A stretch of 64,000 nt of DNA, taken from positions 9,358 through 73,357 of the IMG/VR virus record IMGVR_UViG_3300045141_000130. One strand, written 5' to 3'. This DNA comes from a virus. The notes under the pieces are model-generated. The model had not been told where the DNA came from, did no database searches, and saw only the letters and a list, made by a program, of their open reading frames with translations. Of this stretch, positions 1 to 64,000 are shown piece after piece; within the stretch, counting starts at the first letter, position 1, and every line of letters starts with the position of its first letter. Made by a program: the position numbers and the translations under genes.

Positions 1-1658
1 GAATGCTTCGGAGTGGTCAGGCTCCACGGGGTCTTACGAGACTCGGCGACCCGGTGCCTCCCACCGCCGTAGACGGTCCTCTCGGCCGTACTGCGGGGGG
101 TGCGGTGCCGACCGATGTAGGTGTCGTCGGCCTTGGCGAGGTGCTTCGGCCCGACCGGTCCCCACGAATGTTCCGACTTCCGCTCGATCTGACGCCACTT
201 GTTGGTCTCAGTGGAGGCCTGATGCCTTGCACCGCCAGGGTTGACCGCCATCAGGCGATGCCTTCCAGGCGGCTTCGGCAGGGCCCTCGGACCGGCAGTG
301 GGGATGGGCCCCTTACCCAGGAACCGGAGCACCGGCATGTCGGCCTTGGTGAGCAGCATCGCAGGTATGCCGTGCAGCCCGGGTGGCATGCCCGCGTCCA
401 TGCTGCCGAGGTAGTCGTTGACGCCAGCGATCTTGTCGGCGTGCAGGTGCAGCAGGCCGCGCACCTTGTTGGCCCGCCTCACGCCGGGGTCGGAGGAATG
501 CCTCGGACCGTAGGCGATCCGGTGCAGGATCGGCTTGGCAGCCGCCTCGCCCGGCGCACTGTGCGCGCCCTTGGCGACGCTGTTGGCGATGCGGGCCGCG
601 GAGCCTTTGCTGTGGCCCTTGCGCCGCAGCGCGTGGTAGGTGTCCCAGTCCTTGACCTCCGGCCCCATCTTGGCGACCGTGGTGCGCGTACCGGTGCCGT
701 GAATGGAGAAGCCGGTGCGTTCGCCGGACTTCACCATCGCCCACTGCGCGTCGTCGTTGACGTGGAAGCCCACCCACCAGCCGATCGGCAGGGCGTCGGG
801 CGGCAGGCCCATCTTGGACAGCTTCTCCGGGGTGACGACGAAGGACTCGATCAGGTCGGAGGTGTGCTTCGGGGAGTCGTAGGCCTTCGCTACCCGGGCG
901 TGCATGTCGCCGCCCTTGCGGGACTCCAGCACATAGCGGTAGGCGGCCTTCTCCGTCTCCTCGATGGGGACGATGTCGCCCTGCAGGTCCAGCACCGGCC
1001 TGCCGCCCATCGAGGACACCGACGCCCAACCGAACACCTGACGCTTGTCGGCGTCGACCTTGGAGATGGTGCCGGTCCAGGTGACCGACTTGCCGAACAG
1101 GCGGCCCGGTGCGGTGGGGGTGATGCTCGGCCTGCGCGCCCGCAGGCTCGGCACCCGCGCACCCATCGGGTTGAGCGGCCGCAGCCGGAATGCCTTCGCA
1201 ACGCCCGCGGGCTGCACGCCCGGCTTCGGCTGCTTGTTCAACGCCTGGATCTGGGCCCGGGCACCCAAGGTGTCGCCCAGCAACTCCACGCCGTGTAGGG
1301 CCAGGGCCCCACCGCCCACCACCGCGGCGGCCTTTGCCGGGTTGAGACGAGTCACCCTAGCCACGGCCCGGGTGACCCGCCCCGTCTTACCGGCCACGGC
1401 TTCGCCAGAACGGACCTTGTTCTCTACCGTGGTGGCCTTGATGGCGTGCAACCCGGCCACACCGGCCAGGCCGGTGGACGCCAGGCCCACACCGGCCAGG
1501 ACCTTCTCGCGTCGGGCCTTCTTGGCGTTGACGTCCCCGTCGATGTGCACATCGGGGCTGTCCGACATGAACTTGGCGAGTTCACGCGGGTCGACACCAT
1601 CTCCGTAGATCGCCTTGGCGATCTCGGCGAACACCGGCGACACCGGCATGCGTGGCAT
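1..1658 (-). CDS. XkdF-like putative capsid maturation protease domain protein (3' end runs off the window)
   Basis: Not in the ORF track because it is open at the window edge. ATG at 1658 (alternative 1649). The frame contains GTISKVDADKRQVFGWASV...DLQGDIV...EKAAYRYV..GGDMH..LIESFVVT..GWWVGFHV..W.MVKSGERTGFSIHG, typical of XkdF-family proteases. It lies downstream of the portal and head genes. Confidence 0.8.
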   Translation of the reverse strand, partial: MPRMPVSPVFAEIAKAIYGDGVDPRELAKFMSDSPDVHIDGDVNAKKARREKVLAGVGLASTGLAGVAGLHAIKATTVENKVRSGEAVAGKTGRVTRAVARVTRLNPAKAAAVVGGGALALHGVELLGDTLGARAQIQALNKQPKPGVQPAGVAKAFRLRPLNPMGARVPSLRARRPSITPTAPGRLFGKSVTWTGTISKVDADKRQVFGWASVSSMGGRPVLDLQGDIVPIEETEKAAYRYVLESRKGGDMHARVAKAYDSPKHTSDLIESFVVTPEKLSKMGLPPDALPIGWWVGFHVNDDAQWAMVKSGERTGFSIHGTGTRTTVAKMGPEVKDWDTYHALRRKGHSKGSAARIANSVAKGAHSAPGEAAAKPILHRIAYGPRHSSDPGVRRANKVRGLLHLHADKIAGVNDYLGSMDAGMPPGLHGIPAMLLTKADMPVLRFLGKGPIPTAGPRALPKPPGRHRLMAVNPGGARHQASTETNKWRQIERKSEHSWGPVGPKHLAKADDTYIGRHRTPRSTAERTVYGGGRHRVAESRKTPWSLTTPKH

Positions 1659-1680
1659 ACCCCCAGTCTCGGAAGGCCCG

Positions 1681-3465
1681 CTAGACGCGGGGGTCGGGTC
1701 GCACCTTGACCTCACGGAGCCCGATGATCCCCGGAGGGGCCTGCGAACCGAGTTCGCCCAGCGCCGATCGGTAGCGCACCCAAGCGGTCTGGTACCTGCC
1801 GGTGAGGTCGTGCTTGCGGTTGACGTCGCGGGGGGTGAAACCGCCTGCGAAGCTGATGAAGCTGGGTATCTGGGCGTCGAGCAGCGCCTTGTAGCCGGGC
1901 CGCATGTCCCGCCACTCCCGCACGTTGTCGATGATGTCCCCGGCCTGTGCGACCACCTGCTGACGCTTCCCCTCCTGCGACATGGGCAGGTCGTCGACGT
2001 CTCTCATCATCTGGCGACCGAGTTCGACAAACACCTGCGGCTTGTGCCAGACCGCGTAGTCGCACATGGCCTCGATCGCGCTGCCGTCGTACTTCTCCGG
2101 GTGGTGCTCATAGTTGGCGGTGTTCTCGGTGATCTCTTTCTTGATCGTGTCGAGGGACGCCTTGTCGGAGAATCCGGCCCACTCCCCGAAGGTGTGGATC
2201 TCGGCGGGCGTCATCTGCTGCAGCACCTGTGCGGTATGCGCCAACGCGGTCGACCACAGCGAATGCATGACGTCGGAGATGTCCTCCCAGCCCTTCGGGT
2301 CGACGTAGGGCCGCGACTCCACGTCCACCCCCCACGGGTCGGGCGCCCGATGCGTGCCGATCTGCGCACCCTGGGCGTTGCGACCTTGGGCCAGGTGCAG
2401 GCCGATCTCACTGAAGTCGATGGGCTCCCCGTAGGCGTCCCCGGCGTTGGCGAACTCGCCACCCTTTCCGGTGAAGTAGCCCCCCAGGCTGGCCACCGGG
2501 ACGTAGTGCTTGTCCAGGTGCCGTTCCCTCGGGTCCTCCTTCAGGTCCTCCGGCTCCACATCGCCGGGCTGCTTGCGCATGAAGTAGACGTAGTTCTGCT
2601 GCTTCGGCTTGGCCTCGGCGAACAGGTCCTCCCCGGCAGCAGAGAAGTCGGCCTGCTTCTGCGACGGCCCGGCAGCGGCGAACGGGTCGGTCTTGGTCCT
2701 GGCCGCGGCGAACGGATCACCCCTGGCGGCAGCGAACGAGTCCCTCCGGGCGGCGGCGGCGAACGGGCCCGCGCCTGCGGCGGCGAACGGGTTGGCCCTG
2801 GCCGCGGTGAACGGATCGACCTGCGGCCTCTCCTCGGCGATCTGGATCCCGGCCAGCGGATCCTTCTCCTTCACCCTCTCCTTCACCGGCTTCCCGACCG
2901 GACCGCGGGTCCACTTGCCATCACTGTCGCGGCGCTCCTGTGGGTCATAGGCCTTGGCGACGGCATCTCGGGCGCCGTCCCAGGCCTTGATCTCGGTGCG
3001 CGCCAACGTTTCTGCGTACGCGAGTGTGGTACGCACAGCGGTGCGGGCGAGGGAGTCGGGAGCCGCGCCCGCACCACTGGCGTTCGGGGTCGGCATGGCC
3101 CCGCCTAACAGGCCGCGCAGCCTGCGGGCGTCCAGGCCGTACCCGGCCAGGACCCGCTGCCATGCAACCTCGGGATTCCAGCCACGATCGAGGAGGACGT
3201 CCATGCCGACGGCCAGACCTTTCGCCGCTGAGTCGGACAGCAGGTTGGCCAGCTGGTCGGCGTACTCCTCGGCTGCGAATCCGGCCAGATGTGCCGATGC
3301 ACCTTCGACCAGCTTCAGCCAGTGGGGCAGACACCGGTTGAACGTCGTCTTGGCCTGCGCCTCGATGCGACCCACCTCGGGCCGCTGCTCCTGCAGGTGC
3401 TGACGCACGACCTGCCACATCGCCAGGATCGACGCGGCCAGGTCGTCGTCAACGGCGGTCGTCAC
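1681..3465 (-). CDS. Head-region protein of unknown function (minor head protein candidate)
   Basis: 594-aa ORF overlapping the upstream stop. YDPQERRDSDGKWT motif as seen in phage head-associated proteins, plus internal DPFAAA repeats. Confidence 0.6.
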   Translation of the reverse strand: MTTAVDDDLAASILAMWQVVRQHLQEQRPEVGRIEAQAKTTFNRCLPHWLKLVEGASAHLAGFAAEEYADQLANLLSDSAAKGLAVGMDVLLDRGWNPEVAWQRVLAGYGLDARRLRGLLGGAMPTPNASGAGAAPDSLARTAVRTTLAYAETLARTEIKAWDGARDAVAKAYDPQERRDSDGKWTRGPVGKPVKERVKEKDPLAGIQIAEERPQVDPFTAARANPFAAAGAGPFAAAARRDSFAAARGDPFAAARTKTDPFAAAGPSQKQADFSAAGEDLFAEAKPKQQNYVYFMRKQPGDVEPEDLKEDPRERHLDKHYVPVASLGGYFTGKGGEFANAGDAYGEPIDFSEIGLHLAQGRNAQGAQIGTHRAPDPWGVDVESRPYVDPKGWEDISDVMHSLWSTALAHTAQVLQQMTPAEIHTFGEWAGFSDKASLDTIKKEITENTANYEHHPEKYDGSAIEAMCDYAVWHKPQVFVELGRQMMRDVDDLPMSQEGKRQQVVAQAGDIIDNVREWRDMRPGYKALLDAQIPSFISFAGGFTPRDVNRKHDLTGRYQTAWVRYRSALGELGSQAPPGIIGLREVKVRPDPRV

Positions 3466-6400
3466 GGACCAATCCGCCTGCGCGATGGGTTCGCGTCATC
3501 GTCCGCGTCGACGACGTTCTGGCGGTACATCTGCCCGGCCTGCTGGAGGTACGGGGCCAGCGCATCAGGGTCGTTCGGGTCGATCTTGTCCTGGACGACG
3601 ACCGTGACGTTGGGCTGGGGCAGACGCTGGGTGGGCGCAGGTGCTGGTGCGGCACGCTTGGCACGGTCGTGCAGCCGGTTCAGCTGGGTGCCGCGCATGA
3701 ACCCTTCGGCGGTTTCGAGGACCATCTTCTCGTCGTCCGGTCCGACGTTCCCGCTGCGATAGTCCTGCAGGTACTTCCCGTGCATGGTCCGGAGCGACTT
3801 CTCCGCGGTGCCGCGCTGGGTGACGAAGTTGGGATCGTCGACCTCCTTGGGTAGCCATCCGGCGCCGATGAGTGGGGCAATCACCGGATCGGTGCGATAG
3901 ACGTTCGCAATGTGTTCCGGGGTGGGCTGCTGTGCGGCGTCGTAGGCGATGGGGTCGGCACCGGGGAAGTTGTGGTCCTCGTGCAGTTCCATCATTCGCA
4001 GAGGTAGGGCCTTCGGGAGTTCCTTCGCTGCCGCACCCCTGCCACCGCCGAGATACTCCTGCTTGATCCCCGGATCGACGGCGACCGGGGGGTTCGGTCC
4101 GGTCGCCAGGGCGAGGACGTGATCCATCAGGGCGCGGGTCGCCGGTGCCGTCGCCGGGTTGGCGAGGTTTGCGGCATGGGTCTCCTTCGGGGTCTCGAAG
4201 AAGGTCTTGAAGCCCGCATAGTGCCCCCCGACAGGGAAGTACTGGTCGGCAATCGCGGCTCGGATGGGGGTGTTGCTCACCTGGATGGCGGCCTGGTTGT
4301 CGGCAGTAACCACCGCACCGTCTGCGAAGTTCTCCTGGTCCCGCAGGTGGTCCAGCATGTTCATGTCGGCGGCGTAGCGGGCCTGTTCCGCGGCCCGCTG
4401 AGCGGTAGGCGATGCAGCACGAGCACCGCCAGCGGCGGGCGCAGCAGCGCCAGCACCAGCACCAGCAGCAGCAGCGCCACCGGCCACCGGACGTGCGACA
4501 GCATGCTTGGGGGCTTTCGCGCCGCCGTGCACCCGGCGGTTCTGGTAGCGGATCGTCTGCGCCGACACCTTGCCGCTGTGCGTGTCGCCGACCTCGCCGA
4601 ACACGTCCATGGAGAAGTACCCGGCCTCGGCCTTCTCCGGCCGGTTGTGTCGGGGCTGCACGTAGCCGGTGTCGGGGGTGTTCTTGTGCGACTTGGCCGA
4701 AGGTTCCAAGCCGAACGCATCGGCCCACGGCTGGAACTTCACGCTGGCGATGTAGTAGGGGAACTGCTCCTGCAGGGCGTGCAGGGCGTCGTCGTATCCG
4801 CTGCCGTTCAGCGCCAGCGGGTGCACGCGCTGGATGTTCGCCTGCCGTGCCTTGTCCAGGGCGAGGTCCAGGCCCTTCAGGTTGCGCTCGCTGTTGGGCA
4901 GTTCCGCGACGATGTTGCGGATGCTGGCCTCGTCGTCACCTGGAACGATCAACCGCTCGGCCGCCAGGGCCTTGTAATGCTCCGGGCCGCCCTGTATCCG
5001 CTGGCCGCCCATCGTGTCGTTGAGGGCGAGCTTGGCCGCCATGGACGTGGCGGCACGGCTCGTCAGTTCCTCGGGTGTCGACCAGCCCTTGTTGCCGTCG
5101 TCGTAGCGCATGCCCAGCTGGTCCATCCATTCCCGGGCCGTCTCCCCCCTCTCCTCCCTGGACAGGATGGGATCCACCCGCTCGCCCTGCACCCGGCGCC
5201 TGACCTCGTCCTTGAACTCCTCGGAGTCCGGCGGCATCCGGGTCTCCCGGCCCACCTGGTCCCTGATCTCGGCGCGACGGGAGCCGGAGATGTCACCGCG
5301 GCCCACCTTGCCGCTGCGCAGCGCATCCAGCAGCTGGCCGTAGCGGCCCACCATCCGGGCAGCCTTGTCGTTGAACCGGCGGCCGCCGCGCAGGTTGCGG
5401 TCGAACTCGACGTTGTAGACGCCGTTGTGGCTGACCACCGTCAACTTGCGGGCACCGGAGATCAGACCGGTGTACAGGTCCTCGGTGGTGGGGCCGCCGA
5501 AGGTGCGGGTGCGGATGTAGTCGCCGCCCTTCAGCGACGCCAGGTGCTTGAGGTTGAACGGCAGGTACCAGTCATCGGCGTAGCCGACCGACTGGTGCTG
5601 CAGTGCACCCTCACGGGTGATGACGACACCCTCGCTGGGCGGGATCACCCCGGAGCGGCGCTGCAGTTCGTTCAGGTCCGGGTTGGGGAGGTGCTCGCGG
5701 AAGTAGTTCAGCACCTGACCGGGATCCCAGCCGATCTCCCGCTTCTCCGGGTCGGTGCCCCGGATGTGCCCACCCTCGGTGCGGGTGATGGTGGCGCCCC
5801 GGATCATGCTGCCCTCGGTGGCGGTCCGTCGGACGCCGTTGTGGCTCTGATCCCTGGAGGTGCGCTTGACCGCACCGAAGGCGTCCAGCAGGGCCCTGTC
5901 CGGGGTTCTCTCCGTGCCCCGGTAGCGGTAGGCGGTGCGGTCGGCGATGGGGCCGATCACCTTCTGCGCCTCCGGGCCGAACTGCCCGACGTGGTTGGCG
6001 ACCTCCAGGGCGTACTGCAGCTTCAGCGGGGCGTTCGGACCCAGGCCTTCCTGCAGCAGCTTGGTGCCGTGCTGCAGATGTCCGAAGGCCCGACTCGTCG
6101 CCGAATAGGGCTCGTTGCTGCCCGGCGCGTATTCCGCACCTTCTTCCGCGGCGAAGGTGTGGAACGCCTGGCCGGGCTTGCTGGCGGTGACGCCAGCGAG
6201 CCCCCGGGCGTTGTAGGCGGCCCCAGGTTGCGATGCGCCGATGCCCTGCAAGCCCATCATCATCGCGGAGGCCGGGGTGACGCTCGGCTGGACCGTGACG
6301 CCTGCCCCGACGACCCGCGAGTTCGCCTTCAGCTGGTCGTGGAAGGCCCCCATCTTGCCGTCCTTGTCGACATGGACGACGTGCTCGACCTGGGTCCCGT

Positions 6401-7016
6401 CCCCGTGCTCGATGTTCAGGTGGAGCATCGGGTTCATGCCCGCGCCCGAGTAGGGATGCAGCATGTCCCGGACCTGTTGGTATGCCTGCTGGTAGTGGGA
6501 CAGGTCCTTACCCTGCAGGTTGGCCTTCGGGACGCCGTACGCGGCCTTCATGGCGTCCTGGTCCTTGGCGGGCATTCCCTCGTGGGTGACGATCTCCTTC
6601 GGTCCCTCCGGGGCGAAACGGCCCTGGATGCGCCTACGGCTGGAGGCGTTCTCCTGCGAGTACTTGGACCGCTGTCCGAACGACCAGTCGAACGCCTTGC
6701 CGATCTCCACCAGGCAGGCGATCTCGTGGGTGTTGTCCTCCCCGCGGCGCTGCTTGGCCACGGCCTGGCGGCTGTAGTACCGGCGCAGCCGATCCGCCCG
6801 GTCGGCCGCACCAGCCTCGGCGGCCTTGGCGAGTTCCACGTAGTTGTGCCAGTAGTCGAAGTTGTTGCAGGCGGCCAGGACGATGTTGCCGAACAGCTGT
6901 GACTCGCCCTCGTCCATCGCGGCCATCGCCTTATAGATGACCTCGGCGGCCTGCCGGTTGAACCCCCGGGGCTGCCCGCCCCACGGGTCGTGGCGAACCA
7001 GGGTGGCGCGTGTCAT
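3462..7016 (-). CDS. Large (1184 aa) head-region protein, possible MuF-like or ejected protein
   Basis: Long ORF coupled to the portal stop (ATGA overlap). It has an Ala-rich linker and a degenerate JAB/MPN-like segment. Confidence 0.55.
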   Translation of the reverse strand: MTRATLVRHDPWGGQPRGFNRQAAEVIYKAMAAMDEGESQLFGNIVLAACNNFDYWHNYVELAKAAEAGAADRADRLRRYYSRQAVAKQRRGEDNTHEIACLVEIGKAFDWSFGQRSKYSQENASSRRRIQGRFAPEGPKEIVTHEGMPAKDQDAMKAAYGVPKANLQGKDLSHYQQAYQQVRDMLHPYSGAGMNPMLHLNIEHGDGTQVEHVVHVDKDGKMGAFHDQLKANSRVVGAGVTVQPSVTPASAMMMGLQGIGASQPGAAYNARGLAGVTASKPGQAFHTFAAEEGAEYAPGSNEPYSATSRAFGHLQHGTKLLQEGLGPNAPLKLQYALEVANHVGQFGPEAQKVIGPIADRTAYRYRGTERTPDRALLDAFGAVKRTSRDQSHNGVRRTATEGSMIRGATITRTEGGHIRGTDPEKREIGWDPGQVLNYFREHLPNPDLNELQRRSGVIPPSEGVVITREGALQHQSVGYADDWYLPFNLKHLASLKGGDYIRTRTFGGPTTEDLYTGLISGARKLTVVSHNGVYNVEFDRNLRGGRRFNDKAARMVGRYGQLLDALRSGKVGRGDISGSRRAEIRDQVGRETRMPPDSEEFKDEVRRRVQGERVDPILSREERGETAREWMDQLGMRYDDGNKGWSTPEELTSRAATSMAAKLALNDTMGGQRIQGGPEHYKALAAERLIVPGDDEASIRNIVAELPNSERNLKGLDLALDKARQANIQRVHPLALNGSGYDDALHALQEQFPYYIASVKFQPWADAFGLEPSAKSHKNTPDTGYVQPRHNRPEKAEAGYFSMDVFGEVGDTHSGKVSAQTIRYQNRRVHGGAKAPKHAVARPVAGGAAAAGAGAGAAAPAAGGARAASPTAQRAAEQARYAADMNMLDHLRDQENFADGAVVTADNQAAIQVSNTPIRAAIADQYFPVGGHYAGFKTFFETPKETHAANLANPATAPATRALMDHVLALATGPNPPVAVDPGIKQEYLGGGRGAAAKELPKALPLRMMELHEDHNFPGADPIAYDAAQQPTPEHIANVYRTDPVIAPLIGAGWLPKEVDDPNFVTQRGTAEKSLRTMHGKYLQDYRSGNVGPDDEKMVLETAEGFMRGTQLNRLHDRAKRAAPAPAPTQRLPQPNVTVVVQDKIDPNDPDALAPYLQQAGQMYRQNVVDADDDANPSRRRIGP

Positions 7017-8596
7017 GACTTCCCCTTCTTCGCCGGGGCCTTGCCGTTGGTCGCAGCGGTCTTCTTCGCTTCGGCCTTCTTCGCGTCGGCGGCATCCTGG
7101 CGACCAGCGACGAACTGGGCGCCCTTCAGGTCCTGGTCCTGTGCCGTCCCAGCGATCTGCTGCTCGCCCTGCGCGGCCTGCTGCTCCATTTGCAGGCCCT
7201 GCATCTTCATCTGCGCCAGTTGCATGACGGCCTGGTCGCGGGCCGCCTGGTCGTGCGCCGCGGTGATGTCCGGCCCCTGTTGCGGCAGCCGGGCCGCGTC
7301 GCGGATGAACTTCTCCAGTTCGCCGTCGGGGAACCAGGTCATGCCCGCCGAGGCGGTGGACATGATGAACTGCGCCAGCTGCGTCAGGTCCGGCGGGTCG
7401 ACGTCACTGGGCACCAGCTTGGGCAGCTTCTCCGGCTGGATGCCGTTGAGCTTGAGCAGCTGCGGGATCGCCTTGCGGTTGATCGGGTCGGCGATGGCCT
7501 TGGCGATGCCGTTCACACCGGTGCGGAAGATCCCCGACTTGTCGGTGTGCAGGGCGTAGGAGCCGCCGTTGTTCTCGTGCCCGGTCATGATGAAGTCGGC
7601 CATGACCGACATCAGCATCCGGGTCTCGTAGCGCTCGATGATGCCGTCGATGTTGAACTGGCGGGACCCGCCGGAGGCCAGCAGCTTGAAGTCGTACTGC
7701 AGGTTGCGGTCGTCGTCGTAGGACAGCGGCCACACCAGTCCGTCCTGCTCGTTGCGACGAACCGCCGTCACGGCCTGCTTCACGGCCTGCAGCATCTTGG
7801 CCTCGTCGCTGCCGGGCCGCGGGTTCAGCACGTTGGGCGGCACGTAGGCGACCGGCAGACCGGCCAGGTCGCGCTCGGCGCCGATGGCCTCGATCTCCTC
7901 CAGGCGCTTGATCATGAACCAGGGCCGGTAGGCGGTGCGGAGCAGCGACTTGCCCTCGGGCGAGCCCTTGTTGACCTGCGGTCGGAACAGCAGGCACCGC
8001 TTCATCGGCAACGTGATGCGCTGGTAGCGGGGTGCGGGCATCTGCACCATGGCCAGCACTTCGCCGGTTTCGCTGAACACCCAGCGCAGCATCGAATCCT
8101 GGGTGCGTGGGGAGAACTTGCGCCACCCCATGCGCCCGTCGGCGTGCTTGGAACGGTTCATCGGGTTCGGCGCCCACATCCCCATGCGGCGCTTGTAGAC
8201 GATCTCGTTCAGGGACCAGCCGTAGGTGAGGCAGGTGCAGGCCTCGGAGACGACGTCGGCGAACCCGACGTCCAGGTCGTCCAGGCATTCCTCGACGAAC
8301 TCGGCGATGGCCTTGTCGTTCGGGTCATCACTGGCCGGTTCGACCCGCCACTCGATCTGGCGCAGCAGTTGGGTGACCGTGTACAGCCAGGCCCCCAGCA
8401 CTGGACTGTTCTCGGACATCTCCCGGTAGACCTTGATGGCCTGCCGTCCGCGCAGCTGCGGCAGGAACTCATCCTGGACATATCCACCGGAGCGCTTCAG
8501 CCCGGTACGGCCGACCTCCAGCTGCGGCGGGAAGTTCTTGATCTCGTCGCCGAGGTCGGCATCAAGGATCTGATCGCCCGCAAAAGGTCGGGTCAC
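7013..8596 (-). CDS. Portal protein (DUF935/Mu gp29-like)
   Basis: 527 aa, directly after the terminase. Motifs EFLPQLRG, YGWSLNEIVY, GSPEGKSLLRTAYRPW, IGAERDLAGLP, GGSYAL. Confidence 0.88.
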   Translation of the reverse strand: MTRPFAGDQILDADLGDEIKNFPPQLEVGRTGLKRSGGYVQDEFLPQLRGRQAIKVYREMSENSPVLGAWLYTVTQLLRQIEWRVEPASDDPNDKAIAEFVEECLDDLDVGFADVVSEACTCLTYGWSLNEIVYKRRMGMWAPNPMNRSKHADGRMGWRKFSPRTQDSMLRWVFSETGEVLAMVQMPAPRYQRITLPMKRCLLFRPQVNKGSPEGKSLLRTAYRPWFMIKRLEEIEAIGAERDLAGLPVAYVPPNVLNPRPGSDEAKMLQAVKQAVTAVRRNEQDGLVWPLSYDDDRNLQYDFKLLASGGSRQFNIDGIIERYETRMLMSVMADFIMTGHENNGGSYALHTDKSGIFRTGVNGIAKAIADPINRKAIPQLLKLNGIQPEKLPKLVPSDVDPPDLTQLAQFIMSTASAGMTWFPDGELEKFIRDAARLPQQGPDITAAHDQAARDQAVMQLAQMKMQGLQMEQQAAQGEQQIAGTAQDQDLKGAQFVAGRQDAADAKKAEAKKTAATNGKAPAKKGKS

Positions 8597-8644
8597 TTCG
8601 GAAGCCTCCTCATGGCCTGATTGTCACCGGGGGTTCACGACGCA

Positions 8645-10213
8645 CTAGACGACGAGACTCATCGGCTGCAGCGGCTCCGATTCCAGTTCGTGCGCCACGT
8701 CCTTGGTCAGGTCCGGCACCAACTCGCCCTGCTGCTCGCCCTCGATCTCCTTCTGCAGATGCCCCAGCGGGTCGGTGCGCTTCACCGTCACCGGCCCGGC
8801 CTGGCCGGTGAACCGCTTGGCGGCGTACTCGGCCAGTGCGGCGGCGCACACCGTGTCCGGCAGGTGGTAGTCCTCCTTGTTGGAGTACAGGTCGCCGGTA
8901 CGGCAGTACTTGTGCTCGTAGAAGACGGCCGGGATGCGCGGGATACGCCAGGAGCCCTTCTCGATGGCGTTGACGTAGTCGGACAACAGCTTGGCCCGCT
9001 TGTCCCCGGTCATCGGGAACGGCCTGGCCCGGACGTCGAGGTAGTCGTTGACGACGTTGCCGAGGCCGGTCGAGTCGTGCCACACCCCTTTGACGGGCAC
9101 CCGGTAGTACCGGATCGCCTTGTTGAGGAAGCCGATCATCTGCGGATAGGGGCGACGGTTCACCCGGAGGAAGTAGACCAGTTGCCGCTTGTCACCGTCC
9201 ATCCGAGCCACCCAGATGACCGTCTTGTCCTGCTCCTTGGCCCAGTCGGCACCGGCGATGTAGTCGCCCAGTCGCTCCCGCTCGGCGAAGCGGTACTCCT
9301 CGAAGTCTTTGCCGACCTTGTGTTCGATGTAGCCCTTGCCCTGCCCGATCGGGTCCTCCGGCTTGAACTTCAGGCTGAACGCCGCCTCCACCGCGTCGGA
9401 GTCGAAGGCCCGGTTGCCGATGCTGGGCTCGCCGAGGTCGTACTCGATGCGGAACATCTCCGTCGAGACGCTGGCGCGCTTCTCCTCGATGGTGGCCTCG
9501 GTCAGCCAGCCGTCCACCAGGTTGGCACTCTCGCGGTAGCACCACTTGTAGACCGGCTGGTGGGCCTCCTCCGCCCGCCGCAGGATCTCCGTGAAGGTGC
9601 CGTCGCTGTTCTGCCAGGTCGAGGACACGACGGTGAAGGTGTCGACGGTGCGGCCCAGGTAGTTCTTCTGCGGCATCGGCTGGCCCAGCGCCGCGTCGTA
9701 GACCTCCTGCTCCATCTCGTCGGCCTCGTCGCACAGGAGTATCGAAGGGTGCGGCCCCCGGACGTTGCGCTGGGAGGCGGGCAGCGGGCGGATGCGCCCT
9801 GCGTTGGTGAGCTTGATCTTGGTGGCCGTCTGGTCGACGGTCATCGAGTCGGGGATGCCCTCGTACTCCATCGCCCGGGTCATGTACTCGTGCACGTTGG
9901 TGGACTGCGCGAGCGACCCACCGAGGATGGTGATGTCCGCACCGTCGATGTAGGCGAACGTCAGACCCAGCGTCGACATGGTGTAGCTCTTGCCTGCCAG
10001 GCCACGCGAGGCGTGCCACACCGCCCGGCTGATCGGTCCCTCGTAGCCGGGCAGTGTGCAGGTGCGGAAGTAGGCGTCGGCGAAGGCGTCGAACGGGGCG
10101 CAGTGGTCGGGGCACACCCGGGTGCGGGGGATCGTCACCCCGAACAGGACCTTCACCGCCCACCACAGCTGCTCCCGGTCGGTCGGCGGATACGGCAGGA
10201 TGATGCGGCGCAT
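8645..10213 (-). CDS. terL: Terminase large subunit
   Basis: Start trimmed to MRRIILPY (ATG 10213, overlapping the upstream stop). Walker A variant ASRGLAGKS, Walker B LLCDEADEM, and RNase H-like nuclease motifs GADWAKEQD, HDSTGLG, HLPDTVCA. Confidence 0.92.
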   Translation of the reverse strand: MRRIILPYPPTDREQLWWAVKVLFGVTIPRTRVCPDHCAPFDAFADAYFRTCTLPGYEGPISRAVWHASRGLAGKSYTMSTLGLTFAYIDGADITILGGSLAQSTNVHEYMTRAMEYEGIPDSMTVDQTATKIKLTNAGRIRPLPASQRNVRGPHPSILLCDEADEMEQEVYDAALGQPMPQKNYLGRTVDTFTVVSSTWQNSDGTFTEILRRAEEAHQPVYKWCYRESANLVDGWLTEATIEEKRASVSTEMFRIEYDLGEPSIGNRAFDSDAVEAAFSLKFKPEDPIGQGKGYIEHKVGKDFEEYRFAERERLGDYIAGADWAKEQDKTVIWVARMDGDKRQLVYFLRVNRRPYPQMIGFLNKAIRYYRVPVKGVWHDSTGLGNVVNDYLDVRARPFPMTGDKRAKLLSDYVNAIEKGSWRIPRIPAVFYEHKYCRTGDLYSNKEDYHLPDTVCAAALAEYAAKRFTGQAGPVTVKRTDPLGHLQKEIEGEQQGELVPDLTKDVAHELESEPLQPMSLVV

Positions 10214-10407
10214 CAGGCCTCGTCCTCGTCCTTCGCCTTGTCCTCGGTCACCAGCGGGACCGACAGTTTCCCCTCCAGGTGCGCGACCCGTTCGGCCAGC
10301 GTCGACACCCGTGCCCCGGTGTGCAGGACAGCCCGGGCGGTGATGATCCAGCCGATGAGCACCAGCGACACCGAACCGGCCCAGGCGACGATGTCGGGAG
10401 TCGTCAC
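10213..10407 (-). CDS. Small membrane protein (holin-like candidate)
   Basis: GTG after GGGGAGG RBS. One TM helix (IVAWAGSVSLVLIGWII) followed by a coiled coil. Confidence 0.55.
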   Translation of the reverse strand: MTTPDIVAWAGSVSLVLIGWIITARAVLHTGARVSTLAERVAHLEGKLSVPLVTEDKAKDEDEA

Positions 10408-10447
10408 GGCCCACCTCCCCCTTGATCGTCCCCGGGGAGGCACGACG

Positions 10448-10825
10448 CTAGAAGCTGACGGCGATGTCGCCCACCGCCACCCGCACCTGGCCGTAGGGCG
10501 CGGTCGTCAACGGTGTCGCCAACTGGATGACGTAGATGGCGTGCCCGCCGGACAGGGCCGTCCACACCGCGAAGTAGGGGATGGCGGCCGGGAGCAGGCC
10601 GGTGAACACCTGGGCGTTGACGCTGACCTTGGACCGGCTCGCCGACGCCGCGAACGAGATCGGCTGACGTGCGTACCCGCCGCCCACCAGTTCGGAGGAG
10701 GGGCTGCCCAGCGGGCTGGGGTCGTCGGTGTTCAGGCCCAGCCAGGTGGGCGCCTGCAGGGCCGCCTCCAAGGCGGTGTTGGCGCCCCAGTTGGTCAGAT
10801 AGCCGACGACCGTGGGTGTGGTCAT
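10448..10825 (-). CDS. Minor tail/fibre-associated protein
   Basis: True start MTTPTVVGY. The WLGLNTDDP..ELVGGGYARQPISF motif is typical of small siphovirus tail proteins. Paralogous to 14265-14687. Confidence 0.7.
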   Translation of the reverse strand: MTTPTVVGYLTNWGANTALEAALQAPTWLGLNTDDPSPLGSPSSELVGGGYARQPISFAASASRSKVSVNAQVFTGLLPAAIPYFAVWTALSGGHAIYVIQLATPLTTAPYGQVRVAVGDIAVSF

Positions 10826-13044
10826 CCCTCGCTCCCGGTGATCTGGTGGAAGAGGCGGCCCATGAAGTAGACCGTCTGCGGTGCGGGGCTCGGCGGTGCG
10901 GCACCGGCCGGGATCTGACAGAAGAACATCGCCCAGACCTGCAGGGCGTCGTCGCTGACCGTGCCGACCGGGGCCTGCGGGTCGTACTCCAGGTTGTTGT
11001 TGTCGGTCTTGTCGTAGTTCCAGGACAGGGCGTCCACCAGCAGTCCGGTGGGCTGGCCGCCGTCGGCCTCGCTGCCCGGGGAGAACCCGGCGCCGTTGTA
11101 GTGGGTGTTGCTCCGGTTGCCCCAGCCGACGATCAGGCTCTGCGGCGGCCCGAGCGTGGAACCGGGCGGCCACTCCTGGCCGGTGGAGGGGTCGACGGAC
11201 TCGAAGGCGTTGTCGATGAACGGGTCGGGCCCCAGCGCCGACGTGCCCTCCGGCATGTCGTCGGTGGTGACGTCCAGGTTGTAGATCGAGACGTGGTAGC
11301 GGGTCTTGAGCACGTTGCCGTACTTGTCGTAGAGGGCGAACTCGGTGCGGCTTATAGCGCCCTTTAGCGAGACTCGGATCGGGATCGGCCCCGCCCAGCA
11401 GCCTTCGTTGGTGGAGGCCTGCGCGGTGACCTTGACGTAGTACTCCGGGTAGTACACCGGGGGCCGCAGCTTGGTGAAGGCCGCGTAGGGGAACAGCAGG
11501 TTCGCGGGCCGGGCGACGTGGAAGTCGCGGGAGGGCCGCGGCACGTAGCCGCACCCGGCAGTGTCGTCCCACGGTGCCTGCATGTCGGGCACCTGGACGG
11601 ACTGCTTGTTGACCTGCAGCATCTTGACCGGCGTCAACGGGTCCCGGGTGCGGTTGATGGCCTCCTGCACGGTGAGCAAGTCCCGGTAGCGGGTATCGAC
11701 GGTGAGCGTCACAGTCCCGGCCTCGGGCGACACGCTGACCTCGGCGATGTGGAGCCGAACACCTCTGACACCTGAGCCCAGGAAGCCTTGGAGCACCATC
11801 GTCATCCCCGCCCTGACCTGCCAGCGCGACAGGCTGGCGCTGGGATCGGTGGCCAGGGTGACGCTGCCGGTCCAGCCCGGGTCCCGGTCGCGGGCCAGGA
11901 AGATCTGGGCCAGGCCGGTGGCGTCGGCCTGGCTGATGCCGGACTCGAACTTGGCGTTCACCTCGGTGACGAAGGCACCGGGCACCAGCAGTGGGTTGCT
12001 GTCGTAGGGCCAGACCGCCGGGTCCGCGGCCAGCGGCGTGTAGTCGGTCCGCGTGCCGTCCACGCTGATCTGGTTGTTGTTCCAGACCACGCCGTGCAGG
12101 TCGGTGCCCTGGCCGTAGATGACGTTCCCGGCCTGGGTGGAGTCGCCGGACATCTGCACCTGCACCCCGGGGGTGCCGACCCAGACGGAGAAGTCGGGGG
12201 GCCGGGACCGGGCCCGCACATACAACTGCGGTTGGCGGCCCATCGCGCTGTTGATCGTCCACGCATCGCCGGGCTGCACCGCGTCCCCATCACCCGGTCG
12301 GGTGATCATGCTGCCGAGCATGTCCTGGATGTAGCTGGTCAGCGAGGCGTCCCATGAGCCGGTGGAGCGAGACACGTACTCCGTCCAGTTCGCACCCGAA
12401 GGGATGACGGGGGCGTAGACCGCTGGGCTGGCGTCGGTGTACGGCGGTGCGGTGCGGGTCCAGCCGTCCGGCCAGATGACCTGCAGCGGCTGGGTGCGCA
12501 GGTTGGGCCGCCTGGTGTGGTCGAACTCCTGCGCGATCAGCGCCTCGATCGGCCACGGCCGGGCCGGGTAGAACGGCTTGGACTGGTAGCGGTCAAGCTG
12601 GAAGGTCGCCCCCTGGCACTGCACCTCGAAGCCGTCGTCGGAGAAGTCCATGGAGGCGATGAAGCCCTCCCAGACCTTGATCGCCCCGGCGTAAGGGTTC
12701 TGCACCGACCTGGTGTTGGTGATCGGGTCGAACACCCTGTCGGCGGGGGCGGTCGCACCGTCGGCGGGGATCGAGGGCGACCAGTAGACGTCGATGTCGG
12801 AGAAGAAGCGCAGCCAACGGCGCAACTCGATGGAGGTCGGGTCGTCCATCAGCGTGATGCCACCGAACTTCAGCACCGCGGTGGAATCACCGAACGGGTC
12901 CGCGTTGGAGTAGCTCTCCAGCACCGTCTGCACACCGCGCACCTGCGTGATGTCGACGTTGGCACCTTCCAGGCCGTGACCGGTGGCACTGATGAGGAAC
13001 CGGCCCGATCCGGGCCGGTCCTCGGAGAAGGTCCAGAGACCCAT
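10822..13044 (-). CDS. Minor tail protein (hub/Tal-like)
   Basis: True start MGLWTFSEDR (ATG 13044 overlapping the upstream TGA). 740 aa, beta-rich, in the tail cluster. Confidence 0.7.
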   Translation of the reverse strand: MGLWTFSEDRPGSGRFLISATGHGLEGANVDITQVRGVQTVLESYSNADPFGDSTAVLKFGGITLMDDPTSIELRRWLRFFSDIDVYWSPSIPADGATAPADRVFDPITNTRSVQNPYAGAIKVWEGFIASMDFSDDGFEVQCQGATFQLDRYQSKPFYPARPWPIEALIAQEFDHTRRPNLRTQPLQVIWPDGWTRTAPPYTDASPAVYAPVIPSGANWTEYVSRSTGSWDASLTSYIQDMLGSMITRPGDGDAVQPGDAWTINSAMGRQPQLYVRARSRPPDFSVWVGTPGVQVQMSGDSTQAGNVIYGQGTDLHGVVWNNNQISVDGTRTDYTPLAADPAVWPYDSNPLLVPGAFVTEVNAKFESGISQADATGLAQIFLARDRDPGWTGSVTLATDPSASLSRWQVRAGMTMVLQGFLGSGVRGVRLHIAEVSVSPEAGTVTLTVDTRYRDLLTVQEAINRTRDPLTPVKMLQVNKQSVQVPDMQAPWDDTAGCGYVPRPSRDFHVARPANLLFPYAAFTKLRPPVYYPEYYVKVTAQASTNEGCWAGPIPIRVSLKGAISRTEFALYDKYGNVLKTRYHVSIYNLDVTTDDMPEGTSALGPDPFIDNAFESVDPSTGQEWPPGSTLGPPQSLIVGWGNRSNTHYNGAGFSPGSEADGGQPTGLLVDALSWNYDKTDNNNLEYDPQAPVGTVSDDALQVWAMFFCQIPAGAAPPSPAPQTVYFMGRLFHQITGSEG

Positions 13045-14264
13045 CACTTGCCCTTGTAGGCGTCGAACTTGAACGAACTGGACAGCTGCGCGTACTGGTC
13101 GGCCATGTCGGACTCGGTCAGCGCCCGGTGCCAGAAGCGCATCTCGAAGACGTACATCTCGCAGCCCAGGTCCGGCGACAGCCACCCGTTGCGCCGCCCC
13201 AGGACGTAGTACCGGTGCTGGAAGCCGGTACCGCCCGCCACGGTGCCGTGCACCACCTGGGCGATGTCGGTGCCCTTCACCCACAGCATCGACTTGTTGC
13301 CGTTGTAGACCATCCCGTACATCCGTGGGGCCAGCAGCAGCGCCTTCGGTGGCAGCTGGAAGAACACCCCGTAGCCCTGGTTCTGGTTGACCGCGGTGTT
13401 CATCGAGGCGGTGGTCTGCCCGGCGACGCTCAAGGTGGTGCGGTAGGCCAGCCCGTCGTTGACGGTCAGCGGGTCGCCGAGCATCGACTCCTTGTAGGCC
13501 GGGGCGCCGGGGATGGTGATCGGGTTCTTGCCGCTGTCCAGGATGGTGTGCAGGCTGTTCGCGTCGTCGCACTGCATCGCCACGATGACCCAGGTGAACG
13601 GCTGCGCCACGACGGCGCCCATGTCCAGCCACATGTGGGCGTCCGACGCCATGGAGAAGTGCACCCCGGCCGGGTGCTTGTACGTCTGGCCGCTGACGGT
13701 GACGACGTCGCGGGCCGCCACGACGGGCTTGAACGGCGTCGCCGACTTCCACGGCGGGCCCCCGGTGGACAGGTCCGCGTCCCACTGCAGGCAGTTCAGC
13801 CCGTTCGCGCCGTTCGGGTAGTTGACCGAGTCGTCGTTGGGGTCCAGGTCGCCCAGCAGGTACATGCCGTCGGTGAAGGCCGGGAGCGAGTTCGGATCGG
13901 GCAGCGTGTAGACCGTCCAGCGCATGTCCCCCACCCCGGAGGCGGGAGGCGGGAACTTCCAGGTACCGCTGTCCGAGTTCCACTCCGGGTTCGGGTCGGC
14001 CCTGACGTAGATGTGGTTCGGATCCCCCTGGGTCGCCTTGGCCGTCGTCGGCAGCACGGCCGAATAGGCCGGTGTGGTGGGCACGCCACGCACCACGACC
14101 GGCTGGTCGTCGGCGGTCAGCACCACCGTCGGGGTGGCCCGCAGGTCCAGCGGCAGTGGCAGCAGCGGCTCGGTGAAGCGTTCGGAGGTGTCGCTGTAGA
14201 GCCGCCCGGCGACCCCGAAGTGGACAGGGATCGGTGCGTTGCCGAGGTCGACGGGATTGGTCAC
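13044..14264 (-). CDS. Minor tail protein with LamG/concanavalin-like C-terminus
   Basis: The C-terminal MYVFEMRFWHRALTESDM resembles the end of a LamG fold. Tail context. Confidence 0.6.
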   Translation of the reverse strand: MTNPVDLGNAPIPVHFGVAGRLYSDTSERFTEPLLPLPLDLRATPTVVLTADDQPVVVRGVPTTPAYSAVLPTTAKATQGDPNHIYVRADPNPEWNSDSGTWKFPPPASGVGDMRWTVYTLPDPNSLPAFTDGMYLLGDLDPNDDSVNYPNGANGLNCLQWDADLSTGGPPWKSATPFKPVVAARDVVTVSGQTYKHPAGVHFSMASDAHMWLDMGAVVAQPFTWVIVAMQCDDANSLHTILDSGKNPITIPGAPAYKESMLGDPLTVNDGLAYRTTLSVAGQTTASMNTAVNQNQGYGVFFQLPPKALLLAPRMYGMVYNGNKSMLWVKGTDIAQVVHGTVAGGTGFQHRYYVLGRRNGWLSPDLGCEMYVFEMRFWHRALTESDMADQYAQLSSSFKFDAYKGK

Positions 14265-14687
14265 CTAACCGCCCAACGGCATGGTGAGCACCAGGGCCCC
14301 AGGCGGGAAGTCCACCGCGATGTCCTGCACCACGTTCTGCGGGTTGCGTAGCTCCCCGAAGGCGTACAGGTTCCCGGCCCCGGCGTTGCTGCACACGATG
14401 ACGTGTGTCAGGTAGCCCCAGTCGGCGGAGGGACGGGGGAACAGGACCTGCGTGGCGTTGGACAGCACGCCGTTGGAGTCGACGCTCCAGTAGTTGGTGC
14501 CGGTGCTCATCACCTGGCGCTGATAGCCGCCGCCCTGCGGTTCGATCGCCATCACCGTGGTGCCGTCGTAGGACGACAGCGGTGCCGCGCTGGTCAGACC
14601 GATCCAGTACTGGGTGGGTGCGACGCCGATGCCGAACAGCTGCGGCAGCCACACCCCGGCGGCATAGGTGGTGATCCCGTTGGGCAT
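14265..14687 (-). CDS. Minor tail/fibre-associated protein
   Basis: YWIGLTSAAP..EPQGGGYQRQ..NATQVLFP..ADWG motif. Paralog of 10448-10825. Confidence 0.7.
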   Translation of the reverse strand: MPNGITTYAAGVWLPQLFGIGVAPTQYWIGLTSAAPLSSYDGTTVMAIEPQGGGYQRQVMSTGTNYWSVDSNGVLSNATQVLFPRPSADWGYLTHVIVCSNAGAGNLYAFGELRNPQNVVQDIAVDFPPGALVLTMPLGG

Positions 14688-14688
14688 G

Positions 14689-15132
14689 TCAGACGCCGAC
14701 CGCGGCTACCGGCCGCCTCGGCACTGTCAGCTGGACCTGGCCCTGCGCGGCCACCAGGCGGGGCGTCGTCCACATCAGGTTGGTGTAATCGGCCGCCTCG
14801 CAGTTGTAGATCCACAACTCGCCATCGACCCTGATTGTCATCGTGTAGGCGTCCTGGCAGAACGCCTCGATCAGGGTCTGGACGTAGTCCTTCAGGGTGG
14901 CCATGTCGGGGGCCATGATCTCGACGGCGAGCGGCTCCATCACCGTGCCGCGCCTACGGGAGGTGGTGGTGTCACCGTCGACCCAGCGGCTGGACACGGT
15001 CTGCCGGTCCCAGGACACCGAGGCGCCCAGGAACGGGGTGGCGGCCAGGTAGTACGGCGAGACCGCGATGTCCAGCGGCTGCAGCGCCAGTGCGTCCCGG
15101 TTGATCACTACTGACAGGTCGATGTCAGCCAT
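14689..15132 (-). CDS. Minor tail protein (distal-tail-like)
   Basis: About 147 aa, with a WDRQTVSSRWVDG segment like Dit-type proteins. Context. Confidence 0.5.
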   Translation of the reverse strand: MADIDLSVVINRDALALQPLDIAVSPYYLAATPFLGASVSWDRQTVSSRWVDGDTTTSRRRGTVMEPLAVEIMAPDMATLKDYVQTLIEAFCQDAYTMTIRVDGELWIYNCEAADYTNLMWTTPRLVAAQGQVQLTVPRRPVAAVGV

Positions 15133-15328
15133 CACCCACCGCTCTCGGCTTGCGGTGCGGGGTGTTCTCCTCGGCCTGTGCCGCCAGGGCCCGGCGCAGC
15201 GCGGCGTTGAGCGCCTCCAACTCGGCGTTGCGGCGCATCAGCGCGGCGATCTGCTGCGCGCTGATGTTGGACTGCGCGTTCAGCAGGTCCTGGACGTCGA
15301 TCTTCAGGTCGTCGTCGGGCATGGTCAT
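15125..15328 (-). CDS. Hypothetical small coiled-coil protein
   Basis: 67-aa ORF coupled to its neighbours, GAAGGTG upstream. Confidence 0.6.
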   Translation of the reverse strand: MTMPDDDLKIDVQDLLNAQSNISAQQIAALMRRNAELEALNAALRRALAAQAEENTPHRKPRAVGDG

Positions 15329-15789
15329 GCTTCACCTTCCGGATCTGGGTGGTCGTCTGTGACGAGGTGCGGCACCCGGACCGGTGGTTCGGCCCGGGGG
15401 TTGTCGACCTCGTACCGCCGCGCCCGAACGAAGGCGGCGAACTGCCGGTCGTCCTCCTCCTGTCGTTTGACCGCGGTCTGACTGGCCAACAAGGCCTCGG
15501 CTGCCTCGACTCGCGCAAGCACCTTGGCGACGACGGTCAGCACCGCATCACGGATCATCCCGTCGCCGATGACCGTCTCGTCGGCGCCTGGCTTGTAGCC
15601 TTCATCGTTGGCAATCGCATCAGCCGCCTTTGCCCATGCCCCCTCCCAGCCGGAGGTGGAGCAGATGCGCCAGATGTTGTCCTCCACGAAGCCCAGCACG
15701 CCGTCATCCTGTTCGGCCGCAACGCAGGCGACAATGCGCATCCGCAGATCCCAGTCGCCCACCATGGCGACGATGTCGGAGTAACTCAT
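15325..15789 (-). CDS. Conserved actinophage protein following the tail fibre (fibre-assembly candidate)
   Basis: True start MSYSDIVAM (ATGA overlap). Pattern MRIVACVAAE...PGADETVIGDGMIRDAV. Confidence 0.65.
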   Translation of the reverse strand: MSYSDIVAMVGDWDLRMRIVACVAAEQDDGVLGFVEDNIWRICSTSGWEGAWAKAADAIANDEGYKPGADETVIGDGMIRDAVLTVVAKVLARVEAAEALLASQTAVKRQEEDDRQFAAFVRARRYEVDNPRAEPPVRVPHLVTDDHPDPEGEA

Positions 15790-18700
15790 GCGTGCGCTCC
15801 CTCCAGGGCGGCCACCCGGGCCCGTAGCTCGTTGACCTCGTCGACCAGCCACTGGGTGTACCGGACGGTGTGGGCCATGATCGCAGGCTGCTGGATGGTC
15901 ATCGGCCTGCGATGCACGTCGTAGACGACGGTGTCCCGCAGACCGATCTTGTGCAGGTTCTCGGCGAGAAAGCCGGTGGACCGATCCCTGCCATTGGGGT
16001 GGCTGACCCGGACCGACATGGAGGCCAGGTTCGGCTTGTCCGACCAGGTCGAGGTCTCGATCGCCATGAACGCCGGGTCGAGGTCCAGGCTCTTGACCTT
16101 GGACTTGTACCGGCCGGAACTGGTGTAAGCGCCCACGTATCCGGCACCCGTGAGGGAGACGTACAGCTGCCCGTACCCGGCAATGGCCGGTACGGAGGAG
16201 TCCCGCAAGGCGGCAGAGGTGATCGACCCCTGGGCGCCGGTACCGTTGGCGACCTGGAACTGTCCGCCGCCGTTGTGGCTGTTGTAGCCGAACCACACCG
16301 AGTCGGAGGAGGTGTAACCGCGCAGCGTGACGTCGTTGGATGCGGTGTAGGCGTACAGCAGCCCGCGAAGGTTGCCGCCGGACCAGACCTGGATCTCGTC
16401 ACCGACCAGCACGATCCGGTTCGGACCGGTCGAGGTTTCGAGATAACCGTTGCCGATGCCGATGCTCGGGCTGTTGTAGGCCCCGCCACCCCAGGACGAC
16501 CCGGGGTTGTTGACGTTGCCCCCGCTCGCGTTGACGCCGTTGATCGTGCCGGTGATGATGCCGTTGAAGCTGCCGGTGGCGGCGGAGATGCTGCCACTGA
16601 AGCTGCCGTCGGCAGCGGTGAGGGTGCCGCCGAAGGTGCCATCCGCGGCGGTGATCGAGCCGGTGAAGTGGGCGCTGCCGTTGGAGGCGTACAGCGCCAC
16701 GTTGGGCGTCGACCCGGTGCTCGGATAGAGGAACAGGCCGGTGCTGGAGAGCACCACTCGGGCACCACTGGTGTCGGTCTTGAAGTTGATGCCCGCGGTC
16801 GCCGACCAGCTGGATAGGGCCACACCGCCCAGGTAGTGGGTGATCCCGGCATCGGCCATCTCGATGCGACTGGTACCGGAACTGGTGCGGACCACCGCGC
16901 CGGTGATCGTGGAGGTGGTGTCGATCGTGGAGCCGATGATCGCGGAGGCGGTCAGCGTCCCGATCATGGTGACGCTGCCGCTCTTGAAGTCGATCTGGAA
17001 CGGGATGATCCAGTTACCGGAGGAGTTCTTCTTCCCGCTGTAGAACCGGAAGTAGTTGAGGGAGTCGATCAGAAGCCGAGGCTGGTCGTGACCGACATTG
17101 GCAGCGACCGTCATCTGCGGGTTGCTGTCGAGAGTGAACGATGCGTTCGTGGCGACCTTGTCGGCCTTGAACAACACCAGGGTCGAGCCGTACTGGTCCT
17201 GCACCCAGAGGTTTGCGACCTGCGTCGCCCCATCACCGGTGGTGTTCATCGAGATCCGCGGGTTGTCCCCGGACTTGCTGGTCTGGATCAGCGAACCGGT
17301 GATGGTGGACAGCGCGTCGATGTTGCTGGCGGTGATGGTCCCCCGGAAGATCGCATCCCCGGCGGCGTGCCCGCTGGCAGCCGCGGCATAGACCCCGAAG
17401 GTCATGTGGGTGCCGTCGTACATGAACAGACCGGCGTCGGACAGCACCCACCCGGCGTCGAAACTGTTGGTGCGCCCCGGCTTGCTGGTCAGCATGACGT
17501 AGGGGGAGTTCGCGGCCGGGACATTCGTGAGGGCGAAGACCGGACTGCCCTTGGTGTTGTACATCTGCAGGCCGGTGGAGTCCATGACCACCCGCATCCC
17601 GCTACTGCCGGTCTGCAGGTAGCTGGAGGCAGGAGTGGCGCCCGCGGTGAACTTCGAGCCGGAGAGGTCGCCCTGGAAGAAGGCGCTGCCGTCCTTGGTG
17701 ATCAAGTTGATCGTCGGCGGGGCGGCGGTGCCCTGGGAGCCGTAGAACCGGATCCCGGCAGTGTCAAGCTGCCATTTGGACACGGTGCCGCTGGCGCTCG
17801 ACTGGAAGGACATCGCGCCGGTGCCGAAGAGGAACTGGAACAGCGGTGGAGCCGGAAGCGCGTCCTTCTGCCAGATCATCTGGGTCGCACTCAACTCGAA
17901 ATACGGGGGGACCGGCTTGGCGCTCGGAATCGGGACCGGCGGGTCCACCGTCGTATCCATGGGCATGTTGACGGTGCGGATCACCCCGGCGTTGACAAGG
18001 AATGCGCTCAGCGCATCGGCCCGCATGTCCCCGGCTTGGATCGTCCCGGTCTTGATGTGCTTGCTGTAGATCGAGTCGACACCGATGTTGGTGGCGCTGA
18101 TCGCCCCGGCTGCGATCTCCCCGCTGGTGATCGTGCCCGCCTCGATGTGGTCGGCGGTGATCGCGCCGTCCACGATGAGTTGGCCGGTGCCCTTGCGCCG
18201 CACCCACACCGAGGCGATCTGGATCTCCTGACCCAGTGCCAGGTTGGTGACGATGATCGACGCCCGGCCCTGGAAGGAGCCGGTAGGCAGTGTCTGGGTG
18301 ACCGGGGTCCACGGCTTGGACGGGTCTGACGGCTTGGGGTTGCCGCTCTGGTCCGGGGAGATGCTGCCGTTCTGCCCCAGCGGCGTCGCCACCCCCTGCG
18401 CGTCGAACAGGATCGGCAGCTGCGTCCAGGTCGTCGGCTTGTCAGCGGCGAGGAAGGTCTTGGAGAAGAAGACCGTCTTCGGGGTGGACAGGGTCGGGTC
18501 CGGGCTGGTGCCGCCAGCCTTGAGGTCCACCTCCAGCGCGAACGTGACCGTGCCGGTGGTCGCGGCACCGATCTTGCGGACCCACAGCTGACCGAAGAAC
18601 TGGTCGGTGCTCAACGCCGGGAAGGTGCGGACGTTGCGGATGGTCTGCTTGCTGGCGCCGGACAGACCGATGACCGAGTACACGTAGCCGGTGGAGGCGT

Positions 18701-20180
18701 TCGCCGTCGGGTGGTCGGTGATGGAACGTCGACCGTTCAGCCCGGCCGGGGCCGCGTTCGGGTCGTTCCACCCGAGGGGCTTCCACGGCGGGCTCAGCGG
18801 CAGGCCCTTGACCCGGTTCGGCGGCTTGGCGGTGTCGAAGGTGTCGGGGCCGACCGGGATGGCCCCGTCGAACTCCGGCTCGTCACACAGGTTGGCCAGG
18901 TCGGCGACGATCAGCTTCGTGGAGTCGATCGAGTCGGCATGGATGCGGCCCGCGTCGATGTAGCCGGTGTTGAGGATGGCGGCGTCCACCGTGCCGAACA
19001 GGCCCACGTTGGACGTGATCGAGTTGGTGGCGATGATGTCCGGCGCCTGGATCAGCTTCGTGGCCAGCAACAGCTGGGTCTGCACCACGTCCGGCAACAG
19101 GTAGGGGGCCGAGATGGCGATATGCCCGGAGGTGGTGTCGGAGAAGGCGTCGTTGACGATCTTGTCCCGATAGGGGATCCAGTTCGCCAGCTTGGTCGGA
19201 TCGACCCCCTGCAGGACGTACGGGATGTTGTTGTCGTTCGGGTTGAACCACAGGTCGCCGATCACGGCATGGGAGTCAGGGCTGGTGCCGTAGAAGATGT
19301 GGTTGCCCGGCAACGCGCCGCCCGGCGGTGGCGCGTTGGCTGCTGCCTGATTGACCAGCGCCATCAGGTCGGCGTTCATCTGGTCGGTGGTGATCGACCC
19401 GTTGGTGATGCTGTCGCCGTCGATGGTGCCCACGGTGGCCGGATTCGAGCCGCCCGGGGCGCCCGGCTGATCCAGCACGTTGTAGGCGACCAGCCGGTAG
19501 TACCAGGTGTCGCCCGGGGTCAGCGGGCCGTCGTAGAGGTCCCCCGCGCCGAGCAGTGCGCCGACCGGGACGATGTCGGACGTGGTGAACGCGGCCGAGT
19601 GCGCCCGCTGCACCTCGCAGTACTGGAAGTCGGCGGGCATCGGGACACCGCCCACCGCCAGACCGTCCCACCGGACCCGGATGACGATGCCCTCCGGGTC
19701 CACCGCAGGGGTGGACGGCGTCAGCGGCGTCCCGGCTGCCGAACTGTTCGGCATGTCCACGACGACGATGTTGGAGAACGCCGAGACCTTGCCGTTGGCG
19801 GCGACGCAGCGCACCTTGAACTGCCAGGTCGAGTCCGGCGCATACCCTGCGACGACCGTCGAGCGGTCCGGGTAGTCCAGCACCGTGACCTGGGAGAAGG
19901 CGCCCGGGGTCCCGGCGCCGCCGTACTGGTAGAGGTGGCTGGTCGCCGGGGCCATCGCAGAACCGTCGGTGGCCGTGGTGGGCAGCACCCAGGTCAGCGT
20001 CACGGTGCCCAGATAGGCACCGGCCTGGTAGCGGACCCCGAGGTTGCTGGGGGTCAGCGTGACCGGGCCGCTGGGCACCCGGTTGTCGCTGCCACTGGTG
20101 CCACCGCCACCGCCGCTCTGGGTGTTGGCAGCGGTGACGGTGCTGACGGCCTGCGTGCCGACCCGGTTACGTGTGACCAA
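15786..20180 (-). CDS. Large tail fibre/central tail-tip protein with FN3 domains and C-terminal S74-type intramolecular chaperone
   Basis: 1464 aa. FN3-like repeats (TWQFKVRCV, TWYYRLVAYN), ITADHIEAGTIT repeats, and C-terminal TSSGRYKSKV..GFLAENL..VDEVNELRARVAALE. Confidence 0.82.
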   Translation of the reverse strand: MVTRNRVGTQAVSTVTAANTQSGGGGGTSGSDNRVPSGPVTLTPSNLGVRYQAGAYLGTVTLTWVLPTTATDGSAMAPATSHLYQYGGAGTPGAFSQVTVLDYPDRSTVVAGYAPDSTWQFKVRCVAANGKVSAFSNIVVVDMPNSSAAGTPLTPSTPAVDPEGIVIRVRWDGLAVGGVPMPADFQYCEVQRAHSAAFTTSDIVPVGALLGAGDLYDGPLTPGDTWYYRLVAYNVLDQPGAPGGSNPATVGTIDGDSITNGSITTDQMNADLMALVNQAAANAPPPGGALPGNHIFYGTSPDSHAVIGDLWFNPNDNNIPYVLQGVDPTKLANWIPYRDKIVNDAFSDTTSGHIAISAPYLLPDVVQTQLLLATKLIQAPDIIATNSITSNVGLFGTVDAAILNTGYIDAGRIHADSIDSTKLIVADLANLCDEPEFDGAIPVGPDTFDTAKPPNRVKGLPLSPPWKPLGWNDPNAAPAGLNGRRSITDHPTANASTGYVYSVIGLSGASKQTIRNVRTFPALSTDQFFGQLWVRKIGAATTGTVTFALEVDLKAGGTSPDPTLSTPKTVFFSKTFLAADKPTTWTQLPILFDAQGVATPLGQNGSISPDQSGNPKPSDPSKPWTPVTQTLPTGSFQGRASIIVTNLALGQEIQIASVWVRRKGTGQLIVDGAITADHIEAGTITSGEIAAGAISATNIGVDSIYSKHIKTGTIQAGDMRADALSAFLVNAGVIRTVNMPMDTTVDPPVPIPSAKPVPPYFELSATQMIWQKDALPAPPLFQFLFGTGAMSFQSSASGTVSKWQLDTAGIRFYGSQGTAAPPTINLITKDGSAFFQGDLSGSKFTAGATPASSYLQTGSSGMRVVMDSTGLQMYNTKGSPVFALTNVPAANSPYVMLTSKPGRTNSFDAGWVLSDAGLFMYDGTHMTFGVYAAAASGHAAGDAIFRGTITASNIDALSTITGSLIQTSKSGDNPRISMNTTGDGATQVANLWVQDQYGSTLVLFKADKVATNASFTLDSNPQMTVAANVGHDQPRLLIDSLNYFRFYSGKKNSSGNWIIPFQIDFKSGSVTMIGTLTASAIIGSTIDTTSTITGAVVRTSSGTSRIEMADAGITHYLGGVALSSWSATAGINFKTDTSGARVVLSSTGLFLYPSTGSTPNVALYASNGSAHFTGSITAADGTFGGTLTAADGSFSGSISAATGSFNGIITGTINGVNASGGNVNNPGSSWGGGAYNSPSIGIGNGYLETSTGPNRIVLVGDEIQVWSGGNLRGLLYAYTASNDVTLRGYTSSDSVWFGYNSHNGGGQFQVANGTGAQGSITSAALRDSSVPAIAGYGQLYVSLTGAGYVGAYTSSGRYKSKVKSLDLDPAFMAIETSTWSDKPNLASMSVRVSHPNGRDRSTGFLAENLHKIGLRDTVVYDVHRRPMTIQQPAIMAHTVRYTQWLVDEVNELRARVAALEGAHA

Positions 20181-20244
20181 GCGACACCACCTTCGGCAGG
20201 CTGGGAATCATCCAGACCATACCTTTGGTGATGAATGGCCTTCG

Positions 20245-20577
20245 CTATTCGGCGACCGGCCCCTCGACCACCACGGTGTCGTGACCCTCGACGACAGCGT
20301 CCTCGTCCTCCGCGGCGTTCGCCTCGTCGGAACGGATGGCGGCCTCGACGCCGACGGGGTTCTCCGGGTCGGGCTCTACGCCGGAGTCGTAGGCGGAGTA
20401 TCCGCCGATGTTCCGCGCCGTGATCTCGGGTGCCTCGGCGTCGTTGGCCTCGGCCTCATCGGCCTCCTTGGCCTCCAACTCCTCCTGCGTGAGTTCACCC
20501 TCCGCGCCGTAGACGACGGCGGTGCCCTCCTCGGCGGCCTTGCCCTGGGGCTCGTCCTTGCTGCTCTTGCTGGCCAT
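20245..20577 (-). CDS. Acidic hypothetical protein
   Basis: 110 aa, very E/D-rich, AAGGAG RBS. Confidence 0.65.
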   Translation of the reverse strand: MASKSSKDEPQGKAAEEGTAVVYGAEGELTQEELEAKEADEAEANDAEAPEITARNIGGYSAYDSGVEPDPENPVGVEAAIRSDEANAAEDEDAVVEGHDTVVVEGPVAE

Positions 20578-20616
20578 GTCTGGTCTCCTTCGTCCTTCGG
20601 TGGGGTGGGGCTCTGG

Positions 20617-21516
20617 TCAGCGATCCTTCATCAGGTGGGCGAAGTCGTCACGCCAGACCTCGCCGAACCGGGTGGTGGTCTTCAGGTAGCGAGCACGCTG
20701 CCACTTGGTGACCGCGGCCTTGGTGGTCGGGCCGAAGTCGCCATCCACCCGTAGGCCCGCGTACTTGAGTTCGTTCATCCGGGTCTGGATCCACTTCACC
20801 CACGGCACGTCCTTGGCGACCCCGCCGCCATGGCTCTGCGGTGGACCCGACTTCAGTCCGAAGTAGTGGTTGGTCGGCAGCGGCCACGAGGTGCTGGGCG
20901 GCGGGGTGTACGGCGCCTTGACCGGAGGCTTGGCGACCGGAGGCTTGACCGGAGGCTTGGTGGCGACCCCGAGGATCGCCTTGGCCTTGACGATGTACGC
21001 GGCGACGGTGTTGGGCTTGCGGCAGAAGCCGTAGTGCATGCTGTCGTACTTCTGGCCCTGGTAACGCCCGCCCCAGTACAGGCCCAGGGATTCCAGGTCC
21101 TTGACCATCGCCGGGGGCATGTCGCACTGGAACGTGGTGCTGTACGGATTGAACGGAGCGTTCTCGTCCACCGAGAGCGCCCCGGAATGGCCGCTGGCGC
21201 GCTGGGTGCCAGCGATCGGACGGTTGCTGTACCCCCACGGACCCCAGGACTCGTTGTTCTTCCGCGCCCACACCGCGTAGTGGTACTTGCGGTCCTGGAT
21301 CTCGAAGATCAGGTTCCACAGCGGCACCAACTCCTTGCGCATGGTGACGCGCAACGTCTGGCCGGTAGTGCCGGAGGTGTAGTTGGTGGTGCCCAGCAGA
21401 CTGGCCGGGACACCCTTGGGCCAGGAGTGTCCGCCCCACGCGGCGAAGTCACCGTTGGCCGGATAGCCAGCGTTGGGGTTGCTCGTGCCATAGGCAGATC
21501 GGGCGTAGTTGGTCAT
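20617..21516 (-). CDS. Endolysin: M15-family peptidase plus peptidoglycan-binding domain
   Basis: WGYSNRPIAG..SGHSGALSVD (SxH-x6-D), WGGRY, DSMHY. Pro/Lys linker, then DGDFGPTTKAAVTKWQ PG-binding motif. GGAGGA RBS. Confidence 0.9.
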   Translation of the reverse strand: MTNYARSAYGTSNPNAGYPANGDFAAWGGHSWPKGVPASLLGTTNYTSGTTGQTLRVTMRKELVPLWNLIFEIQDRKYHYAVWARKNNESWGPWGYSNRPIAGTQRASGHSGALSVDENAPFNPYSTTFQCDMPPAMVKDLESLGLYWGGRYQGQKYDSMHYGFCRKPNTVAAYIVKAKAILGVATKPPVKPPVAKPPVKAPYTPPPSTSWPLPTNHYFGLKSGPPQSHGGGVAKDVPWVKWIQTRMNELKYAGLRVDGDFGPTTKAAVTKWQRARYLKTTTRFGEVWRDDFAHLMKDR

Positions 21517-21629
21517 CGAGGTGATCCTCCCACTCGTACAAAGACGCGGACCCGGCTAAAGTGTGAGCGTCCTCCCAAGGAGCATGGGGTTGACAACAGG
21601 GCCCGCTGAAGAGCGGGTCCTGTTGTGTC

Positions 21630-24600
21630 TCAGGCTCCGACGTACTGCACCGAGATGTATGCCGTGCCCGTGCTGGCGGTGGCCTGTCCGGTTTGGTAGA
21701 GGAACAAGCTGATCTTGTCGCCCGCGTTCAACGCGACGACCCCGGAACCGTTGCTGTACCAGGCGTAGGACGCTGCCATGTTGGCGTTGACCACGTAGAT
21801 CTGGGTGTTGGTGGCACTGTTGACCCCCAGCACCAGCTGCCTGATTCCGGCGGCAGAGGTGTTCTGCATGGACGCCTGCAGGGCGATCAGATACTTGCCA
21901 GCGACCGGTACGACGATCCGGCCGCTGTTCAGGCCCAGGCCGCCAGCCTGGAAGACGGCGGTGTTCATCAACTTCTCGGTGAACACCCCGGTGTTGATGT
22001 CGTTCGACCCGGCGGTTGCGCTGTAGTTGCCGTAGGCATTGGCCCCGTCCATCGACCAGTTGCCCCAGGTCGTCACGAACTGGCGGGTCCAGTGGCGGAC
22101 ACCGCTGCTCGTGGGGACGTAGACGTCCTGGATGTAGAACTGTCCGCCGTTCAGCGACCGGTGTTCGAGGAGCCCGCTGGAGGCTGCGGCCTCCGGCCCG
22201 TTGGCGGGCATGCTGCCGTTGATCCAGTCGTACCAACCGGACACGGTGAGCGAGTTGCAGTCGTTCCCCGAGAGCAGCCTGACCGGCGCGAAGGTGGTCG
22301 GCACCTGGTTGACCATTGGCACCCAGGGACTGGACGAGGCCGACAGCAACGTGCGGAACCAGATGTCCGGAGTCGAACTGGACTGCCGGACCCAGAACTG
22401 CCAGCACTGCGTGCCGTTCGAGTTGATCGTCGTGACCGAGGCTGCGTTGCCGAAGGGGAAGCCACCGTCCGCACCTCCCTGTGCGGTCGAGAGGGTGAAG
22501 ACCGACACTCCCAGCGGGTACGCGCCACCGAAGGATGCCGACGGAACCGGCGCTGGCAGGAGGACGACGTTGGCGCCGTTCCCGGAGAACTGCTGCCACG
22601 CCGTCCAACCGGAGGTGTTGCCCGAGCGGACGTAGCCAGCCGTGATCGCACCGGCGGTACCGGCGGCGTAGGTGACCATCTGCGTGGTCGAGGACGAACC
22701 GGGGACCCGCCAAGTGGTGACGATGCTGGTCATGCCCTGCGGCCAGCCACCGGTGGTGGCCTGGGTGTTCGTCAGGGACCAGCAGGAGATGCCGGTCGGA
22801 TAGGTCGAGTAGTCGTCGGTGGCGTTCTTGTCGCCCGAGAACCACACCGTGACACCAGGGTCGATGGCGGTCGCCAACGCCTGGATAGCCGCCGGACCGG
22901 CCTGCACCGCGTCCGTACTCAGCGGGTAGGGCAGGCCCTTCGTCGTCGCACCGCGGACGTCCGCACCCGCAGGCTGCGCACCCCACGAGTTCGAGGTCAG
23001 CGCGATCGCCCCCACGCTGGCGGCGGTGAGCGTGGACCACGCGGTGGCGAAGTCGGTGGCCGAGGTCTTGGTGAGCGCCTGACCGGTGGTGCCGCCTGCG
23101 GCCACGCCCGGCCCTGCCGGACCCGTCGTGCCCTGCGGCCCGGTGGAACCGGTAGGCCCGGTCGGTCCGGTGGCGCCGGTCGTCCCCTGCGCGCCCTGCA
23201 CGCCCTGCGTGCCCTGCGGTCCGGTCGGCCCCGGCACCGGCCGGGAGAACGTCATGAAGATCACTTGGGACTCGGGCGGGAAAGAGCCCACCATGCTGTC
23301 GACCGGGATCTTCCAGCTGGCGTTCGCCGCCGAGACGGCCACCCCGGTGACCCGGGCGGTGATCGTGCTGGTTCCCCAGGTGACGGTGACCCAGTCGCCG
23401 GACTTCAACGCCTGGATCTGGATGGACCGGTCGATGCCGCCGTTCTGCTTCCCCACCATCCACAGCTGGGGGGTGGTGATCTGCACCTGGCCGTTCTGGG
23501 CGGGACTGGACCCGCTGGTGTAGTTCCAGTAGTCCTGGAGCATCAGCGCGTCCGGCGGCCCCTGCGGGCCGGTGGGGCCGGTGGCGCCCGGATTCCCCTG
23601 CGTCCCCTGACTTCCCGTGGGGCCCGTGCTGCCCGTCGGACCCTGGGTGCCGATCGGGCCCTTGAGGTTGCCCGCCAGGGTCCAGGTGCTCGCCCCGGTC
23701 TTGACGTAGGTGTCCCCGTTGGCGGTGTTCAGGTAGTGGTCGTTGACCACGCCCGTACCGGTGCCCGGCACGCCCGAACCCTGGAACCACACCGAACCCG
23801 CGGTGCCGGTGGTGCCGGTCGGGCCAGGGTTGCCCTGCGGCCCCTGGCTTCCCGTCGCGCCACCACTGCCGGTGGCACCGGCGGGACCCTGCGGCCCGAC
23901 AGGCAGTCGCATGAACGTCACGGCGACGAACGTGCCGGAGCCGTAGTTCTTCCAGCCGACGATCGACGTCAGGCTGACGGTCCAGACACTGCCCGCCACC
24001 GTCGGCTTGACGGACAGGACACCCGACATCACGTCGTTGTTCGATCCGGCCACGAACAGGGCCGTGTCGCCGATCGCAAGGCCGTTGAACTGGGCGGTGT
24101 GGTCGACGGCGTAGAGGTCGGTGCGGTTGAAGGTCAGGACCGCACCAGTGGCGCTCCAGACCACGACACCGGAGACACTCGCGTCGCCCTGCGTGCCCCA
24201 TGAACCCGTGAGGATGGTGCCACCGGGATTGCCCTGGACTCCCTGGACCCCCTGGGCCCCGGTGGTGCCCGCAGTGCCCTGCGGCCCCTGGGTGCCCTGC
24301 GGGCCCTTGATGCTCCCGCTGTAGGACCAACTACCGCTGTGGTAGTTGAAGACGTCGCCGCTGGCCGGGTAGATGAACTGGTCGCCCTCGTGCGGACTGG
24401 GCACGTTGCCGTAGTCGCCGTACGGGTTGCCGGAGGTGTACCACACCGCACCGGGCGTTCCGATTGGACCCTGCGGCCCGGTGAGGTTGCCCTGCTTGGT
24501 CCAGGTGCTCGCCGCCGTCTTGGTGTAGGTGTCGCCGTTGGCGGTGTTCAGGTACAGGTCGCCCACCACGCCGGTGGCCGGGTTGGGGGCGGAGGTGCCG

Positions 24601-25961
24601 TAGTACCAGGTCGATCCGCTCGGTCCGGCCGGGCCGGTCGTGCCGGTGGCACCTGCCGGGCCCTGCGGCCCGGCACCACCCGTCGTGCCGGGCGGGCCCT
24701 GGATCCCCTGACTGCCGGTCGGCCCGGTCGGGCCGGTCGGGCCCGGGTCGCCCTTCGTGCCGGTGCCAGCCGGGCCGATGTCGCCCTGTGGTCCCTGCGA
24801 GCCAGCCGGGCCGACAGGCCCGAGCGGTCCCTGGTCGCCGGTCGGCCCTGCGGCGCCCGTCGCACCGGTGGTGCCTGCCGGGCCGACCGCGCCCGCGTTG
24901 CCCTGCGCGCCGGGGGGGCCGATGGCGCCGGTGGCGCCGGTGGGGCCGGTGCTGCCCTGCGGGCCGGTCGGTCCTGCCGGTCCGGTCGCCCCCGGCGGGC
25001 CGACGATGACGCCCGCGTCCACCCACTTGGTGCCGTCCCACACCCACAGGTGGCCGGTGTCGACGGTGATGTAGGCGACGCCCGTCGAGGTGGCGTCCAG
25101 CCCGGCGGGCAGCGACGCCTGGTTGGGCACCGAACCCTTGATGTTGACACCGGTGCCGGGCGCACCGGTAGCCCCGGTCGGACCCTGCAGGCCGGTCGGC
25201 CCGGCAGGGCCCTGCACACCGGGATCGCCACGAGGGCCCTGGGTGCCGACACTGCCGGTGGCGCCCTGCGGACCTTGGGCCCCGGTCTGCCCGGTGGTGC
25301 CGGGCGGCCCGGCCGGTCCCTGGACGCCCGTCCCGGTGGCGCCGGTATTGCCCTGCGGCCCCTGGGCTCCGGTGCTACCGGTCGGCCCGGCAGGACCGGT
25401 CGCACCCGGAGGCCCGAGTGGGCCGACCGGACCTTGCGAGCCGGTCGGCCCGGCAGGACCTGTCACGCCCGGAGGGCCGGGCACCGGGGCGACGACCCGC
25501 GAGACCTGCATCAGCGTGGCGGGCGCCGGGACCGTGCCCTGCTGGGTGACGGTGCCGGTGTAACGGCTCATACCCGCGGCACCGGCCGTCACCACCGTCG
25601 CCGCGGTGATCACCATGACGAAGCCCTCGCGGACCGGGTCACGCACCACCAGGTACTCGCCGACCTGGGCGTCGGCGCTCCACATCACGCCGTGGAAGTC
25701 GGTGTGGTGCAGATAGACGTCGACGACGGAGTTGAGGGGGGCGTTGCTCGGCACCACGCCGACCTGGCCCGTCGCGGGCGCCTGATTGTTTGCGACGTAG
25801 CCCCACTGGCCGGACTCGACGGTGTTGCCGGGAGGGCCGATGGGGCCGTTCGGGCCCTGCAGGTTACCGGCCAGTACGGGGTTGTTGGCCGAGTCCAACG
25901 GATTGATCGCGTAGCCCAGTGCACTGCGCATCGGGCCGATCAGTGTGGGCGCCGCCATCAC
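21630..25961 (-). CDS. Collagen-like tail fibre protein
   Basis: 1443 aa with extensive Gly-X-Y repeats, interrupted by GSxWxxG..[13 protein letters not shown] modules. C1q/TNF-like beta C-terminus. Confidence 0.85.
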
Positions 25962-26632
25962 AGCGTCCAGACGTTGCCGGTGTCGACGTCGAGGTACAGG
26001 TCACCTGCGATCGAGCCGTGCACCGGCGGCACCGGTGCGCCGTGCCCGGTGAACCAGGCGGTGCCACGCGGACCTGTCGGCCCCGGTGGGCCCGCCAGCC
26101 CGGTCGGCCCGGTCGGTCCCGGCGGACCGCCGGACGGACCGGGGACGCCCTGCGGACCCGGCGCACCGGCAGGGCCGACCGTCACCGACTGCCCGGTACT
26201 GGACGGCACCGGCGAGTTCAAGGTGATGTCGTAGCTGCCGTCCGGGCTGGCGTTGTTGAACCCCATCGAGAAGTTGGCCGGGCTGCGGCCCGGGATGTCC
26301 ACGGTGACGCCCAGTGTGTACTTGTTCGGCGTCAGGTCGGTGTCGTTGGGGTTGATCACCCACACGCCCTGGTTGCCCTCGGCGTCGAGCATGTAGCCCT
26401 GGTTATCCACCTGACAGACGATCTTCTGCAGGTAGATCGTGGCCGGTGGGACGCTGCCGATGTCGAACACCCGGTCCACCGGGAACTTCAGCGTGACCGT
26501 GGACCCGGCGGGCACCGCCTTCCAGTCCGGGTTCGCATCCGGGTCTGCAGGCGAGTCGGCCCATACGTCCAGCAGCCGGTAGGTGATCTTGACGTAGCTG
26601 ACGTTCGGGTCGGGTGTCACAGGCGAGGACAC
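25958..26632 (-). CDS. Collagen-like minor tail protein
   Basis: Start estimated at the GTG after GGAAGGGGAG. Short Gly-X-Y stretch and a [20 protein letters not shown] module. Confidence 0.7.
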
Positions 26633-26687
26633 GAGCACTCCCCTTCCGACGAACCTGCCCCTATCGTCGCGGCGCCAGCCAGACGCA

Positions 26688-28730
26688 CTAGCTGGCGACC
26701 CGCTGCACCGACAGGCGCCGGTTGCCGAGCGTCGCGTTCGCGGCGGCGTTGTGGAAGAACCAGACACCTATCGTGTCGCCGATGTTGTAGGGGATCAGCC
26801 ACGACCCGCAGGCCACCCAGGAACTGGCGTCGCAGAAGTTGCTGACCCGATAGAAGCCGCTGCCCACGGCCGACAGGGAGCCCAGGCTGACGGTGGCGGT
26901 GACGTTGCCCCCGGCGTTGCCGTTCATGGTGAGCACCAGGTCCACCCGGTACATCCCGGCCCGGTTGATCTGGAAGCCGTTGCCGCTGGGCACTATGTCG
27001 GTGCCGTTGTTGGCCTCATTGGTCGTAGCGATCGGCACCACGACGTAGGCACCGGGCGCGATCGACGGCGCGGTGGTGGAGTTGCGGCTGTAGTAGGACG
27101 GATCGCCCAGCTGGATCCACGGGGCGTTGCTGGCGGACAGCATGTTGCGGTACCACATGTCGGTGGCGGTCGTGTCCTGCCGCGCCCAGATCTGGTAGCC
27201 CGCAACGGTACTGCTCTGCCGCCAGGTCACCACCTGGCCCGCGGTGGAGGTGGCACCGAGCGGCCAGCCGCCATCGGTGGCCGACTGGGCTGCGGTCAGC
27301 GCGAACATCGACATGCCGACCGGATAGGCGCTGATGGACGCCGCGCTGGCGAGCACAGCCTGGTTCGGGATGACGAACTGACCGTCCGTGGTGGACCACA
27401 CCATCGCGTAGTCCGTGCCGGAGGACTTGATCAGCGGCCTGCCCACCGAGCCGCCTGCGGGGACCCCCTGGGTGGCCAACGCCGCAGCCGGGGTGAGGTC
27501 GCCGGGCGCCAAGGTGTGCCAGACCGAGTCGTAGCCAGCGGCCGAGTTCTTCATCAGGAACTGACCGGCGCTGCCCGCGGGATAGGTGGGCGGTCCCGGC
27601 AGGCCCTGGCCGGACGGTGTGGCGCCGACGTCGACCGGGCCCAGGATCTTCCACAGCGTGTCGAAGTCGGCCGAGGTGTTCTTGATCAGCGAGGCGGCCG
27701 GTACGCCGCCCGTCTTCACCCCCGGCCCGGCCGGGCCGACCGAGCCGGTGGGGCCGGTGGGACCTGCCGCACCGGTGGAGCCGACAGGGCCCTGGTTGCC
27801 CTGCGCGCCCTTGATGTTGCCCTGCAGGCTCCAGGTGCTGGACCCGGTCTTGAGGTACAGGTCGCCGTTGGTGTTGTTGACGTACACGTCGCCGGTGGCA
27901 CCCAGCGTCCCGGCCGGAACGCCGGTGCCGAACAGCCAGCGCGAGCCGGGCGTGCCCGGTGCCCCGGTGAGCCCGGCCGGGCCCTGGCCGCCGGGCGCAC
28001 CCAGCATCGAGCCCTGGCCCACCCAGGTGGTGCCCGACTTGGCGTAGACGTTGCCGGTGTCGTTGGCCATGTAGGCATCGCCACTGGTGCCCAGGCCTGT
28101 GGCCGGTGCGCCGGTGCCGAACCACCACACGGAGCCGGGCACACCGGGCGCCCCTGATGCACCCGGCGGCCCGGCCGTTCCAGGTGGGCCCTGCGGTCCC
28201 GGCACACCTGGCGACCCGTCCTGCCCGTCCTGCCCGTCGACGCCGGAAGGGCCGGGTGGACCTGTGGGACCGGTGGGCCCTGTGGGCTTGGCACCCTCGA
28301 CCATGAACACGCCGGTGACCGGATCGAAGGTGATGGTGAACGGCCCGCCGGTGTTGACCACGTCCTGCTGTGCGGTGTCCAGCAGGACCGCAGCGATGAG
28401 CGGCGAGGTGGCCGGGTCGCCGGTCTGCTTGTAGACCAGCGCCCAGTAGCAGGTCAGCGTCGCGCCGCCGGGCACCGTCCAGGACGCCGGGCCGGACAGC
28501 CATGCCGTGAAGCCGGGCGGGTTGGTGACGGTCCGGTTGGGCAACGCAACGCCGCCCGCGGTGTAGCCCGCGCCGTCGGCGATCTCGACCGCACCCAGGT
28601 CGGCGAAGAACTCGTCGGTGTGGTCCAGGGCGTAGCCGTGGGTGAGCAACGCGCAGCGCACGTCGTCGTTGACCCAGTCGACGTCGGCGTCCAGGTGGAA
28701 TACCGCACGGTCGTAGACGTAGGTCTGCAT
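26688..28730 (-). CDS. Collagen-like tail fibre protein
   Basis: 680 aa with Gly-X-Y repeats and the same interrupting modules. A C-terminal region is similar to 21630-25961. Confidence 0.85.
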
Positions 28731-28731
28731 G

Positions 28732-28971
28732 TCAGGTCCTGATCACACCGAGCCGCGAGGCGACCCCATCCACCCGCAGCCACACCTGATGGCCGGTGTA
28801 TTCGCTGCGGAAGACGATGGCGGCGGTGCGCCTGCCCCGGCCGTCGTAGTCGCGGAACGCGGACTGCCAGTCGTTGTCCTTGGGGTCGTCGGACACCGCG
28901 ATGTGCACCACCGCGATGTCGTCGGCGTCGCAGGGCACGGAGAGCCAGCCGCCGTCCACGGCTGGGCGCAT
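28732..28971 (-). CDS. Small hypothetical protein (virion-associated candidate)
   Basis: 79 aa, coupled to its neighbours. Confidence 0.55.
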
Positions 28972-29294
28972 CAGAGCACCGTCACGGTGTCGAGCTTGCG
29001 CACGATGTTCTCGGTGGCGGTCTTGACCAGGGCCCAGCGCTGGTAGACGCCCGCCACCAACTGGATGTCGCCACCGGGGCCGACGAGGGTGAGGATGTCG
29101 ATGTTGCTGCCGTCGGCCATGGGGTTGGGCGGCACGACGAGGGTGGACTGCTGGAAGTCGGCCAGCGTCGGCGTGTGGTTGGGGTCGACGCCGTGGTAGA
29201 CGCCCACCCAGGTGATGTCGGCGGCGGAGCCGCGCTTCATGGTGATCGCGTTGGCGGTGTACTCGGTTCCCGGCGAGTACAGGGTGATGGCCAT
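28971..29294 (-). CDS. Small beta-rich virion protein candidate
   Basis: 107 aa, AGGAG RBS, Ig-like GVYQRW pattern. Confidence 0.6.
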   Translation of the reverse strand: MAITLYSPGTEYTANAITMKRGSAADITWVGVYHGVDPNHTPTLADFQQSTLVVPPNPMADGSNIDILTLVGPGGDIQLVAGVYQRWALVKTATENIVRKLDTVTVL

Positions 29295-29297
29295 CGT

Positions 29298-29621
29298 CTA
29301 GCTCCTGTTCCGCTGCACTCGGGTGCTGCCGATGTCGGCACTGAGGCGGGTGCCGCCCATGCCGAACTGGGCTGAACTACTGGTATTCGGGTCCACGGCC
29401 CAGCTGATGCGCGTCTCGGCGATGTCGGCCGAGCTTGTCCGTGTGGGGGCTACGGACAGCGCCGCCCGTAGGCGGGCGTAGTCGATGGCGGTGGACGGGC
29501 GCGTGGGACCGATGTCGACGGTGACGTCCCGGCCGCGGGAGGTGTACAGCAGCGGCGGCTGCGGCGCCGAGTACTCCACGACGCCCGAGGTGACGTGGAT
29601 GTTCAGGGTGGACTGGGTCAT
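29298..29621 (-). CDS. Hypothetical protein
   Basis: 107 aa, GAGGTAGGG upstream, first gene of the fibre cluster. Confidence 0.5.
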   Translation of the reverse strand: MTQSTLNIHVTSGVVEYSAPQPPLLYTSRGRDVTVDIGPTRPSTAIDYARLRAALSVAPTRTSSADIAETRISWAVDPNTSSSAQFGMGGTRLSADIGSTRVQRNRS

Positions 29622-29771
29622 CGGTCCCTACCTCTCAGCACCGATCGTCCCAGCAGCGACCAGACGCAAAGACGCCCCCGACCCGAAAGCCGAGGGCGCC
29701 ACCCAGGGCGGTGAGCCGCTCACGCGCTCGAAGGCGACAGGCGGACTAGACGGCCCCAGGCACGAAGAAGG

Positions 29772-29939
29772 CTAGCCCTCTTCGCCTTCCGGCCCCCGCA
29801 CGGAGTCGAGCAGGTCACGGAAGGCGTCGAGCAGCCGTCCGGCTGCGGCCTCGGCCTCCTGGTACCGCTCGGTGTAGTCGCGCAGCGCGTCCTCGGCCCG
29901 GCCGAGAAGGTCTTGCACGGGGGTGGCGGGATCGGTCAT
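29772..29939 (-). CDS. Hypothetical protein
   Basis: Start MTDPATPVQ, GGAGAG RBS, ATGA overlap. Confidence 0.55.
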   Translation of the reverse strand: MTDPATPVQDLLGRAEDALRDYTERYQEAEAAAGRLLDAFRDLLDSVRGPEGEEG

Positions 29940-30037
29940 GGCACTCTCCGGTGTCCGAGGATGAACAGGATGCAGGCGATGGCGAACAGTACTCCCCAAA
30001 TGACGCCTACGACGTAGAAGGTCGTCTGCCAGTTCAT
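29936..30037 (-). CDS. Small membrane peptide (33 aa)
   Basis: MNWQTTFYVVGVIWGVLFAIACILFILGHRRVP. ATGA overlaps on both sides. Too short for the ORF track. Confidence 0.55.
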   Translation of the reverse strand: MNWQTTFYVVGVIWGVLFAIACILFILGHRRVP

Positions 30038-30393
30038 GCCTTCACGCTCCCACCGGTGTCCACCCGCACGGGCCAATCCCACTGGCCGAGCCCTCCGCCC
30101 TGGGCGACGGAGTATTCGCGGTAGTCGCGGCCCAGGCCGTGCACGAGGAGGTCGACGGTGGTGTCGTCGGGCAGCACGTCTTCGACGCCGGGCGGGCGGG
30201 GCGTGGTGGCGTGCCGGACGTCGGGGTCGGTGGCGGATTGCACGGTGCGCGGCTCCGGCCCCCAGCGTTGCGACACGGCGGGCACGCAGGTGTCCTTGGT
30301 GCGGATCACCACGGCGGGCGAGAGGACGTCATTGCCGGGCCCGTTGTCGATCTTGGAGCGGTACAGCACGATGCGGCCGAGGGTGGGGTTCAC
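30034..30393 (-). CDS. Conserved phage hypothetical protein
   Basis: GTG start after AAGGAG. PTLGRIVLY...PAVVIR...GQWDWP pattern, common in phage small proteins. Confidence 0.65.
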   Translation of the reverse strand: MNPTLGRIVLYRSKIDNGPGNDVLSPAVVIRTKDTCVPAVSQRWGPEPRTVQSATDPDVRHATTPRPPGVEDVLPDDTTVDLLVHGLGRDYREYSVAQGGGLGQWDWPVRVDTGGSVKA

Positions 30394-30653
30394 GTGGGCT
30401 CCTTGGGTCGGGTGACGGCGCAGCAGATCTCGATGGTGACGGGCACGGTGAGCGCGTTGGCGCCGTCGAGCAGGATCAGGCTGTCCTCGCCGTAGCGGTA
30501 CTCGTAGCCTCGCAGGCGTAGGTGGCATTCGGTGCGGGCGCCGAGGGTGACCAGCTGGCTGCTGGTGATCTCCCAGGTGCCGACCTGGACGCTGCCGAGC
30601 CCCATCGCCGTGGTGAGTTCGTGGGGCCCGCCCGGATCACAGGGGGAGTGCAT
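30390..30653 (-). CDS. Hypothetical protein
   Basis: 87-aa coupled ORF. Confidence 0.5.
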   Translation of the reverse strand: MHSPCDPGGPHELTTAMGLGSVQVGTWEITSSQLVTLGARTECHLRLRGYEYRYGEDSLILLDGANALTVPVTIEICCAVTRPKEPT

Positions 30654-30838
30654 CAGTCCTCCGTGATCTTGAGTGCGTCGACGGCGGCAAGCAGTGCCAG
30701 TTCGGTGCGATCCAGGTCGGCGTAGGCCGCATCGAGGGGGCTATCGCCGCGCATGACGGACCGGTGGGCCTTGGCCCACTCCTGCGCAGCCACCACGACG
30801 GCGGAGACCGAGTTCACGAACGGGACTCCGGTCAACAT
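30653..30838 (-). CDS. Hypothetical protein
   Basis: 61-aa coupled ORF, GAAGGA RBS. Confidence 0.5.
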   Translation of the reverse strand: MLTGVPFVNSVSAVVVAAQEWAKAHRSVMRGDSPLDAAYADLDRTELALLAAVDALKITED

Positions 30839-30893
30839 CAGTAGTCCTTCCGACGCGGGTGCCTCTGGTTGTCATGCCCCCAGGGTCGCCCTG

Positions 30894-31400
30894 TCAGCCG
30901 GGGCGATAGACCCATGCGAGGCTTGTGGGCGAGACCCAGTCGCGCTTGTAGCGGCTGGTGTGGGCGGCCTCGACGGGGTAGTTCTCGTAGTTCTTGGTCC
31001 ACCTGAGCGGTTCGCTCTGCTCGGGCAGGACGATCTCGGGCGGTGGCCAGCCGCGGTTGTTGCGCCGCAGTCCGTCGATGCGCATGCCGTCGCTGCGCCC
31101 GCCCCAGATCTCGACGGGCAGGAAGCCTTTGGTCTGGGCGACGATGACGCGGGCGACGGCTTCGCGCACGTCTTCGGGGATGAGTTGGGCGAGTGCCTGG
31201 TCGACGACGGTGAGGGTGGCCTCGTCGGGGAGGTCTTCGACGGTGACCGCGGTGAGGTGTTGCACGGTGGTGGTGCCGCGTGCGATCCAGGCGACGTCGA
31301 TGATGTCGGCGTGCTTGGAGCGATCGTGTTGGCGGGTGACGTTGAGTTGGTGTCCCATCGCATTGAGGGCGTCGAGCACGAGTTGGCCGTTGATATCCAT
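30894..31400 (-). CDS. Hypothetical protein
   Basis: 168 aa, AGGAGG RBS. Confidence 0.65.
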   Translation of the reverse strand: MDINGQLVLDALNAMGHQLNVTRQHDRSKHADIIDVAWIARGTTTVQHLTAVTVEDLPDEATLTVVDQALAQLIPEDVREAVARVIVAQTKGFLPVEIWGGRSDGMRIDGLRRNNRGWPPPEIVLPEQSEPLRWTKNYENYPVEAAHTSRYKRDWVSPTSLAWVYRPG

Positions 31401-31436
31401 GCGGTAAGGCCTCCTGACCGATGTTTCGTCGGTCTG

Positions 31437-31940
31437 CTAAGCGATCTTGTCTGGTTGGGCGGTCTTGTCGGCGGCGAGGACGGCGAGCGCGTAGGCACTC
31501 CAGACGTCCTGGGCGAAGCCGTAGAACCACCCTGGTGCCCCTTTTGTCCCTTTGCCGTGGTTGCGCGTGCCGGTGGCGAACCTGTCGACGAGGGCCTGAC
31601 GGATGGTGGCGTCCCCGGCGTTGACGGAGTGGCAGAAGTGCATCTTGACGGCCATCCGTTCGATGAGTTCGCAGGGCACCCTGGCACGGTCGAGGGCCTC
31701 GAAGAACCGGCCGATCCACAGCACGGTGGTGAAGACCTCCTTGCCGACGGGCATGCCGTAGCTGGCGACCATCTCGATGACGGCGATGTCGGGCTGTTCG
31801 GCCCTGGGCCGGTAGCGCAGCATGGGCAGCAGTTCGGAGTTGGGGATCTTGGCGTGGGCGAGCGGCCGGTAGCTGTCGGTGTCGAGGTAGGCGTAGCCGC
31901 TCTGGGTGGGGCCTGGGTCGATGGCCAGGACGATGGACAT
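31437..31940 (-). CDS. RuvC-like Holliday junction resolvase
   Basis: Start MSIVLAIDPGPTQSGY after GAGGAG. Motifs IAVIEMVASYG, WIGRF, DVWSAYALA. Confidence 0.8.
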   Translation of the reverse strand: MSIVLAIDPGPTQSGYAYLDTDSYRPLAHAKIPNSELLPMLRYRPRAEQPDIAVIEMVASYGMPVGKEVFTTVLWIGRFFEALDRARVPCELIERMAVKMHFCHSVNAGDATIRQALVDRFATGTRNHGKGTKGAPGWFYGFAQDVWSAYALAVLAADKTAQPDKIA

Positions 31941-31948
31941 CGTGCTCC

Positions 31949-32368
31949 TCAAAACGGGATGTCGTCGAATGTGTGGACGGGCTTCGGGGGCTCTTTGAGC
32001 ATCGTCGCAGCCCAGGGAAGTGGCGGGGGGACGCCGCACTGGTGGGCGGCGAGCACGTCCACGCCGGGGCTGGCACCCGCGGGGCGTTCCTTGCGCCGCC
32101 ACTGGTCACGGCTGTCCAGGTCGTAGTGGGGGTGCAGGTGTCGCAGTTCGTAGGTGGCACGCCCCATGAGCAGGCACACGGCCTCGGCTGCCGCCGTCAG
32201 CGGCCAGGGGTCCACGTCCACCGAGATGGCCATGGGGAAGGCGGTGAGCCCGCGCAGGACTGGTTTGCGGCAGCCGGTGCAGGTGCGTGCCGCGGTGTTG
32301 CGGGAGGCCGCTGTGGCCGCGTCGATCCAGCCCGCCTGGTCGAGGCGGTCCACGAGCCATTGCGGCAT
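31949..32368 (-). CDS. Zn-binding hypothetical protein ending in an SSB-like tail (FDDIPF)
   Basis: CTGC..HQC ligands. C-terminus HTFDDIPF. Start uncertain. Confidence 0.6.
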   Translation of the reverse strand: MPQWLVDRLDQAGWIDAATAASRNTAARTCTGCRKPVLRGLTAFPMAISVDVDPWPLTAAAEAVCLLMGRATYELRHLHPHYDLDSRDQWRRKERPAGASPGVDVLAAHQCGVPPPLPWAATMLKEPPKPVHTFDDIPF

Positions 32369-32481
32369 TTCTTGTGATTCACGATTCTTGTTGAATGCGG
32401 CGGACAACTGGACGCTCCTAACGAGTCGGATGAGGCCATTTCGTGGTGCCCGCCATTTGTCCGGCGGTTTGGCCCGGGGCA

Positions 32482-34935
32482 CTATTCCTCCGCTGCGGGG
32501 TCGATGACCTCACCGGTGTCGGCGTTGATGAGGTGACCCTCGTCGTCGATGGTGACGTTGTCGTAGGTCCGCTGGCCCGCTTCTGAGGCGAGGTCAGGCC
32601 CTTCAAGATCATCAAACAGACCCCCGGGACCTCGCCTCTCGCCTCTCGACGAAGTCGAGGTTAGGCGAGGTGGGCGAGAAGACCCTCCGGCGACCTCGCC
32701 CGGCGAGGTCGAGGCGAGGTCAGGCGAGGTAGGCGAGGTGGTCCTGCCACTGAAGGGATCTATCCGGTATGCCCGGATCGAGGTGTGCTCGATGGAGCGC
32801 CCGACACGCTCCTGACCGATGTAGCCCTCGATGACCAGCCGGTCGATGGCATCGCGTTTGGTGTCGGTGGCAGCACCCCGGACCGCCCTTTCTATGGCCG
32901 CACCGGATACCGGTCCATCCATTCTTTCGAGGAACTCGGAAATGGCCTGCATCAATGGCTGCAGGGCCGGGTCGGTGCCGCGCACCGGTATGCGGGTGGC
33001 CGGTTCGATGCGGATGGTGACGTGGCCGGTGACGGGGTCGGAGTTGAGGTGTGCGGTGCCCAGGACGCTGGTGCCCGGCGGGCAGTGGCCACGGACCACA
33101 CCGGAGCGGTCCTTGTCGACGGTCAGTTGCACCTCGCCGTGCTGACCCTCCCCGAACACCCGTTCCACTTTGACCTTGATGGCACAGCCGGTGGTCATGG
33201 CCCTCTTGGCCTGGGCGCCGATGGCACCGGCCAGGTCGTTGTCCGCCTTGGGCAGGTGGTCGACGTAGGACACGGCCGCCCCGGTGCGGGCGATGGGCTT
33301 GAGGATCTTCTGGCTGAACATGGTGGCGTCCTTGTTGGACAGCAGGTCCCAGCCGTTGAGCGTCATACAGGCGTTCACACCGTCCATCACGACCAGCTGT
33401 GGCCGGAAGTCGCCGAGCATCTCGGCGAGCATCCGCTCGGCGACGGCGTCGAAGGCCCGGTCCGGGTTGATGTAGGCGATGCCCGACCAGATCTGCTCCC
33501 TGGTCAGGCCCAGGTGGACCAGGCGCCCGGTGATGCCACGCCAGCCGTCCTCGAAGTCGACGTAGGCGACGGGTATCCCGGCCTCGACGGCCTGCCTGAC
33601 GCCTTCGAGCATGATCCAGGTCTTGGCCGATTCGGAGGCTCCGATGATGCCGTTGACCCTGCCCGGATAGAACAGGGCCAGGCCGTTGGTGAGGCGGAGG
33701 AACTCGGGTGGCGGCTCGGAGATGTCGCCCTGCAGGAGGCTCTGAAGGTCGGCCCGGGCCCAGCTGTCAGGCTCCGCGACCTCGCCTGGGACTTCAGGCG
33801 AGGTCGGGCGAGGTTGGGTGGTGGTTGTGGCTGTATTCGCAGCTAGGAGCATTGCGATGACCTCGCCTGTCGGGTCAGGCGAGGTCGAGGCGAGGTCAGG
33901 CGAGGTCGAGTCGACCACCCGTTGGGTTCGTGGTGGCACCCGCAGCGTGGCGATGACAGGTGGGCAGGGGTCGCCCTCGGTCATGGTGATCTCGGGGTTG
34001 CCTGCGACGATGCGCACCGCACCGGTGACGATGCGGCCCCACTCGCTGCTGGCCTCGCGCAGGGTGCGGGAGTTGTCCCCGACGACGTTGCGGATGAAGC
34101 TGGCCCGCAGCCTGTCCAGGGCGACGCTGGTGCCGGTGTGCCCCTGCTCCCCGAAGCGGATGACGGCCAGCACCTGGTTACGGGTGGTGTCGTGGCGTGA
34201 GTCGCCGTGGGTGGTGATGGCCTGGACCGCCCTGGCCGTCCACTCGGCCATGAACGTGCACATGGCGGTGTTGTGGTTGGGCAGCTGCCCGATCCACGTC
34301 CAGGACTGGTCGTTGTCAAGGTCGGCCCTGGCCTGCGCGACGTGCTGGCCCAGGGACAGGCCGATGATCCATTCCACCGGCAGCGGCGGCATGTCGGCGG
34401 GGCCGGGGATGGTGGTGGAGGTCAGGCCCTCCCGGGTGATCCAGCGGTAGGGCCGCTGCTCCGGGTGCAGCGAGGGTGCCACCACCGCGTACCGGTGTCC
34501 GCGATGGACGAGTTCGACACCACCGCCGGGCAGCACACCCGGCCATTCGAGGCCTGGCGGCACCCGGAAGAACCGGATGCCAGAGATGCCATCGTCACGG
34601 CTGGTGGACCGCCAGGTGGGTGGCAGGACCCCCCACTTGGCCTCACACTCCTCCAACGTCAACCGGCCGCGCTTGTCGCCGTAGGAGTCCACGTCGATGC
34701 CGAGCACGTCGGGGGGCATGCGCAGTCCCACGTTGGAGTGGGGGCGGTCCTCGGTCCAGGCCATGACATCGGCGTAGCTGGGCTCGTCGCCCTCCCAGCC
34801 GGTCCAGCCTTCCGGTGGTGGGCTCTTGCGCCCGAACGGCAGGGGCAGGATGCCCCGCCACCCGGCGGTCCAGTACTGCTCGGCGGCTGACTCGTAGGGG
34901 CGTGCTGCCGGTTGGTCGGCGGTCGGTTTGGTCAT
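32482..34935 (-). CDS. Bifunctional primase/polymerase (Prim-Pol) fused to an AAA/RepA-type helicase
   Basis: NVGLRM..GIDVD, YAVVAPSLHP..YRW (Prim-Pol). GASESAKT Walker A variant, VAYVDFED, LVVMDG, GAQAKRA. C-terminal winged helix. Confidence 0.88.
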   Translation of the reverse strand: MTKPTADQPAARPYESAAEQYWTAGWRGILPLPFGRKSPPPEGWTGWEGDEPSYADVMAWTEDRPHSNVGLRMPPDVLGIDVDSYGDKRGRLTLEECEAKWGVLPPTWRSTSRDDGISGIRFFRVPPGLEWPGVLPGGGVELVHRGHRYAVVAPSLHPEQRPYRWITREGLTSTTIPGPADMPPLPVEWIIGLSLGQHVAQARADLDNDQSWTWIGQLPNHNTAMCTFMAEWTARAVQAITTHGDSRHDTTRNQVLAVIRFGEQGHTGTSVALDRLRASFIRNVVGDNSRTLREASSEWGRIVTGAVRIVAGNPEITMTEGDPCPPVIATLRVPPRTQRVVDSTSPDLASTSPDPTGEVIAMLLAANTATTTTQPRPTSPEVPGEVAEPDSWARADLQSLLQGDISEPPPEFLRLTNGLALFYPGRVNGIIGASESAKTWIMLEGVRQAVEAGIPVAYVDFEDGWRGITGRLVHLGLTREQIWSGIAYINPDRAFDAVAERMLAEMLGDFRPQLVVMDGVNACMTLNGWDLLSNKDATMFSQKILKPIARTGAAVSYVDHLPKADNDLAGAIGAQAKRAMTTGCAIKVKVERVFGEGQHGEVQLTVDKDRSGVVRGHCPPGTSVLGTAHLNSDPVTGHVTIRIEPATRIPVRGTDPALQPLMQAISEFLERMDGPVSGAAIERAVRGAATDTKRDAIDRLVIEGYIGQERVGRSIEHTSIRAYRIDPFSGRTTSPTSPDLASTSPGEVAGGSSRPPRLTSTSSRGERRGPGGLFDDLEGPDLASEAGQRTYDNVTIDDEGHLINADTGEVIDPAAEE
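32587..32739. repeat. GGCGAGGT iteron-like cluster 1 (8 copies, 2 inverted)
   Basis: Copies at 32587, 32664, 32702, 32713, 32723 and 32732. Inverted copies at 32629 and 32693. Confidence 0.8.
33779..33906. repeat. GGCGAGGT iteron-like cluster 2 (7 copies, 2 inverted)
   Basis: Copies at 33797, 33807, 33878, 33889 and 33899. Inverted copies at 33779 and 33860. The 29 bp at 33878-33906 are identical to 32702-32730. Confidence 0.8.
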
Positions 34936-35154
34936 GTCAGGGGGATCCGATGTTCGATGGCGTGCCGCCGGGGTGGAGCGGGCCCTCGACGGCGGAAACC
35001 CTCATCCTCATCCCCGAAACCGTCGGTGGCAACCGACGGACGGGTGACTACAGATGGGTCAAGGTGTAGGCGATGCCGAGTCCCAGACAGATGCAGGCCG
35101 TGCAGAGCAGCACCCACAGGGCTGCCTGCACGGCCCGCCCCCGCCAGGGGGGCA

Positions 35155-35865
35155 CTACTGGGGGATGGAGCGCACCGCTGCCAGCACGTCCGGCGTGGCC
35201 TGCGGCACCGCCGCCCTGATCTGTGCGTCGTCCAGGCCCAGCCCGATCAGGCCCTTGATCTGGGTGAGCAGCGCCATCGCCTGGTCGTTGGGCACCGGCG
35301 CCGGGGTGGCCGTCGGCTGGAGTGCGCTAGCTGTAGCGAACGGTGCAGCCGGGGTAGACGCGGTAACCCCGGCGTTCGGAGGGTCCGACACCGCGGGTGC
35401 AGCAGCCGCCACGGCGTGGCCGTTGCTGGTGTTCTGCTGTACCGAGAACGGGTCGTGCGGGGCGATCTTGACGGCGTACTGCTTGGCCGGGTTGAGCCGC
35501 GGGTTGGTCTCGTTGGGCCGCTCGCCGACGAAGCTGATGGTGATGGTGTCGCCGATGGCCATCCGCTGGCCGTTGTCGCCCTGGGCGGAGACCACCGCTG
35601 CGAACAGCGAGGACGGCTTGGGGCACCACACGGAGCGCTCCTCGCCGTTGATCTCGACGTGGAACACGGCGGTCATCATCGGGTTGCCGTCCGGCCAGAA
35701 CTTCAACTCGTTGGACTCGAAGTCCCGCTGCTGCACCAGGCTGGGCAGCCGCACCACCTTGCCGACGTAGGTGGTGCCGATGGGGGCGTCCCGGAAGGAC
35801 AGCGACGGCACGCTCGGCGGCACGTCGAACGGGTCGGGGGGCAGCGTGGTGTTGGGACTGGTCAT
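35155..35865 (-). CDS. ssDNA-binding protein-like (actinophage type)
   Basis: Start MTSPNTT after GGAGGA. QQRDFES..KFWPDGNPM..GDTITISFVGE..PAKQYAV pattern with an Ala/Pro-rich tail. Sits between the exonuclease and primase. Confidence 0.6.
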   Translation of the reverse strand: MTSPNTTLPPDPFDVPPSVPSLSFRDAPIGTTYVGKVVRLPSLVQQRDFESNELKFWPDGNPMMTAVFHVEINGEERSVWCPKPSSLFAAVVSAQGDNGQRMAIGDTITISFVGERPNETNPRLNPAKQYAVKIAPHDPFSVQQNTSNGHAVAAAAPAVSDPPNAGVTASTPAAPFATASALQPTATPAPVPNDQAMALLTQIKGLIGLGLDDAQIRAAVPQATPDVLAAVRSIPQ

Positions 35866-35887
35866 GGTCTGTGTTCCTCCCACGGAA

Positions 35888-36625
35888 CTAGAACGAGAGC
35901 GCGAACGGATTGTCCGCGCTCGCCACCCGGGGCTGTCCCGGGCGGATCTTGCTGGGGTCGTGGCAGGTGCGGCACCACTCGTCGTCGCACGGCGGGTAGG
36001 CCTCCATCGCCGCCTTCGCCCCCAAGGTCTGGGCCTGCCGCAGCAGGCCGTCGGCTCGCAGCAGGGCGAGCAGGCCGAGCAGCGGTTCGTACGGTGCGGA
36101 CCAGGAGAAGCCGTCGTGCAACTCCCCGTCCCGCGGCAGGAACTCGATCATCACCCGTTTGACGGTGTAGCCGAGGGTGGCATATCCGAGTCCGTACAGC
36201 TGGGCCTGGGTGATGTACTTGGCGCCCGGTCCGAACCGCTTGTGCTTGTTCATGGTGGTCTTGCCCTTGGACTTCCAGTCGACGACCGTGCCCGAGGGGA
36301 TGTGGAACAGGTCGCACCGTCCGACGATGGGCTCGCCGCCGATGTAGCCGACCATCACGTCCTTCTCGGTGATGAAGTCCGGGTCGTTGAACATGGGTTC
36401 CAGGTCGGCATGGATCGCAGTCCCCACCTCTGCTTTCCAGTTTGGTTTCTCCGGCTTCTGGGGCGTGTTCGTCAGCCTGGCGATCAGGGCCCGGTTGCAG
36501 GGGTCCCCGACCTCCGATGGGCCTATCGCCTTCTGCACGTCGCGGGGCCGGGACTTGACGAAGTGCCCGATCCGCCCGATCAGTAGCTCGTGCAGGTCTA
36601 GCCCCTGCGGCGCAGGACTATCCAT
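35888..36625 (-). CDS. Cas4-like PD-(D/E)XK exonuclease
   Basis: Start MDSPAPQ after GGGGGAG. IGPSEVGDPC, GTAIH, GRCDLF, VVDWKS, QAQLYGLG, C-terminal CDDEWCRTC. Confidence 0.85.
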   Translation of the reverse strand: MDSPAPQGLDLHELLIGRIGHFVKSRPRDVQKAIGPSEVGDPCNRALIARLTNTPQKPEKPNWKAEVGTAIHADLEPMFNDPDFITEKDVMVGYIGGEPIVGRCDLFHIPSGTVVDWKSKGKTTMNKHKRFGPGAKYITQAQLYGLGYATLGYTVKRVMIEFLPRDGELHDGFSWSAPYEPLLGLLALLRADGLLRQAQTLGAKAAMEAYPPCDDEWCRTCHDPSKIRPGQPRVASADNPFALSF

Positions 36626-36918
36626 GTCGTCTCCCCCTTCTGGCACCGCGAGGCGATCCTCTCGGTGAGCCACTCTGCCGCAGCGGGCAGACAGACCGGC
36701 AATGCGAACAGCCGGGCCGCCTCCCACTCGGTGTCCGCCGTCAAGGTTTTGACGATGTAGAAGTCGGCCCGCTTCGGCCAGTCCTTCTCGCTGTCGTGGA
36801 CGGACAGGGTGGCCCGGCCCGGGATGCATTCCCGCACCATGGGCGGCACGGAGGCCTTGGGCCCCCACACGCTGACCCGGCCCAGTTTCAGGTCGACGGA
36901 CGGCTGGTAGCTGGGCAT
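36598..36918 (-). CDS. Hypothetical protein
   Basis: Start MPSYQPS overlapping the upstream TGA. Confidence 0.5.
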   Translation of the reverse strand: MPSYQPSVDLKLGRVSVWGPKASVPPMVRECIPGRATLSVHDSEKDWPKRADFYIVKTLTADTEWEAARLFALPVCLPAAAEWLTERIASRCQKGETTWIVLRRRG

Positions 36919-37337
36919 CAGATGGTCCCGAGCGCACCGAAGTTGGGCATCATGGGCTCGCCTGATGCCTTGCCCCACAGGTGCAGGGCGTCGGCCCGGA
37001 GGTTGACGTGCTCGTCCTCCGGTGCGAACACCTGGTAGGCCCAGCGCCGCCGCCCGTACACGGCCCGGTGCAGCAGGCACAGGTCCTCGTAGGTGGGTAT
37101 GCCTGGCAGGCTGATGCTGGCGTGCAGGTACTCGGTGGGGTCGCCCAAGGCGTCGGACTGGGACACGATGATGGAGCCCATCCGCCCGTCGGGCATCATC
37201 ACGGTCAGCGCGATCCCGGACGGGCCGTAGTTCAGACGCTGGCGGATCTTCACCCCCGCAGCGGCCAACTCGTCGAAGAAGCTGTGGTTGAGGGCGAAGG
37301 GCAGGACCGGGGTGACCGCGGCCTTACCTTTGGTCAT
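36918..37337 (-). CDS. Conserved phage hypothetical protein
   Basis: AAGGAG RBS. YLHASIS..PTYEDL..EHVNL..ALHLW pattern. Confidence 0.65.
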   Translation of the reverse strand: MTKGKAAVTPVLPFALNHSFFDELAAAGVKIRQRLNYGPSGIALTVMMPDGRMGSIIVSQSDALGDPTEYLHASISLPGIPTYEDLCLLHRAVYGRRRWAYQVFAPEDEHVNLRADALHLWGKASGEPMMPNFGALGTI

Positions 37338-37549
37338 CGGGTCTCCTTGTGGATGTAGGGGCCGGTGAGGTCCCGCCAGGTGGTCTGCGGGACGTAGTCG
37401 GCCGGGTAGCCCCACACGTCGTGGTCGCTGTAGTCCTCGACGGCCGGGGTCTGCCGCTCCCCGCAGGTGAGGCACTGGGTGTACTGGTCGAAGGTCTTCC
37501 AGGTGTGGGCCCAGAAGTGCATGCAGAAGCTCTCGCGCTCGACGCTCAT
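37334..37549 (-). CDS. Small Zn-binding hypothetical protein
   Basis: CMHFWAH..CLTC. Coupled ORF. Confidence 0.55.
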   Translation of the reverse strand: MSVERESFCMHFWAHTWKTFDQYTQCLTCGERQTPAVEDYSDHDVWGYPADYVPQTTWRDLTGPYIHKETR

Positions 37550-37869
37550 CCAGCGACCCACACGGCCAGGACGCGGGCGTGACTGGACGGTCGGGCGCAT
37601 TTGGCGTACCCGATGCGACGTATCAGCCGGGCCTTCGCCGCCGCGGAGAACACCGCGCCGACGGCATTGTTCCGGTTGGTGCCCTCGGCGGGACGGGGCA
37701 GCCCGACCAGCCGGACCAGGTCCTCGGAGGTGAACGCCGCCCCGGTGGCGACGAGCGCCACGATCCCGGCCCGGGCGACGTCGGACCAGTCGGGGACGGC
37801 GTTGCGGGCCAGTTCCATCCCCGAATCCTTCAGCGCCTCCCCGTCCGGGTCGAACAGCGGGTAGGTCAC
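37546..37869 (-). CDS. Hypothetical protein (winged-helix-like)
   Basis: FTSEDL..NAVGAVF..LIRRIGY..RPSSHARVLAVW. Confidence 0.6.
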   Translation of the reverse strand: MTYPLFDPDGEALKDSGMELARNAVPDWSDVARAGIVALVATGAAFTSEDLVRLVGLPRPAEGTNRNNAVGAVFSAAAKARLIRRIGYAKCARPSSHARVLAVWVAG

Positions 37870-38150
37870 GTCATCACGCCTTCCATCGCCTCGGCGATCG
37901 GCACCAAGCAGAGGAAGATGCGGTCGACCGCCTCGGTGTAGCTGTCGGGTACCGGGGACAGGGACAGGATCTTCAGGTCGATGAGGGCCTGCAGGACGGC
38001 GTCGCCGACCTTGCGCAGCGCAGCGTTCTCGGCCCGCAGCCGGTCCAGTTCGCTGGGCACCGGGGGTCCGGCACCCAGCGCGTTGACAGCCTGCTGGGCG
38101 CGGGCCGACCGGGTGAAGGCGTCCATGAACTGGTTCAGGTCGTCAGGCAT
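37866..38150 (-). CDS. Hypothetical protein
   Basis: Start MPDDLNQF, coupled. Confidence 0.55.
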   Translation of the reverse strand: MPDDLNQFMDAFTRSARAQQAVNALGAGPPVPSELDRLRAENAALRKVGDAVLQALIDLKILSLSPVPDSYTEAVDRIFLCLVPIAEAMEGVMT

Positions 38151-38521
38151 CAGATGCGCCGCACGACGGGGCGGTCGCCCGCCACCAGGCACAGTTCGAC
38201 CAGGGCGCCGGGCAGCAGCGCATCGGCCTGCTTGCGGTCGGGCACCATGACGCTGATGGCCTGCAGTTGCGCGGGGGTGAGCACCTTGCGGGCCTGGTTG
38301 ACGTCCCAACGCCGGGCCGGGCGGGACACGGTGACGCCGACGCCTTTCACGACCTCGTGGCGTCCGCCGGGGCCGAGGATGCTGGCGATCTCGCCTGCGA
38401 TCTCGCGCTTGCGGTCCTCGTACTTCTCCAGCGCGGACGAGACGTCCAGGTATTCGTTGACGATGTCGTCGAGCAGTTGCCTGTGGGCGCGCTCGGCGAG
38501 TTGTTCGACGGTCTCGGTCAT
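38150..38521 (-). CDS. Hypothetical protein
   Basis: 123 aa, AAGGAG RBS. Confidence 0.65.
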   Translation of the reverse strand: MTETVEQLAERAHRQLLDDIVNEYLDVSSALEKYEDRKREIAGEIASILGPGGRHEVVKGVGVTVSRPARRWDVNQARKVLTPAQLQAISVMVPDRKQADALLPGALVELCLVAGDRPVVRRI

Positions 38522-38712
38522 GATGTGGGCTCCTTGAAGGCGTCGTAGGTGCCGTTGGATCGGATGAGGTGTTCGATGGCGTCGACGATGGCCAGCAGGG
38601 CGTTGACCTGGGCGCGGGCCATCATGATCTGGATGACTGCCGTGCTGGCGGTCATCCGGGTGGAGTCCATCTCCATCTGGGCGAGGGTGTAGTGGTCCTC
38701 GGGGTCGGTCAT
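38518..38712 (-). CDS. Hypothetical protein
   Basis: Start MTDPEDHY after AGGGAG. Confidence 0.55.
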   Translation of the reverse strand: MTDPEDHYTLAQMEMDSTRMTASTAVIQIMMARAQVNALLAIVDAIEHLIRSNGTYDAFKEPTS

Positions 38713-38924
38713 CGGTCTGACTCCCTGTGTCGGGTTTGGGCGTTGATGTGGACGAGCACGTCGTGCCAGCCCGCCATCGCCCGGTAACGGCGGCGCCGTC
38801 GATGCCAAATCTTCATACGTGAAAGCCACGACATTGGGTTATCCTTTCCTCGGAGCGCAGTGGCACTTAGGCCCCGCAGTGGTATGAGCCCGACCGGTTT
38901 CATCCGATGGATCGGTCACCGGCC

Positions 38925-39125
38925 TCACTGGGGGGCCTTCGTGTTTTCGCGGTACTCCCACACCTGGGGGGCGGACAGCAGAAACGGCCCGGTCGCCGTG
39001 TCGAGCGGCTTCCAGGCCGTGAGTGTCCCTCGGTGGATGAGTCTGCGGACGGTTTGCGTGCTGCAGCCCAGGAGGACGGATGCCTGCTGCACCGTCATCG
39101 TGGACTTCGGGGGGGAGTGAGTCAT
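38925..39125 (-). CDS. Excisionase-type helix-turn-helix DNA-binding protein
   Basis: MTVQQASVLLGCSTQTVRRLIHRGTLTA, an HTH_17-like pattern. Confidence 0.8.
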   Translation of the reverse strand: MTHSPPKSTMTVQQASVLLGCSTQTVRRLIHRGTLTAWKPLDTATGPFLLSAPQVWEYRENTKAPQ

Positions 39126-39185
39126 CCGTCGAGGCTATATATATGTGTTGCAGCTGCGACAGCCCCGAACGGGTGATTTTGAGGA

Positions 39186-39722
39186 CTACCCCTCGCGCTC
39201 CTTCGCAGCAGCCTGCAACTGCTTGACGTACTCGACCGGGTCCGCACTGATCACCAGCGTCTCGCGGGTGATGACCGTGTCGCCGTCCGTCAGCCGCTGC
39301 ACCCGCTCCAGCTGCTGCAAGGTGCGCAGCAACACCGCGGCTGCCTTCTCGTCATGGCCCTTGGTGCCCAACTCCCACCACTCGTTGAGGATCACCTCGT
39401 AGCGGTCCACCTGCATCTGCAGGGCCTCCGCCAGGTGGGTGACCGAGGCGTTGCGGGCCGCCTTCTGCAGGTAGGTGGACACCGCCATGGCCGCCGAGTT
39501 GCCGCTGCCGTAGCCGGTCTTCTTCGCCACCTCCGGCCAGGCCACCCCCGCCATGCGCAGCTTGTAGGCCTCGAACGGGGCGTCGAACGGCGCGTCGCCG
39601 TTCAGGCCCGCCATCTTGTCGCGGTCCGCGTCGCTGATCTCCCGGCCCTTCGCCGAGATCGCCACCGGTCCCACCGTGGCGATCGGCTCCACGCCCCGCT
39701 TCCCGGCGCCTACCCGAGCCAT
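39186..39722 (-). CDS. HTH protein, terminase small subunit-like
   Basis: Start MARVGAG. AYKLRMAGVAWPEVAKKTGY HTH, followed by QVDRYEVIL..W..G.D.KAAAVLLR..LERVQRL. Confidence 0.55.
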   Translation of the reverse strand: MARVGAGKRGVEPIATVGPVAISAKGREISDADRDKMAGLNGDAPFDAPFEAYKLRMAGVAWPEVAKKTGYGSGNSAAMAVSTYLQKAARNASVTHLAEALQMQVDRYEVILNEWWELGTKGHDEKAAAVLLRTLQQLERVQRLTDGDTVITRETLVISADPVEYVKQLQAAAKEREG

Positions 39723-40252
39723 CTGTCCACCAGGTCGGTGATCCGCACGCCGGTGGCGATCTGGAGGCGCATCTTCTCCCGCTGCTTGCCGCTGGTGCCG
39801 CCCCACACCCCGTAGCGCATGTCGTGCTCCAAGGCGTACGTCAGGCACTCCAGGTCCACCGGGCACACGGCGCACACCCGGCGGGCCGTCTCCACCGCCA
39901 CGATCAGGTCCTCCGGCGCCTGCCGGTCCTCCGTCCCGAAGAACAGCGGCTCCGACAGGTCCAGCGGCAACTTGCGGCACAACGCCCGGCCATGCCAGGA
40001 CGCCTGGGAGTACCGGGACCGTGGGGCCGGAGGGTCCGCGTCAGGAAGGTCCGGCAGGTCGGCCGCTGTATCGACACTCCCAGGCGTCGACCAGTGACGG
40101 TATCGGATCGTCCACACCCCGAGCGCGATCTGCACCCGGTCCCCGGGGCTGTCACCCTCGGGTGGTGCCGACAGCCATCGCATGTCGACCGACACGTCAA
40201 GCACCGGACCCGGGTGGAATGCGACAGGGTCCGCGCCGAGGGTGGCGAGCAT
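39710..40252 (-). CDS. whiB: WhiB family transcription factor (N-terminally extended)
   Basis: WHGRALC..LFF..ARRVCAVCPVDLECL..YGVWGGTS: four Cys plus GVWGG. Confidence 0.9.
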   Translation of the reverse strand: MLATLGADPVAFHPGPVLDVSVDMRWLSAPPEGDSPGDRVQIALGVWTIRYRHWSTPGSVDTAADLPDLPDADPPAPRSRYSQASWHGRALCRKLPLDLSEPLFFGTEDRQAPEDLIVAVETARRVCAVCPVDLECLTYALEHDMRYGVWGGTSGKQREKMRLQIATGVRITDLVDRWLG

Positions 40253-40263
40253 CGAGGGTTCCC

Positions 40264-40515
40264 CTAACGGGTAGCCCGAAGCGTGATGGTTCCCTCGGCG
40301 TCCCGCCAGGCCATCAGGTCCGGCTGATCCACCACCGCGCTGTCGGAGACCTGAATCTCATTGCTGTGCGAAAGCTGCTGGACCATCTCCACCAGAACGG
40401 CGAGGACTTGGATAGTCACTGCGTACTCGACTTCCAGGTCGCACAACCGCTCAACGCTTTTGAGTAGCTGGTCGTCACGCTTCACTAGACGTGAGGGTAA
40501 CGGATTGATGATCAA
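40264..40515 (-). CDS. Hypothetical protein
   Basis: 83-aa ORF between coupled genes. Confidence 0.5.
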   Translation of the reverse strand: MIINPLPSRLVKRDDQLLKSVERLCDLEVEYAVTIQVLAVLVEMVQQLSHSNEIQVSDSAVVDQPDLMAWRDAEGTITLRATR

Positions 40516-40522
40516 TCAGGCG

Positions 40523-41008
40523 CTACGCCTCCGAACCTTTCGCCAACTCGGCGACCCGGCGGGCCTTCCCCTCGTCCAGTTCGGCCTCCACGGCAACGGC
40601 CATGTCGAGCAGCCGCACCGACTTCTCGACCTTCCCCGCCTCCGCGTACTCCTTGCCCCGCTTCCGGTAGTCGCGCACCCGCCCCGCCAGGCGACGGCGG
40701 TGCTGCAACTCCGATGCCGTGAACATCCGCTGGCGACCCCGCAGTCCGCCCTCCCGTCGTGTGGTGAGGAACTGACGGATGTGCTCGACGCGATCCGGTG
40801 TGTACAGCAGTATCTCGACGTCCTCGTAGCTGGCCCGGTGGGTGGCCCCCAGGTTGTCCTCGGGGTAGGTCTTGGCGAGGTAGGACAGCATCGACAGGGT
40901 GATGCCGAGGCTCTCGGCCACCTCATATCGCAGGAAGAAGGGGTGTTCCAGCGATCTGACCCACTGGACCATGGGGTGGTCGGCGTACGGGGACCCTAAT
41001 CTGGGCAT
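40523..41008 (-). CDS. Hypothetical HTH-like protein, first gene of the leftward arm
   Basis: AAGGAG upstream. FLRYEVAESLGITLSML HTH-like pattern. Confidence 0.6.
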   Translation of the reverse strand: MPRLGSPYADHPMVQWVRSLEHPFFLRYEVAESLGITLSMLSYLAKTYPEDNLGATHRASYEDVEILLYTPDRVEHIRQFLTTRREGGLRGRQRMFTASELQHRRRLAGRVRDYRKRGKEYAEAGKVEKSVRLLDMAVAVEAELDEGKARRVAELAKGSEA

Positions 41009-41051
41009 TCCTGAGACTCCTTGTCTCCCAACGGGTCTGGCGACCCGAACG

Positions 41052-41081
41052 TTGCATTACTGCACAAAAGGATGCTACAAT
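41052..41081 (+). promoter_or_regulatory. SigA-like promoter of the rightward accessory arm
   Basis: TTGCAT-N18-TACAAT with a TGn extended -10, at the strand switch. Confidence 0.7.
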
Positions 41082-41226
41082 AGAGATATGCGTTGCGGCG
41101 TGCCCAAAAACAGGGCCGCCGGGGCCCACGGAGCAGATCTCCGTGGGCCCTTCCCATATCGGGGCGCACACCCACAAGCCGTCCGGCTCACCCCGGGCGG
41201 CTTTCGTGTCTGGAGAGGACACTGCA

Positions 41227-41850
41227 ATGTTCAAGTTCCACCGCAGCAACGGCAAGCACGTCGCCGCCGAGCACACCTGCCCGCTGGCCGTCACCCTCCC
41301 CACCGTCGGCCGCCACGTCGACGCCCGGACCACCGCGAAGTTCATCGTGGCCGGTGCCAAGGTGCAGGCCGAGGCGATCATCGCCGAGGGCAAGGCGCAG
41401 GCCGAGTCGGTCCTCAAGGCCGACGCGGAGTTGCGCGTCAAGCTGGCCCAGATGACCGCTGACGCCAAGGCCGAGGCTGACGCCAAGGCCAAGGCGCAGC
41501 GCGACGCCCAGAGGGCGGCGGACAACGCCATCGCCGACTGGCGCTACGAGGCAGCCCGCGCCGACCGCCGCGAGCGCAAGCACCAGGTGCGTCTTGCCAA
41601 GGCGCAGAACGCCACCGCGGCGATGAGGGCCGCTGCCGACGAGAAGATCGCGGCGTTCAACGCCCAGGCCGCGAGCGCGGCAGCCGCGAACGACACGATC
41701 GACCTGGCCTTCCAGGCGAGCGAGATCCAGATGCTTGCCGAGCAGGTTGCGAAGCTCGCTGGTGACCTGGCTGCCAAGCAGGTCGAGAAGGACCTCGCCG
41801 ACCTGGCGATCCAGCACCTGATCGACCGGACGGTCCCTGCGGCCGCCTGA
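41227..41850 (+). CDS. Ala-rich coiled-coil hypothetical protein (first early gene)
   Basis: ATG after GGAGAGGA. 207 aa, starts MFKFHRSNGKHV. Confidence 0.75.
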   Translation: MFKFHRSNGKHVAAEHTCPLAVTLPTVGRHVDARTTAKFIVAGAKVQAEAIIAEGKAQAESVLKADAELRVKLAQMTADAKAEADAKAKAQRDAQRAADNAIADWRYEAARADRRERKHQVRLAKAQNATAAMRAAADEKIAAFNAQAASAAAANDTIDLAFQASEIQMLAEQVAKLAGDLAAKQVEKDLADLAIQHLIDRTVPAAA

Positions 41851-41990
41851 GACTTGGCGTGGCACGGCACGGCTGGGCTTGGCCTGGCGTGGCGTGGCCG
41901 GGCAAGCCATGGCTTGGCAAGGCATGGTTTGGCTGGGTCCGGCCTGGCAAGGCACGGCGCGGCAAGGTAAGGGTCCCTCGCAAGGGGGAC
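41851..41990 (+). repeat. GGY-NN pentamer array 1 (24 units) plus GCAA-loop hairpin; putative guide RNA
   Basis: GACTT GGCGT GGCAC GGCAC GGCTG...GGTAA GG, then GTCCCTC-GCAA-GGGGGAC. Confidence 0.92.
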
Positions 41991-42115
41991 AAGTAGTACC
42001 CGCAATACAGCAGCCCCCCAGCATCCGTGCTGGGGGGCTGCTGGCGTTTTTCGGCGTATTACCCCCAGGCCAACCGGTCTGGGGTCCCTGCGTTTCTCCT
42101 GAGAGGAGAAAGCAG

Positions 42116-42484
42116 TTGAGCGACACCAGTGGTATCCAGCCCTTCTTCCAAGGCCTGGGGTCCTACCTCGGCGACTACGTCCGCCAGGCGACCGAAGCGT
42201 CCTCCTTCCACGTCGGTGACGGGGTGCGCTACCACGGCTCGAAGGTGGCCGACCACGGCTACTGGAGAGTCCAGGCCGTCCCCGGCAATGGGACGGTCGA
42301 GATCGGGCGGCGCGGGGAGCGCCGGTACCTGGTCGTTCGGCCGCAGTCGATCGACAACCTCCGCGACGAGGTCTGCCGACACTGCGACGCTGCCGAGGTC
42401 TGGCACTACGCGATGCGCGTCGACGACATCGTCGACGGGGATCTGCCGGTGCAGGACCTCTGCTACTCCTGCGAAAACAGGTAG
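42116..42484 (+). CDS. Hypothetical protein (SH3-like plus Zn ribbon)
   Basis: TTG start after GAGGAG. FHVGDGVRY, CRHC..CYSC. Confidence 0.6.
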   Translation: MSDTSGIQPFFQGLGSYLGDYVRQATEASSFHVGDGVRYHGSKVADHGYWRVQAVPGNGTVEIGRRGERRYLVVRPQSIDNLRDEVCRHCDAAEVWHYAMRVDDIVDGDLPVQDLCYSCENR

Positions 42485-42500
42485 CAAACAGCAGCAACGC

Positions 42501-42561
42501 TTCAAGCCCCCCGGCCGCTCGGCCGGGGGGTTCCTGCGTGTCTGGAAAGGACATGGCAATG
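42501..42561 (+). repeat. 61-bp hairpin+RBS leader repeat, copy 1
   Basis: 57/61 identical to 43028-43088. Confidence 0.85.
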
Positions 42562-43017
42562 AGCAACACCAAGAAGCACCGAGGAAGGTTCGCCTTCCTC
42601 CTGGCGGGCATCATCACGGCCCTGCTGATCGCGTCGGCGTTCAGCGTCGGGTGGGTGTCCAACGCGGCGCCCGACCCGGTGCTGAGGCCGCAGCCCGCCG
42701 TCACCGTGCTGACCCACACGGTGCCCACCACCGTGCCCACCACCGTGGTCCACACCCAGGTGGAGACGCAGACCAAGACGGTGACGCGGGTCAGCGCCTA
42801 CTGCGCGGCGGCCATCGCGGATGCCGACGGCATCCAGGCCGAGTGGCTGCAGGTCGCCACCGACATGGGCAACGCCACCTCCGACATGGTCTACGGGGGG
42901 GCGAACGCCGCCAGCAACAGCGAGGTCGAGTCGGCCACCGCGCTGTTGAAGAAGTTGAACGACACCGACATCCCGCAGTACACCGCCGACAAGATCAAGT
43001 GCCAGGCGGGCGAGTAG
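42559..43017 (+). CDS. Membrane-anchored/secreted protein
   Basis: N-terminal basic stretch plus TM helix, Thr/Val-rich stalk, two Cys. Confidence 0.72.
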   Translation: MSNTKKHRGRFAFLLAGIITALLIASAFSVGWVSNAAPDPVLRPQPAVTVLTHTVPTTVPTTVVHTQVETQTKTVTRVSAYCAAAIADADGIQAEWLQVATDMGNATSDMVYGGANAASNSEVESATALLKKLNDTDIPQYTADKIKCQAGE

Positions 43018-43027
43018 CACTCGCAGT

Positions 43028-43088
43028 TTCAAGCCCCCCGGCCGACCGGCCGGGGGGTTCCTGCGTGTCTGGAAAGGACACTGCAATG
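43028..43088 (+). repeat. 61-bp hairpin+RBS leader repeat, copy 2
   Basis: TTCAAGCCCCCCGGCCG-AC-CGGCCGGGGGGTTCCTGCGTGTCTGGAAAGGACACTGCAATG. Confidence 0.85.
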
Positions 43089-43661
43089 CCCACAGAAGTT
43101 CAGCAGTTGAAGGCCGAGCTTGATGCCCTGCGTCTCCGGGTCATCCGGCTTGAAAGCACCACCCGGGGTATGCAGCGCGGCATCACGGCGCTGAAGGCGG
43201 TCGACAAGCCCGACCTGTCGGTGGTCGACTCCCCGGACGTCGAGCACATGGTCAGCCGTCTCGCCGGTGACCTGGCGAAGCGCCTGGGGCTGACCGACAT
43301 CACCCTCACCCCGGAGCAGCGGGAGGCGGAGGTCCAGTCGCGCCGCGACATCGAGCTTCGCGGGCTGCGGGTCGTCAACGAGCAGCTGCTCGCCGAGAAT
43401 GCGAAGCTCCGCGGCGACATCGAGTACCTGCGCAACGAGGCGTCCAGGCTCCGCGGGCTGAAGCTCACCGCCGAGGACGCCCTGGCCAACGATCAGCATG
43501 TGATCGAGGCGCTGCGCAAGGAACTCCGGCAGTTGACGGCCGAGACGATGCGCAGGGTCAACGCCGACAGGCTCGTCACCGAGGCCCCGGTCCTGACCGA
43601 CCCGTGGGAGGGTCTGACCGACCGGCAGCCCCGCAGCCACGGCAAGCCGGTCCGCGGCTGA
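43086..43661 (+). CDS. Coiled-coil hypothetical protein
   Basis: Start MPTEVQQLK after GGAAAGGA. Confidence 0.7.
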   Translation: MPTEVQQLKAELDALRLRVIRLESTTRGMQRGITALKAVDKPDLSVVDSPDVEHMVSRLAGDLAKRLGLTDITLTPEQREAEVQSRRDIELRGLRVVNEQLLAENAKLRGDIEYLRNEASRLRGLKLTAEDALANDQHVIEALRKELRQLTAETMRRVNADRLVTEAPVLTDPWEGLTDRQPRSHGKPVRG

Positions 43662-43867
43662 TGAACCCCTACGAGCAGGTCAGCTTCCGCCTGGCCGTCG
43701 GCGACGTCGTCCACCTGTTCCTGCCCCAGTCGAAGCTGACCGGGGTGGTGGACAGGATCGAGCTTCGCCTCGGCGGGCTCGACTGGACCCGGATCCACGT
43801 ACGGGTCGACGCGGACGGCGTCACCCGCGAATACCCCGTCGGGATGGTCTTCCCGGCGGGCTGCTAG
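43661..43867 (+). CDS. Small SH3-like hypothetical protein
   Basis: MNPYEQ..LAVGDVVHL. TGATG coupling. Confidence 0.6.
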   Translation: MNPYEQVSFRLAVGDVVHLFLPQSKLTGVVDRIELRLGGLDWTRIHVRVDADGVTREYPVGMVFPAGC

Positions 43868-43881
43868 TCCGCAAAAAGCGG

Positions 43882-43913
43882 TACAATGGAGGAGTCGCGT
43901 TGCGGCGTGCCCA
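43882..43913 (+). promoter_or_regulatory. Second early-promoter-like element
   Basis: TACAAT followed by GCGTTGCGGCGTGCCCA, the same 17-mer as at 41090-41106. Confidence 0.6.
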
Positions 43914-43999
43914 CTTTCGGGCCGCTGCGGCGCGATTTCTCGTTTCACCCCCCGGCGACCGTCGGGGGTTTCTTCGTTTCTCGGGAAAGGGAAACAGCA

Positions 44000-44116
44000 A
44001 TGAACGTCCCAGCGCACCACCTCAGGACCGGCCTGATCGTCGCCGTGGTCATGGCGATCATCACCGCGATCTGGGCGGCCGTGTTCGGCCTCGGCCTGAA
44101 GGAGAAGCAGTCGTGA
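44000..44116 (+). CDS. Small membrane protein
   Basis: 38 aa with a TM helix, after GGAAAGGG. Confidence 0.55.
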   Translation: MNVPAHHLRTGLIVAVVMAIITAIWAAVFGLGLKEKQS

Positions 44117-44313
44117 TCAGGATCTTGGTCGTCCTCTTCATCATCTGGGTCTTCGGCGATAAGGACCGCCCCGCCGAGCGCAACAACGACTGACGCATTC
44201 GGCGGGGCCCGGTTTCGACCGGGCCCCTGCCGTGGGTGCCAGTCACACCCAAACGGCCCCCCAGCACTCCCGCTGGGGGGCTTACTTCGTTCCCACGAAA
44301 GGGGAACAGCACC

Positions 44314-44643
44314 ATGAGCAACGCATTCACGCAGTACTGCCAGGCCCTCGGCAAGGGTCTGGGCCAGGGCACCACGGCGACCTGGCGCCAGACGAACACC
44401 CTGGCCGGGTTCGCCCAGGTCGTCCTCACCCCGATGGCCATGCGCCCCGCGGTGCTGGTGGGCAACCTGGCCACCAACGTGGTGATCCACTCCACCACGG
44501 CGTTCAAGGAGACGGCAGCGGTCCGCAAGGCCGCGGCGCCCGTCGCCGCCCTGCCCCAGGCGGCTGCCGCAGCCGCTGGCGCCCAGGCCCAGCCTGGGGC
44601 GATCTTCATCGTCCCGCCGGTCAAGACGGCCAGCGGGTCCTGA
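44314..44643 (+). CDS. Hypothetical protein
   Basis: Start MSNAFTQY after GAAAGGGG. Confidence 0.65.
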   Translation: MSNAFTQYCQALGKGLGQGTTATWRQTNTLAGFAQVVLTPMAMRPAVLVGNLATNVVIHSTTAFKETAAVRKAAAPVAALPQAAAAAAGAQAQPGAIFIVPPVKTASGS

Positions 44644-44709
44644 AGTACCGCCGGGGGGCCGCCTGGCCCCCCGGCACCCTTCGTTCCCACAGAAAGGGGA
44701 ACTTGCACC

Positions 44710-45039
44710 ATGTCCACTCCATCAACACCCACCACCGGCCCGGTCACGCTCATCCCGGCCGGGTCCATCGAGTGGGGCGTCATCCAGCAGAACGCCAAGG
44801 ACGTCGTGGCGTTGCGCGCCGAGGTCGCCCTCCTCAAGGAGGCCAAGGAGATCCGCGACCGCCGCATCTCCTGGCTGGAGTCCACCCTCGGCGAGAAGAT
44901 CGCCGAGGTGGTCGCCCTGCGTCGGGAGGCCGCAGTGGCCGGGCTGTCGCTCGACCGCTACCGCGGGCTGATCGACAGCCTCGCCGCACTCAGCAAGGCG
45001 CAGTCCCCGGAGACGGCCGCACCCGCGGCTGCCTCCTGA
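44710..45039 (+). CDS. Coiled-coil hypothetical protein
   Basis: GAAAGGGG RBS, 109 aa. Confidence 0.65.
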   Translation: MSTPSTPTTGPVTLIPAGSIEWGVIQQNAKDVVALRAEVALLKEAKEIRDRRISWLESTLGEKIAEVVALRREAAVAGLSLDRYRGLIDSLAALSKAQSPETAAPAAAS

Positions 45040-45107
45040 TCGACACCGTGGGGCGGGGAGCGCATCCCCGCCCCACGGCCCCAACCCACCAACTCCAAGG
45101 AGGAGTG

Positions 45108-45461
45108 ATGCGCAACCCGTTCCGCAGCAAGGCTGTCGCGTTCGACCCCGAACCGTGGCGGCCCGGTGAACTGTTCACCGAGTACCGCGCCGTCGTCAGT
45201 TCGTTCGACGACGACAAGCAGTTCCCGATCGTCTCGGTGTTGGCCGCCAACGCCGAGCAGGCCCAGCAGGCGATCACCCACGCGGTGAACGCCAAGGCGC
45301 TGGAGATGGGTGTGAGCATGGACTACCTGCAGGTCCAGATGCTGGCCTCCCCGGAGGTCGTCCGGGTCTGGAACCAGGACATCAACACCCGGTCGTGGGG
45401 CGTGTTCGCCACGCCCGCCAACCACGCCGCCATCGAGGCCCCGAAGAGGAAGGCCTCCTGA
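45108..45461 (+). CDS. Hypothetical protein
   Basis: Start MRNPFRSK after AAGGAGGAG. Confidence 0.7.
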   Translation: MRNPFRSKAVAFDPEPWRPGELFTEYRAVVSSFDDDKQFPIVSVLAANAEQAQQAITHAVNAKALEMGVSMDYLQVQMLASPEVVRVWNQDINTRSWGVFATPANHAAIEAPKRKAS

Positions 45462-45916
45462 TGACGACCCCCCGGCGGAAGCTCCCCAAGATCAACCCCG
45501 CCATGGCGATCGCCGGGGGGATCGGCATGGGGGGACTTGCCCCGGTCCGCCCCCGCCGGTCCCTGGGGCGGGTCAAGGACGCGGCGTTCCAGCCCGTGGA
45601 GCGCAAGTACGTGGACGTGTCCGACAACCCGCAGTGGCTGGCCCTGGAACCCCAGCTAGACAGGGCACGCAAGGCCGTGGAGCGCTGGGAGGACAAGGAG
45701 GTCGACGCCAACACCGCCATGCGAGAGATCGCGGGCGACCAGGATGTCGAAGGCCTCCGGTTCCGCCTGTTCCACAGCCACCCGCAAGGTCCCGTCAACC
45801 TGGAACTGCTGGCCGCCCACTTCGGCGTCAGCATCGGGTTCCTCGACAGGTTCCGGGACCCGCGGCGGCACAGCGTCACCATCCAGCGCATCGTCGGGCG
45901 GAGGCGGAAGCGATGA
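45461..45916 (+). CDS. Hypothetical protein
   Basis: TGATG coupling, GAGGAAGG RBS. Confidence 0.6.
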   Translation: MTTPRRKLPKINPAMAIAGGIGMGGLAPVRPRRSLGRVKDAAFQPVERKYVDVSDNPQWLALEPQLDRARKAVERWEDKEVDANTAMREIAGDQDVEGLRFRLFHSHPQGPVNLELLAAHFGVSIGFLDRFRDPRRHSVTIQRIVGRRRKR

Positions 45917-46134
45917 CCGAGCACGTCTACACGGTCACCATCACCCACCTCACCCTGGAGGCGAAGGAGGCCGACGCGATGATGACGACGGCCATCGAGG
46001 CGCTGGGCGGCATGCTGTACGAGTACTCCGGGGGCCTGGCGGCGTACGAGGTGACCGGCTTTCGCCACGGCGACGGCGAGGTCATCGGGTACGTCCACGA
46101 CCCGGACGAGTTGGAAGATGAGGAGGGGACATGA
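45913..46134 (+). CDS. Hypothetical protein
   Basis: Start MTEHVY, ATGA overlap. Confidence 0.6.
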   Translation: MTEHVYTVTITHLTLEAKEADAMMTTAIEALGGMLYEYSGGLAAYEVTGFRHGDGEVIGYVHDPDELEDEEGT

Positions 46135-46469
46135 ACGCCGCCCCCGCTGCCGATACCGGCGGCCTGTGCTGGGAGCAGCTGCCCAGCGACCAGGCCGCCG
46201 CGCTCGTCCTCGTCGACCTGTACCGGGCGCACCTGTCCACCAGCGAGTCCAGCCGCCGCTACCGCATCGTGGTGGCGGCGTACAACCAGTGGCTGGGCGC
46301 CGTCAAGGTGATGGGCTTCGTCTGGCACCGCAGTCCCGACGACATCCGCGATGCGGTCATCGACACCGTGATGGCCGTCGGCCGGGCCTACCACAGCGAC
46401 GACAAGGCGCAGTGGCAGGACCGGGCGATGTACGGCGTGCTGGGAAAGCTGCACCTGCACGACGACTGA
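46131..46469 (+). CDS. Hypothetical protein
   Basis: GAGGAGGGG RBS, 112 aa. Confidence 0.65.
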   Translation: MNAAPAADTGGLCWEQLPSDQAAALVLVDLYRAHLSTSESSRRYRIVVAAYNQWLGAVKVMGFVWHRSPDDIRDAVIDTVMAVGRAYHSDDKAQWQDRAMYGVLGKLHLHDD

Positions 46470-46479
46470 CGCAGTCTCT

Positions 46480-46502
46480 GGCCCACCCTTCGGGGTGGGC
46501 CA
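46480..46502 (+). terminator. Hairpin, terminator candidate
   Basis: GGCCCACCC-TTCG-GGGTGGGCC with a T-run shortly downstream. Confidence 0.5.
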
Positions 46503-46619
46503 GGGGTCTGCGATTTTTTGCGTTTCCGGGGAAAAGATGATCTTGAACCCTCCGATTGGTGTCGGAGGGTCGATTCATGCTGTCCGGAACCACCGGCAGC
46601 ACCCGAAAGGAGGGCCGCT

Positions 46620-47975
46620 GTGACAACAGCGAGTCCCGAGCGCATCGGAAATGCGCACACCGCAGTAGCGCGAGGTGCCGAGTTCGGCGACATCCTCGCG
46701 TTGCTCAACAAGCAGCAGGCCAGGAAGGTCGACATCGTCATTCCTGGCAGCAAACTGCTCGTCCGGGACGGCATGCTCGTCGTCGCCGACGACGTCGTCG
46801 ACATGAGCGACGAAGGGGTGACCCGGGTCGGCGGCGAGTATTGGCCCACCACCTGGTTCGACGCCCACGTCGCCGAACGGTTGGACATTCCTGTTGCCTA
46901 TCTGCGCCGCCTGCGCAACGGCAGGGAGATCGTCGGCACCAGGGGTCGCAGCCGCACCCTCGGCCCGCGACTGGACCTGTACGACAGCAACGTCAACGGG
47001 TTGTTCCGCGGCAACGACGACGTCCCGCCGGACCTGCGGAACTTCTACGCCCGGCTGCTCGTCCCCGACGACCAGGACACCAACGGCATCGCCTACGCGC
47101 TGATGTCCTCCAAGTACTGGAGGCTGGACAACTACGACGCGATCATGGCCACCCTGTCCGGCATCCGCAAGGCCGGGATCGACCCGCTGTCGTTGCACAT
47201 CTACGGCGACCTGTCGGAGACGAAGCTGTACCTGCACGTCCACGCGCCGCAGGTGCTCACCGCCGCACCCGAACTGCTGCGCAACTACCGCAGCCCGTTC
47301 GACATCCAGGGCGAGGCAAGCAAACGCCAGGTTCCGGCCTACACGCTGGAGCAGAGGGTGGCCATGGGCCGCCAGTGGCGGGAGACCCACCGGCTGGACG
47401 AACACATCCAGCCCGGCTCCGAACCGCTCGTCCACTCCGGTTTCCTGATCACCAACTCGGAGATCGGGCAGGGCCGCTGGTCCATCCAGAAGGAGATCGT
47501 CTTCCTGGCGTGCACCAACGGGATGACCTTGACGGCGGGCCGTTTCGAGCGGCGGCACGTCGGCAGCGACCAGGAGGAGGGCCAGGTCGAATGGTCGGCG
47601 GAAACCCGTGACGCCGAGTTGCAGTGGATCGTCTCCTCGACCGCCGACATCGTGGCCGATGCGCTCAACCCGGAATCCCTGGAGAACACCGTCACCGCCC
47701 TGGAGCAGAAGGCGGGGCGCACCGTGGACGACCCGCGACGCACCATCGCGGTCGTCGCCCAGAAGCACCTGTTCAACAAGGACGAGGAGGAGGCGATCCT
47801 CCGCCACTTCGAGTTGGGTCAGGCCTTCACCAGTGCCGGTGTGGCGCAGGCCATCTCGTCCGTCGCCCAGATGTACGAGGACCCGGACCGGGCGCACAAG
47901 CTGACCGACGCCGCCATCCCCGCGATGGAACTCGTCCACTCCCTGAGAAGTACCGGGAGTCGGGCATCCCTCTGA
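46620..47975 (+). CDS. DUF932-family protein
   Basis: GTG after AAGGAGGG. AERLDIPVAYLRRL, ALMSSKYWRLDN, GFLITNSEIGQG, FLACTNGM, ERRHVG. Confidence 0.78.
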   Translation: MTTASPERIGNAHTAVARGAEFGDILALLNKQQARKVDIVIPGSKLLVRDGMLVVADDVVDMSDEGVTRVGGEYWPTTWFDAHVAERLDIPVAYLRRLRNGREIVGTRGRSRTLGPRLDLYDSNVNGLFRGNDDVPPDLRNFYARLLVPDDQDTNGIAYALMSSKYWRLDNYDAIMATLSGIRKAGIDPLSLHIYGDLSETKLYLHVHAPQVLTAAPELLRNYRSPFDIQGEASKRQVPAYTLEQRVAMGRQWRETHRLDEHIQPGSEPLVHSGFLITNSEIGQGRWSIQKEIVFLACTNGMTLTAGRFERRHVGSDQEEGQVEWSAETRDAELQWIVSSTADIVADALNPESLENTVTALEQKAGRTVDDPRRTIAVVAQKHLFNKDEEEAILRHFELGQAFTSAGVAQAISSVAQMYEDPDRAHKLTDAAIPAMELVHSLRSTGSRASL

Positions 47976-48356
47976 GACCTGGCAAGGCCGGGAGAGGCCG
48001 GGCGAGGCATGGCTAGCTTTGGCACGCAAGGGCGAGGCTTGGCTTGGCTAGGCGTGGCAAGGCGTGGCTAGGCGGGGAATGGCAAGGCGAGGTATGGAAT
48101 GCCGAGGCGGTGCATGGCCGGGCTAGGCCAGGTTCGGCGCGGTATGGCTCGGCAAGGCATGGCGAGGCTCGGTTGGGTCGGCCATGGCGAGGCAAGGCTA
48201 GGCGAGGCGCGGTGTGGCAAGGCGGGGTTCGGCAAGGTCAGGTTCGGCGTGCTCCGGTTTGGTATGGCCAGGTCGGGCTAGGCACGGTCGGGTCCGGTTC
48301 GGCGGGCCTGGGCATGGTATGGGCTCCCCGTAAGTCCCTCATTTGGGCCGGGGAGC
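47976..48356 (+). repeat. GGY-NN pentamer array 2 (69 units) plus UAAGU-bulged hairpin; putative guide RNA
   Basis: GACCT GGCAA GGCCG...GGCAT GGTAT GG in unbroken 5-nt register 47976-48320. Hairpin 48323-48356. Confidence 0.93.
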
Positions 48357-48391
48357 AAACAACAAATCCCTTGAGAGGAAAGGATTTTCGC

Positions 48392-48802
48392 ATGACAGGA
48401 GGACCATCAGACGGGGCGTACGAAGTCCTGAACACGATGCTTCACGACATGCTTCACAGCCCGGGGGCGCAGGCCACGTTCAACATGGACACGCCGATGG
48501 CGACACTCATCGACACGTTCGATCTGGCCTTGCCGCCGGACTCCGACGAGAACTTCACCTGCGATCTGTGCGACCAGGTACACCGGGAGGGCCTGGACCG
48601 CATCGTCACCGCATTCGAGCCTGGCGAGCCACCCACCGACGGCAGCCCCGGGTACGTCAAGATGATCGCCGCCGCGGGCAAGAGCCCCACAGATCTGGCC
48701 ATGGAGAAACTCGACCGACCGAGGGTGATCCTGGTCCTGTACTCGTGCCGCAACTGCTCGCTGGAGATCCAGCAGGGGATGGACCGCCAGGAAACCTTCT
48801 GA
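48392..48802 (+). CDS. Zn-binding hypothetical protein
   Basis: Start MTGGPSD after GAGGAAAGGA. CDLC...CRNC. Confidence 0.65.
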   Translation: MTGGPSDGAYEVLNTMLHDMLHSPGAQATFNMDTPMATLIDTFDLALPPDSDENFTCDLCDQVHREGLDRIVTAFEPGEPPTDGSPGYVKMIAAAGKSPTDLAMEKLDRPRVILVLYSCRNCSLEIQQGMDRQETF

Positions 48803-49226
48803 GACGTGCTGTGGCATGGCGTGACTCGGTGGGGCGAGGCGGGGCATGCTTTGGCGCGGCGAGGCGGGGCTAGGCGTGGCCAGGCACGGCGCGGTTCGGC
48901 TCGGCGGGGCGAGGCGAGACATGGCAGGCCAAGGCAGGGCACGGTGCGGTTCGGCTGGCCATGGCTTGGTGTTGGCACGGCTGGGCTCGGCAGGGAATGG
49001 CTAGGCCTGGTTTGGTGCGGCCGGGAGTGGCTCGGCTAGGCAAGGTCGGGTTAGGCGTGGCTCGGCGTGGCAAGCCTTGGCGCGGCGCGGTGTGATCAGG
49101 TTGGGTGTGCCGCGGTTTGGCTTGGTCGGGTTAGGCGCGGCGTGGCATGACTTGGCTCGGTGTGGCTCGGCATGGAAGGCCAGGGCACGGTTTGGGTTCT
49201 CCGTAAGTCCCTTCGGGCCGGAGAAC
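48803..49226 (+). repeat. GGY-NN pentamer array 3 (78 units, one 6-nt unit) plus UAAGU-bulged hairpin; putative guide RNA
   Basis: GACGT GCTGT GGCAT...GGCAC GGTTT GG. Hairpin GTTCTCCG...CGGAGAAC at 49196-49226. Confidence 0.93.
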
Positions 49227-49280
49227 AAAGGGGGATTGGGGGGGGCGTATACAACCTCGAAACTCTTTGGGAGAACAAGA

Positions 49281-50339
49281 ATGACGAGTACGGAAACACA
49301 GATACGTGCAGTGTCTGACGCACCGTTCGCAATGACGCCGCATTTGTTGCGGATGCTGCGCGAGCGGCCTGTCGGGGTCCAGCGGATCCTGCGCAGGACC
49401 GACACCGGGGAGTTGAGGGCGTTCCTCGACCCCACCGCCGCAGACCAGGGCTTCTGGACCGCCCTCCCCGTCTGGCGTTCGGCGGAATGGCGCTACGACG
49501 ACAGCCGCTGGCTGGCCAGCACCGGCAGCCTGTCGTCGCCGGAGAACCTGGTGGACAACCTCGGCTGGTTCGACGTCCCGATCGTCTGGGCCATCACCGA
49601 GACCCCGTACTTCGCGGAGTTGCTCGCGGCCCGGTCGGACGACACGGTGCTGGTGATGGGTGACCCGCGGGACGGCGAACTGCGGTGCTACAAGGAGCGG
49701 AACTGGGACGAGTACCCCGCCCAGAGCGGCTGGCAGGCGTGGCCGACCGTCCGCGATCCCCTCAACCGGTCCTACGGCCCGGATCTCAACTGGCTGACCC
49801 ACAACTTCGGCGCCGTCTCCCTGCAGCAGGTCAAGGACGCCGGTTTCATCAAGGTGTGGGAGAAGGCCGAGGAGAACCCCATCCTCGTCGAGGTCAACCC
49901 GGAGGTGAACCGGCTGCAACTGCGCATCACCGACCTGGAGTCCACCCTGGCCACTCTGCGCACCCAGAACCAGACGCAGCAGCGGCGCCTGGAGCAGATG
50001 TCCAACGACCACGAGCGGTTCAAGGAGTTGGTGTCCTCCACCGCCACCAAGTACGCCCGGCGGCACGACTGGTGCTCCGTCGTCGACGAGGCGCTGGAGG
50101 AGATGGGACTGGAGAGGGAGCCGGTCAGCTTCAGCGGGGTCATCAGCGTCCGCATCAACTTCACCGCCAACCGCACCGACGGTGAACGTGGCACCCCGAA
50201 CGCCCGTGACGTCAACCGCTGGCTGTACGGCGAGGATGACGTGCGTGAAGCCATCGGCGAGAACCTCAGCCTCGACGAGGATTACGCCGGTGACTTCGAG
50301 ATCGACAGCTACAGCTTCGAGGTCATCTCCACCTCGTAG
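49281..50339 (+). CDS. Hypothetical protein (Trp-rich N-terminus, coiled coil)
   Basis: Start MTSTETQIR after GGGAGA. 352 aa. Confidence 0.72.
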   Translation: MTSTETQIRAVSDAPFAMTPHLLRMLRERPVGVQRILRRTDTGELRAFLDPTAADQGFWTALPVWRSAEWRYDDSRWLASTGSLSSPENLVDNLGWFDVPIVWAITETPYFAELLAARSDDTVLVMGDPRDGELRCYKERNWDEYPAQSGWQAWPTVRDPLNRSYGPDLNWLTHNFGAVSLQQVKDAGFIKVWEKAEENPILVEVNPEVNRLQLRITDLESTLATLRTQNQTQQRRLEQMSNDHERFKELVSSTATKYARRHDWCSVVDEALEEMGLEREPVSFSGVISVRINFTANRTDGERGTPNARDVNRWLYGEDDVREAIGENLSLDEDYAGDFEIDSYSFEVISTS

Positions 50340-50420
50340 TGCGCTACGCAGTAGCAGCCCCCCTGCCACCCGGCAGGGGGGCTTCCTTGTCCGCAAAAAC
50401 ACCTGAAAGGTGGTTCTGCT

Positions 50421-51041
50421 GTGCCAGACGTCGACGACGAAGACCCGTCACGACACACGTACGAGAGCCGGGAGATGGCCGAACGGGAACTGGCGGGCTG
50501 GTTCCCGCCGTCGGTCCCCGAGGAGGCCAAACCGGAACTCATGCGCATCGCCATCGTCGAACACCCCGGGCAGGAACCCCTGCGCACCCTGTGGAGCATC
50601 CACCCGGAGTTCGTCTACCTGACGAACCCCGAACTGTGGATGCTCGTCACCTGGATCACCGGTGACGAGCGTTCCCGCGGCAGCCTCCGCGGGATACCGC
50701 TGCTACTGGTCCAGCTGGCAGCGCTGCGCGATCACCATGTCGCGCTCATCGGGCAACTCAACGAACTGACATCCAACCAGGAGGCAAACACCATGACCGA
50801 ACCCATCAACGTCGACCCCAGCACCGTGATCCATCAGGGAACGATCAGCATCGCCATCGACTTCCGGGCAACCTTGGCGCCCACCGAGTTCCTGGAGGGC
50901 GACGACATCGAGGAGGCGCTGAACAAGTTCGCCGACCTGGAGGCGATCAAGAACGCCATCAAGGCCGCTCCCCGGCTCGACGGCATCTCCATCGAGAGCA
51001 TCTCGTTCGGTGCTCAGGTGGCCAGCTTTTTGACCAGCTGA
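50421..51041 (+). CDS. Hypothetical protein, with a strong internal in-frame start at 50793
   Basis: GAAAGGTGG before GTG 50421. AGGAGG before ATG 50793. Confidence 0.55.
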   Translation: MPDVDDEDPSRHTYESREMAERELAGWFPPSVPEEAKPELMRIAIVEHPGQEPLRTLWSIHPEFVYLTNPELWMLVTWITGDERSRGSLRGIPLLLVQLAALRDHHVALIGQLNELTSNQEANTMTEPINVDPSTVIHQGTISIAIDFRATLAPTEFLEGDDIEEALNKFADLEAIKNAIKAAPRLDGISIESISFGAQVASFLTS

Positions 51042-51047
51042 CCTTCT

Positions 51048-51218
51048 GACGTGGCCAGGGCTTGGCAAGCCGTGGCGGGGTCGGGTCGGCCGTGGCGTGG
51101 CTAGACAGGGCCGGGTTTGGTGTGGCTCGGAATGGTGCGGCGAGCCAGGGTTCGGCTCGGCATGGCATGGCCGGGTTCGGTGAGGTATGGGGCCCCCCAG
51201 CCTTCGGGCTGGGGGGCC
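51048..51218 (+). repeat. GGY-NN pentamer array 4 (~28 units) plus cUUCGg hairpin; putative guide RNA
   Basis: GACGTG GCCAG GGCTT GGCAA...GGTGA GGTAT GG, then GGCCCCCCAGCC-TTCG-GGCTGGGGGGCC. Confidence 0.93.
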
Positions 51219-51240
51219 ATCCTCGTCGCAGGGGGGTTGC

Positions 51241-51429
51241 GGCGAGGCTGGCTGAGGCGCGGCGCGGCGGGGCAGGGTCCGGCTTGGCCAGGCATGGCTG
51301 GGCGAGGTTGGGTGTGGGGTGGTTAGCCGAGGTCCGGCGCGGCTGGCTGGGGTTCGGCGGGGTGGGGCTTGGTCTGGCGTGCCCAGGCACGGTGAGGTAT
51401 GGGGCCCGCCACGGGGGGTGTGGCGAGCC
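51241..51429 (+). repeat. GGY-NN pentamer array 5 (32 units) plus hairpin; putative guide RNA
   Basis: GGCGA GGCTG...GGTGA GGTAT GG, then GGCCCGCCAC...GTGGCGAGCC. Confidence 0.92.
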
Positions 51430-51431
51430 AT

Positions 51432-51789
51432 GGATAGGACTGGCAAGGCTGGACCTGGCGGGGCAAGGTCGGACAGGGCAAGGCGTGGCCTGGTGCGGCT
51501 GGGTTAGGCACGGCCTGGTGCGGCTAGCTTCGGCGGGGCGTTGGCTCGGCATGGCCTGCCGTGGAAAGGTTGGCCGAGGCAAGGCGTGGCAAGGCGCGGC
51601 GAGGTGAGGCCTGGCAGGGCAGGGCGCGGCGAGGCGGGGCAGGCCACGGCGGGGCGAGGTGTGGTCAGGTTCAGGTGGGGTCTGGGTCTGGCGTGGCAGC
51701 GGCTGGGCCAGGCCCGGTTTGGCCAGGCGCGGCGTGGTATGGGCCGCCCGTAAGTCCTTAGCCGCCGGATGCGGCTAAGGCCGGGCGGC
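51432..51789 (+). repeat. GGY-NN pentamer array 6 (~61 units, four 6-nt units) plus UAAGU-bulged hairpin; putative guide RNA
   Basis: GGATA GGACT GGCAA...GGCGT GGTAT GG. Hairpin 51743-51789. Confidence 0.9.
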
Positions 51790-51814
51790 GAAACAAGTCT
51801 TCCTTCCAATCTCA

Positions 51815-51937
51815 GGCTAGGCATGCCGAGCACAGGCATGGCCTGGATAGGTGCGGCGCGCTGCGGTTGGCCGTGGCTCGGCAGGGAAAGGCTTGGCAAG
51901 GCGAGGTATGGGTCCCCAAGGAGAAGCCTTGCGGGAC
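51815..51937 (+). repeat. GGY-NN pentamer array 7 (19 units) plus hairpin; putative guide RNA
   Basis: GGCTA GGCAT...GGCGA GGTAT GG, then GTCCCCAAGG-AGAAG-CCTTGCGGGAC. Directly upstream of the RAMP gene. Confidence 0.9.
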
Positions 51938-51956
51938 AAGAACAAAGGAGCACGCC

Positions 51957-52640
51957 GTGGTTACACGGAGCCGCAGTACCGCAGTGAAGCCGGACCCGGA
52001 GCCGAACGCTCTGGACGGTGATGTGAGCGACTCGGGCAACGCCACGTACGAGGCCAACCGGCCCTTCCGGGCGGCCGTCGAGATCACCGGCGACTCGGTG
52101 ATCCTGTTCCACCGTTGGCAGTCCGACGCGGTCGACGCGAAGGCCGCTGCCGCCAAGGGGTCCCGAGCGAAGAAGACCGATGATGTTGATTCTTACGTTT
52201 GGGAGAACGAGAACGGGGTGCTGTGCCTGCCCGGCGAGTACCTGCGTTGCTCGCTCACCAACCCGCAGAACGGTGCCGCGAAGTACCTTCAGGACCCGCG
52301 GTCCCCCCGCAAGTCGGCCTTGGATTTGTTCAAGGCTGGTGTTGTCAGCCTCACCGACCTGGCCCCGATCACCAAGGCGGACGGCACACCGGCCGAGGGC
52401 TGGGACCACCTGGACCGCCGCCGCGTGGTGGTGCAGAGGTCGGGCGTCACCCGCTCCCGGCCCGCATTCGCCACCGGCTGGAAGGCGGAGATCATTTTGA
52501 TGTCTCTGCTGCCTCAATACATCAGCCCGTCATTGCTGCGGACGACGCTGTCCGACGCTGGGAAACTCGTTGGGGTGGGCGACTTCCGGCCCACCTTCGG
52601 CCGGTTCAGCGTCACGAAGTTTGAGGTCCTCCAGGACTAG
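51957..52640 (+). CDS. Stand-alone RAMP/Cas7-like RNA-binding protein (putative effector of the GGY-NN arrays)
   Basis: GTG after AAAGGAG, 227 aa. N-terminal strand AAVEITGDSVILFH. GVLCLPGEYLRCSL resembles the Cas7-group IPGSSxKG motif. Basic thumb-like DRRRVVVQRSGVTRSRP. C-terminal Gly-rich loop AGKLVGVGDFRPTFGRFSV. Confidence 0.78.
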   Translation: MVTRSRSTAVKPDPEPNALDGDVSDSGNATYEANRPFRAAVEITGDSVILFHRWQSDAVDAKAAAAKGSRAKKTDDVDSYVWENENGVLCLPGEYLRCSLTNPQNGAAKYLQDPRSPRKSALDLFKAGVVSLTDLAPITKADGTPAEGWDHLDRRRVVVQRSGVTRSRPAFATGWKAEIILMSLLPQYISPSLLRTTLSDAGKLVGVGDFRPTFGRFSVTKFEVLQD

Positions 52641-52901
52641 GCGAGGCTGGGCTGGGCATGGCGCGGCTGGGCGCGGCAAGGCCTGGCTAGGAATGGCAAG
52701 CCGGGGCGCGGCTAGGCGAGGCTGGGCGGGGTCAGGTGGGGCTAGGTTCGGCGTGGCATGGCGAGACATGGCTCGGCTGGGCAAGGCGTGCCTTGGCAAG
52801 GCGCGGCGCGGCTGGGAAAGGCAAGGTCGGGTGGGGCCTGGCGAGGTCCGGCCGGGTATGCCGAGGCTCGGTGAGGTATGGGTTTCACCCTCGGGTGAGA
52901 C
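52635..52901 (+). repeat. GGY-NN pentamer array 8 (49 units) plus hairpin; putative guide RNA
   Basis: GACTA GGCGA (overlapping the TAG stop)...GGTGA GGTAT GG, then GTTTCACC-CTCG-GGTGAGAC. Confidence 0.93.
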
Positions 52902-52918
52902 GAGAAGTATTGGCCTGC

Positions 52919-52947
52919 TTGCGTTCTCGGTTTTGACCCCATACAAT
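52919..52947 (+). promoter_or_regulatory. SigA-like promoter
   Basis: TTGCGT-N17-TACAAT. Confidence 0.65.
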
Positions 52948-53075
52948 GGGGACATGCCTTCCGAACAACTGGGCGCCGCTGAGGCGAACACCAGCGGGAG
53001 GCGAAGCACTGGATGTCCGTTGCGGGGTGCAAGTCCCCGGTTCCTGCAAAGAGCCACGGAGTCCGGTTCGACCTA

Positions 53076-53111
53076 GAGGCCCCGCCTGATTCGTCAGGCG
53101 GGGCCTCTTTC
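53076..53111 (+). terminator. Intrinsic terminator-like hairpin
   Basis: GAGGCCCCGCCTGA-TTCG-TCAGGCGGGGCCTC followed by TTT. Confidence 0.65.
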
Positions 53112-53170
53112 GTTGTGTGCCCGGCAGCATTCCCGCTGCCGGGCTTTCGCATTTCTCCAAGGAGGAGAGC

Positions 53171-53479
53171 ATGACAACAGCGGTTGTGAAGAAGGCAAAA
53201 GCGGGGACCGTGCTCGTCACGGCCGAGATGTACGCCGTGATCCGCGAGACGAAGAAGGGCCACGTCAAGGTGGACCTGATGCTCCGCCTGCCGAAGCCGA
53301 GCCAGCAGGGACTGGTACGGCTGTGCCGCCGCACCTTCTACGCCTACGGGCACACCGGCTACCGGTCCCAGGACGCACAGCGCTGGGCTGAGGCGGAGGC
53401 CTGGGCCAACGCCCGGCTGTACGCGCTGAGCACCGGCCCACGCCGCCAGTTCCTGTATCTCACCGGGGCGCAGAACTGA
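53171..53479 (+). CDS. Hypothetical basic protein
   Basis: Start MTTAVVKK after AAGGAGGAG. Confidence 0.65.
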   Translation: MTTAVVKKAKAGTVLVTAEMYAVIRETKKGHVKVDLMLRLPKPSQQGLVRLCRRTFYAYGHTGYRSQDAQRWAEAEAWANARLYALSTGPRRQFLYLTGAQN

Positions 53480-53874
53480 TGGCCGGGATGATCACCAGGC
53501 TGGACGGGACGCCGCTGGACGAGTCGGACTCGGCCATGGTCGCTGCGTGGTTGGGCAAACGGGCGGTGCAGCGTGGCCCCAGGGTGGGGGACCATGTCGA
53601 GTTCGCCGATGGCAAGACCCTGGTCATCGCCACCCGCTGGGGCAGCGGCATCCAGGTCACCACGGGGGGGACGTTCTATCTGCGAGACAACGGCAGGCTC
53701 GTCTGCGAGAGCCCGTCGTTCCAGTCCGTCAACGACCAGGGCCTCACCCGGTCGGCCAGGACGGTGTACACGAAGGTCTGGTTCTACCATCGCGGCGAGC
53801 CTGTCGCGGGCGGTGGGATCGAGATCAATGTTCCTTCACGGTGCTACCGCTCTCCGACGCGGTCGCCGAAATAA
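53479..53874 (+). CDS. Hypothetical protein
   Basis: TGATG coupling. GPRVGDHVEFADG..IQVT.GGTFYL pattern. Confidence 0.65.
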   Translation: MAGMITRLDGTPLDESDSAMVAAWLGKRAVQRGPRVGDHVEFADGKTLVIATRWGSGIQVTTGGTFYLRDNGRLVCESPSFQSVNDQGLTRSARTVYTKVWFYHRGEPVAGGGIEINVPSRCYRSPTRSPK

Positions 53875-53892
53875 TCCAACAGGAGAAGTTGA

Positions 53893-54126
53893 ATGACAGA
53901 TGTTGAACCGCCGCTCGCACAGGTGATCCGGTTGGTGTTGGGGGAGGCGGCGCACGAGTCGACCCCGGAGGCCAACCCCAGGGATCGGATGTTGGTGGCG
54001 GCGACCCTGCTGGTCGTCGCCATAGTCGTGGCGTGGCCGAAGGACCGTCCGGCACCGGCACCGGTGGCAGCGGCCTACCGGTTCGGGCAGGACGTGTGGA
54101 CGCGCCGCGGTTGGTGGATGAACTGA
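53893..54126 (+). CDS. Small membrane protein
   Basis: AGGAGA RBS, one TM helix. Confidence 0.55.
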   Translation: MTDVEPPLAQVIRLVLGEAAHESTPEANPRDRMLVAATLLVVAIVVAWPKDRPAPAPVAAAYRFGQDVWTRRGWWMN

Positions 54127-54182
54127 TAGCCCTCGATGCCCCCGGGTCCGCCCGGGGGCATCGCCACATCAAGGAGGAACAG

Positions 54183-54509
54183 ATGGGAAGACACAGCGCA
54201 CCCGAGGGTGCGGAAGAGCCCGACGTCGTGACGGTGCTCTATCACGGCAGGCATCGCAACGAGGAAGCGAACGCCGCGGAGGCGGAGGCGAACCACCGCC
54301 TGTTCCAGTGCGCCTGGTGCCTGCTCGGGGACGGTGACGGCCGGGACTGGGACACCAACCAGGAGTACGCCAGGGCGATCTACGAGTTGGTCGGCGACTT
54401 CTTCGAGTTCGACAAGACCGAGGTGCCCGCCCTGCTCAAGGCGGGCCGTTACATGAACGCCGAGGGTCTGGACTGGCTGCTACGGCTGCTCCAGGACGGT
54501 CGGCGGTGA
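54183..54509 (+). CDS. Hypothetical protein
   Basis: Start MGRHSAPEG after AAGGAGG. Confidence 0.65.
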   Translation: MGRHSAPEGAEEPDVVTVLYHGRHRNEEANAAEAEANHRLFQCAWCLLGDGDGRDWDTNQEYARAIYELVGDFFEFDKTEVPALLKAGRYMNAEGLDWLLRLLQDGRR

Positions 54510-54724
54510 CCTACCCCAGGAACAGCCCGGACTTCGCCGGGCCTTGTCCCCGCTGCGGCGGGGGTGTGCCCAGCGACGGGCAGCCGGGCGCCTACCCGGG
54601 GGCGCTGTCCCGGCTGGACAACAAGACATACATCTGTTCCGGCTGCGGGCAGCAGGAGGCGCTGTACAACTTCTTCCACCCGGGGAGGCCGCTGCCGCCC
54701 ATCGACGAGCAGGTGCTGGTGTGA
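54506..54724 (+). CDS. Small Zn-finger phage protein
   Basis: CPRC..GALSRLDNKTYICSGCGQQEAL. Confidence 0.7.
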   Translation: MTYPRNSPDFAGPCPRCGGGVPSDGQPGAYPGALSRLDNKTYICSGCGQQEALYNFFHPGRPLPPIDEQVLV

Positions 54725-54888
54725 CCCGCATCGGCAGCCTGCTGGTGCAGGACGTGGACGGCACCGGGGTGGTGATCGTGGACGAGTCCTCCGGTGACGA
54801 GGTGTTCATCCGGCTGGATCGTGTGGAGGCCGTCCGGGACTCGTTGAACCGCTTCGTCGACGCCTACCGGGAGCAGAGGCTCCTGTGA
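54721..54888 (+). CDS. Hypothetical protein
   Basis: GTGA overlaps at both ends, 55 aa. Confidence 0.55.
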   Translation: MTRIGSLLVQDVDGTGVVIVDESSGDEVFIRLDRVEAVRDSLNRFVDAYREQRLL

Positions 54889-55328
54889 GTGACCGTCATC
54901 CAGTCAATCCGATCATCAACGCCGTCGGTGTCTACTCGTGGACCAGTCAGGCACGGCAGTACCCGAAGCTCGGCAAGCCGGGGATCGGCTACTTCCCGGG
55001 CCCGACACCGCACGGAGTCGTCGACTGTCTGCTCTGGCGGGACACGGCGGGCCACCTGCGGGGGATCTTGAACCACTATCCGTTCAACGCTCCGCACCTG
55101 GAGCAGAAGGGCAACGTCAACGTCTGGGTCCAGCCCGGCTGGCAACGCCGGGGGATCGCCACCGCCCTGGTGCAGGAGGCCCAGGCACGGTGGGGCGTCA
55201 ACTTCGCCCAGCAGCGTTTCACCACGGCCGGGGCCGCCCTCGCGGATGCCCTGGACCCGGACCCGAGACCACCCGCGCTCCGCGGAAAGCCGCGGAGTAC
55301 CCCAACCCAGAAGGAGAAACAATCATGA
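54885..55328 (+). CDS. GNAT-family acetyltransferase
   Basis: Acetyl-CoA-binding motif VWVQPGWQRRGIATALV, plus FTTAGAALA. Confidence 0.8.
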   Translation: MSDRHPVNPIINAVGVYSWTSQARQYPKLGKPGIGYFPGPTPHGVVDCLLWRDTAGHLRGILNHYPFNAPHLEQKGNVNVWVQPGWQRRGIATALVQEAQARWGVNFAQQRFTTAGAALADALDPDPRPPALRGKPRSTPTQKEKQS

Positions 55329-55504
55329 CCGTCCTCGATTTCCCCAAGGGGAGGGTGACCGCCGTGGAGGAGCCGCCGTCACGCACCCGGCGGGTGCTGG
55401 ACTACCTGGGCCTGTACAGGGCGGGCGACTGGGTGGCGCTGTTCCTCATCCTGGGCCTGGCGGCGTTCCTGGCGGCGCTGTGGATCAGCCGGTGGGCCGC
55501 ATGA
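55325..55504 (+). CDS. Small membrane protein
   Basis: AAGGAG RBS, C-terminal TM helix. Confidence 0.6.
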   Translation: MTVLDFPKGRVTAVEEPPSRTRRVLDYLGLYRAGDWVALFLILGLAAFLAALWISRWAA

Positions 55505-55848
55505 GCGCGGCGAGGAAGCCGCGGACCACCTCGATCGAGACGGCCGTCAGCCGGATGACGTTCGAGCAGCTGGAGTGCCGCGACTTCGGGCACTCCTGGA
55601 AGCCTTACACCGCAAGGCTTCTCGGCGGTCGCCTGGGCGGCTACGAGTTCACCTTGATCTGCGACCGGTGTAAGACGCAGCGGTACCGGCAGATCGGCCG
55701 CACCGGGGCGCTGGTGAAGAGCAAGTACGCCTACGAGCCGGGCTACCTGATCCACGGGCTCGGCCAACTCACCCGCGAGGACCGCGACGAGTTCCGGCTC
55801 GCCACGGTCGTCGCGGTCATCAAAGGGCTGCAGACGGAGGTCTCATGA
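55501..55848 (+). CDS. Zn-binding hypothetical protein
   Basis: ECRDFGHSW..CDRC..YAYEPGYL. Confidence 0.65.
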   Translation: MSAARKPRTTSIETAVSRMTFEQLECRDFGHSWKPYTARLLGGRLGGYEFTLICDRCKTQRYRQIGRTGALVKSKYAYEPGYLIHGLGQLTREDRDEFRLATVVAVIKGLQTEVS

Positions 55849-55869
55849 ATGTTCCGCCCCAGATGTAGG

Positions 55870-55900
55870 CCCGGACACCCAGCAGGGGTCCGGGTTTTTT
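55870..55900 (+). terminator. Intrinsic terminator
   Basis: CCCGGAC...GTCCGGG followed by TTTTTT. Confidence 0.6.
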
Positions 55901-55928
55901 GTTGTCCCGACACACGAAAGAGAAAGGC

Positions 55929-56084
55929 ATGACCACTGGAATCAGGCTGTTCGTCTGGGCTGCCGCCGCCATGGCGATGTTCATCGTGGCAACCCTCGGC
56001 AACGACGAGGAGCCCAGACCCGTATCCGTCTACATCCCGGATCCCGACCCGGAGATGGAGGCACTGATCGTCGATGGTGTCTAA
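55929..56084 (+). CDS. Small membrane protein
   Basis: GAAAGG RBS, TM helix. Confidence 0.5.
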   Translation: MTTGIRLFVWAAAAMAMFIVATLGNDEEPRPVSVYIPDPDPEMEALIVDGV

Positions 56085-57174
56085 TCCGCGGCCCTTCCGG
56101 GACGCGGAGAAGACGGCGGTGGACGTCCTCCTGGAGGGCGTCACCGTCGCCGAACCCCTGCTGCTGCCCCCCGTCGTCGACGTGTGGGCAGCAGCGGGGG
56201 CGGCGGACCCATGGGCGAGAGCCAGGCCCGATCGTTGGGCCAGTGACCCGTGGGCCGCCGCGAAGGTGGACCCGTGGGCCGCCGCTTCATCCCCGACCAG
56301 GACAGCCGTCCTGGTCGACCCGTTCCGCTGGGTGAAGGCGAGGCTTCACGGCACTCGCCCTCGACCCCAGGTGACGATCGTCCTGACGGCGGAGAGAGGC
56401 CGACCCACACCAGGCGGTGGCGTGCTGTGGCTGCCTGCAAAGGAGTTCTACGACTGCTACGAGTACGAGTGGGACGACTCGGTACTCCCGCCCGGGGGCG
56501 TGCTCGGCCTCTCGGAGGCAGCGGAGAGCGCACACGACACCGGGGAGTGCGGCAACGACGACAGCGACTACTTCCTGTACGGGGTGCCGATCAACGGCGA
56601 GGTGGAGACCCACCAACCCTGCGACTGCGTGGCATGCGAGGAGTTCGGACCCCAGCCGGAACTCCTGGAGCATTCCCGGATCCTGCGGGCCGACCTGGTG
56701 GCCGAGCCGGACGAGTTCGCCAGCAGCCTGAAGTTTGCCGACCTGCACCTCGCCCGGGAATGGGCAGGGTTGAGGCACACCCCAAGCCGGGAGGAGGTGC
56801 TGTACGGCATCCTCACCGATCCTCTGCACGGCGTCGGGGCGGCGGCCCTGGATTGCGTGCTGTGGAACCACCCGGAGGATTACGGCCGGTCCGGTGAGCA
56901 CATGTGGGAGTTGCTGGAGAACGTGGAGCGGAGTGTCTACATCCGCAGGGCCCCGGTGGAGTCGTTCATCCTGCACGAGGACGACCTGCACCATGGGACG
57001 GAACTGGTAAAGCCGAGGTGGGCGAGCACCTACATGTTCCGGCTGTTCGGGGACTATGTGATCGACAAGGTGGAGTACACGTCCGACCCGACGATGACGG
57101 TGCTGTGCGGCTGGCGGTCGTTGTGGTTGCGTCCGGGCGACGACACCGATCTGCCCGACTTTGCAAAAGGCTGA
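56074..57174 (+). CDS. Hypothetical protein with DPWAAA repeats and an acidic Cys/His domain
   Basis: 366 aa, last gene of the + arm. Confidence 0.65.
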   Translation: MVSNPRPFRDAEKTAVDVLLEGVTVAEPLLLPPVVDVWAAAGAADPWARARPDRWASDPWAAAKVDPWAAASSPTRTAVLVDPFRWVKARLHGTRPRPQVTIVLTAERGRPTPGGGVLWLPAKEFYDCYEYEWDDSVLPPGGVLGLSEAAESAHDTGECGNDDSDYFLYGVPINGEVETHQPCDCVACEEFGPQPELLEHSRILRADLVAEPDEFASSLKFADLHLAREWAGLRHTPSREEVLYGILTDPLHGVGAAALDCVLWNHPEDYGRSGEHMWELLENVERSVYIRRAPVESFILHEDDLHHGTELVKPRWASTYMFRLFGDYVIDKVEYTSDPTMTVLCGWRSLWLRPGDDTDLPDFAKG

Positions 57175-57180
57175 CCCTTT

Positions 57181-57226
57181 GGGGGCCGCTCCTTCGGGAG
57201 CGGCCCCCAGGATCGGCCCTTTTTTT
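57181..57226 (+). terminator. Terminator at the convergence of the two arms
   Basis: GGGGGCCGCTCC-TTCG-GGAGCGGCCCCC followed by a T7 run. Confidence 0.7.
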
Positions 57227-57253
57227 GTGCCCAAATCCAGGTGATTTGTCCGT

Positions 57254-60200
57254 TTAGTGCTTTATCGGGTTGACGAGCCGCTTCAGCTTCGCCTTCTTCT
57301 GCAGTTCCAGCGCCATCTTGTTGGCATCGGAGGCCACCACCTTGATCTGTGCGCCCGCGAACGACACCGTGCTGTCGTTCTTCTGCACCAGCTGACGCAG
57401 CAGGCCCTCCTCCACCTTCAGCGCGGGCACGATCGCCGCCGCCAGGGACTTGGTCAGGATGCTGGCCAACTGCTGCGCCGTGGCCATGGCGATGGTCTGG
57501 GCGGCCGGAGTGGTGGCGGCGTGGGCTGCGGGTTTTGCGGCAGCGGGATGGGCAGCCGCTGGATGGGCCGCCGGGTGGGCAGCCGGATGAGCGGGCCCTG
57601 CGTTCTTCTTCTTGGCGGCGTCCTCGGCCTCCTTCTTCTTGTTGGCCACCTCGGCGTCGTGCTGGCGCTTCGCCGCCACGGCCGCGTCGTGCTTCTTCTG
57701 GTTCGCCTCCTCGGCGTCGTGGCGCTCCTTGGCCGCCTTGTTGTCCGCGGCCTTGCGTGCCGCCAACTCGGCCATCTCCTTGCGGCGCTTCTCGTCTTCG
57801 AGGTACCGCTGCTTGGCCTCGTTCTCCTTCGCCTTCTTCTTCGCCGCGTCCTCGGCCGCCCGCTTGGCCGCCTTCTCCTTTTCGTCCTTGCGCTGCCGCA
57901 TCTCGTTCCCGGCCTCGGAGAACTGGCCGCCGACGAGGCCGCCCACGGCGTTCGACATCAGGTTGCCCATGAACTTCTCGCCGGTCATGTTCAGCGGCAG
58001 GATCAGTTCGTGGCCCGCCTCGCCGACGGTCGCCACATGCTGGGCCATGGTGATGCCGCCGGTGGCGTGGCCGGGACCGTGACCGGTGGTCCCCCCGGAC
58101 GGGCCTGATGCGTAGTGGGCGGGGTCCTGGTCGTGACTGGTGGCACTACCGGGCTGGCCGTAGTTGACGCCGCCCGCGGCGGGCTGCGGCACCTGGGCGG
58201 CGGCGTTGCCGATCGCCTGGGCGGCGGTGTTGATCCAGTTGATGTAGTCCTGCACGGCCTGCGGTCCGTACTCCGCCAGCTGACCCTTCGCCTGGTCGGC
58301 CATTTGGATGAGGCTGGAGTTCAGGTTGCCGGTCACCGACTGGAAGGAGTTCTTCAGATCCTCCCCGGCCCGTGTGAGGGTCAGGTTGTACTGGGTCTCC
58401 ATCTGCGACATGGCGATGCCGTGGTCGCGGGCCGCCTGCGATTGGGCGGTCGAGAAGTCCTGCTGCATGTCGGACAGGCTGCGGGTCTCGTCGGCCTTGG
58501 CGTTCTTGCGGGCGAGCAGGAAGTCGGCCTGCTGGTCTGACATTGACCGGTGGAAGTCGTCGACGGCGTTCTTCATCTGGGTGGAGAAGTCCACCGCCTG
58601 GTCGGCCAGGGAGGTCTTCAGGTCGTCCTTGGCCCGCTTCGACGTCTTGGCGAAGTCGGCCTCCCCGTCCTTCAGACTGGTCTGCAGGTCGGTCCACTGG
58701 TCCTTCAGGGACTGCTTGAAGTCGGCGCTCTCCCGGGCCGTGGTCTTCCGGAAGTCGGATGCCTCGTTGGCCATCGCCACCGCGTGGTCATGTTCGGACC
58801 GGCCCAGGTTCTTGGACTGGTCCTGCTGGGCCCGGGTGGTCTCCTTGACGAAGTCCGCGTACTGCTCCTTCATCGACAGGGTCAGGTCGGCGGTCGCGTC
58901 CTTGACGCTCTGCTGGTAGTCCTGCCAGGCGCGGGTCTGGGACTTCTGGAAGTCGGCCAGCTGACCGGCGTAGTCCAGGTTGCCGAGGTTCTGGGTCAGC
59001 TTCTGGGTGTCGGCCACCCTCGTCTTGACCTGGGCGTTGATCTGCCCGACCGTGTTCGGGTTGCGCTGCATCGACTTGATCAGAGCGTCCAGTTCCTGGG
59101 CGTTGGCCGGGTTGGCCAGGTCGAGGGTCTGGATGGTCTGGAGGGACACGCCCAGCGCCTTGGCCTTGTCCAGGTTCTTCAGCTGCTTCTCCAGGGCGGC
59201 GTTCTGTCGGGACAGGTTGCGCAGCATCCCACCGGCCCCCACGGTGGCCTGGCGCTGGATGCGCTGCATCGGGTTGTAGATGGCCTGGGCGGTCTTGGCA
59301 GCCTGCCGCTCCATCTGGGTGTTGAAGTCTTCCTGGGCCCGGTTGCGGTTCTTGTAGTAGTCGCGCTCCGACCGTTCCTGGCTGATCTGGAAGTGCTCCA
59401 ACTCCCGGGACTGGCTGGTGTGGAAGTCCTGGGAGGCCCGCAGCTGCTGGGTGTTGAAGTCCTCGACAGAGCGGGAGCGGTCCAGCTGGTACTGCGTCTC
59501 CTCCCGTTGGCGGCTGGTGTTGAAGTCCTCCCGGGACCGCGCCTCCTGCTTGTCGAAGTCGCGGGTCGCCCGGTTCGTCTGCGTGTGGTAGTCGCGCATC
59601 TGCCGGGTCCGCTGGGTGGTGAAGTCCTCCTCCGCCCGGGCCTGGGACTTGTTGGCGTCGCGGATCTCCCGGGTGCGGCTCAACTCGTACTGGTTGGTGT
59701 TGCGCTGCTGGGAGATCCCGAAGTCGCGGTAGGACCGGCCGCGCTGCGTGTAGTACTGCTGATCGCTGCGTTCCTGGCTGGTCTGGAAGTCCCGTTCGGT
59801 GCGTGACCTCTGGCGTCCGTACGACAGGGCCTGGTCGGCCATCTGGTTGTTGTAGGACTGGTCGGCCTGCTTGACGCTGGTCTGGTAGTCCTGGTAGGCG
59901 CGGGTCTGCTGGATGCCGAAGTCCTTGACCGCCTGGATCTTCTGGTGCGCCTGCTGGGTCAGGTCGCCCTCGCCCTGGGCCACCTGGATCACCGCGCCTG
60001 GCACCGCCGCGGCCTGCTCCGTCGAGGCACCCGGTGCGGTCCCGGCGGCGATGGCTGCTTTGCCTGCGGAGATCGAGTCGATCGCGTTCTGCAGGGGCGA
60101 GAAGTTGACCTGCGCGATCTGCTGCAGCTGCCCGGCGGCCTCAGCCGCCGCGTTGGACACATCCTTCAACGTCCCGGACAGGTCCTTGGACATGCCCAGG

Positions 60201-63200
60201 ATCAGCTGCTGGGCCTGCGCCGCCTGGTTGGGCCCGGCCCCGGCCTGCTTCATGGCGGTGCCGAGGACCGCGGCGACGGCCGCCTGCTGGACGCCCGGCT
60301 GGCCCGTCTGCGTCACCGCGGTTGCGATGCTCCCCATCGGGGCCAGGGTCTGTCCGAGCCGACCACCCATCTTGGACAGCTGTGCCAGGTCCGTCTGCTG
60401 GGGGGACGTGGGCGACGGCAGCGGAGCGTTCTGGGGTGCCGTGACCCCGGCGATCAGCTGTTCCTTCGTCATGTTGTGGTCTTGCAACCACTTCTTGCCG
60501 CTGTCGGAGTTCGCAACAGCGTTCGCCCAGGCAACCGTCCCCTGCTGGCCGGTGTCGAACAGGGACTGCACCATGCCGCCGGTGGCCTGCGACCCGGGGG
60601 TCCTGTACTTCTCGTTCAGGTTGTAGGAGTACCGCTTGTCATTGGGGGCCAACGGGTTGATGAGTTCCGCCGTGCCCTGCTGGGTGGAGTATCCGGCCAG
60701 CGCCTGCTGCAGTTGGTCACCCTGAAGTCCGAACTCGGTCGCCAGGGAGCCCGCGCCCGTCTGGATCCGGTTTCGCTGCGTCGTGTCCCGCCCGGCAGTG
60801 GCCTTTCCCATCATTCGCAGGGTGTTGATCATCTGCGCTGGTGAGGCCTGGTCGGTGACGCCGACGGTGCCCGCCTCGATGGCGGCCGTACCGCCGGTGA
60901 GCAGGCTCTTGAAGATGTCCGGGTTGCCCCCCTGCCCGGCGGCGGCGGCGCCGAACAGGGAGAAGTCCGGCTTGGAGGCCGCAACCCCACCCTTCTGACC
61001 CATCTCGTTGCCGAACTCGGTGAGGATCCCCTGGGCCAGCTTCTTGCGACTGTCGGCATTGCCGATCCCGGTCTTGTCGACGGCCGCAAGAACGTCGGTG
61101 CTGATCTGCTTGCCCTGCGTCCCGGACATGTCCGGGTTCTGGATGCCCAAGCCCTGCAGGTAGGTCAGGGTGTTCTTCTTGATCGCATCCTCGTTGCCAC
61201 CGGCCGACGCTACGGCCGTCCCCAGGCTGGCGTCGACCATCTTGTAGTCGCCCCTGCGGGCAGCGGTGACGTCCTCCGGTTGCAGCTGCAGGGACGTCTT
61301 CAACGGCACGTTCGCCATCGCGGCCAGCTTGTCGGCGGCTATGGCGGCCGAATCACCCAGCTTGGCCAGGTTGGAGGACGTCTGATCCAGCGCCTGGTCG
61401 TATTTGGCGGCGGGGTTGGCGGCCTGCATCGTGCCCGCGTCCATCGCAACGTCCTGCTGATGCCTCTTCACCGAGGACTGGATGGCACCTACGACCCCCA
61501 TTCCAGCCATTGCGCCCACCCCGATGAGTGGGTTCTCGGCGAGGAGGCCCATCGCACCGCCGATGCCCTTGGACAGCCACGACGCACCGGTGGCCGCGCC
61601 CTGCACGCCCCGCAGCAAGCCCTTCCCGGCGACCCCCATAGGAGTCGTCGGCAGCTTGCGAGCACCGGCACCGGCCAGGTCGGCGACGGTTCCGGTGAGC
61701 GTCTCGGCCATCTCGGGTCCGGCCCGGGCTAGGCCGCCGCGAAGCTGCTTCGCGTTCGACTTGCCCCCGGAGACGTCGACCCCGGCGGCCTTGAGTTCCC
61801 CCGTTCGGTCCAGGCCCTCGGTGTTGCGTTCCCGCATCGGGATCTGGTTTGACTGCAGCACCCAGTTCGCAACCCCGGCAACCTTGTCGCCGAGGCCGCT
61901 GCCCGAGATCGTGGGCATCTTGAACCCGGAAGTTGCGGCCGCGGCACCCGCCGGAGCCGCCTTCGTCGCGGCGGCCGTCGCGGCGGTCGCTGCGGCAGCG
62001 GCTGTTGCCGCATTGGTCGCCGCGGCGGCCGGAGGCTGGCCTCCCTGGCCTTGCTGCCATCCAGCGCCCCAGGCCCCGCCGACGCCGCCGCCGAACAGCT
62101 TGCCCAGGAACCCGCCGAAGCTGCCCCCGCCGCTGGTGCCGCCCATCAGGTTGGGGTTGCGGCGGCCCAGGTCGAATGCGGCAGCGGTGTGCCCGGACAG
62201 CTTGCCGCCCACGAACCGCCTGCCGTACGGGTCGGCCATCAGGGCGTCGGCCTCGTCCATACCGCCTGCGACAGCAGCGGACACGCTCTGCCCGGCGCCG
62301 ATCGCCTGGCGCCAGGCGGCCTTCTTGCCGAAGGCGTACTTGGCAGTCCCTGCGGCGGCGGCCAACCCTGCGTGGGCCAGCCCGAACGCAGCCGGTACGG
62401 CAGCCACGCCGACTGCGGTGGCGGCAATGCCAGGAATCGGGCCGAGCGCCTTCAAGAAGCTGTCGAGCCCACCGACCGCCTTGCCGAACAGGTCGACCAG
62501 GGTTGTCAGCGGCTTGAGCAGGGGGTCGCCGATGATCTGCGCCAGGTCGGTGAACTTGTTGCGCACGCTGGTCAGCGAGTCGGTGAGCCCCGACATGGCC
62601 GCCTTCGATGCGGTGTCCAGTTGGTTGCCACCCTGGTAGGCGCCCTGCCCGACACCCATCAGCTGTTGGATGCCGCCGGTCTGCGCCATCTTCTGGATGG
62701 CGCCCTGCACCCGGATGCCACCCAGGTCCTGGCTGAAGACGTCGGCCCGCGCCCCGCCCTTGGCGATCTGGTTGAAGATCCCGCCGGTGGCCTGCAGTGC
62801 TGACATCTGTCTGAACTGCTGCTGGCTGACACCGAGGAAGCCGGAGTACTTGCTTACGTCGCCGCCGGAGGTCTTCAGCTGCTGGATGGTGGACAGCAGG
62901 GAACTGAAGGCGTTCGCGGCGACCTGACCGTCCGCACCGGCCTTCTGGAACGCTGCCGACAGGGCCAACGTCTGGCTCTCGGCGACGCCCGCCTGGCGGG
63001 CGAAGGGTGCGATGGCGGAGGCGAAGTCGGTGATCGACTGGGCGGAGACACCGGCCGTCTTGGACAGCACCAGGAGTTCGTTGTTGAACTTCTCGATCTT
63101 CGAGGTGTCCAGGTTGCCCATCTGCTTGGCCAGCGTGATGCCGCTGGACGCAAGGGAGGTGGAGTCCTCGCCGGTGGCCGCGCCCATCTTGGTGTAGCTG

Positions 63201-63655
63201 GCGGTCAGCCGGGTGATGTCGGGGGCCTTGACGACCCCCATGTTGCTGATGGCGGTGGCCAGCTGGACGACCTGTTCGCGCCACACGGGGAACTGGTTGA
63301 AGACGCCGGTGAGGCCCGCCTTCAGCTGGTTCATGTTGGTGCCGGTGACGGTGGCGGTCGCCGACAGGGTGCCCAGCTGGGACTCGAAGCGGGCCGCCAC
63401 GCCCACCGCGGCACCGAGTGAGGCGAAGTCCCCCACCGAGAAGTGCATCAGCGTCTTCCCGGCCCGCTTCGCCAGCCCCTCGGCGTGCTGCGCGGCGACG
63501 CCCAGCGCGGAGGCCAGCTGCTGGGCCTGGGCGGTGGCCTGCTGCATCCCCTGGGTGAAGCCGGAGACGTCGGCGTTCAGGTCGACGGTGACGGCGCGGG
63601 AGACCTGGCCGCCCATGCCGGGGTCGGCGAAGGACTGCGAGAAGGGGGAACTCAT
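57254..63655 (-). CDS. Tape measure protein
   Basis: 2133 aa, Ala/Gly-rich. N-terminal VTVDLNADVSGF, TP901-like core, long 11-residue RxxxDF periodic helix. Follows the tail chaperone. Confidence 0.92.
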   Translation of the reverse strand: MSSPFSQSFADPGMGGQVSRAVTVDLNADVSGFTQGMQQATAQAQQLASALGVAAQHAEGLAKRAGKTLMHFSVGDFASLGAAVGVAARFESQLGTLSATATVTGTNMNQLKAGLTGVFNQFPVWREQVVQLATAISNMGVVKAPDITRLTASYTKMGAATGEDSTSLASSGITLAKQMGNLDTSKIEKFNNELLVLSKTAGVSAQSITDFASAIAPFARQAGVAESQTLALSAAFQKAGADGQVAANAFSSLLSTIQQLKTSGGDVSKYSGFLGVSQQQFRQMSALQATGGIFNQIAKGGARADVFSQDLGGIRVQGAIQKMAQTGGIQQLMGVGQGAYQGGNQLDTASKAAMSGLTDSLTSVRNKFTDLAQIIGDPLLKPLTTLVDLFGKAVGGLDSFLKALGPIPGIAATAVGVAAVPAAFGLAHAGLAAAAGTAKYAFGKKAAWRQAIGAGQSVSAAVAGGMDEADALMADPYGRRFVGGKLSGHTAAAFDLGRRNPNLMGGTSGGGSFGGFLGKLFGGGVGGAWGAGWQQGQGGQPPAAAATNAATAAAAATAATAAATKAAPAGAAAATSGFKMPTISGSGLGDKVAGVANWVLQSNQIPMRERNTEGLDRTGELKAAGVDVSGGKSNAKQLRGGLARAGPEMAETLTGTVADLAGAGARKLPTTPMGVAGKGLLRGVQGAATGASWLSKGIGGAMGLLAENPLIGVGAMAGMGVVGAIQSSVKRHQQDVAMDAGTMQAANPAAKYDQALDQTSSNLAKLGDSAAIAADKLAAMANVPLKTSLQLQPEDVTAARRGDYKMVDASLGTAVASAGGNEDAIKKNTLTYLQGLGIQNPDMSGTQGKQISTDVLAAVDKTGIGNADSRKKLAQGILTEFGNEMGQKGGVAASKPDFSLFGAAAAGQGGNPDIFKSLLTGGTAAIEAGTVGVTDQASPAQMINTLRMMGKATAGRDTTQRNRIQTGAGSLATEFGLQGDQLQQALAGYSTQQGTAELINPLAPNDKRYSYNLNEKYRTPGSQATGGMVQSLFDTGQQGTVAWANAVANSDSGKKWLQDHNMTKEQLIAGVTAPQNAPLPSPTSPQQTDLAQLSKMGGRLGQTLAPMGSIATAVTQTGQPGVQQAAVAAVLGTAMKQAGAGPNQAAQAQQLILGMSKDLSGTLKDVSNAAAEAAGQLQQIAQVNFSPLQNAIDSISAGKAAIAAGTAPGASTEQAAAVPGAVIQVAQGEGDLTQQAHQKIQAVKDFGIQQTRAYQDYQTSVKQADQSYNNQMADQALSYGRQRSRTERDFQTSQERSDQQYYTQRGRSYRDFGISQQRNTNQYELSRTREIRDANKSQARAEEDFTTQRTRQMRDYHTQTNRATRDFDKQEARSREDFNTSRQREETQYQLDRSRSVEDFNTQQLRASQDFHTSQSRELEHFQISQERSERDYYKNRNRAQEDFNTQMERQAAKTAQAIYNPMQRIQRQATVGAGGMLRNLSRQNAALEKQLKNLDKAKALGVSLQTIQTLDLANPANAQELDALIKSMQRNPNTVGQINAQVKTRVADTQKLTQNLGNLDYAGQLADFQKSQTRAWQDYQQSVKDATADLTLSMKEQYADFVKETTRAQQDQSKNLGRSEHDHAVAMANEASDFRKTTARESADFKQSLKDQWTDLQTSLKDGEADFAKTSKRAKDDLKTSLADQAVDFSTQMKNAVDDFHRSMSDQQADFLLARKNAKADETRSLSDMQQDFSTAQSQAARDHGIAMSQMETQYNLTLTRAGEDLKNSFQSVTGNLNSSLIQMADQAKGQLAEYGPQAVQDYINWINTAAQAIGNAAAQVPQPAAGGVNYGQPGSATSHDQDPAHYASGPSGGTTGHGPGHATGGITMAQHVATVGEAGHELILPLNMTGEKFMGNLMSNAVGGLVGGQFSEAGNEMRQRKDEKEKAAKRAAEDAAKKKAKENEAKQRYLEDEKRRKEMAELAARKAADNKAAKERHDAEEANQKKHDAAVAAKRQHDAEVANKKKEAEDAAKKKNAGPAHPAAHPAAHPAAAHPAAAKPAAHAATTPAAQTIAMATAQQLASILTKSLAAAIVPALKVEEGLLRQLVQKNDSTVSFAGAQIKVVASDANKMALELQKKAKLKRLVNPIKH

Positions 63656-63999
63656 GACTTCTCCGTCAACCTGCGTTGCGCTGCATGGCGTCTCAGCGTC
63701 TCCGCCGAGTTGTCGTTACGTGCCAACTCGATGGTGATGCCGTCCATGTTGCGGCCCGGGTCGGAGGAACGGGCCGCGGCCTTCATGTAGCAGCCGGGGC
63801 AGTACTTCTCCACCGGCTCGTACGCCCGGCGGTTGCCGCCCGCCTTGGGGTCCCACTCCCAGTCGGCGGTACCGCACATGATGCAGCGCGCCGCCTTCTC
63901 AGCCATGAAGGCGACGAGCTTTGCCTTGTCGACCGGGTCCCATTTCAGGAACTCGGAGTGGGGAATGCCGTGTTCGTTGCAGAACTGAAGCTCCAGGAA
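63652..63999 (-). CDS. Tail assembly chaperone, C-terminal part (5' end outside the window)
   Basis: Frame open to the window edge: FLELQFCNEHGIPHSEFLKW..CIMCG..YEPVEKYCPGC. Immediately upstream of the tape measure. Confidence 0.7.
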   Translation of the reverse strand, partial: FLELQFCNEHGIPHSEFLKWDPVDKAKLVAFMAEKAARCIMCGTADWEWDPKAGGNRRAYEPVEKYCPGCYMKAAARSSDPGRNMDGITIELARNDNSAETLRRHAAQRRLTEKS

Positions 64000-64000
64000 G

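What the first reader, a model, noticed from the sequence alone, without database searches (positions are those of the whole stretch)
48323..51789. Conserved, covarying 3' RNA element (stem-UAAGU-stem-C-stem) closing arrays 2, 3 and 6
Seen: three copies. GCTCCCCG-TAAGT-CCC..GGG-C-CGGGGAGC at 48323-48356. GTTCTCCG-TAAGT-CCC..GGG-C-CGGAGAAC at 49196-49226. GCCGCCCG-TAAGT-CCTTAGCCGC..GCGGCTAAGG-C-CGGGCGGC at 51743-51789. Stem sequences differ with compensatory changes while CCG-TAAGT-CC and GG-C-CGG are invariant. The other arrays end in simple hairpins (GCAA, UUCG and other loops), and none has a U-tract. Inference: a processing, protection or loading handle for guide RNAs cut from a polycistronic transcript.
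Basis: partly seen in the sequence, partly recalled or inferred. Interest (0 to 1): 0.7.

Follow-up and report, generated by a model that had tools for sequence, protein, structure and literature searches.

The report
Hairpin tails closing VIPR guide arrays
Three matching RNA hairpins sit at the ends of long five-letter repeat arrays that a soil phage most likely uses as guide RNAs for the recently described CRISPR-like VIPR system; they look like a local variant of the already known guide-RNA 'tail', not a new kind of element.

Summary
Three hairpins lie at 48323-48356, 49196-49226 and 51743-51789. They share an invariant core, CCG-UAAGU-CC / GG-C-CGG, and their stems differ by compensatory changes.

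The "arrays" are NNGGY pentamer tracts: 354 five-base units in 8 intergenic arrays, all on the + strand. These are the vrRNA arrays of VIPR systems described in 2026 preprints. The effector gene lies among them. Window 51957-52640 matches the solved SUSP1 Vipr protein (E 4.2e-7, or 4.4e-12 with a profile) and folds like Cas7/Csm3.

All 8 arrays end the same way: GGU, then WWGG (AUGG in 6 of 8), then a GC-rich hairpin whose first G takes the pyrimidine slot of the last unit. My reading of the SUSP1 locus gives the same junction in front of its tails. The hairpins are therefore vrRNA 3' tails, not terminators. None has a U-tract, and real U-tract terminators stand at the operon ends.

The UAAGU loop occurs in only 3 of the 8 tails, those of the three longest arrays. 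I found it in no relative, virus or genome collection searched. What binds it is unknown, and no RNA data exist.

Verdict: a lineage-specific variant of a known element, of moderate interest.

The parts
48323..48356 (+). UAAGU-type 3' tail hairpin of array A2: 8-bp outer stem, UAAGU/C internal loop, 3-bp inner stem, 6-nt loop
49196..49226 (+). UAAGU-type 3' tail hairpin of array A3 (inner stem CCC/GGG with a small UUC(G) loop)
51743..51789 (+). UAAGU-type 3' tail hairpin of array A6 (inner stem lengthened to 10 bp)
47979..48322 (+). vrRNA array A2: 68 NNGGY units plus the terminal AUGG. An internal end-like signature, GAGGT-ATGGA, lies at 48089-48098
48806..49195 (+). vrRNA array A3: 77 units plus the terminal UUGG
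51430..51742 (+). vrRNA array A6: 61 units plus the terminal AUGG. It starts directly after the A5 hairpin
41854..41990 (+). Array A1 (23 units plus AAGG) and its simple GCAA-loop hairpin at 41973-41990. A canonical U-tract terminator follows at 42008-42053
51052..51218 (+). Array A4 (27 units) and its 12-bp UUCG hairpin at 51191-51218
51239..51429 (+). Array A5 (32 units) and its hairpin at 51403-51429, which has a C/A mismatch
51813..51937 (+). Array A7 (19 units) and its hairpin at 51912-51937, which has a bulged C on the 3' side. It lies directly upstream of vipr
51957..52640 (+). vipr gene: a 227-aa RAMP protein homologous to SUSP1 Vipr
52648..52901 (+). Array A8 (46 units) and its simple hairpin at 52882-52901
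53075..53118 (+). Canonical hairpin plus T-run terminator, probably the end of the VIPR operon
46620..51041 (+). Four protein genes interleaved with the arrays: 46620-47975 (451 aa, phrog_1362), 48392-48802 (136 aa), 49281-50339 (352 aa) and 50421-51041 (206 aa). They are candidate accessory genes with no assignable function

Best explanation
The three hairpins are 3' tails of vrRNA arrays in a phage-encoded VIPR system.

Proposed mechanism:
- The operon (about 46.6-53.1 kb of the window) is transcribed on the + strand. It carries seven GGY/NN pentamer arrays (A2-A8), four genes of unknown function and vipr. An eighth array, A1, lies separately at 41.9 kb.
- Vipr protomers bind one pentamer each and form a filament. 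This is published for SUSP1.
- Each array stops at a fixed signature: GGU, then WWGG, then a hairpin. The first G of the hairpin occupies the position where the next protomer would need a pyrimidine.
- So the helix ends the filament at a defined register. It also gives the RNA a structured 3' end that resists exonucleases. This step is inferred.
- An A-rich single-stranded linker after most hairpins is the likely place of endonucleolytic release. This step is inferred.

The UAAGU/C internal loop, with its flanking CCG/CGG and CC/GG pairs, is an extra sequence-specific feature on the three longest arrays. Most likely it is a contact site for a protein, either Vipr itself or an accessory factor. 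This is inferred, and the partner is unknown.
For: The system:
- Pentamer arrays: 354 five-base units, with G at position 3 in 99%, G at position 4 in 88% and C or T at position 5 in 94%. There are almost no indels and all arrays are on the + strand.
- Literature: vrRNA is a tract of YNNGG repeats plus a structured 3' tail. One Vipr protomer binds per repeat, the Y pocket excludes purines, and the 3' pseudoknot caps the RNA. A consensus tail makes an RNA competent for complex formation.
- Vipr gene: E 4.2e-7 to PDB 36pp_D 'SUSP1 Vipr protein'. The alignment keeps the counterparts of R138, D177 and R179, and puts F in place of W178. The profile E-value is 4.4e-12. The model has pLDDT 83.8, and its best Foldseek hits are Csm3/Cas7 RAMPs. 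tblastn also finds phiSUSP1.

The junction:
- In 8 of 8 arrays the penultimate unit ends in GGT, against 25% T at that position overall.
- In 8 of 8 the last unit is WWGG.
- In 8 of 8 the hairpin starts with G at the next base.
- GGTWWGGG occurs 10 times in the window, and 8 of these are the array ends.
- As I read the SUSP1 locus, 3 of its 4 repeat tracts end in GGT-ATGG-R before a helix.

Not terminators: no T run follows any tail, and canonical terminators lie at 42008, 46495 and 53075.

Structure is under selection:
- Five of the 11 pairs change on both sides among the three copies.
- In a related strain (run X3) the A5 hairpin is replaced by a variant that still forms a hairpin, with compensatory changes by my reading.

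The core is under extra constraint: all 5 variable pairs lie outside the 16-base core, which shows no change.
Against: - No RNA evidence exists: no ends, no processing and no Vipr binding for this phage.
- The UAAGU motif is in only 3 of 8 tails.
- It is absent from the 84 Vipr-relative loci and 119 pentamer-array loci examined, bar 3 metagenome loci (L317-L319) left out of the motif-near-array-end count.
- It is also absent from the IMG/VR and genome collections at the level of the exact pattern.
- So conservation rests on three paralogues in one genome. The invariance of the core could be shared descent rather than selection, and the 'core' was defined after seeing the data.
- The published tail is called invariable and is a pseudoknot. 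Here there are at least five different hairpins and no pseudoknot.
- The tracts have 19-77 units, against 9-16 published. How, or whether, they are cut into guides is unknown.
- No natural target was found.
- One related strain (X4) shows a 1-base insertion inside the A3 loop region, but at low depth of 4.4.
Confidence: 0.7

Rival explanations
1. The hairpins are only processing sites for a host endoribonuclease or barriers to exonucleases. They separate the arrays from the neighbouring mRNAs, Vipr does not recognise them, and they play no part in filament assembly.
For: - The hairpin sequences are heterogeneous, as expected if any stable stem will do.
- A-rich linkers follow most of them.
- Relatives use quite different ends: hairpins with U-tracts, T-rich tails, and a tRNA-like element.
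Against: - The register is fixed: 8 of 8 hairpins start exactly at position 5 of the last unit.
- The GGU-AUGG-R junction is shared with the SUSP1 locus. Both points tie the hairpin to the repeat frame rather than to a free-standing RNase site.
- The invariant UAAGU core argues for specific recognition in 3 tails.
- This rival is not exclusive of the best explanation.
Confidence: 0.15
2. They are factor-independent transcription terminators or attenuators of the U-tract-less kind reported in high-GC bacteria. They would tune expression of the downstream genes.
For: They are GC-rich hairpins at the end of non-coding tracts, just upstream of genes for A2, A3 and A7.
Against: - None has a T run.
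- The same region uses canonical hairpin-plus-T-run terminators at 42008, 46495 and 53075. The A1 tail is itself followed 17 bases later by such a terminator.
- Arrays A4-A7 follow each other with 0-25 bases between them and no promoter-like site. Termination at each hairpin would silence the downstream arrays and vipr.
Confidence: 0.07
3. The three copies are relics of a recent duplication. The shared core reflects common descent, and the UAAGU loop has no function beyond being part of a stable stem.
For: There are only three copies, all in one genome, with no homologue elsewhere.
Against: - The flanks and apical parts have diverged completely.
- Four of the 8 outer-stem pairs have changed on both sides, while 16 core bases show no change.
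- In a related strain (X3) the A2 tail is unchanged, although the flanking linker has indels.
Confidence: 0.07
4. The element is a small self-cleaving ribozyme, by analogy with the hammerhead-interspersed vrRNA arrays reported for some VIPR types.
For: Ribozyme-separated vrRNA arrays are reported in the literature.
Against: - No Rfam family matches at gathering score in the window.
- None matches at E up to 5 across 47900-52950 near any tail.
- The element is a single 31-47 nt hairpin with 11-18 pairs and no multi-helix junction.
Confidence: 0.01

Closest known systems
vrRNA 3' tail of the Escherichia phage SUSP1 VIPR system (bioRxiv 10.64898/2026.04.26.720920 and 10.64898/2026.04.26.720927)
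   Same: - It is a structured element directly 3' of a GGY/NN repeat tract next to a vipr gene.
- The junction is the same, GGU-AUGG-R, with a helix starting at the next base.
- By my reading of the SUSP1 locus, one phage there also carries more than one tail form.
   Different: - SUSP1 tails are about 40 nt and include a pseudoknot. Here they are plain hairpins, three of them with an asymmetric UAAGU/C internal loop.
- My covariance model gives only non-significant scores (E 3-9) at the SUSP1 tails.
- The tracts here have 19-77 units, not 9-16.
- The tails here are not invariant within the system.
Repeat-derived hairpin handle of crRNAs in class 1 CRISPR systems (recalled knowledge, not tested here)
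   Same: A stable hairpin at one end of the guide bounds a filament of RAMP (Cas7-like) subunits. The Vipr model's best structural matches are Csm3/Cas7.
   Different: There is no spacer-repeat organisation, no Cas6-like gene identified and no CRISPR array. The guide information lies in the NN dinucleotides of the pentamers.
Intrinsic (Rho-independent) terminator hairpins
   Same: A GC-rich hairpin at the end of a non-coding unit.
   Different: No T run follows. Real terminators of the canonical kind are present separately in the same locus.
Bulged operator hairpins bound by phage proteins, such as the MS2 or PP7 coat-protein sites (recalled knowledge, an analogy only)
   Same: A short hairpin in which a bulge or internal loop and the adjoining pairs are invariant, while the rest of the stem is free to covary.
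   Different: There is no sequence similarity and no binding protein identified here.

Membership tests
VIPR system (Vipr protein plus vrRNA) | A Vipr (minimal RAMP) gene in the locus | tested here: met
   Window 51957-52640 against PDB 36pp_D 'SUSP1 Vipr protein': E 4.2e-7, or 4.4e-12 with a 29-sequence profile. The AF2 model has pLDDT 83.8. Foldseek's top hits are Csm3/Cas7 chains, E 4e-5 to 1e-3.
VIPR system (Vipr protein plus vrRNA) | Residues that hold the GGY bases (SUSP1 R138, D177, W178, R179) | tested here: met
   The phmmer alignment pairs them with R168, D209, F210 and R211. W is replaced by F, another aromatic. R168 and R211 are invariant and D209 nearly so in 29 homologues. H17 lies outside the aligned stretch.
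VIPR system (Vipr protein plus vrRNA) | Tandem pentamers with conserved GGY and variable NN | tested here: met
   354 units, with G 99%, G 88% and Y 94% at positions 3-5. All 16 dinucleotides occur at the NN positions.
VIPR system (Vipr protein plus vrRNA) | 9-16 repeats per vrRNA | tested here: inconclusive
   The tracts between tails have 19-77 units. The preprint mentions 'staggered arrays with overlapping vrRNAs', but I could not see that figure. Without RNA data the length of the mature guides is unknown.
VIPR system (Vipr protein plus vrRNA) | A structured 3' tail directly after the repeat tract | tested here: met
   8 of 8 arrays end in GGU-WWGG followed by a hairpin. The same junction is seen in the SUSP1 locus.
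SUSP1-type tail | An invariable sequence within the system, containing a pseudoknot | tested here: not met
   The tails here comprise at least five different simple hairpins plus the UAAGU class. No conserved pairing of the loop or the UAAGU bases with downstream sequence is visible in the three copies (direct reading). The covariance model does not match the SUSP1 tails significantly.
VIPR system (Vipr protein plus vrRNA) | vrRNA is expressed and bound by Vipr, and targets obey the one-base-skip rule | not testable with these tools
   No RNA run is listed. The local target search over 5.6 Mb gave 4 hits at 20 or more of 24 bases, against 5.3 per shuffled control.
Intrinsic terminator | A hairpin followed by a T/U run | tested here: not met
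   None of the 8 tails is among the 10 terminator-like sites found in 41000-54000. The bases after the hairpins are A-rich or mixed.
Known ribozymes and other Rfam families | A match to a curated covariance model | tested here: not met
   0 matches at gathering score in the window. No match at E up to 5 touches a tail.
Kink-turn, and the 11-nt GNRA tetraloop receptor (motifs recalled from memory) | Kink-turn: a 3-nt bulge followed by tandem G-A pairs. Receptor: CCUAAG opposite UAUGG across one helix | tested here: not met
   By direct reading, no G-A tandem follows the bulge. UAUGG and UAAG are both present, but in the wrong strand order and with an extra CG. The covarying outer stem uses those bases otherwise.

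The most novel reading that the evidence does not exclude
The five-base UAAGU bulge, held between two helices, is a pseudo-repeat unit or docking site. It would anchor a terminal Vipr protomer or a separate accessory protein, and it would mark a second biogenesis route reserved for very long (60-80 unit) multi-guide arrays. One phage would then run two classes of vrRNA, told apart by their tails.
Probability: 0.15. Interest if true: 0.6.

Novelty: new variant of a known kind. Interest (0 to 1): 0.4.

Why it matters
VIPR was described only in 2026, from enterobacterial and Pseudomonas phages. There the guide tail is a pseudoknot, and its role in loading and capping the Vipr filament is just emerging.

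This high-GC soil phage shows three things:
- The junction GGU-AUGG-purine-plus-helix is shared across very distant Vipr proteins.
- The rest of the tail is free to vary, even within one genome.
- Tracts can be five times longer than the characterised guides.

That narrows what the tail must do. The likely requirement is a helix placed in the pyrimidine slot of the last unit. It also gives a natural set of eight tail variants on which to test it. If the UAAGU loop binds a specific factor, it would point to an unknown step of vrRNA biogenesis for long arrays. It would also be useful for engineering multi-guide VIPR transcripts.

Tried and rejected
Ideas held before the literature search:
- A TRAP-like protein sponge.
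- G-quadruplex or R-loop tracts.
- Primase or Chi sites.

All were superseded once the arrays were recognised as vrRNA (onwards).

Known RNA and DNA families:
- Rfam at gathering score: 0 matches.
- Rfam by E-value over 47900-52950 and 52860-53130: nothing relevant.
- tRNA scan of the window: 0 genes.
- Megablast of 46000-53500 against phage records: no match.

Searches for the hairpin elsewhere:
- Exact-pattern scans of IMG/VR gave 113 and 5 stretches, and genome contigs gave 17. None extended the outer stem by more than 3 pairs or had more than a trace of pentamer signal upstream, against 5 pairs and 16-23 for the window's own copies. I read them as chance.
- Covariance model R1 over 200 loci: best E 0.18 (L205, inside what reads as coding sequence, with no + strand array called in that locus) and 2.7 (L261, a GGUAUGG followed by a GUAA-loop hairpin). 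Neither is the same element.
- Relatives found through the 451-aa neighbouring protein: none.

Other dead ends:
- Target prediction by the published one-base-skip rule, against the phage's own genome plus all fetched loci, gave no excess over shuffles.
- A conserved pseudoknot between the loop or the UAAGU bases and downstream sequence: possible pairings exist for A2 and A3 but not A6, so rejected.
- Kink-turn, the tetraloop receptor and ribozymes were rejected (see the membership rows).
- Single-sequence AF2 of Vipr was uninformative, with pLDDT 34.
- The neighbouring proteins could not be named: Pfam, NCBIfam and PDB gave nothing usable, and the Atlas gave only a DUF932 lead on 16% of one cluster.
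- No RNA holder is listed for this stretch.

Not available:
The contigs of the closest Vipr homologues (about 70% identity) could therefore not be read.
- Supplements are closed. Figures S9, S17 and S18 and the data files of the discovery preprint could show whether this tail class or such long tracts are already catalogued. I saw only their legends.

Full report
**What is in the sequence**

The window is part of a 73,357-base IMG/VR virus record with direct terminal repeats. It is 68% G+C and carries a tape-measure gene on the minus strand.

The 10-mer CCGTAAGTCC occurs exactly three times. The shuffled mean is 0.07, and 0 of 100 shuffles reach 3. With one mismatch allowed the count is no longer above chance: 4 against 3.25. 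There is no further copy in the whole virus record.

On the alignment of the three copies, all 11 proposed base pairs are standard pairs in all 33 cells. Five pairs change on both sides. One of 500 column shuffles does as well, and sliding the partner by 1-3 columns drops pairing to 36-61%. All variable pairs lie outside the 16 bases CCG-UAAGU-CC / GG-C-CGG, which do not vary. The apical part ranges from a 3-bp stem with a small loop to a 10-bp stem.

The caveat is that it rests on three paralogous copies in one genome.

**What the arrays are**

Each hairpin closes a tract of five-base units NNGGY. I parsed 354 five-base units in eight intergenic tracts (A1-A8), all on the + strand. Position 3 is G in 99%, position 4 is G in 88% and position 5 is C or T in 94%. 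The first two positions are variable, and there are almost no indels. The feature is therefore widespread.

A literature search identified it. Preprints of 2026 describe VIPR systems, in which a small RAMP protein, Vipr, uses vrRNAs made of alternating GGY/NN motifs followed by a structured 3' tail. The NN dinucleotides read DNA with a one-base skip (10.64898/2026.04.26.720920; I read Results, Discussion, the type-classification method and passages found by term). The companion structure paper reports three things:
- one Vipr protomer binds per repeat;
- the pyrimidine sits in a pocket that excludes purines;
- a 3' pseudoknot caps the RNA, and subunits resolve from the 3' end towards the 5' end.

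For that paper (10.64898/2026.04.26.720927) I read one section and passages. A third preprint treats a consensus tail as what makes an RNA competent for Vipr complex formation (10.64898/2026.10.15.759431, passages only). A fourth recovers 99 period-5 clusters (10.64898/2026.10.21.760802, passages only).

**The effector gene is present**

Window 51957-52640 (227 aa, phrog_4652) matches the PDB chain named 'SUSP1 Vipr protein' at E 4.2e-7. The match includes the C-terminal G-loop motif and the counterparts of R138, D177 and R179, with F in place of W178.

A profile of 29 homologues raises this to E 4.4e-12. The alignment-based model (pLDDT 83.8) has Csm3/Cas7 chains as its best structural matches. 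tblastn finds phiSUSP1 and its kin at the same gene. The protein family is large: 4,854 proteins at E up to 0.001.

**What the hairpins are**

All eight tracts end in the same way:
- The penultimate unit ends in GGT in 8 of 8, against 25% T overall.
- The last unit is WWGG: AUGG six times, UUGG once and AAGG once.
- A GC-rich hairpin begins with G at the very next base in 8 of 8.

GGTWWGGG occurs ten times in the window, and eight of these are the array ends.

I read the SUSP1 locus itself. It has one repeat tract upstream and three downstream of its vipr gene, as the preprint says. Three of the four tracts end in GGT-ATGG-R followed by a helix. Several Vipr-clade relatives also end in GGY-ATGG plus a hairpin, and phage DSL-LC04 ends in GGT-AAGG plus a hairpin.

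The hairpins thus occupy the position of the published vrRNA tail. Because the pocket for the fifth base excludes purines, a base-paired G in that slot is a plausible stop for the filament. That last step is my inference.

**They are not terminators**

None of the hairpins is followed by a T run. The scan finds canonical hairpin-plus-T-run terminators at 42008 (17 bases after the A1 tail), 46495 and 53075, and no promoter-like site in 41000-54000. Arrays A4 to A7 follow one another with 0-25 bases between them.

The simplest reading is one transcript from about 46.6 to 53.1 kb. It would carry four genes of unknown function, vipr and seven arrays, with A1 in a separate unit. The RNAs would be released afterwards. 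The 10 bases after the hairpins are A-rich in a 68% G+C genome, for example 8 of 10 A after A2 and 7 of 10 after A7. That would suit endonucleolytic cutting followed by trimming back to the stem. This is inference only.

**What is special about the UAAGU class**

It closes the three longest tracts: 68, 77 and 61 units, against 46, 32, 27, 23 and 19. The chance of that ordering is 1 in 56.

Its core is invariant while the stems covary and the apex is free. That pattern is typical of a site read by a protein. RNAfold draws it as a UAA bulge, a G-C pair and a U bulge.

I could not find it anywhere else:
- not in 4 viral and 80 metagenomic loci that encode Vipr relatives of 49-71% identity;
- not in 119 array-bearing viral loci;
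- not with a covariance model, whose best hits were E 0.18 and 2.7 and are not the same element;
- not as an exact pattern in IMG/VR or in 185,579 species genomes.

Tails in the clade are very diverse: hairpins with U-tracts, T-rich tails, and in L241 a tRNA-like element that ARAGORN calls at the array end.

**Natural variants**

Contigs from soil runs give some information on natural variation:
- In X3 the A2 tail is unchanged, while the linker after it has indels.
- In X3 the A5 hairpin is replaced by a different sequence that still forms a hairpin, with compensatory changes by my reading.
- In X4 one C is inserted after 49208 in the A3 loop region, at a depth of only 4.4.

**What remains open**

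- There is no RNA evidence.
- The partner of the loop is unknown.
- The four interleaved proteins have no assignable function.
- No target was found in the small local set.
- I could not read the contigs of the closest Vipr homologues or the preprints' supplements.

**Verdict**

It is a lineage-specific variant of the known vrRNA 3' tail. The general handle of this system is GGU-AUGG plus a helix. The UAAGU loop is an unexplained addition on three of the eight tails.

Noticed in passing
window 41854-41972, 47979-48322, 48806-49195, 51052-51190, 51239-51402, 51430-51742, 51813-51911, 52648-52881: The repeat tracts have 19-77 units between tails, far more than the 9-16 repeats given for characterised vrRNAs. 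Other loci reach 110-140 units (L318, L243, L123). Whether they are cut into several guides is unknown.
   Followed up: partly
window 48089-48098: Inside array A2 lies an end-like signature, GAGGT-ATGGA, with no hairpin after it. The 22 units before it contain no GGT unit, while the 45 after it contain many. A2 may be two fused arrays.
   Followed up: no
window 41847-41853, 47972-47978, 48799-48805: Arrays A1, A2 and A3 each begin directly after CTGAGAC, which overlaps the stop codon of the upstream gene. A4 begins after a related CCTTCTGAC. The 7-mer is not enriched in the window overall (7 found, 10 expected), but 3 of its 4 + strand sites are array starts. It may be a 5' boundary signal.
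   Followed up: partly
L241 913-986; L239 about 7755-7800: In two Vipr relatives of 71% and 65% identity, the array runs into a tRNA-like element with a GGTTCGACTCC T-arm. ARAGORN calls it tRNA-Ser(gga) in L241 and calls nothing in L239. This suggests 3' end formation by tRNA-processing enzymes in those phages.
   Followed up: partly
window 52902-53075: About 170 non-coding bases lie between the A8 tail and the operon terminator. The fold is not better than shuffles (z -0.5), and the only Rfam matches sit at the terminator stem.
   Followed up: partly
window 48158-49054, 48228-52650, 51640-51880 and others: Contigs from related soil strains join one array to another, skipping 239-4421 bases or going back. 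This may be recombination between arrays, or assembly artefacts at the repeats.
   Followed up: no
L341 (phage SUSP1) 1985-2100 and 3250-3640: By my reading the four SUSP1 tails fall into two sequence forms, tracts 1 and 4 against tracts 2 and 3, although the preprint calls the tail invariable.
   Followed up: no
L342 (Phage DSL-LC04) 3971-4588: A Vipr homologue of 54% identity is annotated in GenBank as a 'helix-turn-helix transcriptional regulator'. GGY/NN arrays lie just upstream of it, at 3690-3930.
   Followed up: partly

Follow-up and report, generated by a model that had tools for sequence, protein, structure and literature searches.

Pentamer arrays in a soil phage genome

The window analysed here, 64,000 bases long, runs from base 9358 to base 73357 of the IMG/VR record IMGVR_UViG_3300045141_000130, a virus record of 73,357 bases that carries direct terminal repeats. 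The source is a phage genome from soil, complete at about 73 kb, and the window covers most of it. The record carries siphovirus-type structural and replication genes, together with a gene for a WhiB-like transcription factor (window 39710-40252, minus strand; Pfam E 4.7e-17), and the presence of a WhiB-like gene in a phage fits an actinobacterial host. In a search of sequencing runs, near-identical DNA was met in soil metagenome runs only, and none of the runs that match the phage is an RNA run. The window also holds two very long tail-type ORFs on the minus strand, one of 2,133 residues that is tape-measure-like (57254-63655) and one of 1,464 residues (15786-20180), as well as a gene for a collagen-like tail fibre of 1,443 residues (21630-25961).

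Between about 41.8 and 52.9 kb there are eight arrays, all on the plus strand, which together comprise 357 parsed pentamers consisting of a GGY triplet and a dinucleotide NN (Table 1). The triplet is a proper GGY in 290 of the 357 units (81%). G stands at position 1 of the pentamer in 98% of the units and at position 2 in 89%, and 92% have a pyrimidine (C or T) at position 3; the two NN positions show a near-even base mix. The 3' end has the form GGT[AT][AT]GGG in all eight arrays, and a hairpin follows it directly. The string GGTATGGG has six copies on the plus strand, which are confined to the array ends, and no copy on the minus strand. The arrays vary in length from 19 to 79 units, with one tail apiece, and are scattered across 11 kb, with unrelated ORFs in between.

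Table 1. Positions (in the window) of the arrays, the two guide blocks and the adjoining genes
Feature	Position	Strand	Description
Array 1	41853..41990	+	24 units, tail hairpin
Array 2	47979..48356	+	67 units, tail hairpin
ORF of 136 residues	48392..48802	+	between arrays 2 and 3; its stop codon falls within unit 1 of the guide block
Array 3	48798..49196	+	79 units; one +1 register shift near 48973; begins on the upstream ORF's stop codon
Guide block of array 3, 13 units	48798..48862	+	26/26 match to L140 and L141, in phase
3' end of array 3 (tail/handle)	49189..49226	+	GGTTTGGG, then hairpin
Array 4	51051..51218	+	26 units, tail hairpin
Array 5	51236..51430	+	34 units, tail hairpin
Guide block of array 5, 15 units	51316..51390	+	at the 3' end, just before the tail; spells VY[D/E]PA[C]GSGG[F/L]LV[H/Q]T
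Array 6	51441..51789	+	60 units, several register shifts, tail hairpin
Array 7	51815..51937	+	19 units, directly upstream of vipr, tail hairpin
vipr	51957..52640	+	227-residue RAMP protein, between arrays 7 and 8
Array 8	52637..52901	+	48 units, directly downstream of vipr, tail hairpin

A megablast of 47000-51500 against phage records gave no match, and nothing relevant was found with Rfam at E <= 1 across 41-54 kb. In consensus scans of 47.8-53.2 kb nothing resembled a promoter, and terminators were as frequent as expected by chance. The sole PHROG match among the neighbouring ORFs is that of a 485-residue ORF (46518-47975) to phrog_1362, whose function is not annotated, with none in Pfam. 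The 136-residue ORF between arrays 2 and 3 belongs to no Pfam or PHROG family and has no usable atlas match. Two Cys-x-x-Cys pairs are seen in its translation; judging from these, it might be a zinc ribbon and an accessory protein of the locus.

The Vipr protein and the assignment of the locus

VIPR systems were first described in two preprints of 2026 (bioRxiv 10.64898/2026.04.26.720920; bioRxiv 10.64898/2026.04.26.720927). As set out in the text of the former, a small RAMP protein, Vipr, coats a vrRNA that is made up of GGY/NN pentamers and has a conserved 3' tail; the NN pairs read double-stranded DNA with one base skipped, usually the wobble base of a codon; and the binding represses transcription, silencing being abolished when GGY is perturbed (bioRxiv 10.64898/2026.04.26.720920). 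The vrRNAs characterised there have 9-16 repeats adjoining the tail, and the natural targets that are named are satellites, prophages and other VIPRs (bioRxiv 10.64898/2026.04.26.720920).

The phage encodes such a protein, and its gene is flanked by long GGY/NN pentamer arrays. A profile of the Vipr family (38 members) matches the PDB entry 36pp_D, 'SUSP1 Vipr protein', with E 1.7e-42 over 190 of 202 residues; with the single phage sequence the match has E 4.2e-07. The AlphaFold2 model of the protein has a pLDDT of 90.8, and a Foldseek search with this model gave Csm3/Cas7 proteins as the best of 95 matches at E <= 0.001. In SUSP1 Vipr the residues described as reading GG are D177, W178 and R179 of the G-loop and R138 of the thumb (bioRxiv 10.64898/2026.04.26.720927). 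The G-loops align as GDFRPTFGRF in the phage and GDWRPRFGRF in SUSP1, Asp and Arg being kept and Trp replaced by Phe. The thumb Arg is likewise conserved, the Arg of SYRP being aligned with that of RSRP; H17 of SUSP1 lies outside the aligned part. Therefore, considering the profile match to SUSP1 Vipr, the Csm3/Cas7-like fold and the kept GG-reading residues, the locus is a VIPR locus. By analogy, the Vipr of this phage would coat the guide RNA.

Among the ORFs near the arrays, Pfam, PHROG and the atlas look-ups for the 136- and 206-residue ORFs revealed no accessory vap gene. Some earlier ideas about the arrays, namely a binding site for a TRAP-like RNA-binding ring, two-tier G-quadruplexes and a DNA modification site, were dropped once VIPR was recognised, and so were coding pentapeptide repeats, against which the register shifts and the lack of a consistent frame speak. 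Five +1 register shifts in array 6 (51441-51745) leave short in-register runs, which may be what a VIPR preprint calls 'staggered arrays' in its text.

Arrays of this type are widespread among viral contigs: a scan for eight GGC triplets at 5-base spacing gave at least 137 matching stretches, on contigs of 42-73% GC (loci L001-L137). Vipr has 4,854 homologues at E <= 0.001, and such homologues adjoin the arrays in 51 of the 137 viral loci listed (phmmer), 57 of those loci having short flanks. Among the loci listed, Vipr is the only protein of the phage with real homologues beside arrays elsewhere, and it is the only gene common to the phage and six related loci.

Some of these loci have features of their own. 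Very long arrays are present among the matches listed; that of L080, for example, extends over about 1,170 bases and that of L043 over about 900. In L002 (580-1260, minus strand), about 15-17 pentamers make up each of five vrRNA-like units in tandem. Between these units stands a conserved tail, some 50 bases long, with GGTATGGG or GGCATGGG at its start, and the units adjoin a Vipr homologue 50% identical to that of the phage (BLASTP, 208 residues). Arrays also flank a Vipr homologue of 54% identity on a 40-kb contig (L138) of a bin labelled Patescibacteria; this may be a phage contig that was binned with a bacterial genome.

The putative guide block of array 3

Read in the 5-base register from 48803, array 3 runs gacGT gctGT ggcAT ggcGT gacTC ggtGG ggcGA ggcGG ggcAT gctTT ggcGC ggcGA, and its dinucleotides (upper case) are exactly the 12 that a sequence-only reading of the window had listed. 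In that reading they were taken as the first 12 NN of the array and as the catalytic motif of NYN/PIN-fold ribonucleases. The string stands and its extent does not, for the true block has 13 units and begins one unit earlier, with tctGA (48798-48802). The 13 dinucleotides are thus GA GT GT AT GT TC GG GA GG AT TT GC GA. With one base skipped between them they are the non-wobble bases of the codons for EVVIVSGDGIFAE, and in general the block spells [D/E]VV[I/M]VSG[D/E]G[I/M][F/L]A[D/E]. The additional unit overlaps the stop codon of the upstream ORF and fits the target as a Glu codon, and this marks the limit of the match: neither the next unit upstream of tctGA nor the units after the 13th fit the NYN genes.

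The block lies at the 5' end of its 79-unit array, about 66 units from the tail. A proper GGY is present in eight of the 13 units, the exceptions being tct, gac, gct, gac and gct, and the G-N-Y form is kept in four of these five deviant triplets. Non-GGY units thus amount to 5/13 in the block, as compared with 11/66 in the rest of array 3.

Matches to the block and their chance expectation

The gapped 12-unit search that had been proposed along with the sequence-only reading gave two exact matches, both in metagenome contigs (L140 and L141), both in genes that match NYN, and both on the coding strand in codon phase. Absence of NYN genes, or matches out of codon phase, had been named there as the outcome that would speak against the reading; two genes match exactly and in phase. 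Both matches extend to 13 units and 26 of 26 bases, and the matched segment reads ...RF[G/D]EVVIVSGDGIFAE... in the two contigs. The two genes are 47% identical over 86 residues and differ at six of the 13 wobble bases.

The exact 12-unit pattern has no match in the IMG/VR viral contigs and none in 185,579 species reference genomes. The window itself lacks the pattern even at <=3 mismatches. Within the phage genome and the viral loci no match exceeds 19/24, a value that the shuffled control reaches as well, and self-targeting at an NN match of >=80% is absent. No other viral contig was found to contain these 12 dinucleotides at 5-base spacing, and no near-copy of either guide (the second is described below) was found in the arrays of 143 viral loci. 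When contigs from four soil runs with the phage were compared with L141, scraps of about 35 bases were obtained, which are informative neither way.

The number of exact matches expected by chance was estimated from codon-prefix frequencies, with an assumed collection size of about 1e12 bases. For the window that was named, in-phase chance matches amount to about 0.003 (12 units) or about 0.0004 (13 units). For all 524 window-orientations, in contrast, the summed probability is 3.3e-11 per codon, which corresponds to about 11 chance exact matches in the same number of bases. Therefore, exact matches for arbitrary windows mean little, and the evidential weight of the NYN match derives from the window having been named beforehand and from its agreement with the family consensus at 13 of 13 columns.

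The NYN subfamily and its gene neighbourhoods

The gathering cut-off of the Pfam NYN family (PF01936) is 24.2 bits. With 27.2 bits, the 165-residue protein of L141 exceeds it; the match extends over residues 103-152, within which residues 107-119 correspond to the block. The same protein matches the PADLOC NYN model with E 8.8e-07. Related proteins from L154 and L153 score 25.0 and 28.3 bits, respectively, and the L140 fragment 21.6 bits, which is below the cut-off. The exactly matching gene in L140 (1439-2014) is split over two reading frames, and is either broken or mis-assembled.

In a protein search, 53 cluster representatives of this subfamily of about 165 residues were obtained. The guide agrees with the majority residue class at all 13 columns of the 53-member alignment, and compatibility with it is complete at all 13 residues in 13 members, extends to >=12 residues in 25 members and to >=10 in all 53. 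The targeted segment ranks fourth among 153 windows in conservation and overlaps the top three. The S, G and D of the SGD motif are invariant in 53 of 53 members; the aspartate is putatively the metal-binding catalytic residue here, as in PIN-like folds. As had been claimed, the block spells a motif of the NYN core: the Pfam match covers it, and it falls where the subfamily is most conserved.

In a sample of 401 genomes of one phylum, NYN homologues were found by protein search in ten, with 23, 22 and 22 of 26 bases matching at the site; no conclusion here depends on the locus L150, which belongs to a genome marked as unpublished. In one genome (G024) the NYN site is the only genome-wide match at <=3 mismatches, and the reversed-pattern control gave 0. 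One fully guide-compatible member lies on a contig of 1.45 Mb. Among 2.9 million viral contigs of IMG/VR there were 45 pattern matches and no confirmed member of the subfamily, and this weakens the reading that the target belongs to a rival phage.

The gene neighbourhoods were compared at four loci. In L154 the NYN gene overlaps, in the same orientation, the start of an N6-methylase gene by 4 bases, and a gene resembling that of a specificity subunit then follows; this set is preceded by a PLD/ZacB-like gene and followed by a second type I system. The next gene in L141, which the NYN gene likewise overlaps, resembles the N-terminus of a type I methylase, and only its N-terminal part is present on the contig. 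In two of four contexts, clearly in L154 and in part in L141, the NYN gene thus appears to open a methylase/specificity-subunit operon. In L153, by comparison, its neighbours are AbiEii-like, RelB-like and PIN genes with no methylase operon, and in L140 the gene is accompanied by a Phd/YefM antitoxin gene and by an ORF weakly similar to specificity subunits and mad5, so that neither locus has a clear methylase operon. Neighbours of the methylase, toxin-antitoxin and Abi types are what make the gene a candidate anti-defence target.

The defence island of L154 (7092-19805, in genome G069) has the order PLD/ZacB-like gene, NYN-methylase-specificity operon, second type I system; hsdM and hsdR of the latter appear to be split into several ORFs.

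A second block that spells a methylase motif

All 261 twelve-unit windows of the eight arrays were compared with 143 kb, and then with 283 kb, around the NYN/hsdM loci. In the scan of 283 kb, only the NYN block and one further block, in array 5, rose above the shuffled controls. The second block (Table 1) corresponds to motif I of N6-adenine methylases of the HsdM type and is in phase with hsdM. Its best local match is 22-23/24, compared with a maximum of 19 for the shuffled controls, and ten consecutive units are perfect in five of eight hsdM loci. At <=3 mismatches of 30, the 15-unit pattern is matched in seven of 401 genomes (27-28/30, in phase), and the reversed control in none of the 401.

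The exact 15-unit methylase pattern has no match in viral contigs, the exact patterns of the 3' blocks of arrays 4 and 8 have none in IMG/VR, and the patterns from the 3' ends of arrays 7 and 8 have none at <=3 mismatches in five genomes. For 1,836 windows from the arrays of other phages, compared with the same 283 kb, the real maximum was 21 and the control maximum 22. In these searches, targets were found for two blocks only, of the 357 units.

Interpretation of the guide blocks

The array block and its match are confirmed as observations, and the evidence supports the sequence-only reading with regard to both the type of element and the targeted family. The anti-defence purpose of the block is reasoned from the gene neighbourhoods. 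The explanation that we favour, with a probability of roughly 0.6, is that the block is a guide segment of a phage-borne VIPR, and that its most likely purpose is the silencing of restriction-like defence operons. By analogy with SUSP1, each Vipr protomer would bind one repeat, burying GGY and presenting NN; the Vipr filament would pair with the template strand of the NYN gene, the wobble bases being skipped; and the bound filament would block transcription of the gene. The context suggests restriction-like operons as what would be silenced, because a methylase/specificity operon appears to start with the NYN gene at two loci and because another block corresponds to methylase motif I. Guides aimed at invariant motifs would cover many variants, and synonymous changes would be useless for escape. 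Several points count against this explanation. A restriction enzyme that is already present could not be removed by transcriptional silencing; five of the 13 units are without GGY; the block is about 66 units from the tail; the published targets are without restriction or methylase genes, in so far as the preprints describe them; and no integrase was found among the 37 phage proteins scanned. The same holds for the lack of exact matches in the reference genomes and in IMG/VR, for the restriction of targets to two blocks, for the split gene of L140 and for the neighbourhoods of L140 and L153.

It may be that the guide is genuine and directed against the NYN family, and that the targeted gene resides on a rival mobile element, such as a plasmid, an integrative element or a defence-island cassette, so that its purpose is competition between elements, as in the published VIPR systems, rather than shielding the phage from host restriction. 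The Phd/YefM antitoxin gene that adjoins the NYN gene in L140 and the RelB-like, PIN and AbiEii-like neighbours in L153 would agree with this; defence islands of such kind are often mobile; and the natural VIPR targets reported so far in the preprint text are all competing mobile elements. We consider it unlikely, though the strongest of the alternatives, considering that the NYN subfamily was not found in the 2.9 million viral contigs, that the fully compatible member lies on the 1.45-Mb contig, and that hsdM, to which the second guide is directed, is a standard restriction gene of chromosomes.

The two remaining alternatives are given little credence. If the block were a relic, that is, a former working guide or a copy of the target gene that now decays at the array edge without being loaded by Vipr any more, then the excess of non-GGY units over the rest of array 3, the overlap of the first unit with the stop codon of the upstream ORF and the position furthest from the tail would all be accounted for. 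However, the 26 informative bases are all intact and equal to the family consensus, which is unexpected for a freely drifting sequence, and the deviant triplets mostly keep the G-N-Y form. Moreover, frequent internal degeneracy in vrRNAs, and non-GGY repeats in some VIPR types, are noted in the text of a preprint (bioRxiv 10.64898/2026.04.26.720920). A relic is thus improbable, and a coincidence is held to be slightly more so. The latter would mean that, with about 357 units to be read either way, a window of 12-13 units happened to spell a natural peptide, and that a familiar one was picked out. Such an origin is made conceivable by the chance matches expected when all 524 window-orientations are trawled, and exact matches do occur in only one of the three collections. 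The metagenome collection, however, was tested with the pre-named window only, for which the expectation is the low one derived above. Chance would also give a single sequence at a random place, rather than the consensus of a family in its most conserved stretch. In addition, the block starts at the first unit of the array and has a length within the published range of 9-16 repeats, shuffled guides reach at most 19/24 in the local searches, and the second block independently spells a methylase motif with a control of 0/401.

A silencing guide against defence operons remains the preferred explanation. A more general proposition, put forward tentatively and judged to fall somewhat short of an even chance, is that VIPR serves in some phages as a programmable RNA-guided anti-defence weapon, beyond its use against rival viruses, with long multi-guide arrays directed at invariant catalytic motifs of restriction-type genes, here those of the NYN gene at the head of a methylase operon and of hsdM (motif I); a single guide would then silence a whole family of defence operons whatever their wobble bases. 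If the favoured explanation is true, VIPR would have a new role in gene-level, sequence-programmed counter-defence by a virus. The wobble-skipping code could then be aimed at the consensus motifs of protein families, so that there would be one guide for many targets.

Comparison with known systems

The locus most closely resembles the Type II VIPR of Escherichia phage SUSP1 and of a Pseudomonas fulva prophage, as these are described in the preprint text. In both cases there is a phage-borne Vipr RAMP homologue with a GG-reading G-loop, the gene is flanked by GGY/NN pentamers with a conserved 3' tail for each array, and natural matches follow the NN-skip-one rule, in which the wobble base is passed over, without self-targeting. 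The present locus differs in its organization, with eight arrays set among unrelated ORFs over 11 kb, a tail of the form GGT[AT][AT]GGG followed by a hairpin, and no recognisable vap among the ORFs near the arrays. It also differs in having arrays of 19-79 units with one tail each, in contrast to 9-16 repeats per RNA in the described systems; the two blocks with targets have 13 and 15 units. The long arrays raise the question of whether there are several guides per Vipr filament RNA or a further processing step. Finally, the targets here are conserved NYN and hsdM motifs, whereas the published ones are regulators of satellites or prophages. Restriction, methyltransferase or anti-defence targets are not named in the searched text of the two VIPR preprints.

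The solo and decoy vrRNAs in the conflict between SUSP1 and its satellite, as described in the text of another preprint, are alike in that the guides match the codon periodicity of a conserved segment in all variants and that synonymous mutation gives no escape (bioRxiv 10.64898/2026.10.15.759431). Their target, however, is a satellite recombinase and was tested by infection, whereas the target here is a defence-type family known from sequence.

With the Cas7 (Csm3/Cas7) backbone filaments of class 1 CRISPR-Cas, and with CRISPR interference through binding alone, VIPR shares the RAMP fold, the one protomer per RNA period and the RNA-guided recognition of DNA. The period, however, is 5 bases with 3 buried in VIPR, compared with 6 with 1 flipped in the Cas7 filaments, and the pairing in VIPR is gapped. 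VIPR is, moreover, without the CRISPR repeats, adaptation genes and nuclease of the class 1 systems.

Ocr, ArdA and other anti-restriction proteins of phages and plasmids act on the finished enzyme or effector, and so do the RNA anti-CRISPRs. The end that is proposed for the present locus is the same, namely the disabling of restriction or immunity; VIPR, in contrast, would act on the gene, by sequence-programmed silencing.

What the first reader, a model, noticed from the sequence alone, without database searches (positions are those of the whole stretch)
51054..51113. Guide block spelling SFKVGRRVVYRR: the wing motif of excisionase/AlpA-type HTH genes
Seen: NN = ag tt aa gt gg cg cg gt gt ta ag cg, i.e. 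S/R F K V G R R V V Y R/S R. Established: SFK(L/V)GRRVVYRR is the typical C-terminal wing of actinobacterial HTH_17/AlpA-like excisionase regulators in prophages, integrative elements and satellites. This phage's own HTH (38925-39125) lacks the motif, so the target is non-self. Inference: the phage blocks induction or excision of resident prophages or satellites. The next block (51114-51183) reads in reverse as SERIIDELSAIETK, a probable second, unidentified target.
Basis: partly seen in the sequence, partly recalled or inferred. Interest (0 to 1): 0.88.

Follow-up and report, generated by a model that had tools for sequence, protein, structure and literature searches.

The report
Phage VIPR guide aimed at excisionase genes
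A soil phage of high-GC bacteria carries a recently described CRISPR-like silencing system (VIPR), and one of its five-base-step guide segments spells, two letters per codon, the DNA-binding wing of small excisionase-type regulator genes that sit beside integrases in mobile elements, so the phage probably keeps such resident elements switched off.

Summary
Window 51054-51113 is twelve 5-nt units (scaffold GGY or a variant, plus a variable NN).

It is the 5' part of a 27-unit + strand tract (51048-51188) that ends in GGTATGGGG and a hairpin. The tract lies 0.8 kb upstream of a 227-aa protein that matches the solved SUSP1 Vipr protein (E 4e-7; family profile 2.7e-12). So this is a VIPR system, described in 2026 preprints, not a new kind.

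Read by the published rule (NNx, one base skipped), the block has no exact 12-unit match in three public collections. Its 9-unit core hits 17 loci, and 7 of these are in-frame wings of small excisionase-like HTH genes.

Best matches are 23/24 (an Actinomycetales MAG), 22/24 and 21/24. A tyrosine integrase lies nearby in 8 of 10 loci examined. Shuffled guides never exceeded 19/24. The phage itself has no match above 16/24.

Silencing of excision or induction is inferred, not shown. The second block (51114-51183) has no target yet.

The parts
51044..51053 (+). Leader of the tract just after the stop codon (51039-51041) of ORF 50421-51041. It reads TTCTGAC, then GT GGC, one base out of register with the rest. 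Other tracts start with the related CTGAGAC.
51054..51113 (+). Guide block A, the finding: 12 units whose NN read AG TT AA GT GG CG CG GT GT TA AG CG. By the NNx rule this is S-F-K-V-G-R-R-V-V-Y-(S/R)-R, the wing of HTH_17 excisionase-like genes.
51114..51183 (+). Block B: 14 further units in the same register (TT GT TC AT GC GA AG TC TC AT AT CG TC GA). No target found.
51184..51218 (+). 3' tail: GGTAT-GG, then a 12-bp G+C hairpin at 51191-51218 (-31.8 kcal/mol, z -3.0). Equivalent tails end four other tracts that were folded.
51957..52640 (+). vipr: a 227-aa RAMP-type protein, homologous to the solved SUSP1 Vipr protein.
41851..52880 (+). Span that holds all eight GGY-NN tracts of the phage (starts 41851, 47976, 48803, 51049, 51241, 51432, 51815, 52635; 19-78 units each). 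All lie on the + strand.
38925..39125 (-). The phage's own HTH_17-type gene (66 aa). It has no SFKVGRRVVY wing and scores 12/24 against the guide, so it is not a target.

Best explanation
Block 51054-51113 is a guide segment of a VIPR RNA (vrRNA).

The tract 51048-51218 is transcribed on the + strand. Copies of the Vipr protein (51957-52640) polymerise along it, each holding one GGY-type triplet and exposing the next two bases. The twelve exposed dinucleotides pair with codon positions 1 and 2 of twelve consecutive codons, skipping each wobble base. The target is the stretch that encodes the recognition wing (S-F-K-V-G-R-R-V-V-Y-x-R) of small HTH_17 excisionase/AlpA-like regulators. These genes sit beside the tyrosine integrase of integrated elements (prophage-like islands, mobilisable elements, possible satellites) in Actinomycetes hosts.

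As shown for the E. coli phage SUSP1, binding would block transcription of that gene. Where the gene heads an operon (as in locus L011), binding would also block the genes behind it. The resident element then could not excise or switch on while the phage replicates.

Shown here: the repeat grammar, the Vipr homology, the tail hairpin, the in-frame near-perfect matches, their gene family and neighbourhood, and the absence of a self match.

Inferred: transcription and processing of the tract, filament formation, DNA binding, silencing, and its effect on the element.
For: System:
- The Vipr candidate matches PDB 36pp_D 'SUSP1 Vipr protein' at E 4.2e-7. A 30-sequence family profile matches it at E 2.7e-12.
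- GGY-NN tracts occur only on the vipr strand. Each of the five tracts folded ends in a hairpin.
- 18 of 20 related vipr loci from IMG/VR also carry such tracts on the vipr strand.
- The published rule is NNx with x mostly at the wobble position, either strand, and at least 80% NN match for natural targets (bioRxiv 10.64898/2026.04.26.720920, Results and the Methods section on targets read; 10.64898/2026.04.26.720927, section 6 read).

Target:
- The exact 9-unit core (units 2-10) gave 4 loci in genome contigs and 13 in metagenome contigs.
- 7 of these 17 are in-frame wings of small HTH proteins (L010, L011, L013, L014, L022, L023, L024).
- Over all 12 units L011 scores 23/24, L022 22/24, and L013, L014, L023 and L024 20/24.
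- Pfam HTH_17 was confirmed for L011 (E 8e-13), L022 (1.5e-12) and the G354 gene (8.8e-9). PHROGs calls the L011 protein 'excisionase and transcriptional regulator'.
- In 401 Actinomycetes-class genomes, 2 have a site with at most 3 mismatches (the seed genome G001 and G354, SFTLGRRVVYRR). The backwards control has 0 of 401.
- In 25 homologous loci found by protein similarity, not by the guide, the guide reaches 17/24 or more at the wing in 10 and 20/24 or more in 3. For 200 shuffled guides the mean was 0.39 loci, the maximum 3 loci, and the best score 19. Of 225 12-unit windows of the phage's own arrays this window ranks first.
- Wobble bases differ among targets while NN stay the same.
- An integrase lies nearby in 8 of 10 loci examined. 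In G354 it is followed by tRNA-Pro.

Self:
- The best match in the 73,357-bp phage is 16/24, the same as shuffled guides.
Against: - No 24/24 target exists in viral contigs, genome contigs or the window. IMG/VR has no hit even for two 9-unit seeds.
- By my own arithmetic a 596-Gb collection is expected to hold about 17 chance hits of an 18-base gapped seed (4 were seen). The chance that one of them also matches 5 or more of the 6 remaining bases is about 0.02-0.08, so the single best hit is only moderately significant.
- The family sample was seeded from the guide's own best hit, so it tests breadth, not independence.
- Only 3 of 25 family members pass the published 80% line.
- None of 674 guide windows from 20 related vipr loci resembles this guide (best 13/24) or hits the same target loci at 20/24 or more. 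No other guide of this phage hits L011, L022 or 80 kb around the G354 site. So there is no convergence of guides on one element, unlike SUSP1.
- The tract has 27 units against 9-16 in the published vrRNAs, and no boundary is visible after unit 12.
- The host is unknown. The phage's portal gene was not found in five target-bearing genomes.
- No RNA data exist.
Confidence: 0.72

Rival explanations
1. Chance decoding. The tract is a real vrRNA, but the likeness of units 1-12 to the HTH_17 wing is a coincidence picked out of about 350 units by eye. The true target is something else or is not yet sequenced.
For: No exact target was found. My arithmetic gives about 0.3 expected matches of 23/24 or better for any 12-unit string in 596 Gb. 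No second guide of this or related phages hits the same elements. Only 3 of 25 family members reach 80%.
Against: Seven of 17 seed hits fall at the same position of the same gene family, all in frame with x at the wobble base. The best one is in an Actinomycetales genome inside an integrase-flanked element. Shuffled guides never exceed 19/24 on the same loci, and the window ranks first of 225. The match starts at the first in-register unit of the tract.
Confidence: 0.15
2. The guide is aimed at HTH_17 'excise'-type genes of competing free phages (temperate or lytic actinophages), not at integrated islands or satellites. Silencing would then disable a rival's early regulator during co-infection.
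For: Homologues of the target protein are annotated 'excise', 'excisionase' or HTH DNA-binding protein in 66 cultured actinophage records (Mycobacterium 57, Gordonia 5, Microbacterium 2, Corynebacterium 1, other 1). The published P. fulva VIPR guides mostly hit prophage lysis-lysogeny regulators.
Against: All 66 phage hits are below 60% protein identity. IMG/VR holds no hit for either 9-unit seed. All matches of 20/24 or better found here are in bacterial genome or metagenome contigs, and an integrase lies nearby in 8 of the 10 loci examined.
Confidence: 0.08
3. The 27-unit tract acts as one long guide against an 81-bp target that is not in the databases. The 12-unit HTH_17 match is then only a partial, non-functional likeness.
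For: No processing signal or register change separates units 12 and 13. There is one tail per tract.
Against: Units 13-27 match at chance level in every HTH locus (4-9 of 30). Read forward, block B does not continue an HTH_17 protein. Within tract 5, the match of window 51316 to an hsdM motif in L010 also spans about 12 units (22/24) and then stops. This suggests target-sized blocks inside long tracts. The published filament has 12 protomers.
Confidence: 0.05

Closest known systems
VIPR systems (Vipr protein + vrRNA). The reference is type II of Escherichia phage SUSP1 and a Pseudomonas fulva prophage: bioRxiv 10.64898/2026.04.26.720920 (Results and the target-analysis Methods read) and 10.64898/2026.04.26.720927 (outline and section 6 read).
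   Same: A lone RAMP-type protein homologous to SUSP1 Vipr. Flanking same-strand tandem 5-nt units of GGY plus variable NN. A structured 3' tail. A target match that follows the one-base-skip rule with the skipped base at the codon wobble position. No self match at 80% or more. Encoded by a phage.
   Different: Tracts have 19-78 units instead of 9-16. About two target-sized blocks share one tail. Many scaffold variants occur (GCC, GAC, GGA, GCT). The tail is a simple hairpin; no pseudoknot was tested. Tracts are scattered over 11 kb, several starting right after the stop codon of unrelated genes with a CTGAGAC-like leader. No neighbouring gene is co-conserved with vipr in 20 related loci, so no vap was found. 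The host group is high-GC Actinomycetes. The words Actino, excisionase and AlpA do not occur in the main texts of the first, third and fourth papers listed (supplements closed).
SUSP1 vrRNA4 against the excision recombinase of F5 satellites (bioRxiv 10.64898/2026.10.15.759431; outline and sections 6 and 17 read).
   Same: A phage guide reads only codon-determining positions of a conserved stretch of a gene needed for excision of a resident integrated element. The wobble positions vary among targets.
   Different: The target here is the small HTH_17 excisionase/AlpA-like regulator beside the integrase, not the recombinase itself. The footprint is 12 units (35 bp) against 6 units (18 bp). There is no experimental evidence, and no convergence of several guides on one element.
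CRISPR interference by catalytically inactive effectors, and class 1 Cas7 filaments.
   Same: An RNA-guided protein filament that blocks transcription. A thumb domain interrupts guide-target pairing periodically (as described in the papers read).
   Different: No CRISPR repeats or cas genes are present. Pairing is 2 of every 3 target bases and 2 of every 5 guide bases.

Membership tests
VIPR system | Vipr protein: a minimal RAMP homologous to described Vipr proteins | tested here: met
   phmmer against PDB sequences: 36pp_D 'SUSP1 Vipr protein', E 4.2e-7, residues 68-220 against 36-188. Profile of 30 homologues: E 2.7e-12. No Pfam family. Fold not predicted here.
VIPR system | vrRNA genes: tandem 5-nt units with a conserved GGY and a variable NN, beside vipr on the same strand | tested here: met
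   Eight tracts, all on the + strand. The 7-unit pattern occurs 14 times forward, 0 reverse and 0 in the control. 18 of 20 related vipr loci carry such tracts on the vipr strand.
VIPR system | Variable region capped by a conserved structured 3' tail | tested here: met
   GGTAT-GG (GGTAA-GG in tract 1) followed by a hairpin in each of the 5 tracts folded. z-scores range from -1.2 to -3.8. A pseudoknot as in the SUSP1 clade was not tested.
VIPR system | Targets obey the one-base-skip (NNx) rule, with x mostly at the codon wobble position | tested here: met
   All 7 HTH-type seed hits and the 21/24 and 20/24 hits are in frame with NN at codon positions 1-2. Other skip lengths were not compared.
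VIPR system | No self-targeting at 80% NN match or more | tested here: met
   The best match in the whole 73,357-bp genome is 16/24, equal to 200 shuffled guides.
VIPR system | Accessory vap gene next to vipr (usual, not universal) | tested here: not met
   None of 10 neighbouring genes of the window is conserved beside vipr in the 20 related loci; one gene has a single weak match in 1 of 20. Pfam finds nothing in the neighbours. The papers describe systems without a fixed vap set, so this does not exclude membership.
VIPR system | vrRNA is expressed and bound by Vipr; the complex binds DNA and silences | not testable with these tools
   No RNA run holds the phage. Needs experiments.
Target: HTH_17 excisionase / AlpA-like regulators of integrative elements | Pfam PF12728 (HTH_17) domain in a protein of 60-80 aa | tested here: met
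   L011 E 8.3e-13; L022 E 1.5e-12; G354/L030 E 8.8e-9. All 38 database homologues carry PF12728. L010, L013, L014, L023 and L024 were judged from the translated peptide only.
Target: HTH_17 excisionase / AlpA-like regulators of integrative elements | Gene lies beside a tyrosine integrase in an integrated element | tested here: met
   Phage_integrase lies within about 0.1-2.2 kb in L011, L022, L014, L024, L030 (with tRNA-Pro), L053, L054 and L056. It was not seen in the 3-kb loci L055 and L059. That is 8 of 10.
Target: HTH_17 excisionase / AlpA-like regulators of integrative elements | Acts as a recombination directionality factor or activator of the element | not testable with these tools
   Only annotation-level support: phrog_66 'excisionase and transcriptional regulator', and source names such as 'excisionase family DNA binding protein' and 'AlpA'.

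The most novel reading that the evidence does not exclude
Long vrRNA tracts of this actinophage clade are multi-guide RNAs: two or more independent blocks of about 12 units share one 3' tail. The 5' block of tract 4 is a family-consensus guide that reads only the codon-determining bases of the DNA-recognition wing of Xis/AlpA-like regulators. One guide could then freeze many different integrative elements (prophages, satellites, mobilisable islands) in the host chromosome during infection, in a vap-less VIPR variant of Gram-positive high-GC hosts.
Probability: 0.3. Interest if true: 0.6.

Novelty: new member of a known kind. Interest (0 to 1): 0.38.

Why it matters
It is a worked example of the published VIPR code in a soil actinophage, a host group that the main texts of the first, third and fourth papers listed do not mention. 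It points to a target class, the small excisionase/AlpA-type regulator beside the integrase, that extends the published theme of phages immobilising resident elements (the SUSP1 satellite recombinase). It gives concrete target sequences (the L011, L022 and G354 types) for a reporter test. It also raises a testable architectural question: can one long vrRNA tract carry several independent guides? It does not change the picture of what VIPR is.

Tried and rejected
- Exact 12-unit pattern: 0 hits in viral contigs, in genome contigs, and in the window with up to 3 mismatches.
- Two 9-unit seeds in viral contigs: 0 hits each.
- Megablast of 49000-53000 against cultured phages: no match.
- The portal protein only reaches 46% identity to Arthrobacter phages, so the host stays unknown. 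The portal was not found in five target-bearing genomes.
- Block B (51114-51183): 0 hits with up to 3 mismatches in G001 and G354, and 0 hits for a 10-unit seed in viral contigs. No window of it reaches 20/24 on 46 fetched loci.
- Convergence test: no other guide of this phage hits L011, L022 or 80 kb around the G354 site above the shuffle level. No guide of 20 related vipr loci hits the HTH loci.
- Rfam: no family in 41000-53500.
- Promoter scan: none. One weak terminator-like hairpin lies at 51098-51113, and the number of such sites is within the shuffle range.
- No RNA holder was listed among the sequencing runs.
- Read laying: one variant contig of run X3 covers 50400-51122 with 58 differences. 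The only listed difference inside 51038-51122 is 51076 C>T, a scaffold GGC>GGT change. But 30 of that contig's differences are not displayed, so no conclusion on conservation of the NN is drawn.
- My first idea, a TRAP-like RNA-binding attenuator or a DNA structural repeat, was dropped once the Vipr homology and the papers were found.
- The reverse-strand decoding of block A (RLYTTRRPT..) was rejected because all in-frame family hits are in the forward sense.
- Supplements of the papers are closed. VIPR type tables and target lists there may already contain actinophage systems or HTH/excisionase targets.

Full report
WHAT IS THERE. The window is bases 9358-73357 of a 73,357-bp IMG/VR virus record with direct terminal repeats, 68% G+C. 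Its portal protein is at most 46% identical to those of Arthrobacter phages. The record is held by soil metagenome runs only.

Positions 51054-51113 lie in a non-coding + strand tract. The tract starts a few bases after the stop codon of ORF 50421-51041 and runs to 51188. It is built of 5-nt units, each a scaffold triplet (GGC or GGT, less often GCC, GAC, GGA) plus two free bases. Fifteen more units follow in the same register: the 14 units of block B, then GGT.at. After that come GG and a 12-bp G+C hairpin.

The window has eight such tracts, of 19-78 units, all on the + strand between 41851 and 52880. The mirror pattern on the other strand and the backwards-read control give nothing.

WHAT SYSTEM IT IS. 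I checked that.

Three 2026 preprints describe Viral Interference Programmable Repeat systems. A lone RAMP protein (Vipr) polymerises on a vrRNA made of GGY/NN repeats capped by a structured tail. The NN bases pair with DNA while every third target base is skipped, and the skipped base mostly falls on the codon wobble position. Binding silences transcription, and natural targets are taken at 80% NN identity or more (10.64898/2026.04.26.720920, Results and target Methods read; 10.64898/2026.04.26.720927, section 6; 10.64898/2026.10.15.759431, sections 6 and 17).

The 227-aa ORF at 51957-52640, 0.8 kb downstream of the tract, has no Pfam family. It does match the PDB chain 36pp_D 'SUSP1 Vipr protein' at E 4.2e-7. 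A profile of 30 of its 4,854 database homologues matches the same chain at E 2.7e-12.

Twenty related vipr loci were fetched from IMG/VR, and 18 carry GGY-NN tracts on the vipr strand. So the finding is a piece of a VIPR guide array.

Differences from the published type II reference:
- The tracts are much longer.
- Scaffold variants are frequent.
- The tail is a plain hairpin.
- Tracts are dispersed and start after stop codons with a CTGAGAC-like leader.
- No neighbouring gene is co-conserved with vipr, so no vap was found.

THE TARGET TEST. The exact 12-unit NNx pattern has no match in IMG/VR, in 596 Gb of species-representative genomes, or in the window with up to 3 mismatches.

The exact 9-unit core (units 2-10) gave 4 loci in the genome collection, 13 in the metagenome collection and none in IMG/VR.

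Of these 17 loci, 7 place the match in frame in the C-terminal wing of a small helix-turn-helix protein of the form ..LR(F/Y)WR.xGxGPxx FKVGRRVVY ..xxVxxWL (L010, L011, L013, L014, L022, L023, L024). Of the other 10, seven are out of frame or contain a stop codon; four of those seven are one repeated sequence. The remaining three are in-frame stretches of unrelated sequence.

Over all 12 units the scores are:
- L011: 23/24. This is an Actinomycetales MAG contig, peptide SFKVGRRVVYKR.
- L022: 22/24, peptide GFKVGRRVVYRR.
- L013, L014, L023 and L024: 20/24.

Units 13-27 of the tract match at chance level everywhere (4-9 of 30). Shifting the 12-unit window by one unit lowers the score from 23 to 21.

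A mismatch-tolerant search of 401 Actinomycetes-class genomes found two sites with at most 3 mismatches: the seed genome and G354 (SFTLGRRVVYRR, 21/24). The backwards control pattern found none.

WHAT THE TARGETS ARE.
- The L011 gene is a 62-79-aa HTH_17 protein (E 8e-13), called 'excisionase and transcriptional regulator' by PHROGs. It heads a leftward string of genes with a major head protein and a tape-measure protein, between two integrase genes.
- The L022 and G354 genes are also HTH_17. In G354 the gene abuts a 440-aa tyrosine integrase followed by tRNA-Pro, the classic end of an integrated element.
- A tyrosine integrase lies within about 2 kb in L011, L022, L014, L024, G354, L053, L054 and L056. 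It was not seen in the short loci L055 (DUF3987 protein) and L059 (DUF3631 protein). That is 8 of 10 loci examined. L054 also carries a TrwC relaxase.
- The 38 database homologues of the L011 protein all carry PF12728. Sources name some of them excisionase-family or AlpA regulators. Their consensus wing is SFKVGRRVxYRE.
- Cultured actinophages only have distant relatives, all 66 records below 60% identity, often annotated 'excise'.

IS IT MORE THAN CHANCE? Taken alone, the best hit is only moderately significant. By my arithmetic about 17 chance hits of an 18-base gapped seed are expected in 596 Gb (4 were seen). The chance that a given hit also matches 5 or more of the 6 remaining bases is 0.0046.

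What lifts it is the pattern of hits:
- 7 of 17 fall at the same place of one family, all in frame.
- The best one is in the expected host class, in an integrase-flanked element.
- In a sample of family members gathered by protein similarity, the guide reaches 17/24 or more at the wing in 10 of 25 and 20/24 or more in 3 of 25. This sample is the 30 loci that fetched (from its 58 matches in 43 of 201 genomes), less the seed and four loci from unpublished genomes.
- On the same loci, 200 shuffled guides average 0.39 loci and never exceed 19.
- Among 225 windows of the phage's own arrays this one ranks first.
- Over 46 fetched loci (258 kb), the only matches of 20/24 or better of any window are this guide on HTH wings and the neighbouring-tract guide on an hsdM motif. 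Three sets of shuffles gave none.

The caveat is that the family was defined from the guide's own best hit.

Evidence against a strong claim:
- No perfect target.
- No second guide of this phage or of 20 relatives on the same elements.
- Low breadth at the 80% line.

SELF AND NON-SELF. The phage's own HTH_17-type gene (38925-39125) aligns without the wing motif and scores 12/24. The best site in the full genome is 16/24, the same as shuffled guides.

HOW IT PROBABLY WORKS. By analogy with SUSP1, whose guide vrRNA4 reads codon-determining positions of a satellite's excision recombinase and keeps the satellite from excising, I infer the following. A Vipr filament on this tract pairs units 1-12 with the template strand of the wing-coding stretch of Xis/AlpA-like genes in resident integrative elements and blocks their transcription. 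In L011-type elements it would also block the head and tail genes downstream. Every step after the sequence match is inference.

The 12-unit footprint equals the 12 protomers of the solved SUSP1 complex. A second 12-unit footprint, of window 51316 on an hsdM motif in L010 (22/24), also sits inside a longer tract. So these long tracts may hold several guides per tail. That is the boldest reading left open.

WHAT IS UNRESOLVED. Open points are the target of block B, the RNA ends, the host, the VIPR type of this clade, and whether the papers' supplements (closed) already list such systems or targets.

A similar case, a VIPR guide on an HTH_17 gene beside the integrase of islands in Flavobacteriaceae, was noted earlier in this scan on other DNA (e1-6084691). 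I did not test it.

VERDICT. The system is already known (VIPR), so this is a new member with a plausible, untested target. Interest is moderate.

Noticed in passing
L010 (Phycisphaeraceae MAG locus), 7663-7704 and the HTH seed hit at 3033-3058: The 8-kb locus fetched for guide A's seed (an HTH-type wing, HLKVGRRVVY) also holds a 22/24 match to a different guide of this phage. Window 51316 hits VCDPACGTGGFL, the SAM-binding motif of a methylase gene. The match covers about 12 units and then stops.
   Followed up: partly
window 41846-41853, 47971-47978, 48798-48805, 51044-51050: Four tracts begin at or just after a stop codon with a shared leader, (C/T)CTGAGAC (TTCTGAC in tract 4). It could be a processing or start signal.
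   Followed up: no
window 49077-54509 and loci L032-L051: No gene next to vipr is conserved beside vipr in 20 related IMG/VR loci (one weak match of ORF 49077-50339 in L037). This clade seems to lack a fixed vap gene.
   Followed up: partly
L011 355-7999: Compact element: integrase, tape-measure-like gene (569 aa), major head protein (480 aa), small ORFs and an HTH_17 gene, then a divergent HTH_36 protein and a second integrase start. All this lies within 8 kb. It may be a satellite-like island or a prophage remnant.
   Followed up: partly
window 51098-51113: A weak hairpin (GGC/GCC core) followed by GGTTTGGTGT sits exactly at the end of block A. The scan's count of such sites is within the shuffle range.
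   Followed up: no
window 51076: In a variant contig of one soil run (about 8% different over the upstream gene), the only listed change inside the tract's first 85 bases is C>T in a scaffold triplet (GGC>GGT). Many of that contig's differences were not displayed.
   Followed up: partly
window 57254-63655 (-): A 2,133-aa ORF with strong coding signal lies on the opposite strand downstream of the array region. It was not examined.
   Followed up: no
L032, minus strand (two tracts of 13 and 11 units, starting at 11000 and 12589 in reverse-complement coordinates): It is the only related locus with GGY-NN-like tracts (24 units) on the strand opposite to vipr.
   Followed up: no
window 51250-51680 and 52600-52830: Contigs of other soil runs align to the arrays only in short, chimeric pieces with many joints. 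They are most likely other phages' GGY-NN arrays, not variants of this one.
   Followed up: no

What the first reader, a model, noticed from the sequence alone, without database searches (positions are those of the whole stretch)
51316..51385. Guide block spelling VYDPACGSGGFLVQ: the SAM-binding motif I of HsdM-type N6-adenine methyltransferases
Seen: 14 consecutive NN = gt ta ga cc gc tg gg tc gg gg tt ct gt ca, i.e. V Y D/E P A C/W G S G G F/L L V H/Q. Established: (V/I)YDPACGSGGFL is the consensus motif I of type I R-M HsdM and related type IIG N6-MTases. I see no such gene in this window. Inference: the phage programs its RAMP complex against the most conserved stretch of host (or other mobile-element) restriction-modification operons, i.e. 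RNA-guided anti-defence. This is the strongest single proof of the gapped code.
Basis: partly seen in the sequence, partly recalled or inferred. Interest (0 to 1): 0.95.

Follow-up and report, generated by a model that had tools for sequence, protein, structure and literature searches.

The report
Phage VIPR guide aimed at hsdM
A soil phage carries a recently described CRISPR-like system (VIPR), and one of its five-base-step guide RNAs spells the most conserved motif of the methylase gene of type I restriction systems while skipping each codon's third base, so the phage may silence a bacterial defence gene.

Summary
The letters are exactly as reported. At 51316-51385, 14 in-register GGY-NN units carry NN = gt ta ga cc gc tg gg tc gg gg tt ct gt ca, which reads V Y D/E P A C/W G S G G F/L L V H/Q.

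The "gapped code" is not new. It is the published VIPR system (three 2026 bioRxiv preprints): a Vipr RAMP protein polymerises on GGY/NN repeat RNAs, and the NN bases read double-stranded DNA while skipping every third base.

The window holds a VIPR locus. The 227-aa ORF 51957-52640 matches the solved SUSP1 Vipr protein (profile E 3.3e-12). Eight GGY-NN arrays, each ending in GGTATGGG plus a hairpin, surround it.

The 11-unit core hits 112 genome stretches, and all 112 are in frame as YDPACGSGG(F/L)L. All 8 ORFs tested are Pfam N6_Mtase. Streptomyces genes match 27 or 26 of 28 read bases. They lie in hsdM-hsdS-hsdR operons or in a defence island. A reversed-pattern control found nothing in 301 genomes.

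No perfect 14-unit target was found. Only 14 of the array's 31 units match. Silencing and anti-restriction are inferred, not shown.

A related phage carries a guide against a second HsdM motif. This scan has noted hsdM-spelling VIPR guides before on other DNA (unchecked notes).

The parts
51316..51385 (+). The guide block of the finding: units 16-29 of array 5. Its NN string reads VYDPACGSGG(F/L)LV(H/Q), motif I of HsdM-type N6-adenine methyltransferases.
   Evidence: letters and register. (in-frame N6_Mtase hits). (27/28 and 26/28 matches in Streptomyces; reversed control 0).
51241..51400 (+). Array 5 (vrRNA 5): 31 GGY-NN units in one register plus the GGTAT junction unit.
51403..51429 (+). 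3' tail hairpin of array 5, directly after GGTATGGG.
   Evidence: MFE -18 kcal/mol; z only -1.2. All 8 arrays end the same way.
51957..52640 (+). vipr gene: a 227-aa RAMP (Cas7-like) protein.
   Evidence: phmmer E 4.2e-7 to PDB 36pp 'SUSP1 Vipr protein'; profile E 3.3e-12, the only hit; model pLDDT 84, top Foldseek hits are Csm3/Cas7 chains; 4854 homologues.
41851..41970 (+). Array 1: 24 units, starting GAC-TT at a TGA stop. Tail hairpin 41973-41990.
47976..48320 (+). Array 2: 69 units. Tail hairpin 48323-48356.
48803..49193 (+). Array 3: about 78 units with one 6-nt unit at 48968. Tail hairpin 49196-49226.
51048..51188 (+). Array 4: 28 units. Tail hairpin 51191-51218.
51432..51740 (+). Array 6: about 61 units, four of them 6 nt long. 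Tail hairpin 51743-51789.
51815..51909 (+). Array 7: 19 units. Tail hairpin 51912-51937.
52635..52879 (+). Array 8: 49 units, starting at the stop codon of vipr. Tail hairpin 52882-52901.
53075..53108 (+). Terminator-like hairpin with a T-rich tail; likely end of the + strand transcription unit that holds vipr and the arrays.
   Evidence: 15-pair stem. No sigma-70-like promoter was found in 47800-53200.

Best explanation
The window holds a VIPR (Viral Interference Programmable Repeat) system of a soil phage.

Mechanism, taken from the SUSP1 work and inferred here: the + strand tracts are transcribed and processed into vrRNAs. One Vipr protomer binds each GGY-NN unit, flips out GGY and presents NN. 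The filament binds double-stranded DNA whose sequence reads NNxNNx..., forms an R-loop triplex and blocks transcription.

Units 16-29 of array 5 are a guide whose selected target is the SAM-binding motif I, VYDPACGSGG(F/M)(L/F)(V/L)Q, of HsdM-type N6-adenine methyltransferase genes of type I restriction-modification systems. The skipped base falls on the codon wobble position, so one guide tolerates synonymous variation across many strains. The guide has the sense sequence, so it would pair with the template DNA strand and not with the mRNA.

The likely effect is to shut off hsdM and, by polarity, hsdS and hsdR in actinomycete hosts such as Streptomyces.

Shown here: the letters, Vipr homology, the array anatomy and the target match. 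Inferred: expression, processing, binding, silencing and benefit to the phage.
For: VIPR membership:
- Sequence and profile hits to the solved SUSP1 Vipr.
- The Cas7-like fold.
- In the alignment, G-loop D209-F210-R211 and thumb R168 align with SUSP1 D177-W178-R179 and R138. The residue roles come from 10.64898/2026.04.26.720927 Results.
- 299 of 366 parsed units are perfect GGY.
- All 8 arrays end in GGT(A/T)(A/T)GGG plus a hairpin.
- 15 of 17 related loci carry same-strand GGY-NN arrays beside vipr.

Target:
- 112 of 112 genome hits of the 11-unit core are in frame in the motif.
- 8 of 8 tested ORFs are N6_Mtase.
- 5 of 5 named Streptomyces genomes match at 1-2 mismatches in 28.
- 26 of 301 sampled genomes match at up to 3 mismatches, against 0 for the reversed pattern.
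- The G093 and G081 hits are followed by Methylase_S and HSDR_N genes.
- The G002 hit is PADLOC MTase_I with Specificity_I as the next gene and PglW divergent upstream.
- 27/28 and 26/28 exceed the 80% NN threshold the VIPR authors use for natural targets (Methods read).

Other support:
- No self-target: the best window on the whole phage genome scores 19/24, equal to the shuffled null.
- A relative (L376, Vipr 61% identical) has a guide matching the antisense strand of N6_Mtase genes at ..LLPENLFYN.., with all read bases on codon positions 1 and 2. It gives 40 hits of at least 21/24, against 0 to 2 in 18 shuffles.
- The block is identical in a contig of a second study's soil metagenome. It is kept with 4 differences in 87 nt in a diverged strain whose sequence just upstream does not align (contigs only).
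Against: - No exact 14-unit target exists in 185,579 species genomes or 241 million metagenome records. The longest exact run seen is 13 units.
- Only 14 of the 31 units of the tract match. The 15 upstream units match at about random level, and the 2 units between the block and the tail match poorly. The full tract scores only 38/62 on the best Streptomyces gene.
- Characterised vrRNAs have 9-16 units, and how 20-79-unit tracts are processed is unknown.
- No other guide window of this phage reaches 21/24 on seven 20-kb Streptomyces target loci or on the 3.65-Mb set of N6_Mtase loci. There is therefore no convergence of several guides on one element, as was reported for SUSP1.
- Recurrence is weak. 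I found 0 such guides in 300 arrays of 119 other IMG/VR loci and 0 in 100 arrays of 47 further Vipr-clade loci. No other viral contig carries the same 9-unit guide.
- The host is unknown.
- Timing: silencing transcription cannot remove pre-made R-M enzyme at DNA entry, so the benefit is unclear.
- No vap accessory gene was recognised.
Confidence: 0.7

Rival explanations
1. The guide is real, but its natural targets are methyltransferase or R-M genes carried by competing mobile elements (integrative elements, plasmids, defence islands that move). This would be ordinary VIPR inter-element conflict rather than relief of restriction for the phage itself.
For: Published natural VIPR targets are satellites, prophages and other VIPR systems (Results read). 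The best-matching Streptomyces gene (G002) lies in a region that fails the host-like GC3 filter. It sits next to PglW and a PDC-S27 candidate, which is a defence-island context of the kind often mobile. The timing objection to anti-restriction does not apply to silencing a rival element.
Against: The 11-unit core has 0 exact matches in 2.9 million viral contigs, against 112 in cellular genomes. In G093 and G081 the target heads ordinary chromosomal hsdMSR operons. I did not test mobility of any target locus.
Confidence: 0.2
2. The block is an inactive or passenger part of a long tract. The working vrRNA uses other units or another register, and the resemblance to motif I has no function today.
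For: The match covers 14 of 31 units and is offset by 2 units from the tail. Characterised vrRNAs pair over all 9-16 units. No RNA data exist for this phage.
Against: A 14-unit in-frame, wobble-skipping match to one of the most conserved prokaryotic motifs has a chance probability near 1e-17 per window. It must therefore have been selected at some time. The block is retained in a diverged strain while the sequence upstream of it does not align.
Confidence: 0.07
3. Pure coincidence: a reader scanning about 360 units for any familiar peptide will find something.
For: Single 20-21/24 matches do occur by chance in megabase targets.
Against: P is 1e-13.5 for the 11-unit core under the arrays' own composition. 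Even with 720 windows and a million acceptable motifs (my assumption), the expectation is about 2e-5. Shuffled guides never exceeded 21-22/24, whereas the block scores 24/24. The reversed pattern matched 0 of 301 genomes.
Confidence: 0.03

Closest known systems
VIPR systems (Vipr + vrRNA, usually + vap). The reference is type II of Escherichia phage SUSP1 and a Pseudomonas fulva prophage: bioRxiv 10.64898/2026.04.26.720920, .720927 and 10.64898/2026.10.15.759431.
   Same: A homologous Vipr protein. GGY/NN pentamer repeats flanking vipr on the same strand. A structured 3' tail. The 1-nt skip rule with the skip on the wobble base. A target inside a coding sequence at a catalytically essential motif. 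No self-target.
   Different: Tracts of 19-79 units instead of 9-16. The tail is GGTATGGG plus a simple hairpin of variable sequence (pseudoknot not tested). No recognisable vap gene. Eight tracts are spread over 11 kb, most starting right at a stop codon. The predicted target is a host-type R-M methyltransferase. The main texts of the three preprints do not mention this target class (supplements could not be read).
Class 1 CRISPR backbones (Cas7/Csm3 filaments of types I, III and VII)
   Same: A RAMP fold with G-loop and thumb. One protomer per repeat of the guide, with periodic base flipping. These are the top Foldseek hits.
   Different: No CRISPR repeats or spacers and no cas genes. The guide is non-contiguous (2 read, 3 hidden), and the target skips 1 base in 3.
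Staggered vrRNA arrays (legend of fig. S18 of 10.64898/2026.04.26.720920; legend only seen)
   Same: Long uninterrupted GGY/NN tracts that yield several vrRNAs. This could explain a 14-unit guide inside a 31-unit tract, and the 1-nt register shifts in arrays 3, 4 and 6.
   Different: Not shown here. No RNA ends are available, and array 5 has no register shift.
Protein anti-restriction factors of phages and plasmids (Ocr, ArdA; recalled, not searched here) and the phage-encoded CRISPR-Cas of Vibrio phage ICP1 against PLE (recalled)
   Same: A mobile element neutralising a host or rival defence. ICP1 is a precedent for a phage using RNA guidance against a defence element.
   Different: Ocr and ArdA act on the enzyme at once. 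VIPR would act on transcription of the gene, and therefore late.

Membership tests
VIPR system | Vipr protein: a minimal RAMP homologous to described Vipr | tested here: met
   E 4.2e-7 to PDB 36pp 'SUSP1 Vipr protein'; profile of 36 homologues E 3.3e-12, the only PDB hit; model pLDDT 84, 40 Foldseek hits at E<=1e-3, led by Csm3/Cas7 chains.
VIPR system | G-loop and thumb residues that hold the GGY bases (SUSP1 D177, W178, R179, R138) | tested here: met
   In the alignment D209, F210 (aromatic in place of W), R211 and R168 align with them. In the 36-sequence alignment R168 and R211 are invariant, and D209 and F210 are at least 90% conserved. Roles are from the paper.
VIPR system | Tandem GGY/NN pentamer repeats next to vipr, with hypervariable NN | tested here: met
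   Eight tracts; 299 of 366 units are perfect GGY. All 16 NN are used. An 8-unit GGCNN pattern gave 9 matches in the window against 0 in 100 shuffles.
VIPR system | Invariant structured 3' tail after the repeat tract | tested here: inconclusive
   8 of 8 tracts end in GGT(A/T)(A/T)GGG plus a hairpin. The stems differ in sequence, and 4 of 8 hairpins have z-scores weaker than -2. A pseudoknot could not be tested.
VIPR system | vrRNA of 9-16 repeat units | tested here: not met
   The tracts have 19-79 units. Relatives also reach 45 units. Mature RNA ends are unknown.
VIPR system | Accessory vap gene beside vipr | tested here: not met
   The 9 neighbour proteins scanned had no Pfam family, and their only PHROG hit was phrog_1362 (unknown function) for the 485-aa protein. 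None of 13 neighbour proteins has a homologue in the flanks of 18 related loci. The papers say 'typically' two genes, so this does not exclude membership.
VIPR system | Natural target obeys the 1-nt skip rule at 80% NN match or better, with the skip on the wobble base | tested here: met
   27/28 and 26/28 matches in Streptomyces N6_Mtase genes, in frame. This holds for the 14-unit block only, not the whole 31-unit tract.
VIPR system | vrRNA expressed and bound by Vipr; target-dependent silencing | not testable with these tools
   No RNA run holds the stretch. Needs bench work.
Type I R-M HsdM (the predicted target) | N6_Mtase catalytic domain with motif I at the matched site | tested here: met
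   8 of 8 ORFs match PF02384 at E<=1e-68. The G002 gene scores 8e-64 on PADLOC MTase_I.
Type I R-M HsdM (the predicted target) | HsdM_N domain and adjacent hsdS and hsdR | tested here: inconclusive
   HsdM_N is present in 3 of 8 ORFs. Methylase_S and HSDR_N lie directly downstream in G093 and G081, but neither Pfam family is found in G002, G004 or G005. In G002 the next gene is PADLOC Specificity_I, and no HsdR was seen.

The most novel reading that the evidence does not exclude
VIPR is used by soil actinophages as an RNA-guided, broad-spectrum anti-restriction device. A single wobble-skipping guide aimed at the invariant SAM-binding motif of hsdM shuts off type I R-M operons, whatever their specificity subunit, across many host strains. 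The Vipr clade repeatedly evolves guides to different invariant HsdM motifs: motif I here, LPENLFYN in relative L376. Long tracts would be concatenated guide modules that are swapped between strains.
Probability: 0.3. Interest if true: 0.85.

Novelty: new variant of a known kind. Interest (0 to 1): 0.62.

Why it matters
VIPR was described in 2026 as a tool of conflict between phages, satellites and prophages. A guide aimed at the most conserved codons of a host restriction-modification gene would add a new role: RNA-guided counter-defence by a virus. It would also give a clear reason for the wobble-skipping code, since one guide covers many alleles.

The idea can be tested directly with a known reporter assay and with Streptomyces strains that carry matching type I systems. 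The very long tracts, and the block-wise conservation seen between strains, also bear on how vrRNAs are processed and exchanged.

Tried and rejected
Other explanations for the 5-nt periodicity. Before finding the VIPR papers I considered translated read-through tails, G-quadruplex runs, Rho-related signals and TRAP-like protein-binding RNA. I dropped them once led to the VIPR preprints and one search showed Vipr homology.

Searches that gave nothing useful:
- Rfam: 0 families over the window at gathering score; only sub-threshold hits in 52860-53130.
- tRNA scan: 0.
- Near-identical phage search: none. Terminase tblastn against phages: none. The phage lineage and host therefore stay unknown.
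- A literature search for 'pentanucleotide repeat' found nothing relevant.

Exact target searches that failed:
- Full 14-unit pattern: 0 in genome contigs, 0 in metagenome contigs and 0 in the phage itself.
- 11-unit core: 0 in viral contigs.
None extended beyond 13 contiguous units, and most are low-GC.

Convergence tests that failed:
- Other guides of this phage on seven 20-kb Streptomyces loci: only one 20/24 hit, taken as chance.
- 300 arrays of 119 unrelated IMG/VR loci.
- 100 arrays of 47 further Vipr-clade loci.
- The same guide in 5-periodic form in other viral contigs.

Wobble variability at 31 target sites (majority fraction 0.88 at position 1, 0.99 at position 2, 0.68 at the skipped base) is partly circular. 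The sites were selected on the read positions, so I give it little weight.

L135 neighbour ORFs gave no Pfam hits, possibly because I chose wrong frames.

No RNA holder is listed for this stretch, so nothing can be said about expression. Read laying used contigs only; 70 differences were not displayed, so I cannot say where the 4 differences inside the block lie in run X3.

I did not fold a complex and did not run the representative-protein or atlas searches.

Print. That search found 413 papers holding at least 2 of the 5 terms; the 10 listed have no 'vrRNA'. Supplementary tables were closed. An earlier scan note says methylases appear among listed hits of the October preprint, and I could not check this.

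Full report
**What is at the coordinates.** The window is bases 9358-73357 of a 73,357-bp virus record with direct terminal repeats. It is 68% G+C. It carries phage genes: a Mu-like portal, a terminase domain and an XkdF-type protease. Eight intergenic tracts on the + strand, between 41851 and 52884, are built of 5-nt units with a near-constant GGC/GGT and a free dinucleotide. A register-tracking parse gives 366 units, of which 299 are perfect GGY. Each tract ends in GGT(A/T)(A/T)GGG followed by a hairpin of differing sequence. Five of them begin GAC-NN at or just after a stop codon. Positions 51316-51385 are units 16-29 of the 31-unit array 5 (51241-51395).

**What the tracts are.** A full-text search for the repeat formula led to three 2026 bioRxiv preprints on VIPR systems. 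I read the Results of 10.64898/2026.04.26.720920 and three of its Methods sections. I read the first part of the Results of 10.64898/2026.04.26.720927. From 10.64898/2026.10.15.759431 I read passages and one Methods section.

The preprints report the following:
- A minimal RAMP protein, Vipr, polymerises one protomer per GGY/NN unit.
- It flips out GGY and presents NN.
- The RNP binds double-stranded DNA reading two bases and skipping one, usually the codon wobble base.
- Binding silences transcription on either strand.

**Is this locus a VIPR system?** The 227-aa ORF 51957-52640 matches the solved "SUSP1 Vipr protein" (PDB 36pp) at E 4.2e-7. A profile of 36 homologues matches it at E 3.3e-12, and it is the only PDB hit. 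In the pairwise alignment, D209-F210-R211 and R168 align with the SUSP1 residues D177-W178-R179 and R138 that hold the two guanines and the pyrimidine. An AlphaFold model (pLDDT 84, pTM 0.76) finds Csm3/Cas7 chains of type III-A and type VII complexes first, with 40 hits at E<=1e-3. The family is large: 4854 proteins at E<=1e-3, nearly all unnamed. Of 17 related IMG/VR loci, 15 carry same-strand GGY-NN tracts beside vipr, some up to 45 units long.

The locus differs from the characterised type II systems in three ways:
- The tracts have 19-79 units, not 9-16.
- The tail is a simple hairpin.
- No accessory gene is recognisable.

No sigma-70-like promoter lies within 47800-53200. A strong terminator-like hairpin sits at 53075-53108. 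The tracts are therefore probably co-transcribed with the genes and then processed (inference).

**Is the HsdM reading real?** Written as NNx, the full 14-unit pattern has no exact match in 185,579 species genomes, in the metagenome collection or in the phage itself. The 11-unit core has 112 matches in the genome collection. All 112 are in frame as YDPACGSGG(F/L)L. All 8 ORFs I tested are Pfam N6_Mtase, and 3 of them have HsdM_N. The same core has 0 matches in 2.9 million viral contigs. The 12-unit form has at least 118 metagenome matches, none extending beyond 13 units.

In five genomes titled Streptomyces, the 14-unit pattern matches at 1-2 mismatches of 28 read bases. G002, G004 and G005 read VYDPACGSGGFLLQ, which is 27/28. 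In a sample of 301 genomes of that genus, 26 genomes (27 places) match at up to 3 mismatches: 2 places at 1 mismatch, 22 at 2 and 3 at 3. The commonest form is VYDPACGSGGMFVQ. The reversed pattern matches none. The centre genome G002 was chosen for its match, so the unbiased count is 25 of 300.

**What the targets are.** In G093 and G081 the matched gene (HsdM_N + N6_Mtase) is followed within 3 kb by Methylase_S and HSDR_N open frames. These are canonical hsdM-hsdS-hsdR operons. In G002 the matched gene is PADLOC MTase_I. The next gene is Specificity_I, a PglW kinase (1512 bits) lies divergently upstream, and a PDC-S27 candidate is nearby, so this is a defence island. Pfam Methylase_S and HSDR_N were not found in G002, G004 or G005.

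**Chance.** All 16 dinucleotides are used in the arrays. The probability of the block under the arrays' own NN frequencies is 1e-17, and 1e-13.5 for the core. Even granting 720 windows and a million acceptable motifs (my assumption), coincidence is about 2e-5. Shuffled guides reach at most 19-22 of 24 on 0.15-3.65 Mb of target DNA, while the block scores 24/24. The target sets were collected with the guide itself. The independent test is therefore.

**What argues for caution.**
- Only 14 of the 31 units match. The 15 upstream units and the 2 tail-side units match at near-random level, so the whole tract scores 38/62 on the best Streptomyces gene.
- No other guide window of this phage reaches 21/24 on seven 20-kb target loci or on the 3.65-Mb N6_Mtase set.
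- The phage does not target itself, as the authors also report for their systems.
- Recurrence is thin. I found no such guide in 300 arrays of 119 unrelated IMG/VR loci. There was none in 100 arrays of 47 further Vipr-clade loci. No second copy of this guide turned up in viral contigs.
- The one positive is relative L376 (Vipr 61% identical). The first 16 units of its 45-unit tract match the antisense strand of N6_Mtase genes at ..VILLPENLFYNT.., 150-210 codons after motif I. All read bases fall on codon positions 1 and 2. The match scores 21-22/24 at up to 23 sites per window, with 40 hits against 0-2 in 18 shuffles.
- Silencing transcription cannot remove R-M enzyme that is already present when the DNA enters. 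The benefit must therefore come later in infection, in lysogeny, or against R-M genes on rival elements (inference).

**Population data.** The stretch occurs in soil metagenomes of several studies, and no RNA run holds it. In a run of a second study, a contig covers 51316-51696 with no difference. A third study holds a diverged strain (32 differences in 501 nt of the upstream gene). One of its contigs covers 51319-51405 with 4 differences, while the 109 nt before 51319 and the tail hairpin do not align (contigs only, and the positions of the 4 differences were not shown). This hints that the tract is made of exchangeable guide modules with a boundary at the start of the block. That would fit the "staggered arrays" mentioned in a figure legend of the discovery paper. 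It is a hint and nothing more.

**Comparison with print, and novelty.** The class (VIPR), the skip rule and the logic of aiming at invariant codon positions are published. The October preprint shows this logic for a satellite recombinase active site. The words methyl*, restriction-modification, hsdM and anti-defense do not occur in the main texts of two of the preprints, and methyl* does not occur in the third. Supplements were closed. Notes of this scan report hsdM-spelling VIPR guides in other phage genomes. They are unchecked AI notes and do not count as support. One related claim partly fell on checking, which matches the weak recurrence I measured.

**Verdict.** The system is a new, long-tract variant of VIPR. 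The block is very probably a guide selected against motif I of HsdM-type genes. Whether it works as anti-restriction is open.

Noticed in passing
L376:5897-5976 (IMG/VR relative; Vipr 61% identical): The first 16 units of a 45-unit GGY-NN tract match the antisense strand of N6_Mtase genes at the conserved ..LLPENLFYN.. motif, with the skip on the wobble base. This is a second, independent HsdM-directed guide in a related phage: 40 hits of at least 21/24, against 0-2 in 18 shuffles.
   Followed up: partly
window 51319 and 51405-51477 (run X3): In a diverged strain the hsdM block is kept (4 differences in 87 nt). The 109 nt before it and the tail hairpin do not align. Array 6 is likewise conserved only for 51477-51639. 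This looks like block-wise turnover of guide modules inside long tracts.
   Followed up: partly
window 48968, 51053, 51537, 51668, 51679, 51695: Single 6-nt units shift the register by one base inside arrays 3, 4 and 6. These may be boundaries of staggered vrRNAs. Arrays 1, 2, 5, 7 and 8 have none.
   Followed up: no
window 48329-48352, 49202-49223, 51749-51786: Three of the eight tails share CCGTAAGTCC on the 5' arm and GGCCGG on the 3' arm, with different outer stems.
   Followed up: partly
window 52902-53074: About 170 nt of non-coding sequence lie between the tail of array 8 and the terminator, with a GGTTCGA T-arm-like element. No tRNA and no Rfam family were found. The fold z-score is only -1.7. 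Two relatives (L377, L379) show GGTTCGACT after their tracts.
   Followed up: partly
window 41848-41853, 47973-47978, 48800-48805, 51045-51050, 52632-52637: Five tracts begin with a GAC-NN unit at or 0-7 nt after the stop codon of the preceding gene. Three of them read TGAGAC. This suggests coupling of tract starts to gene ends.
   Followed up: no
window 21630-25961 (- strand) and 57254-63655 (- strand): A 1443-aa protein with eight collagen triple-helix repeat stretches, and a 2133-aa ORF that I did not examine.
   Followed up: no
L370:4063-8775 (Streptomyces G002): The best-matching target gene lies beside a full-length PglW kinase (PADLOC 1512 bits) and a PDC-S27 candidate, so the island combines an M+S pair with Pgl/BREX-type parts.
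   Followed up: partly
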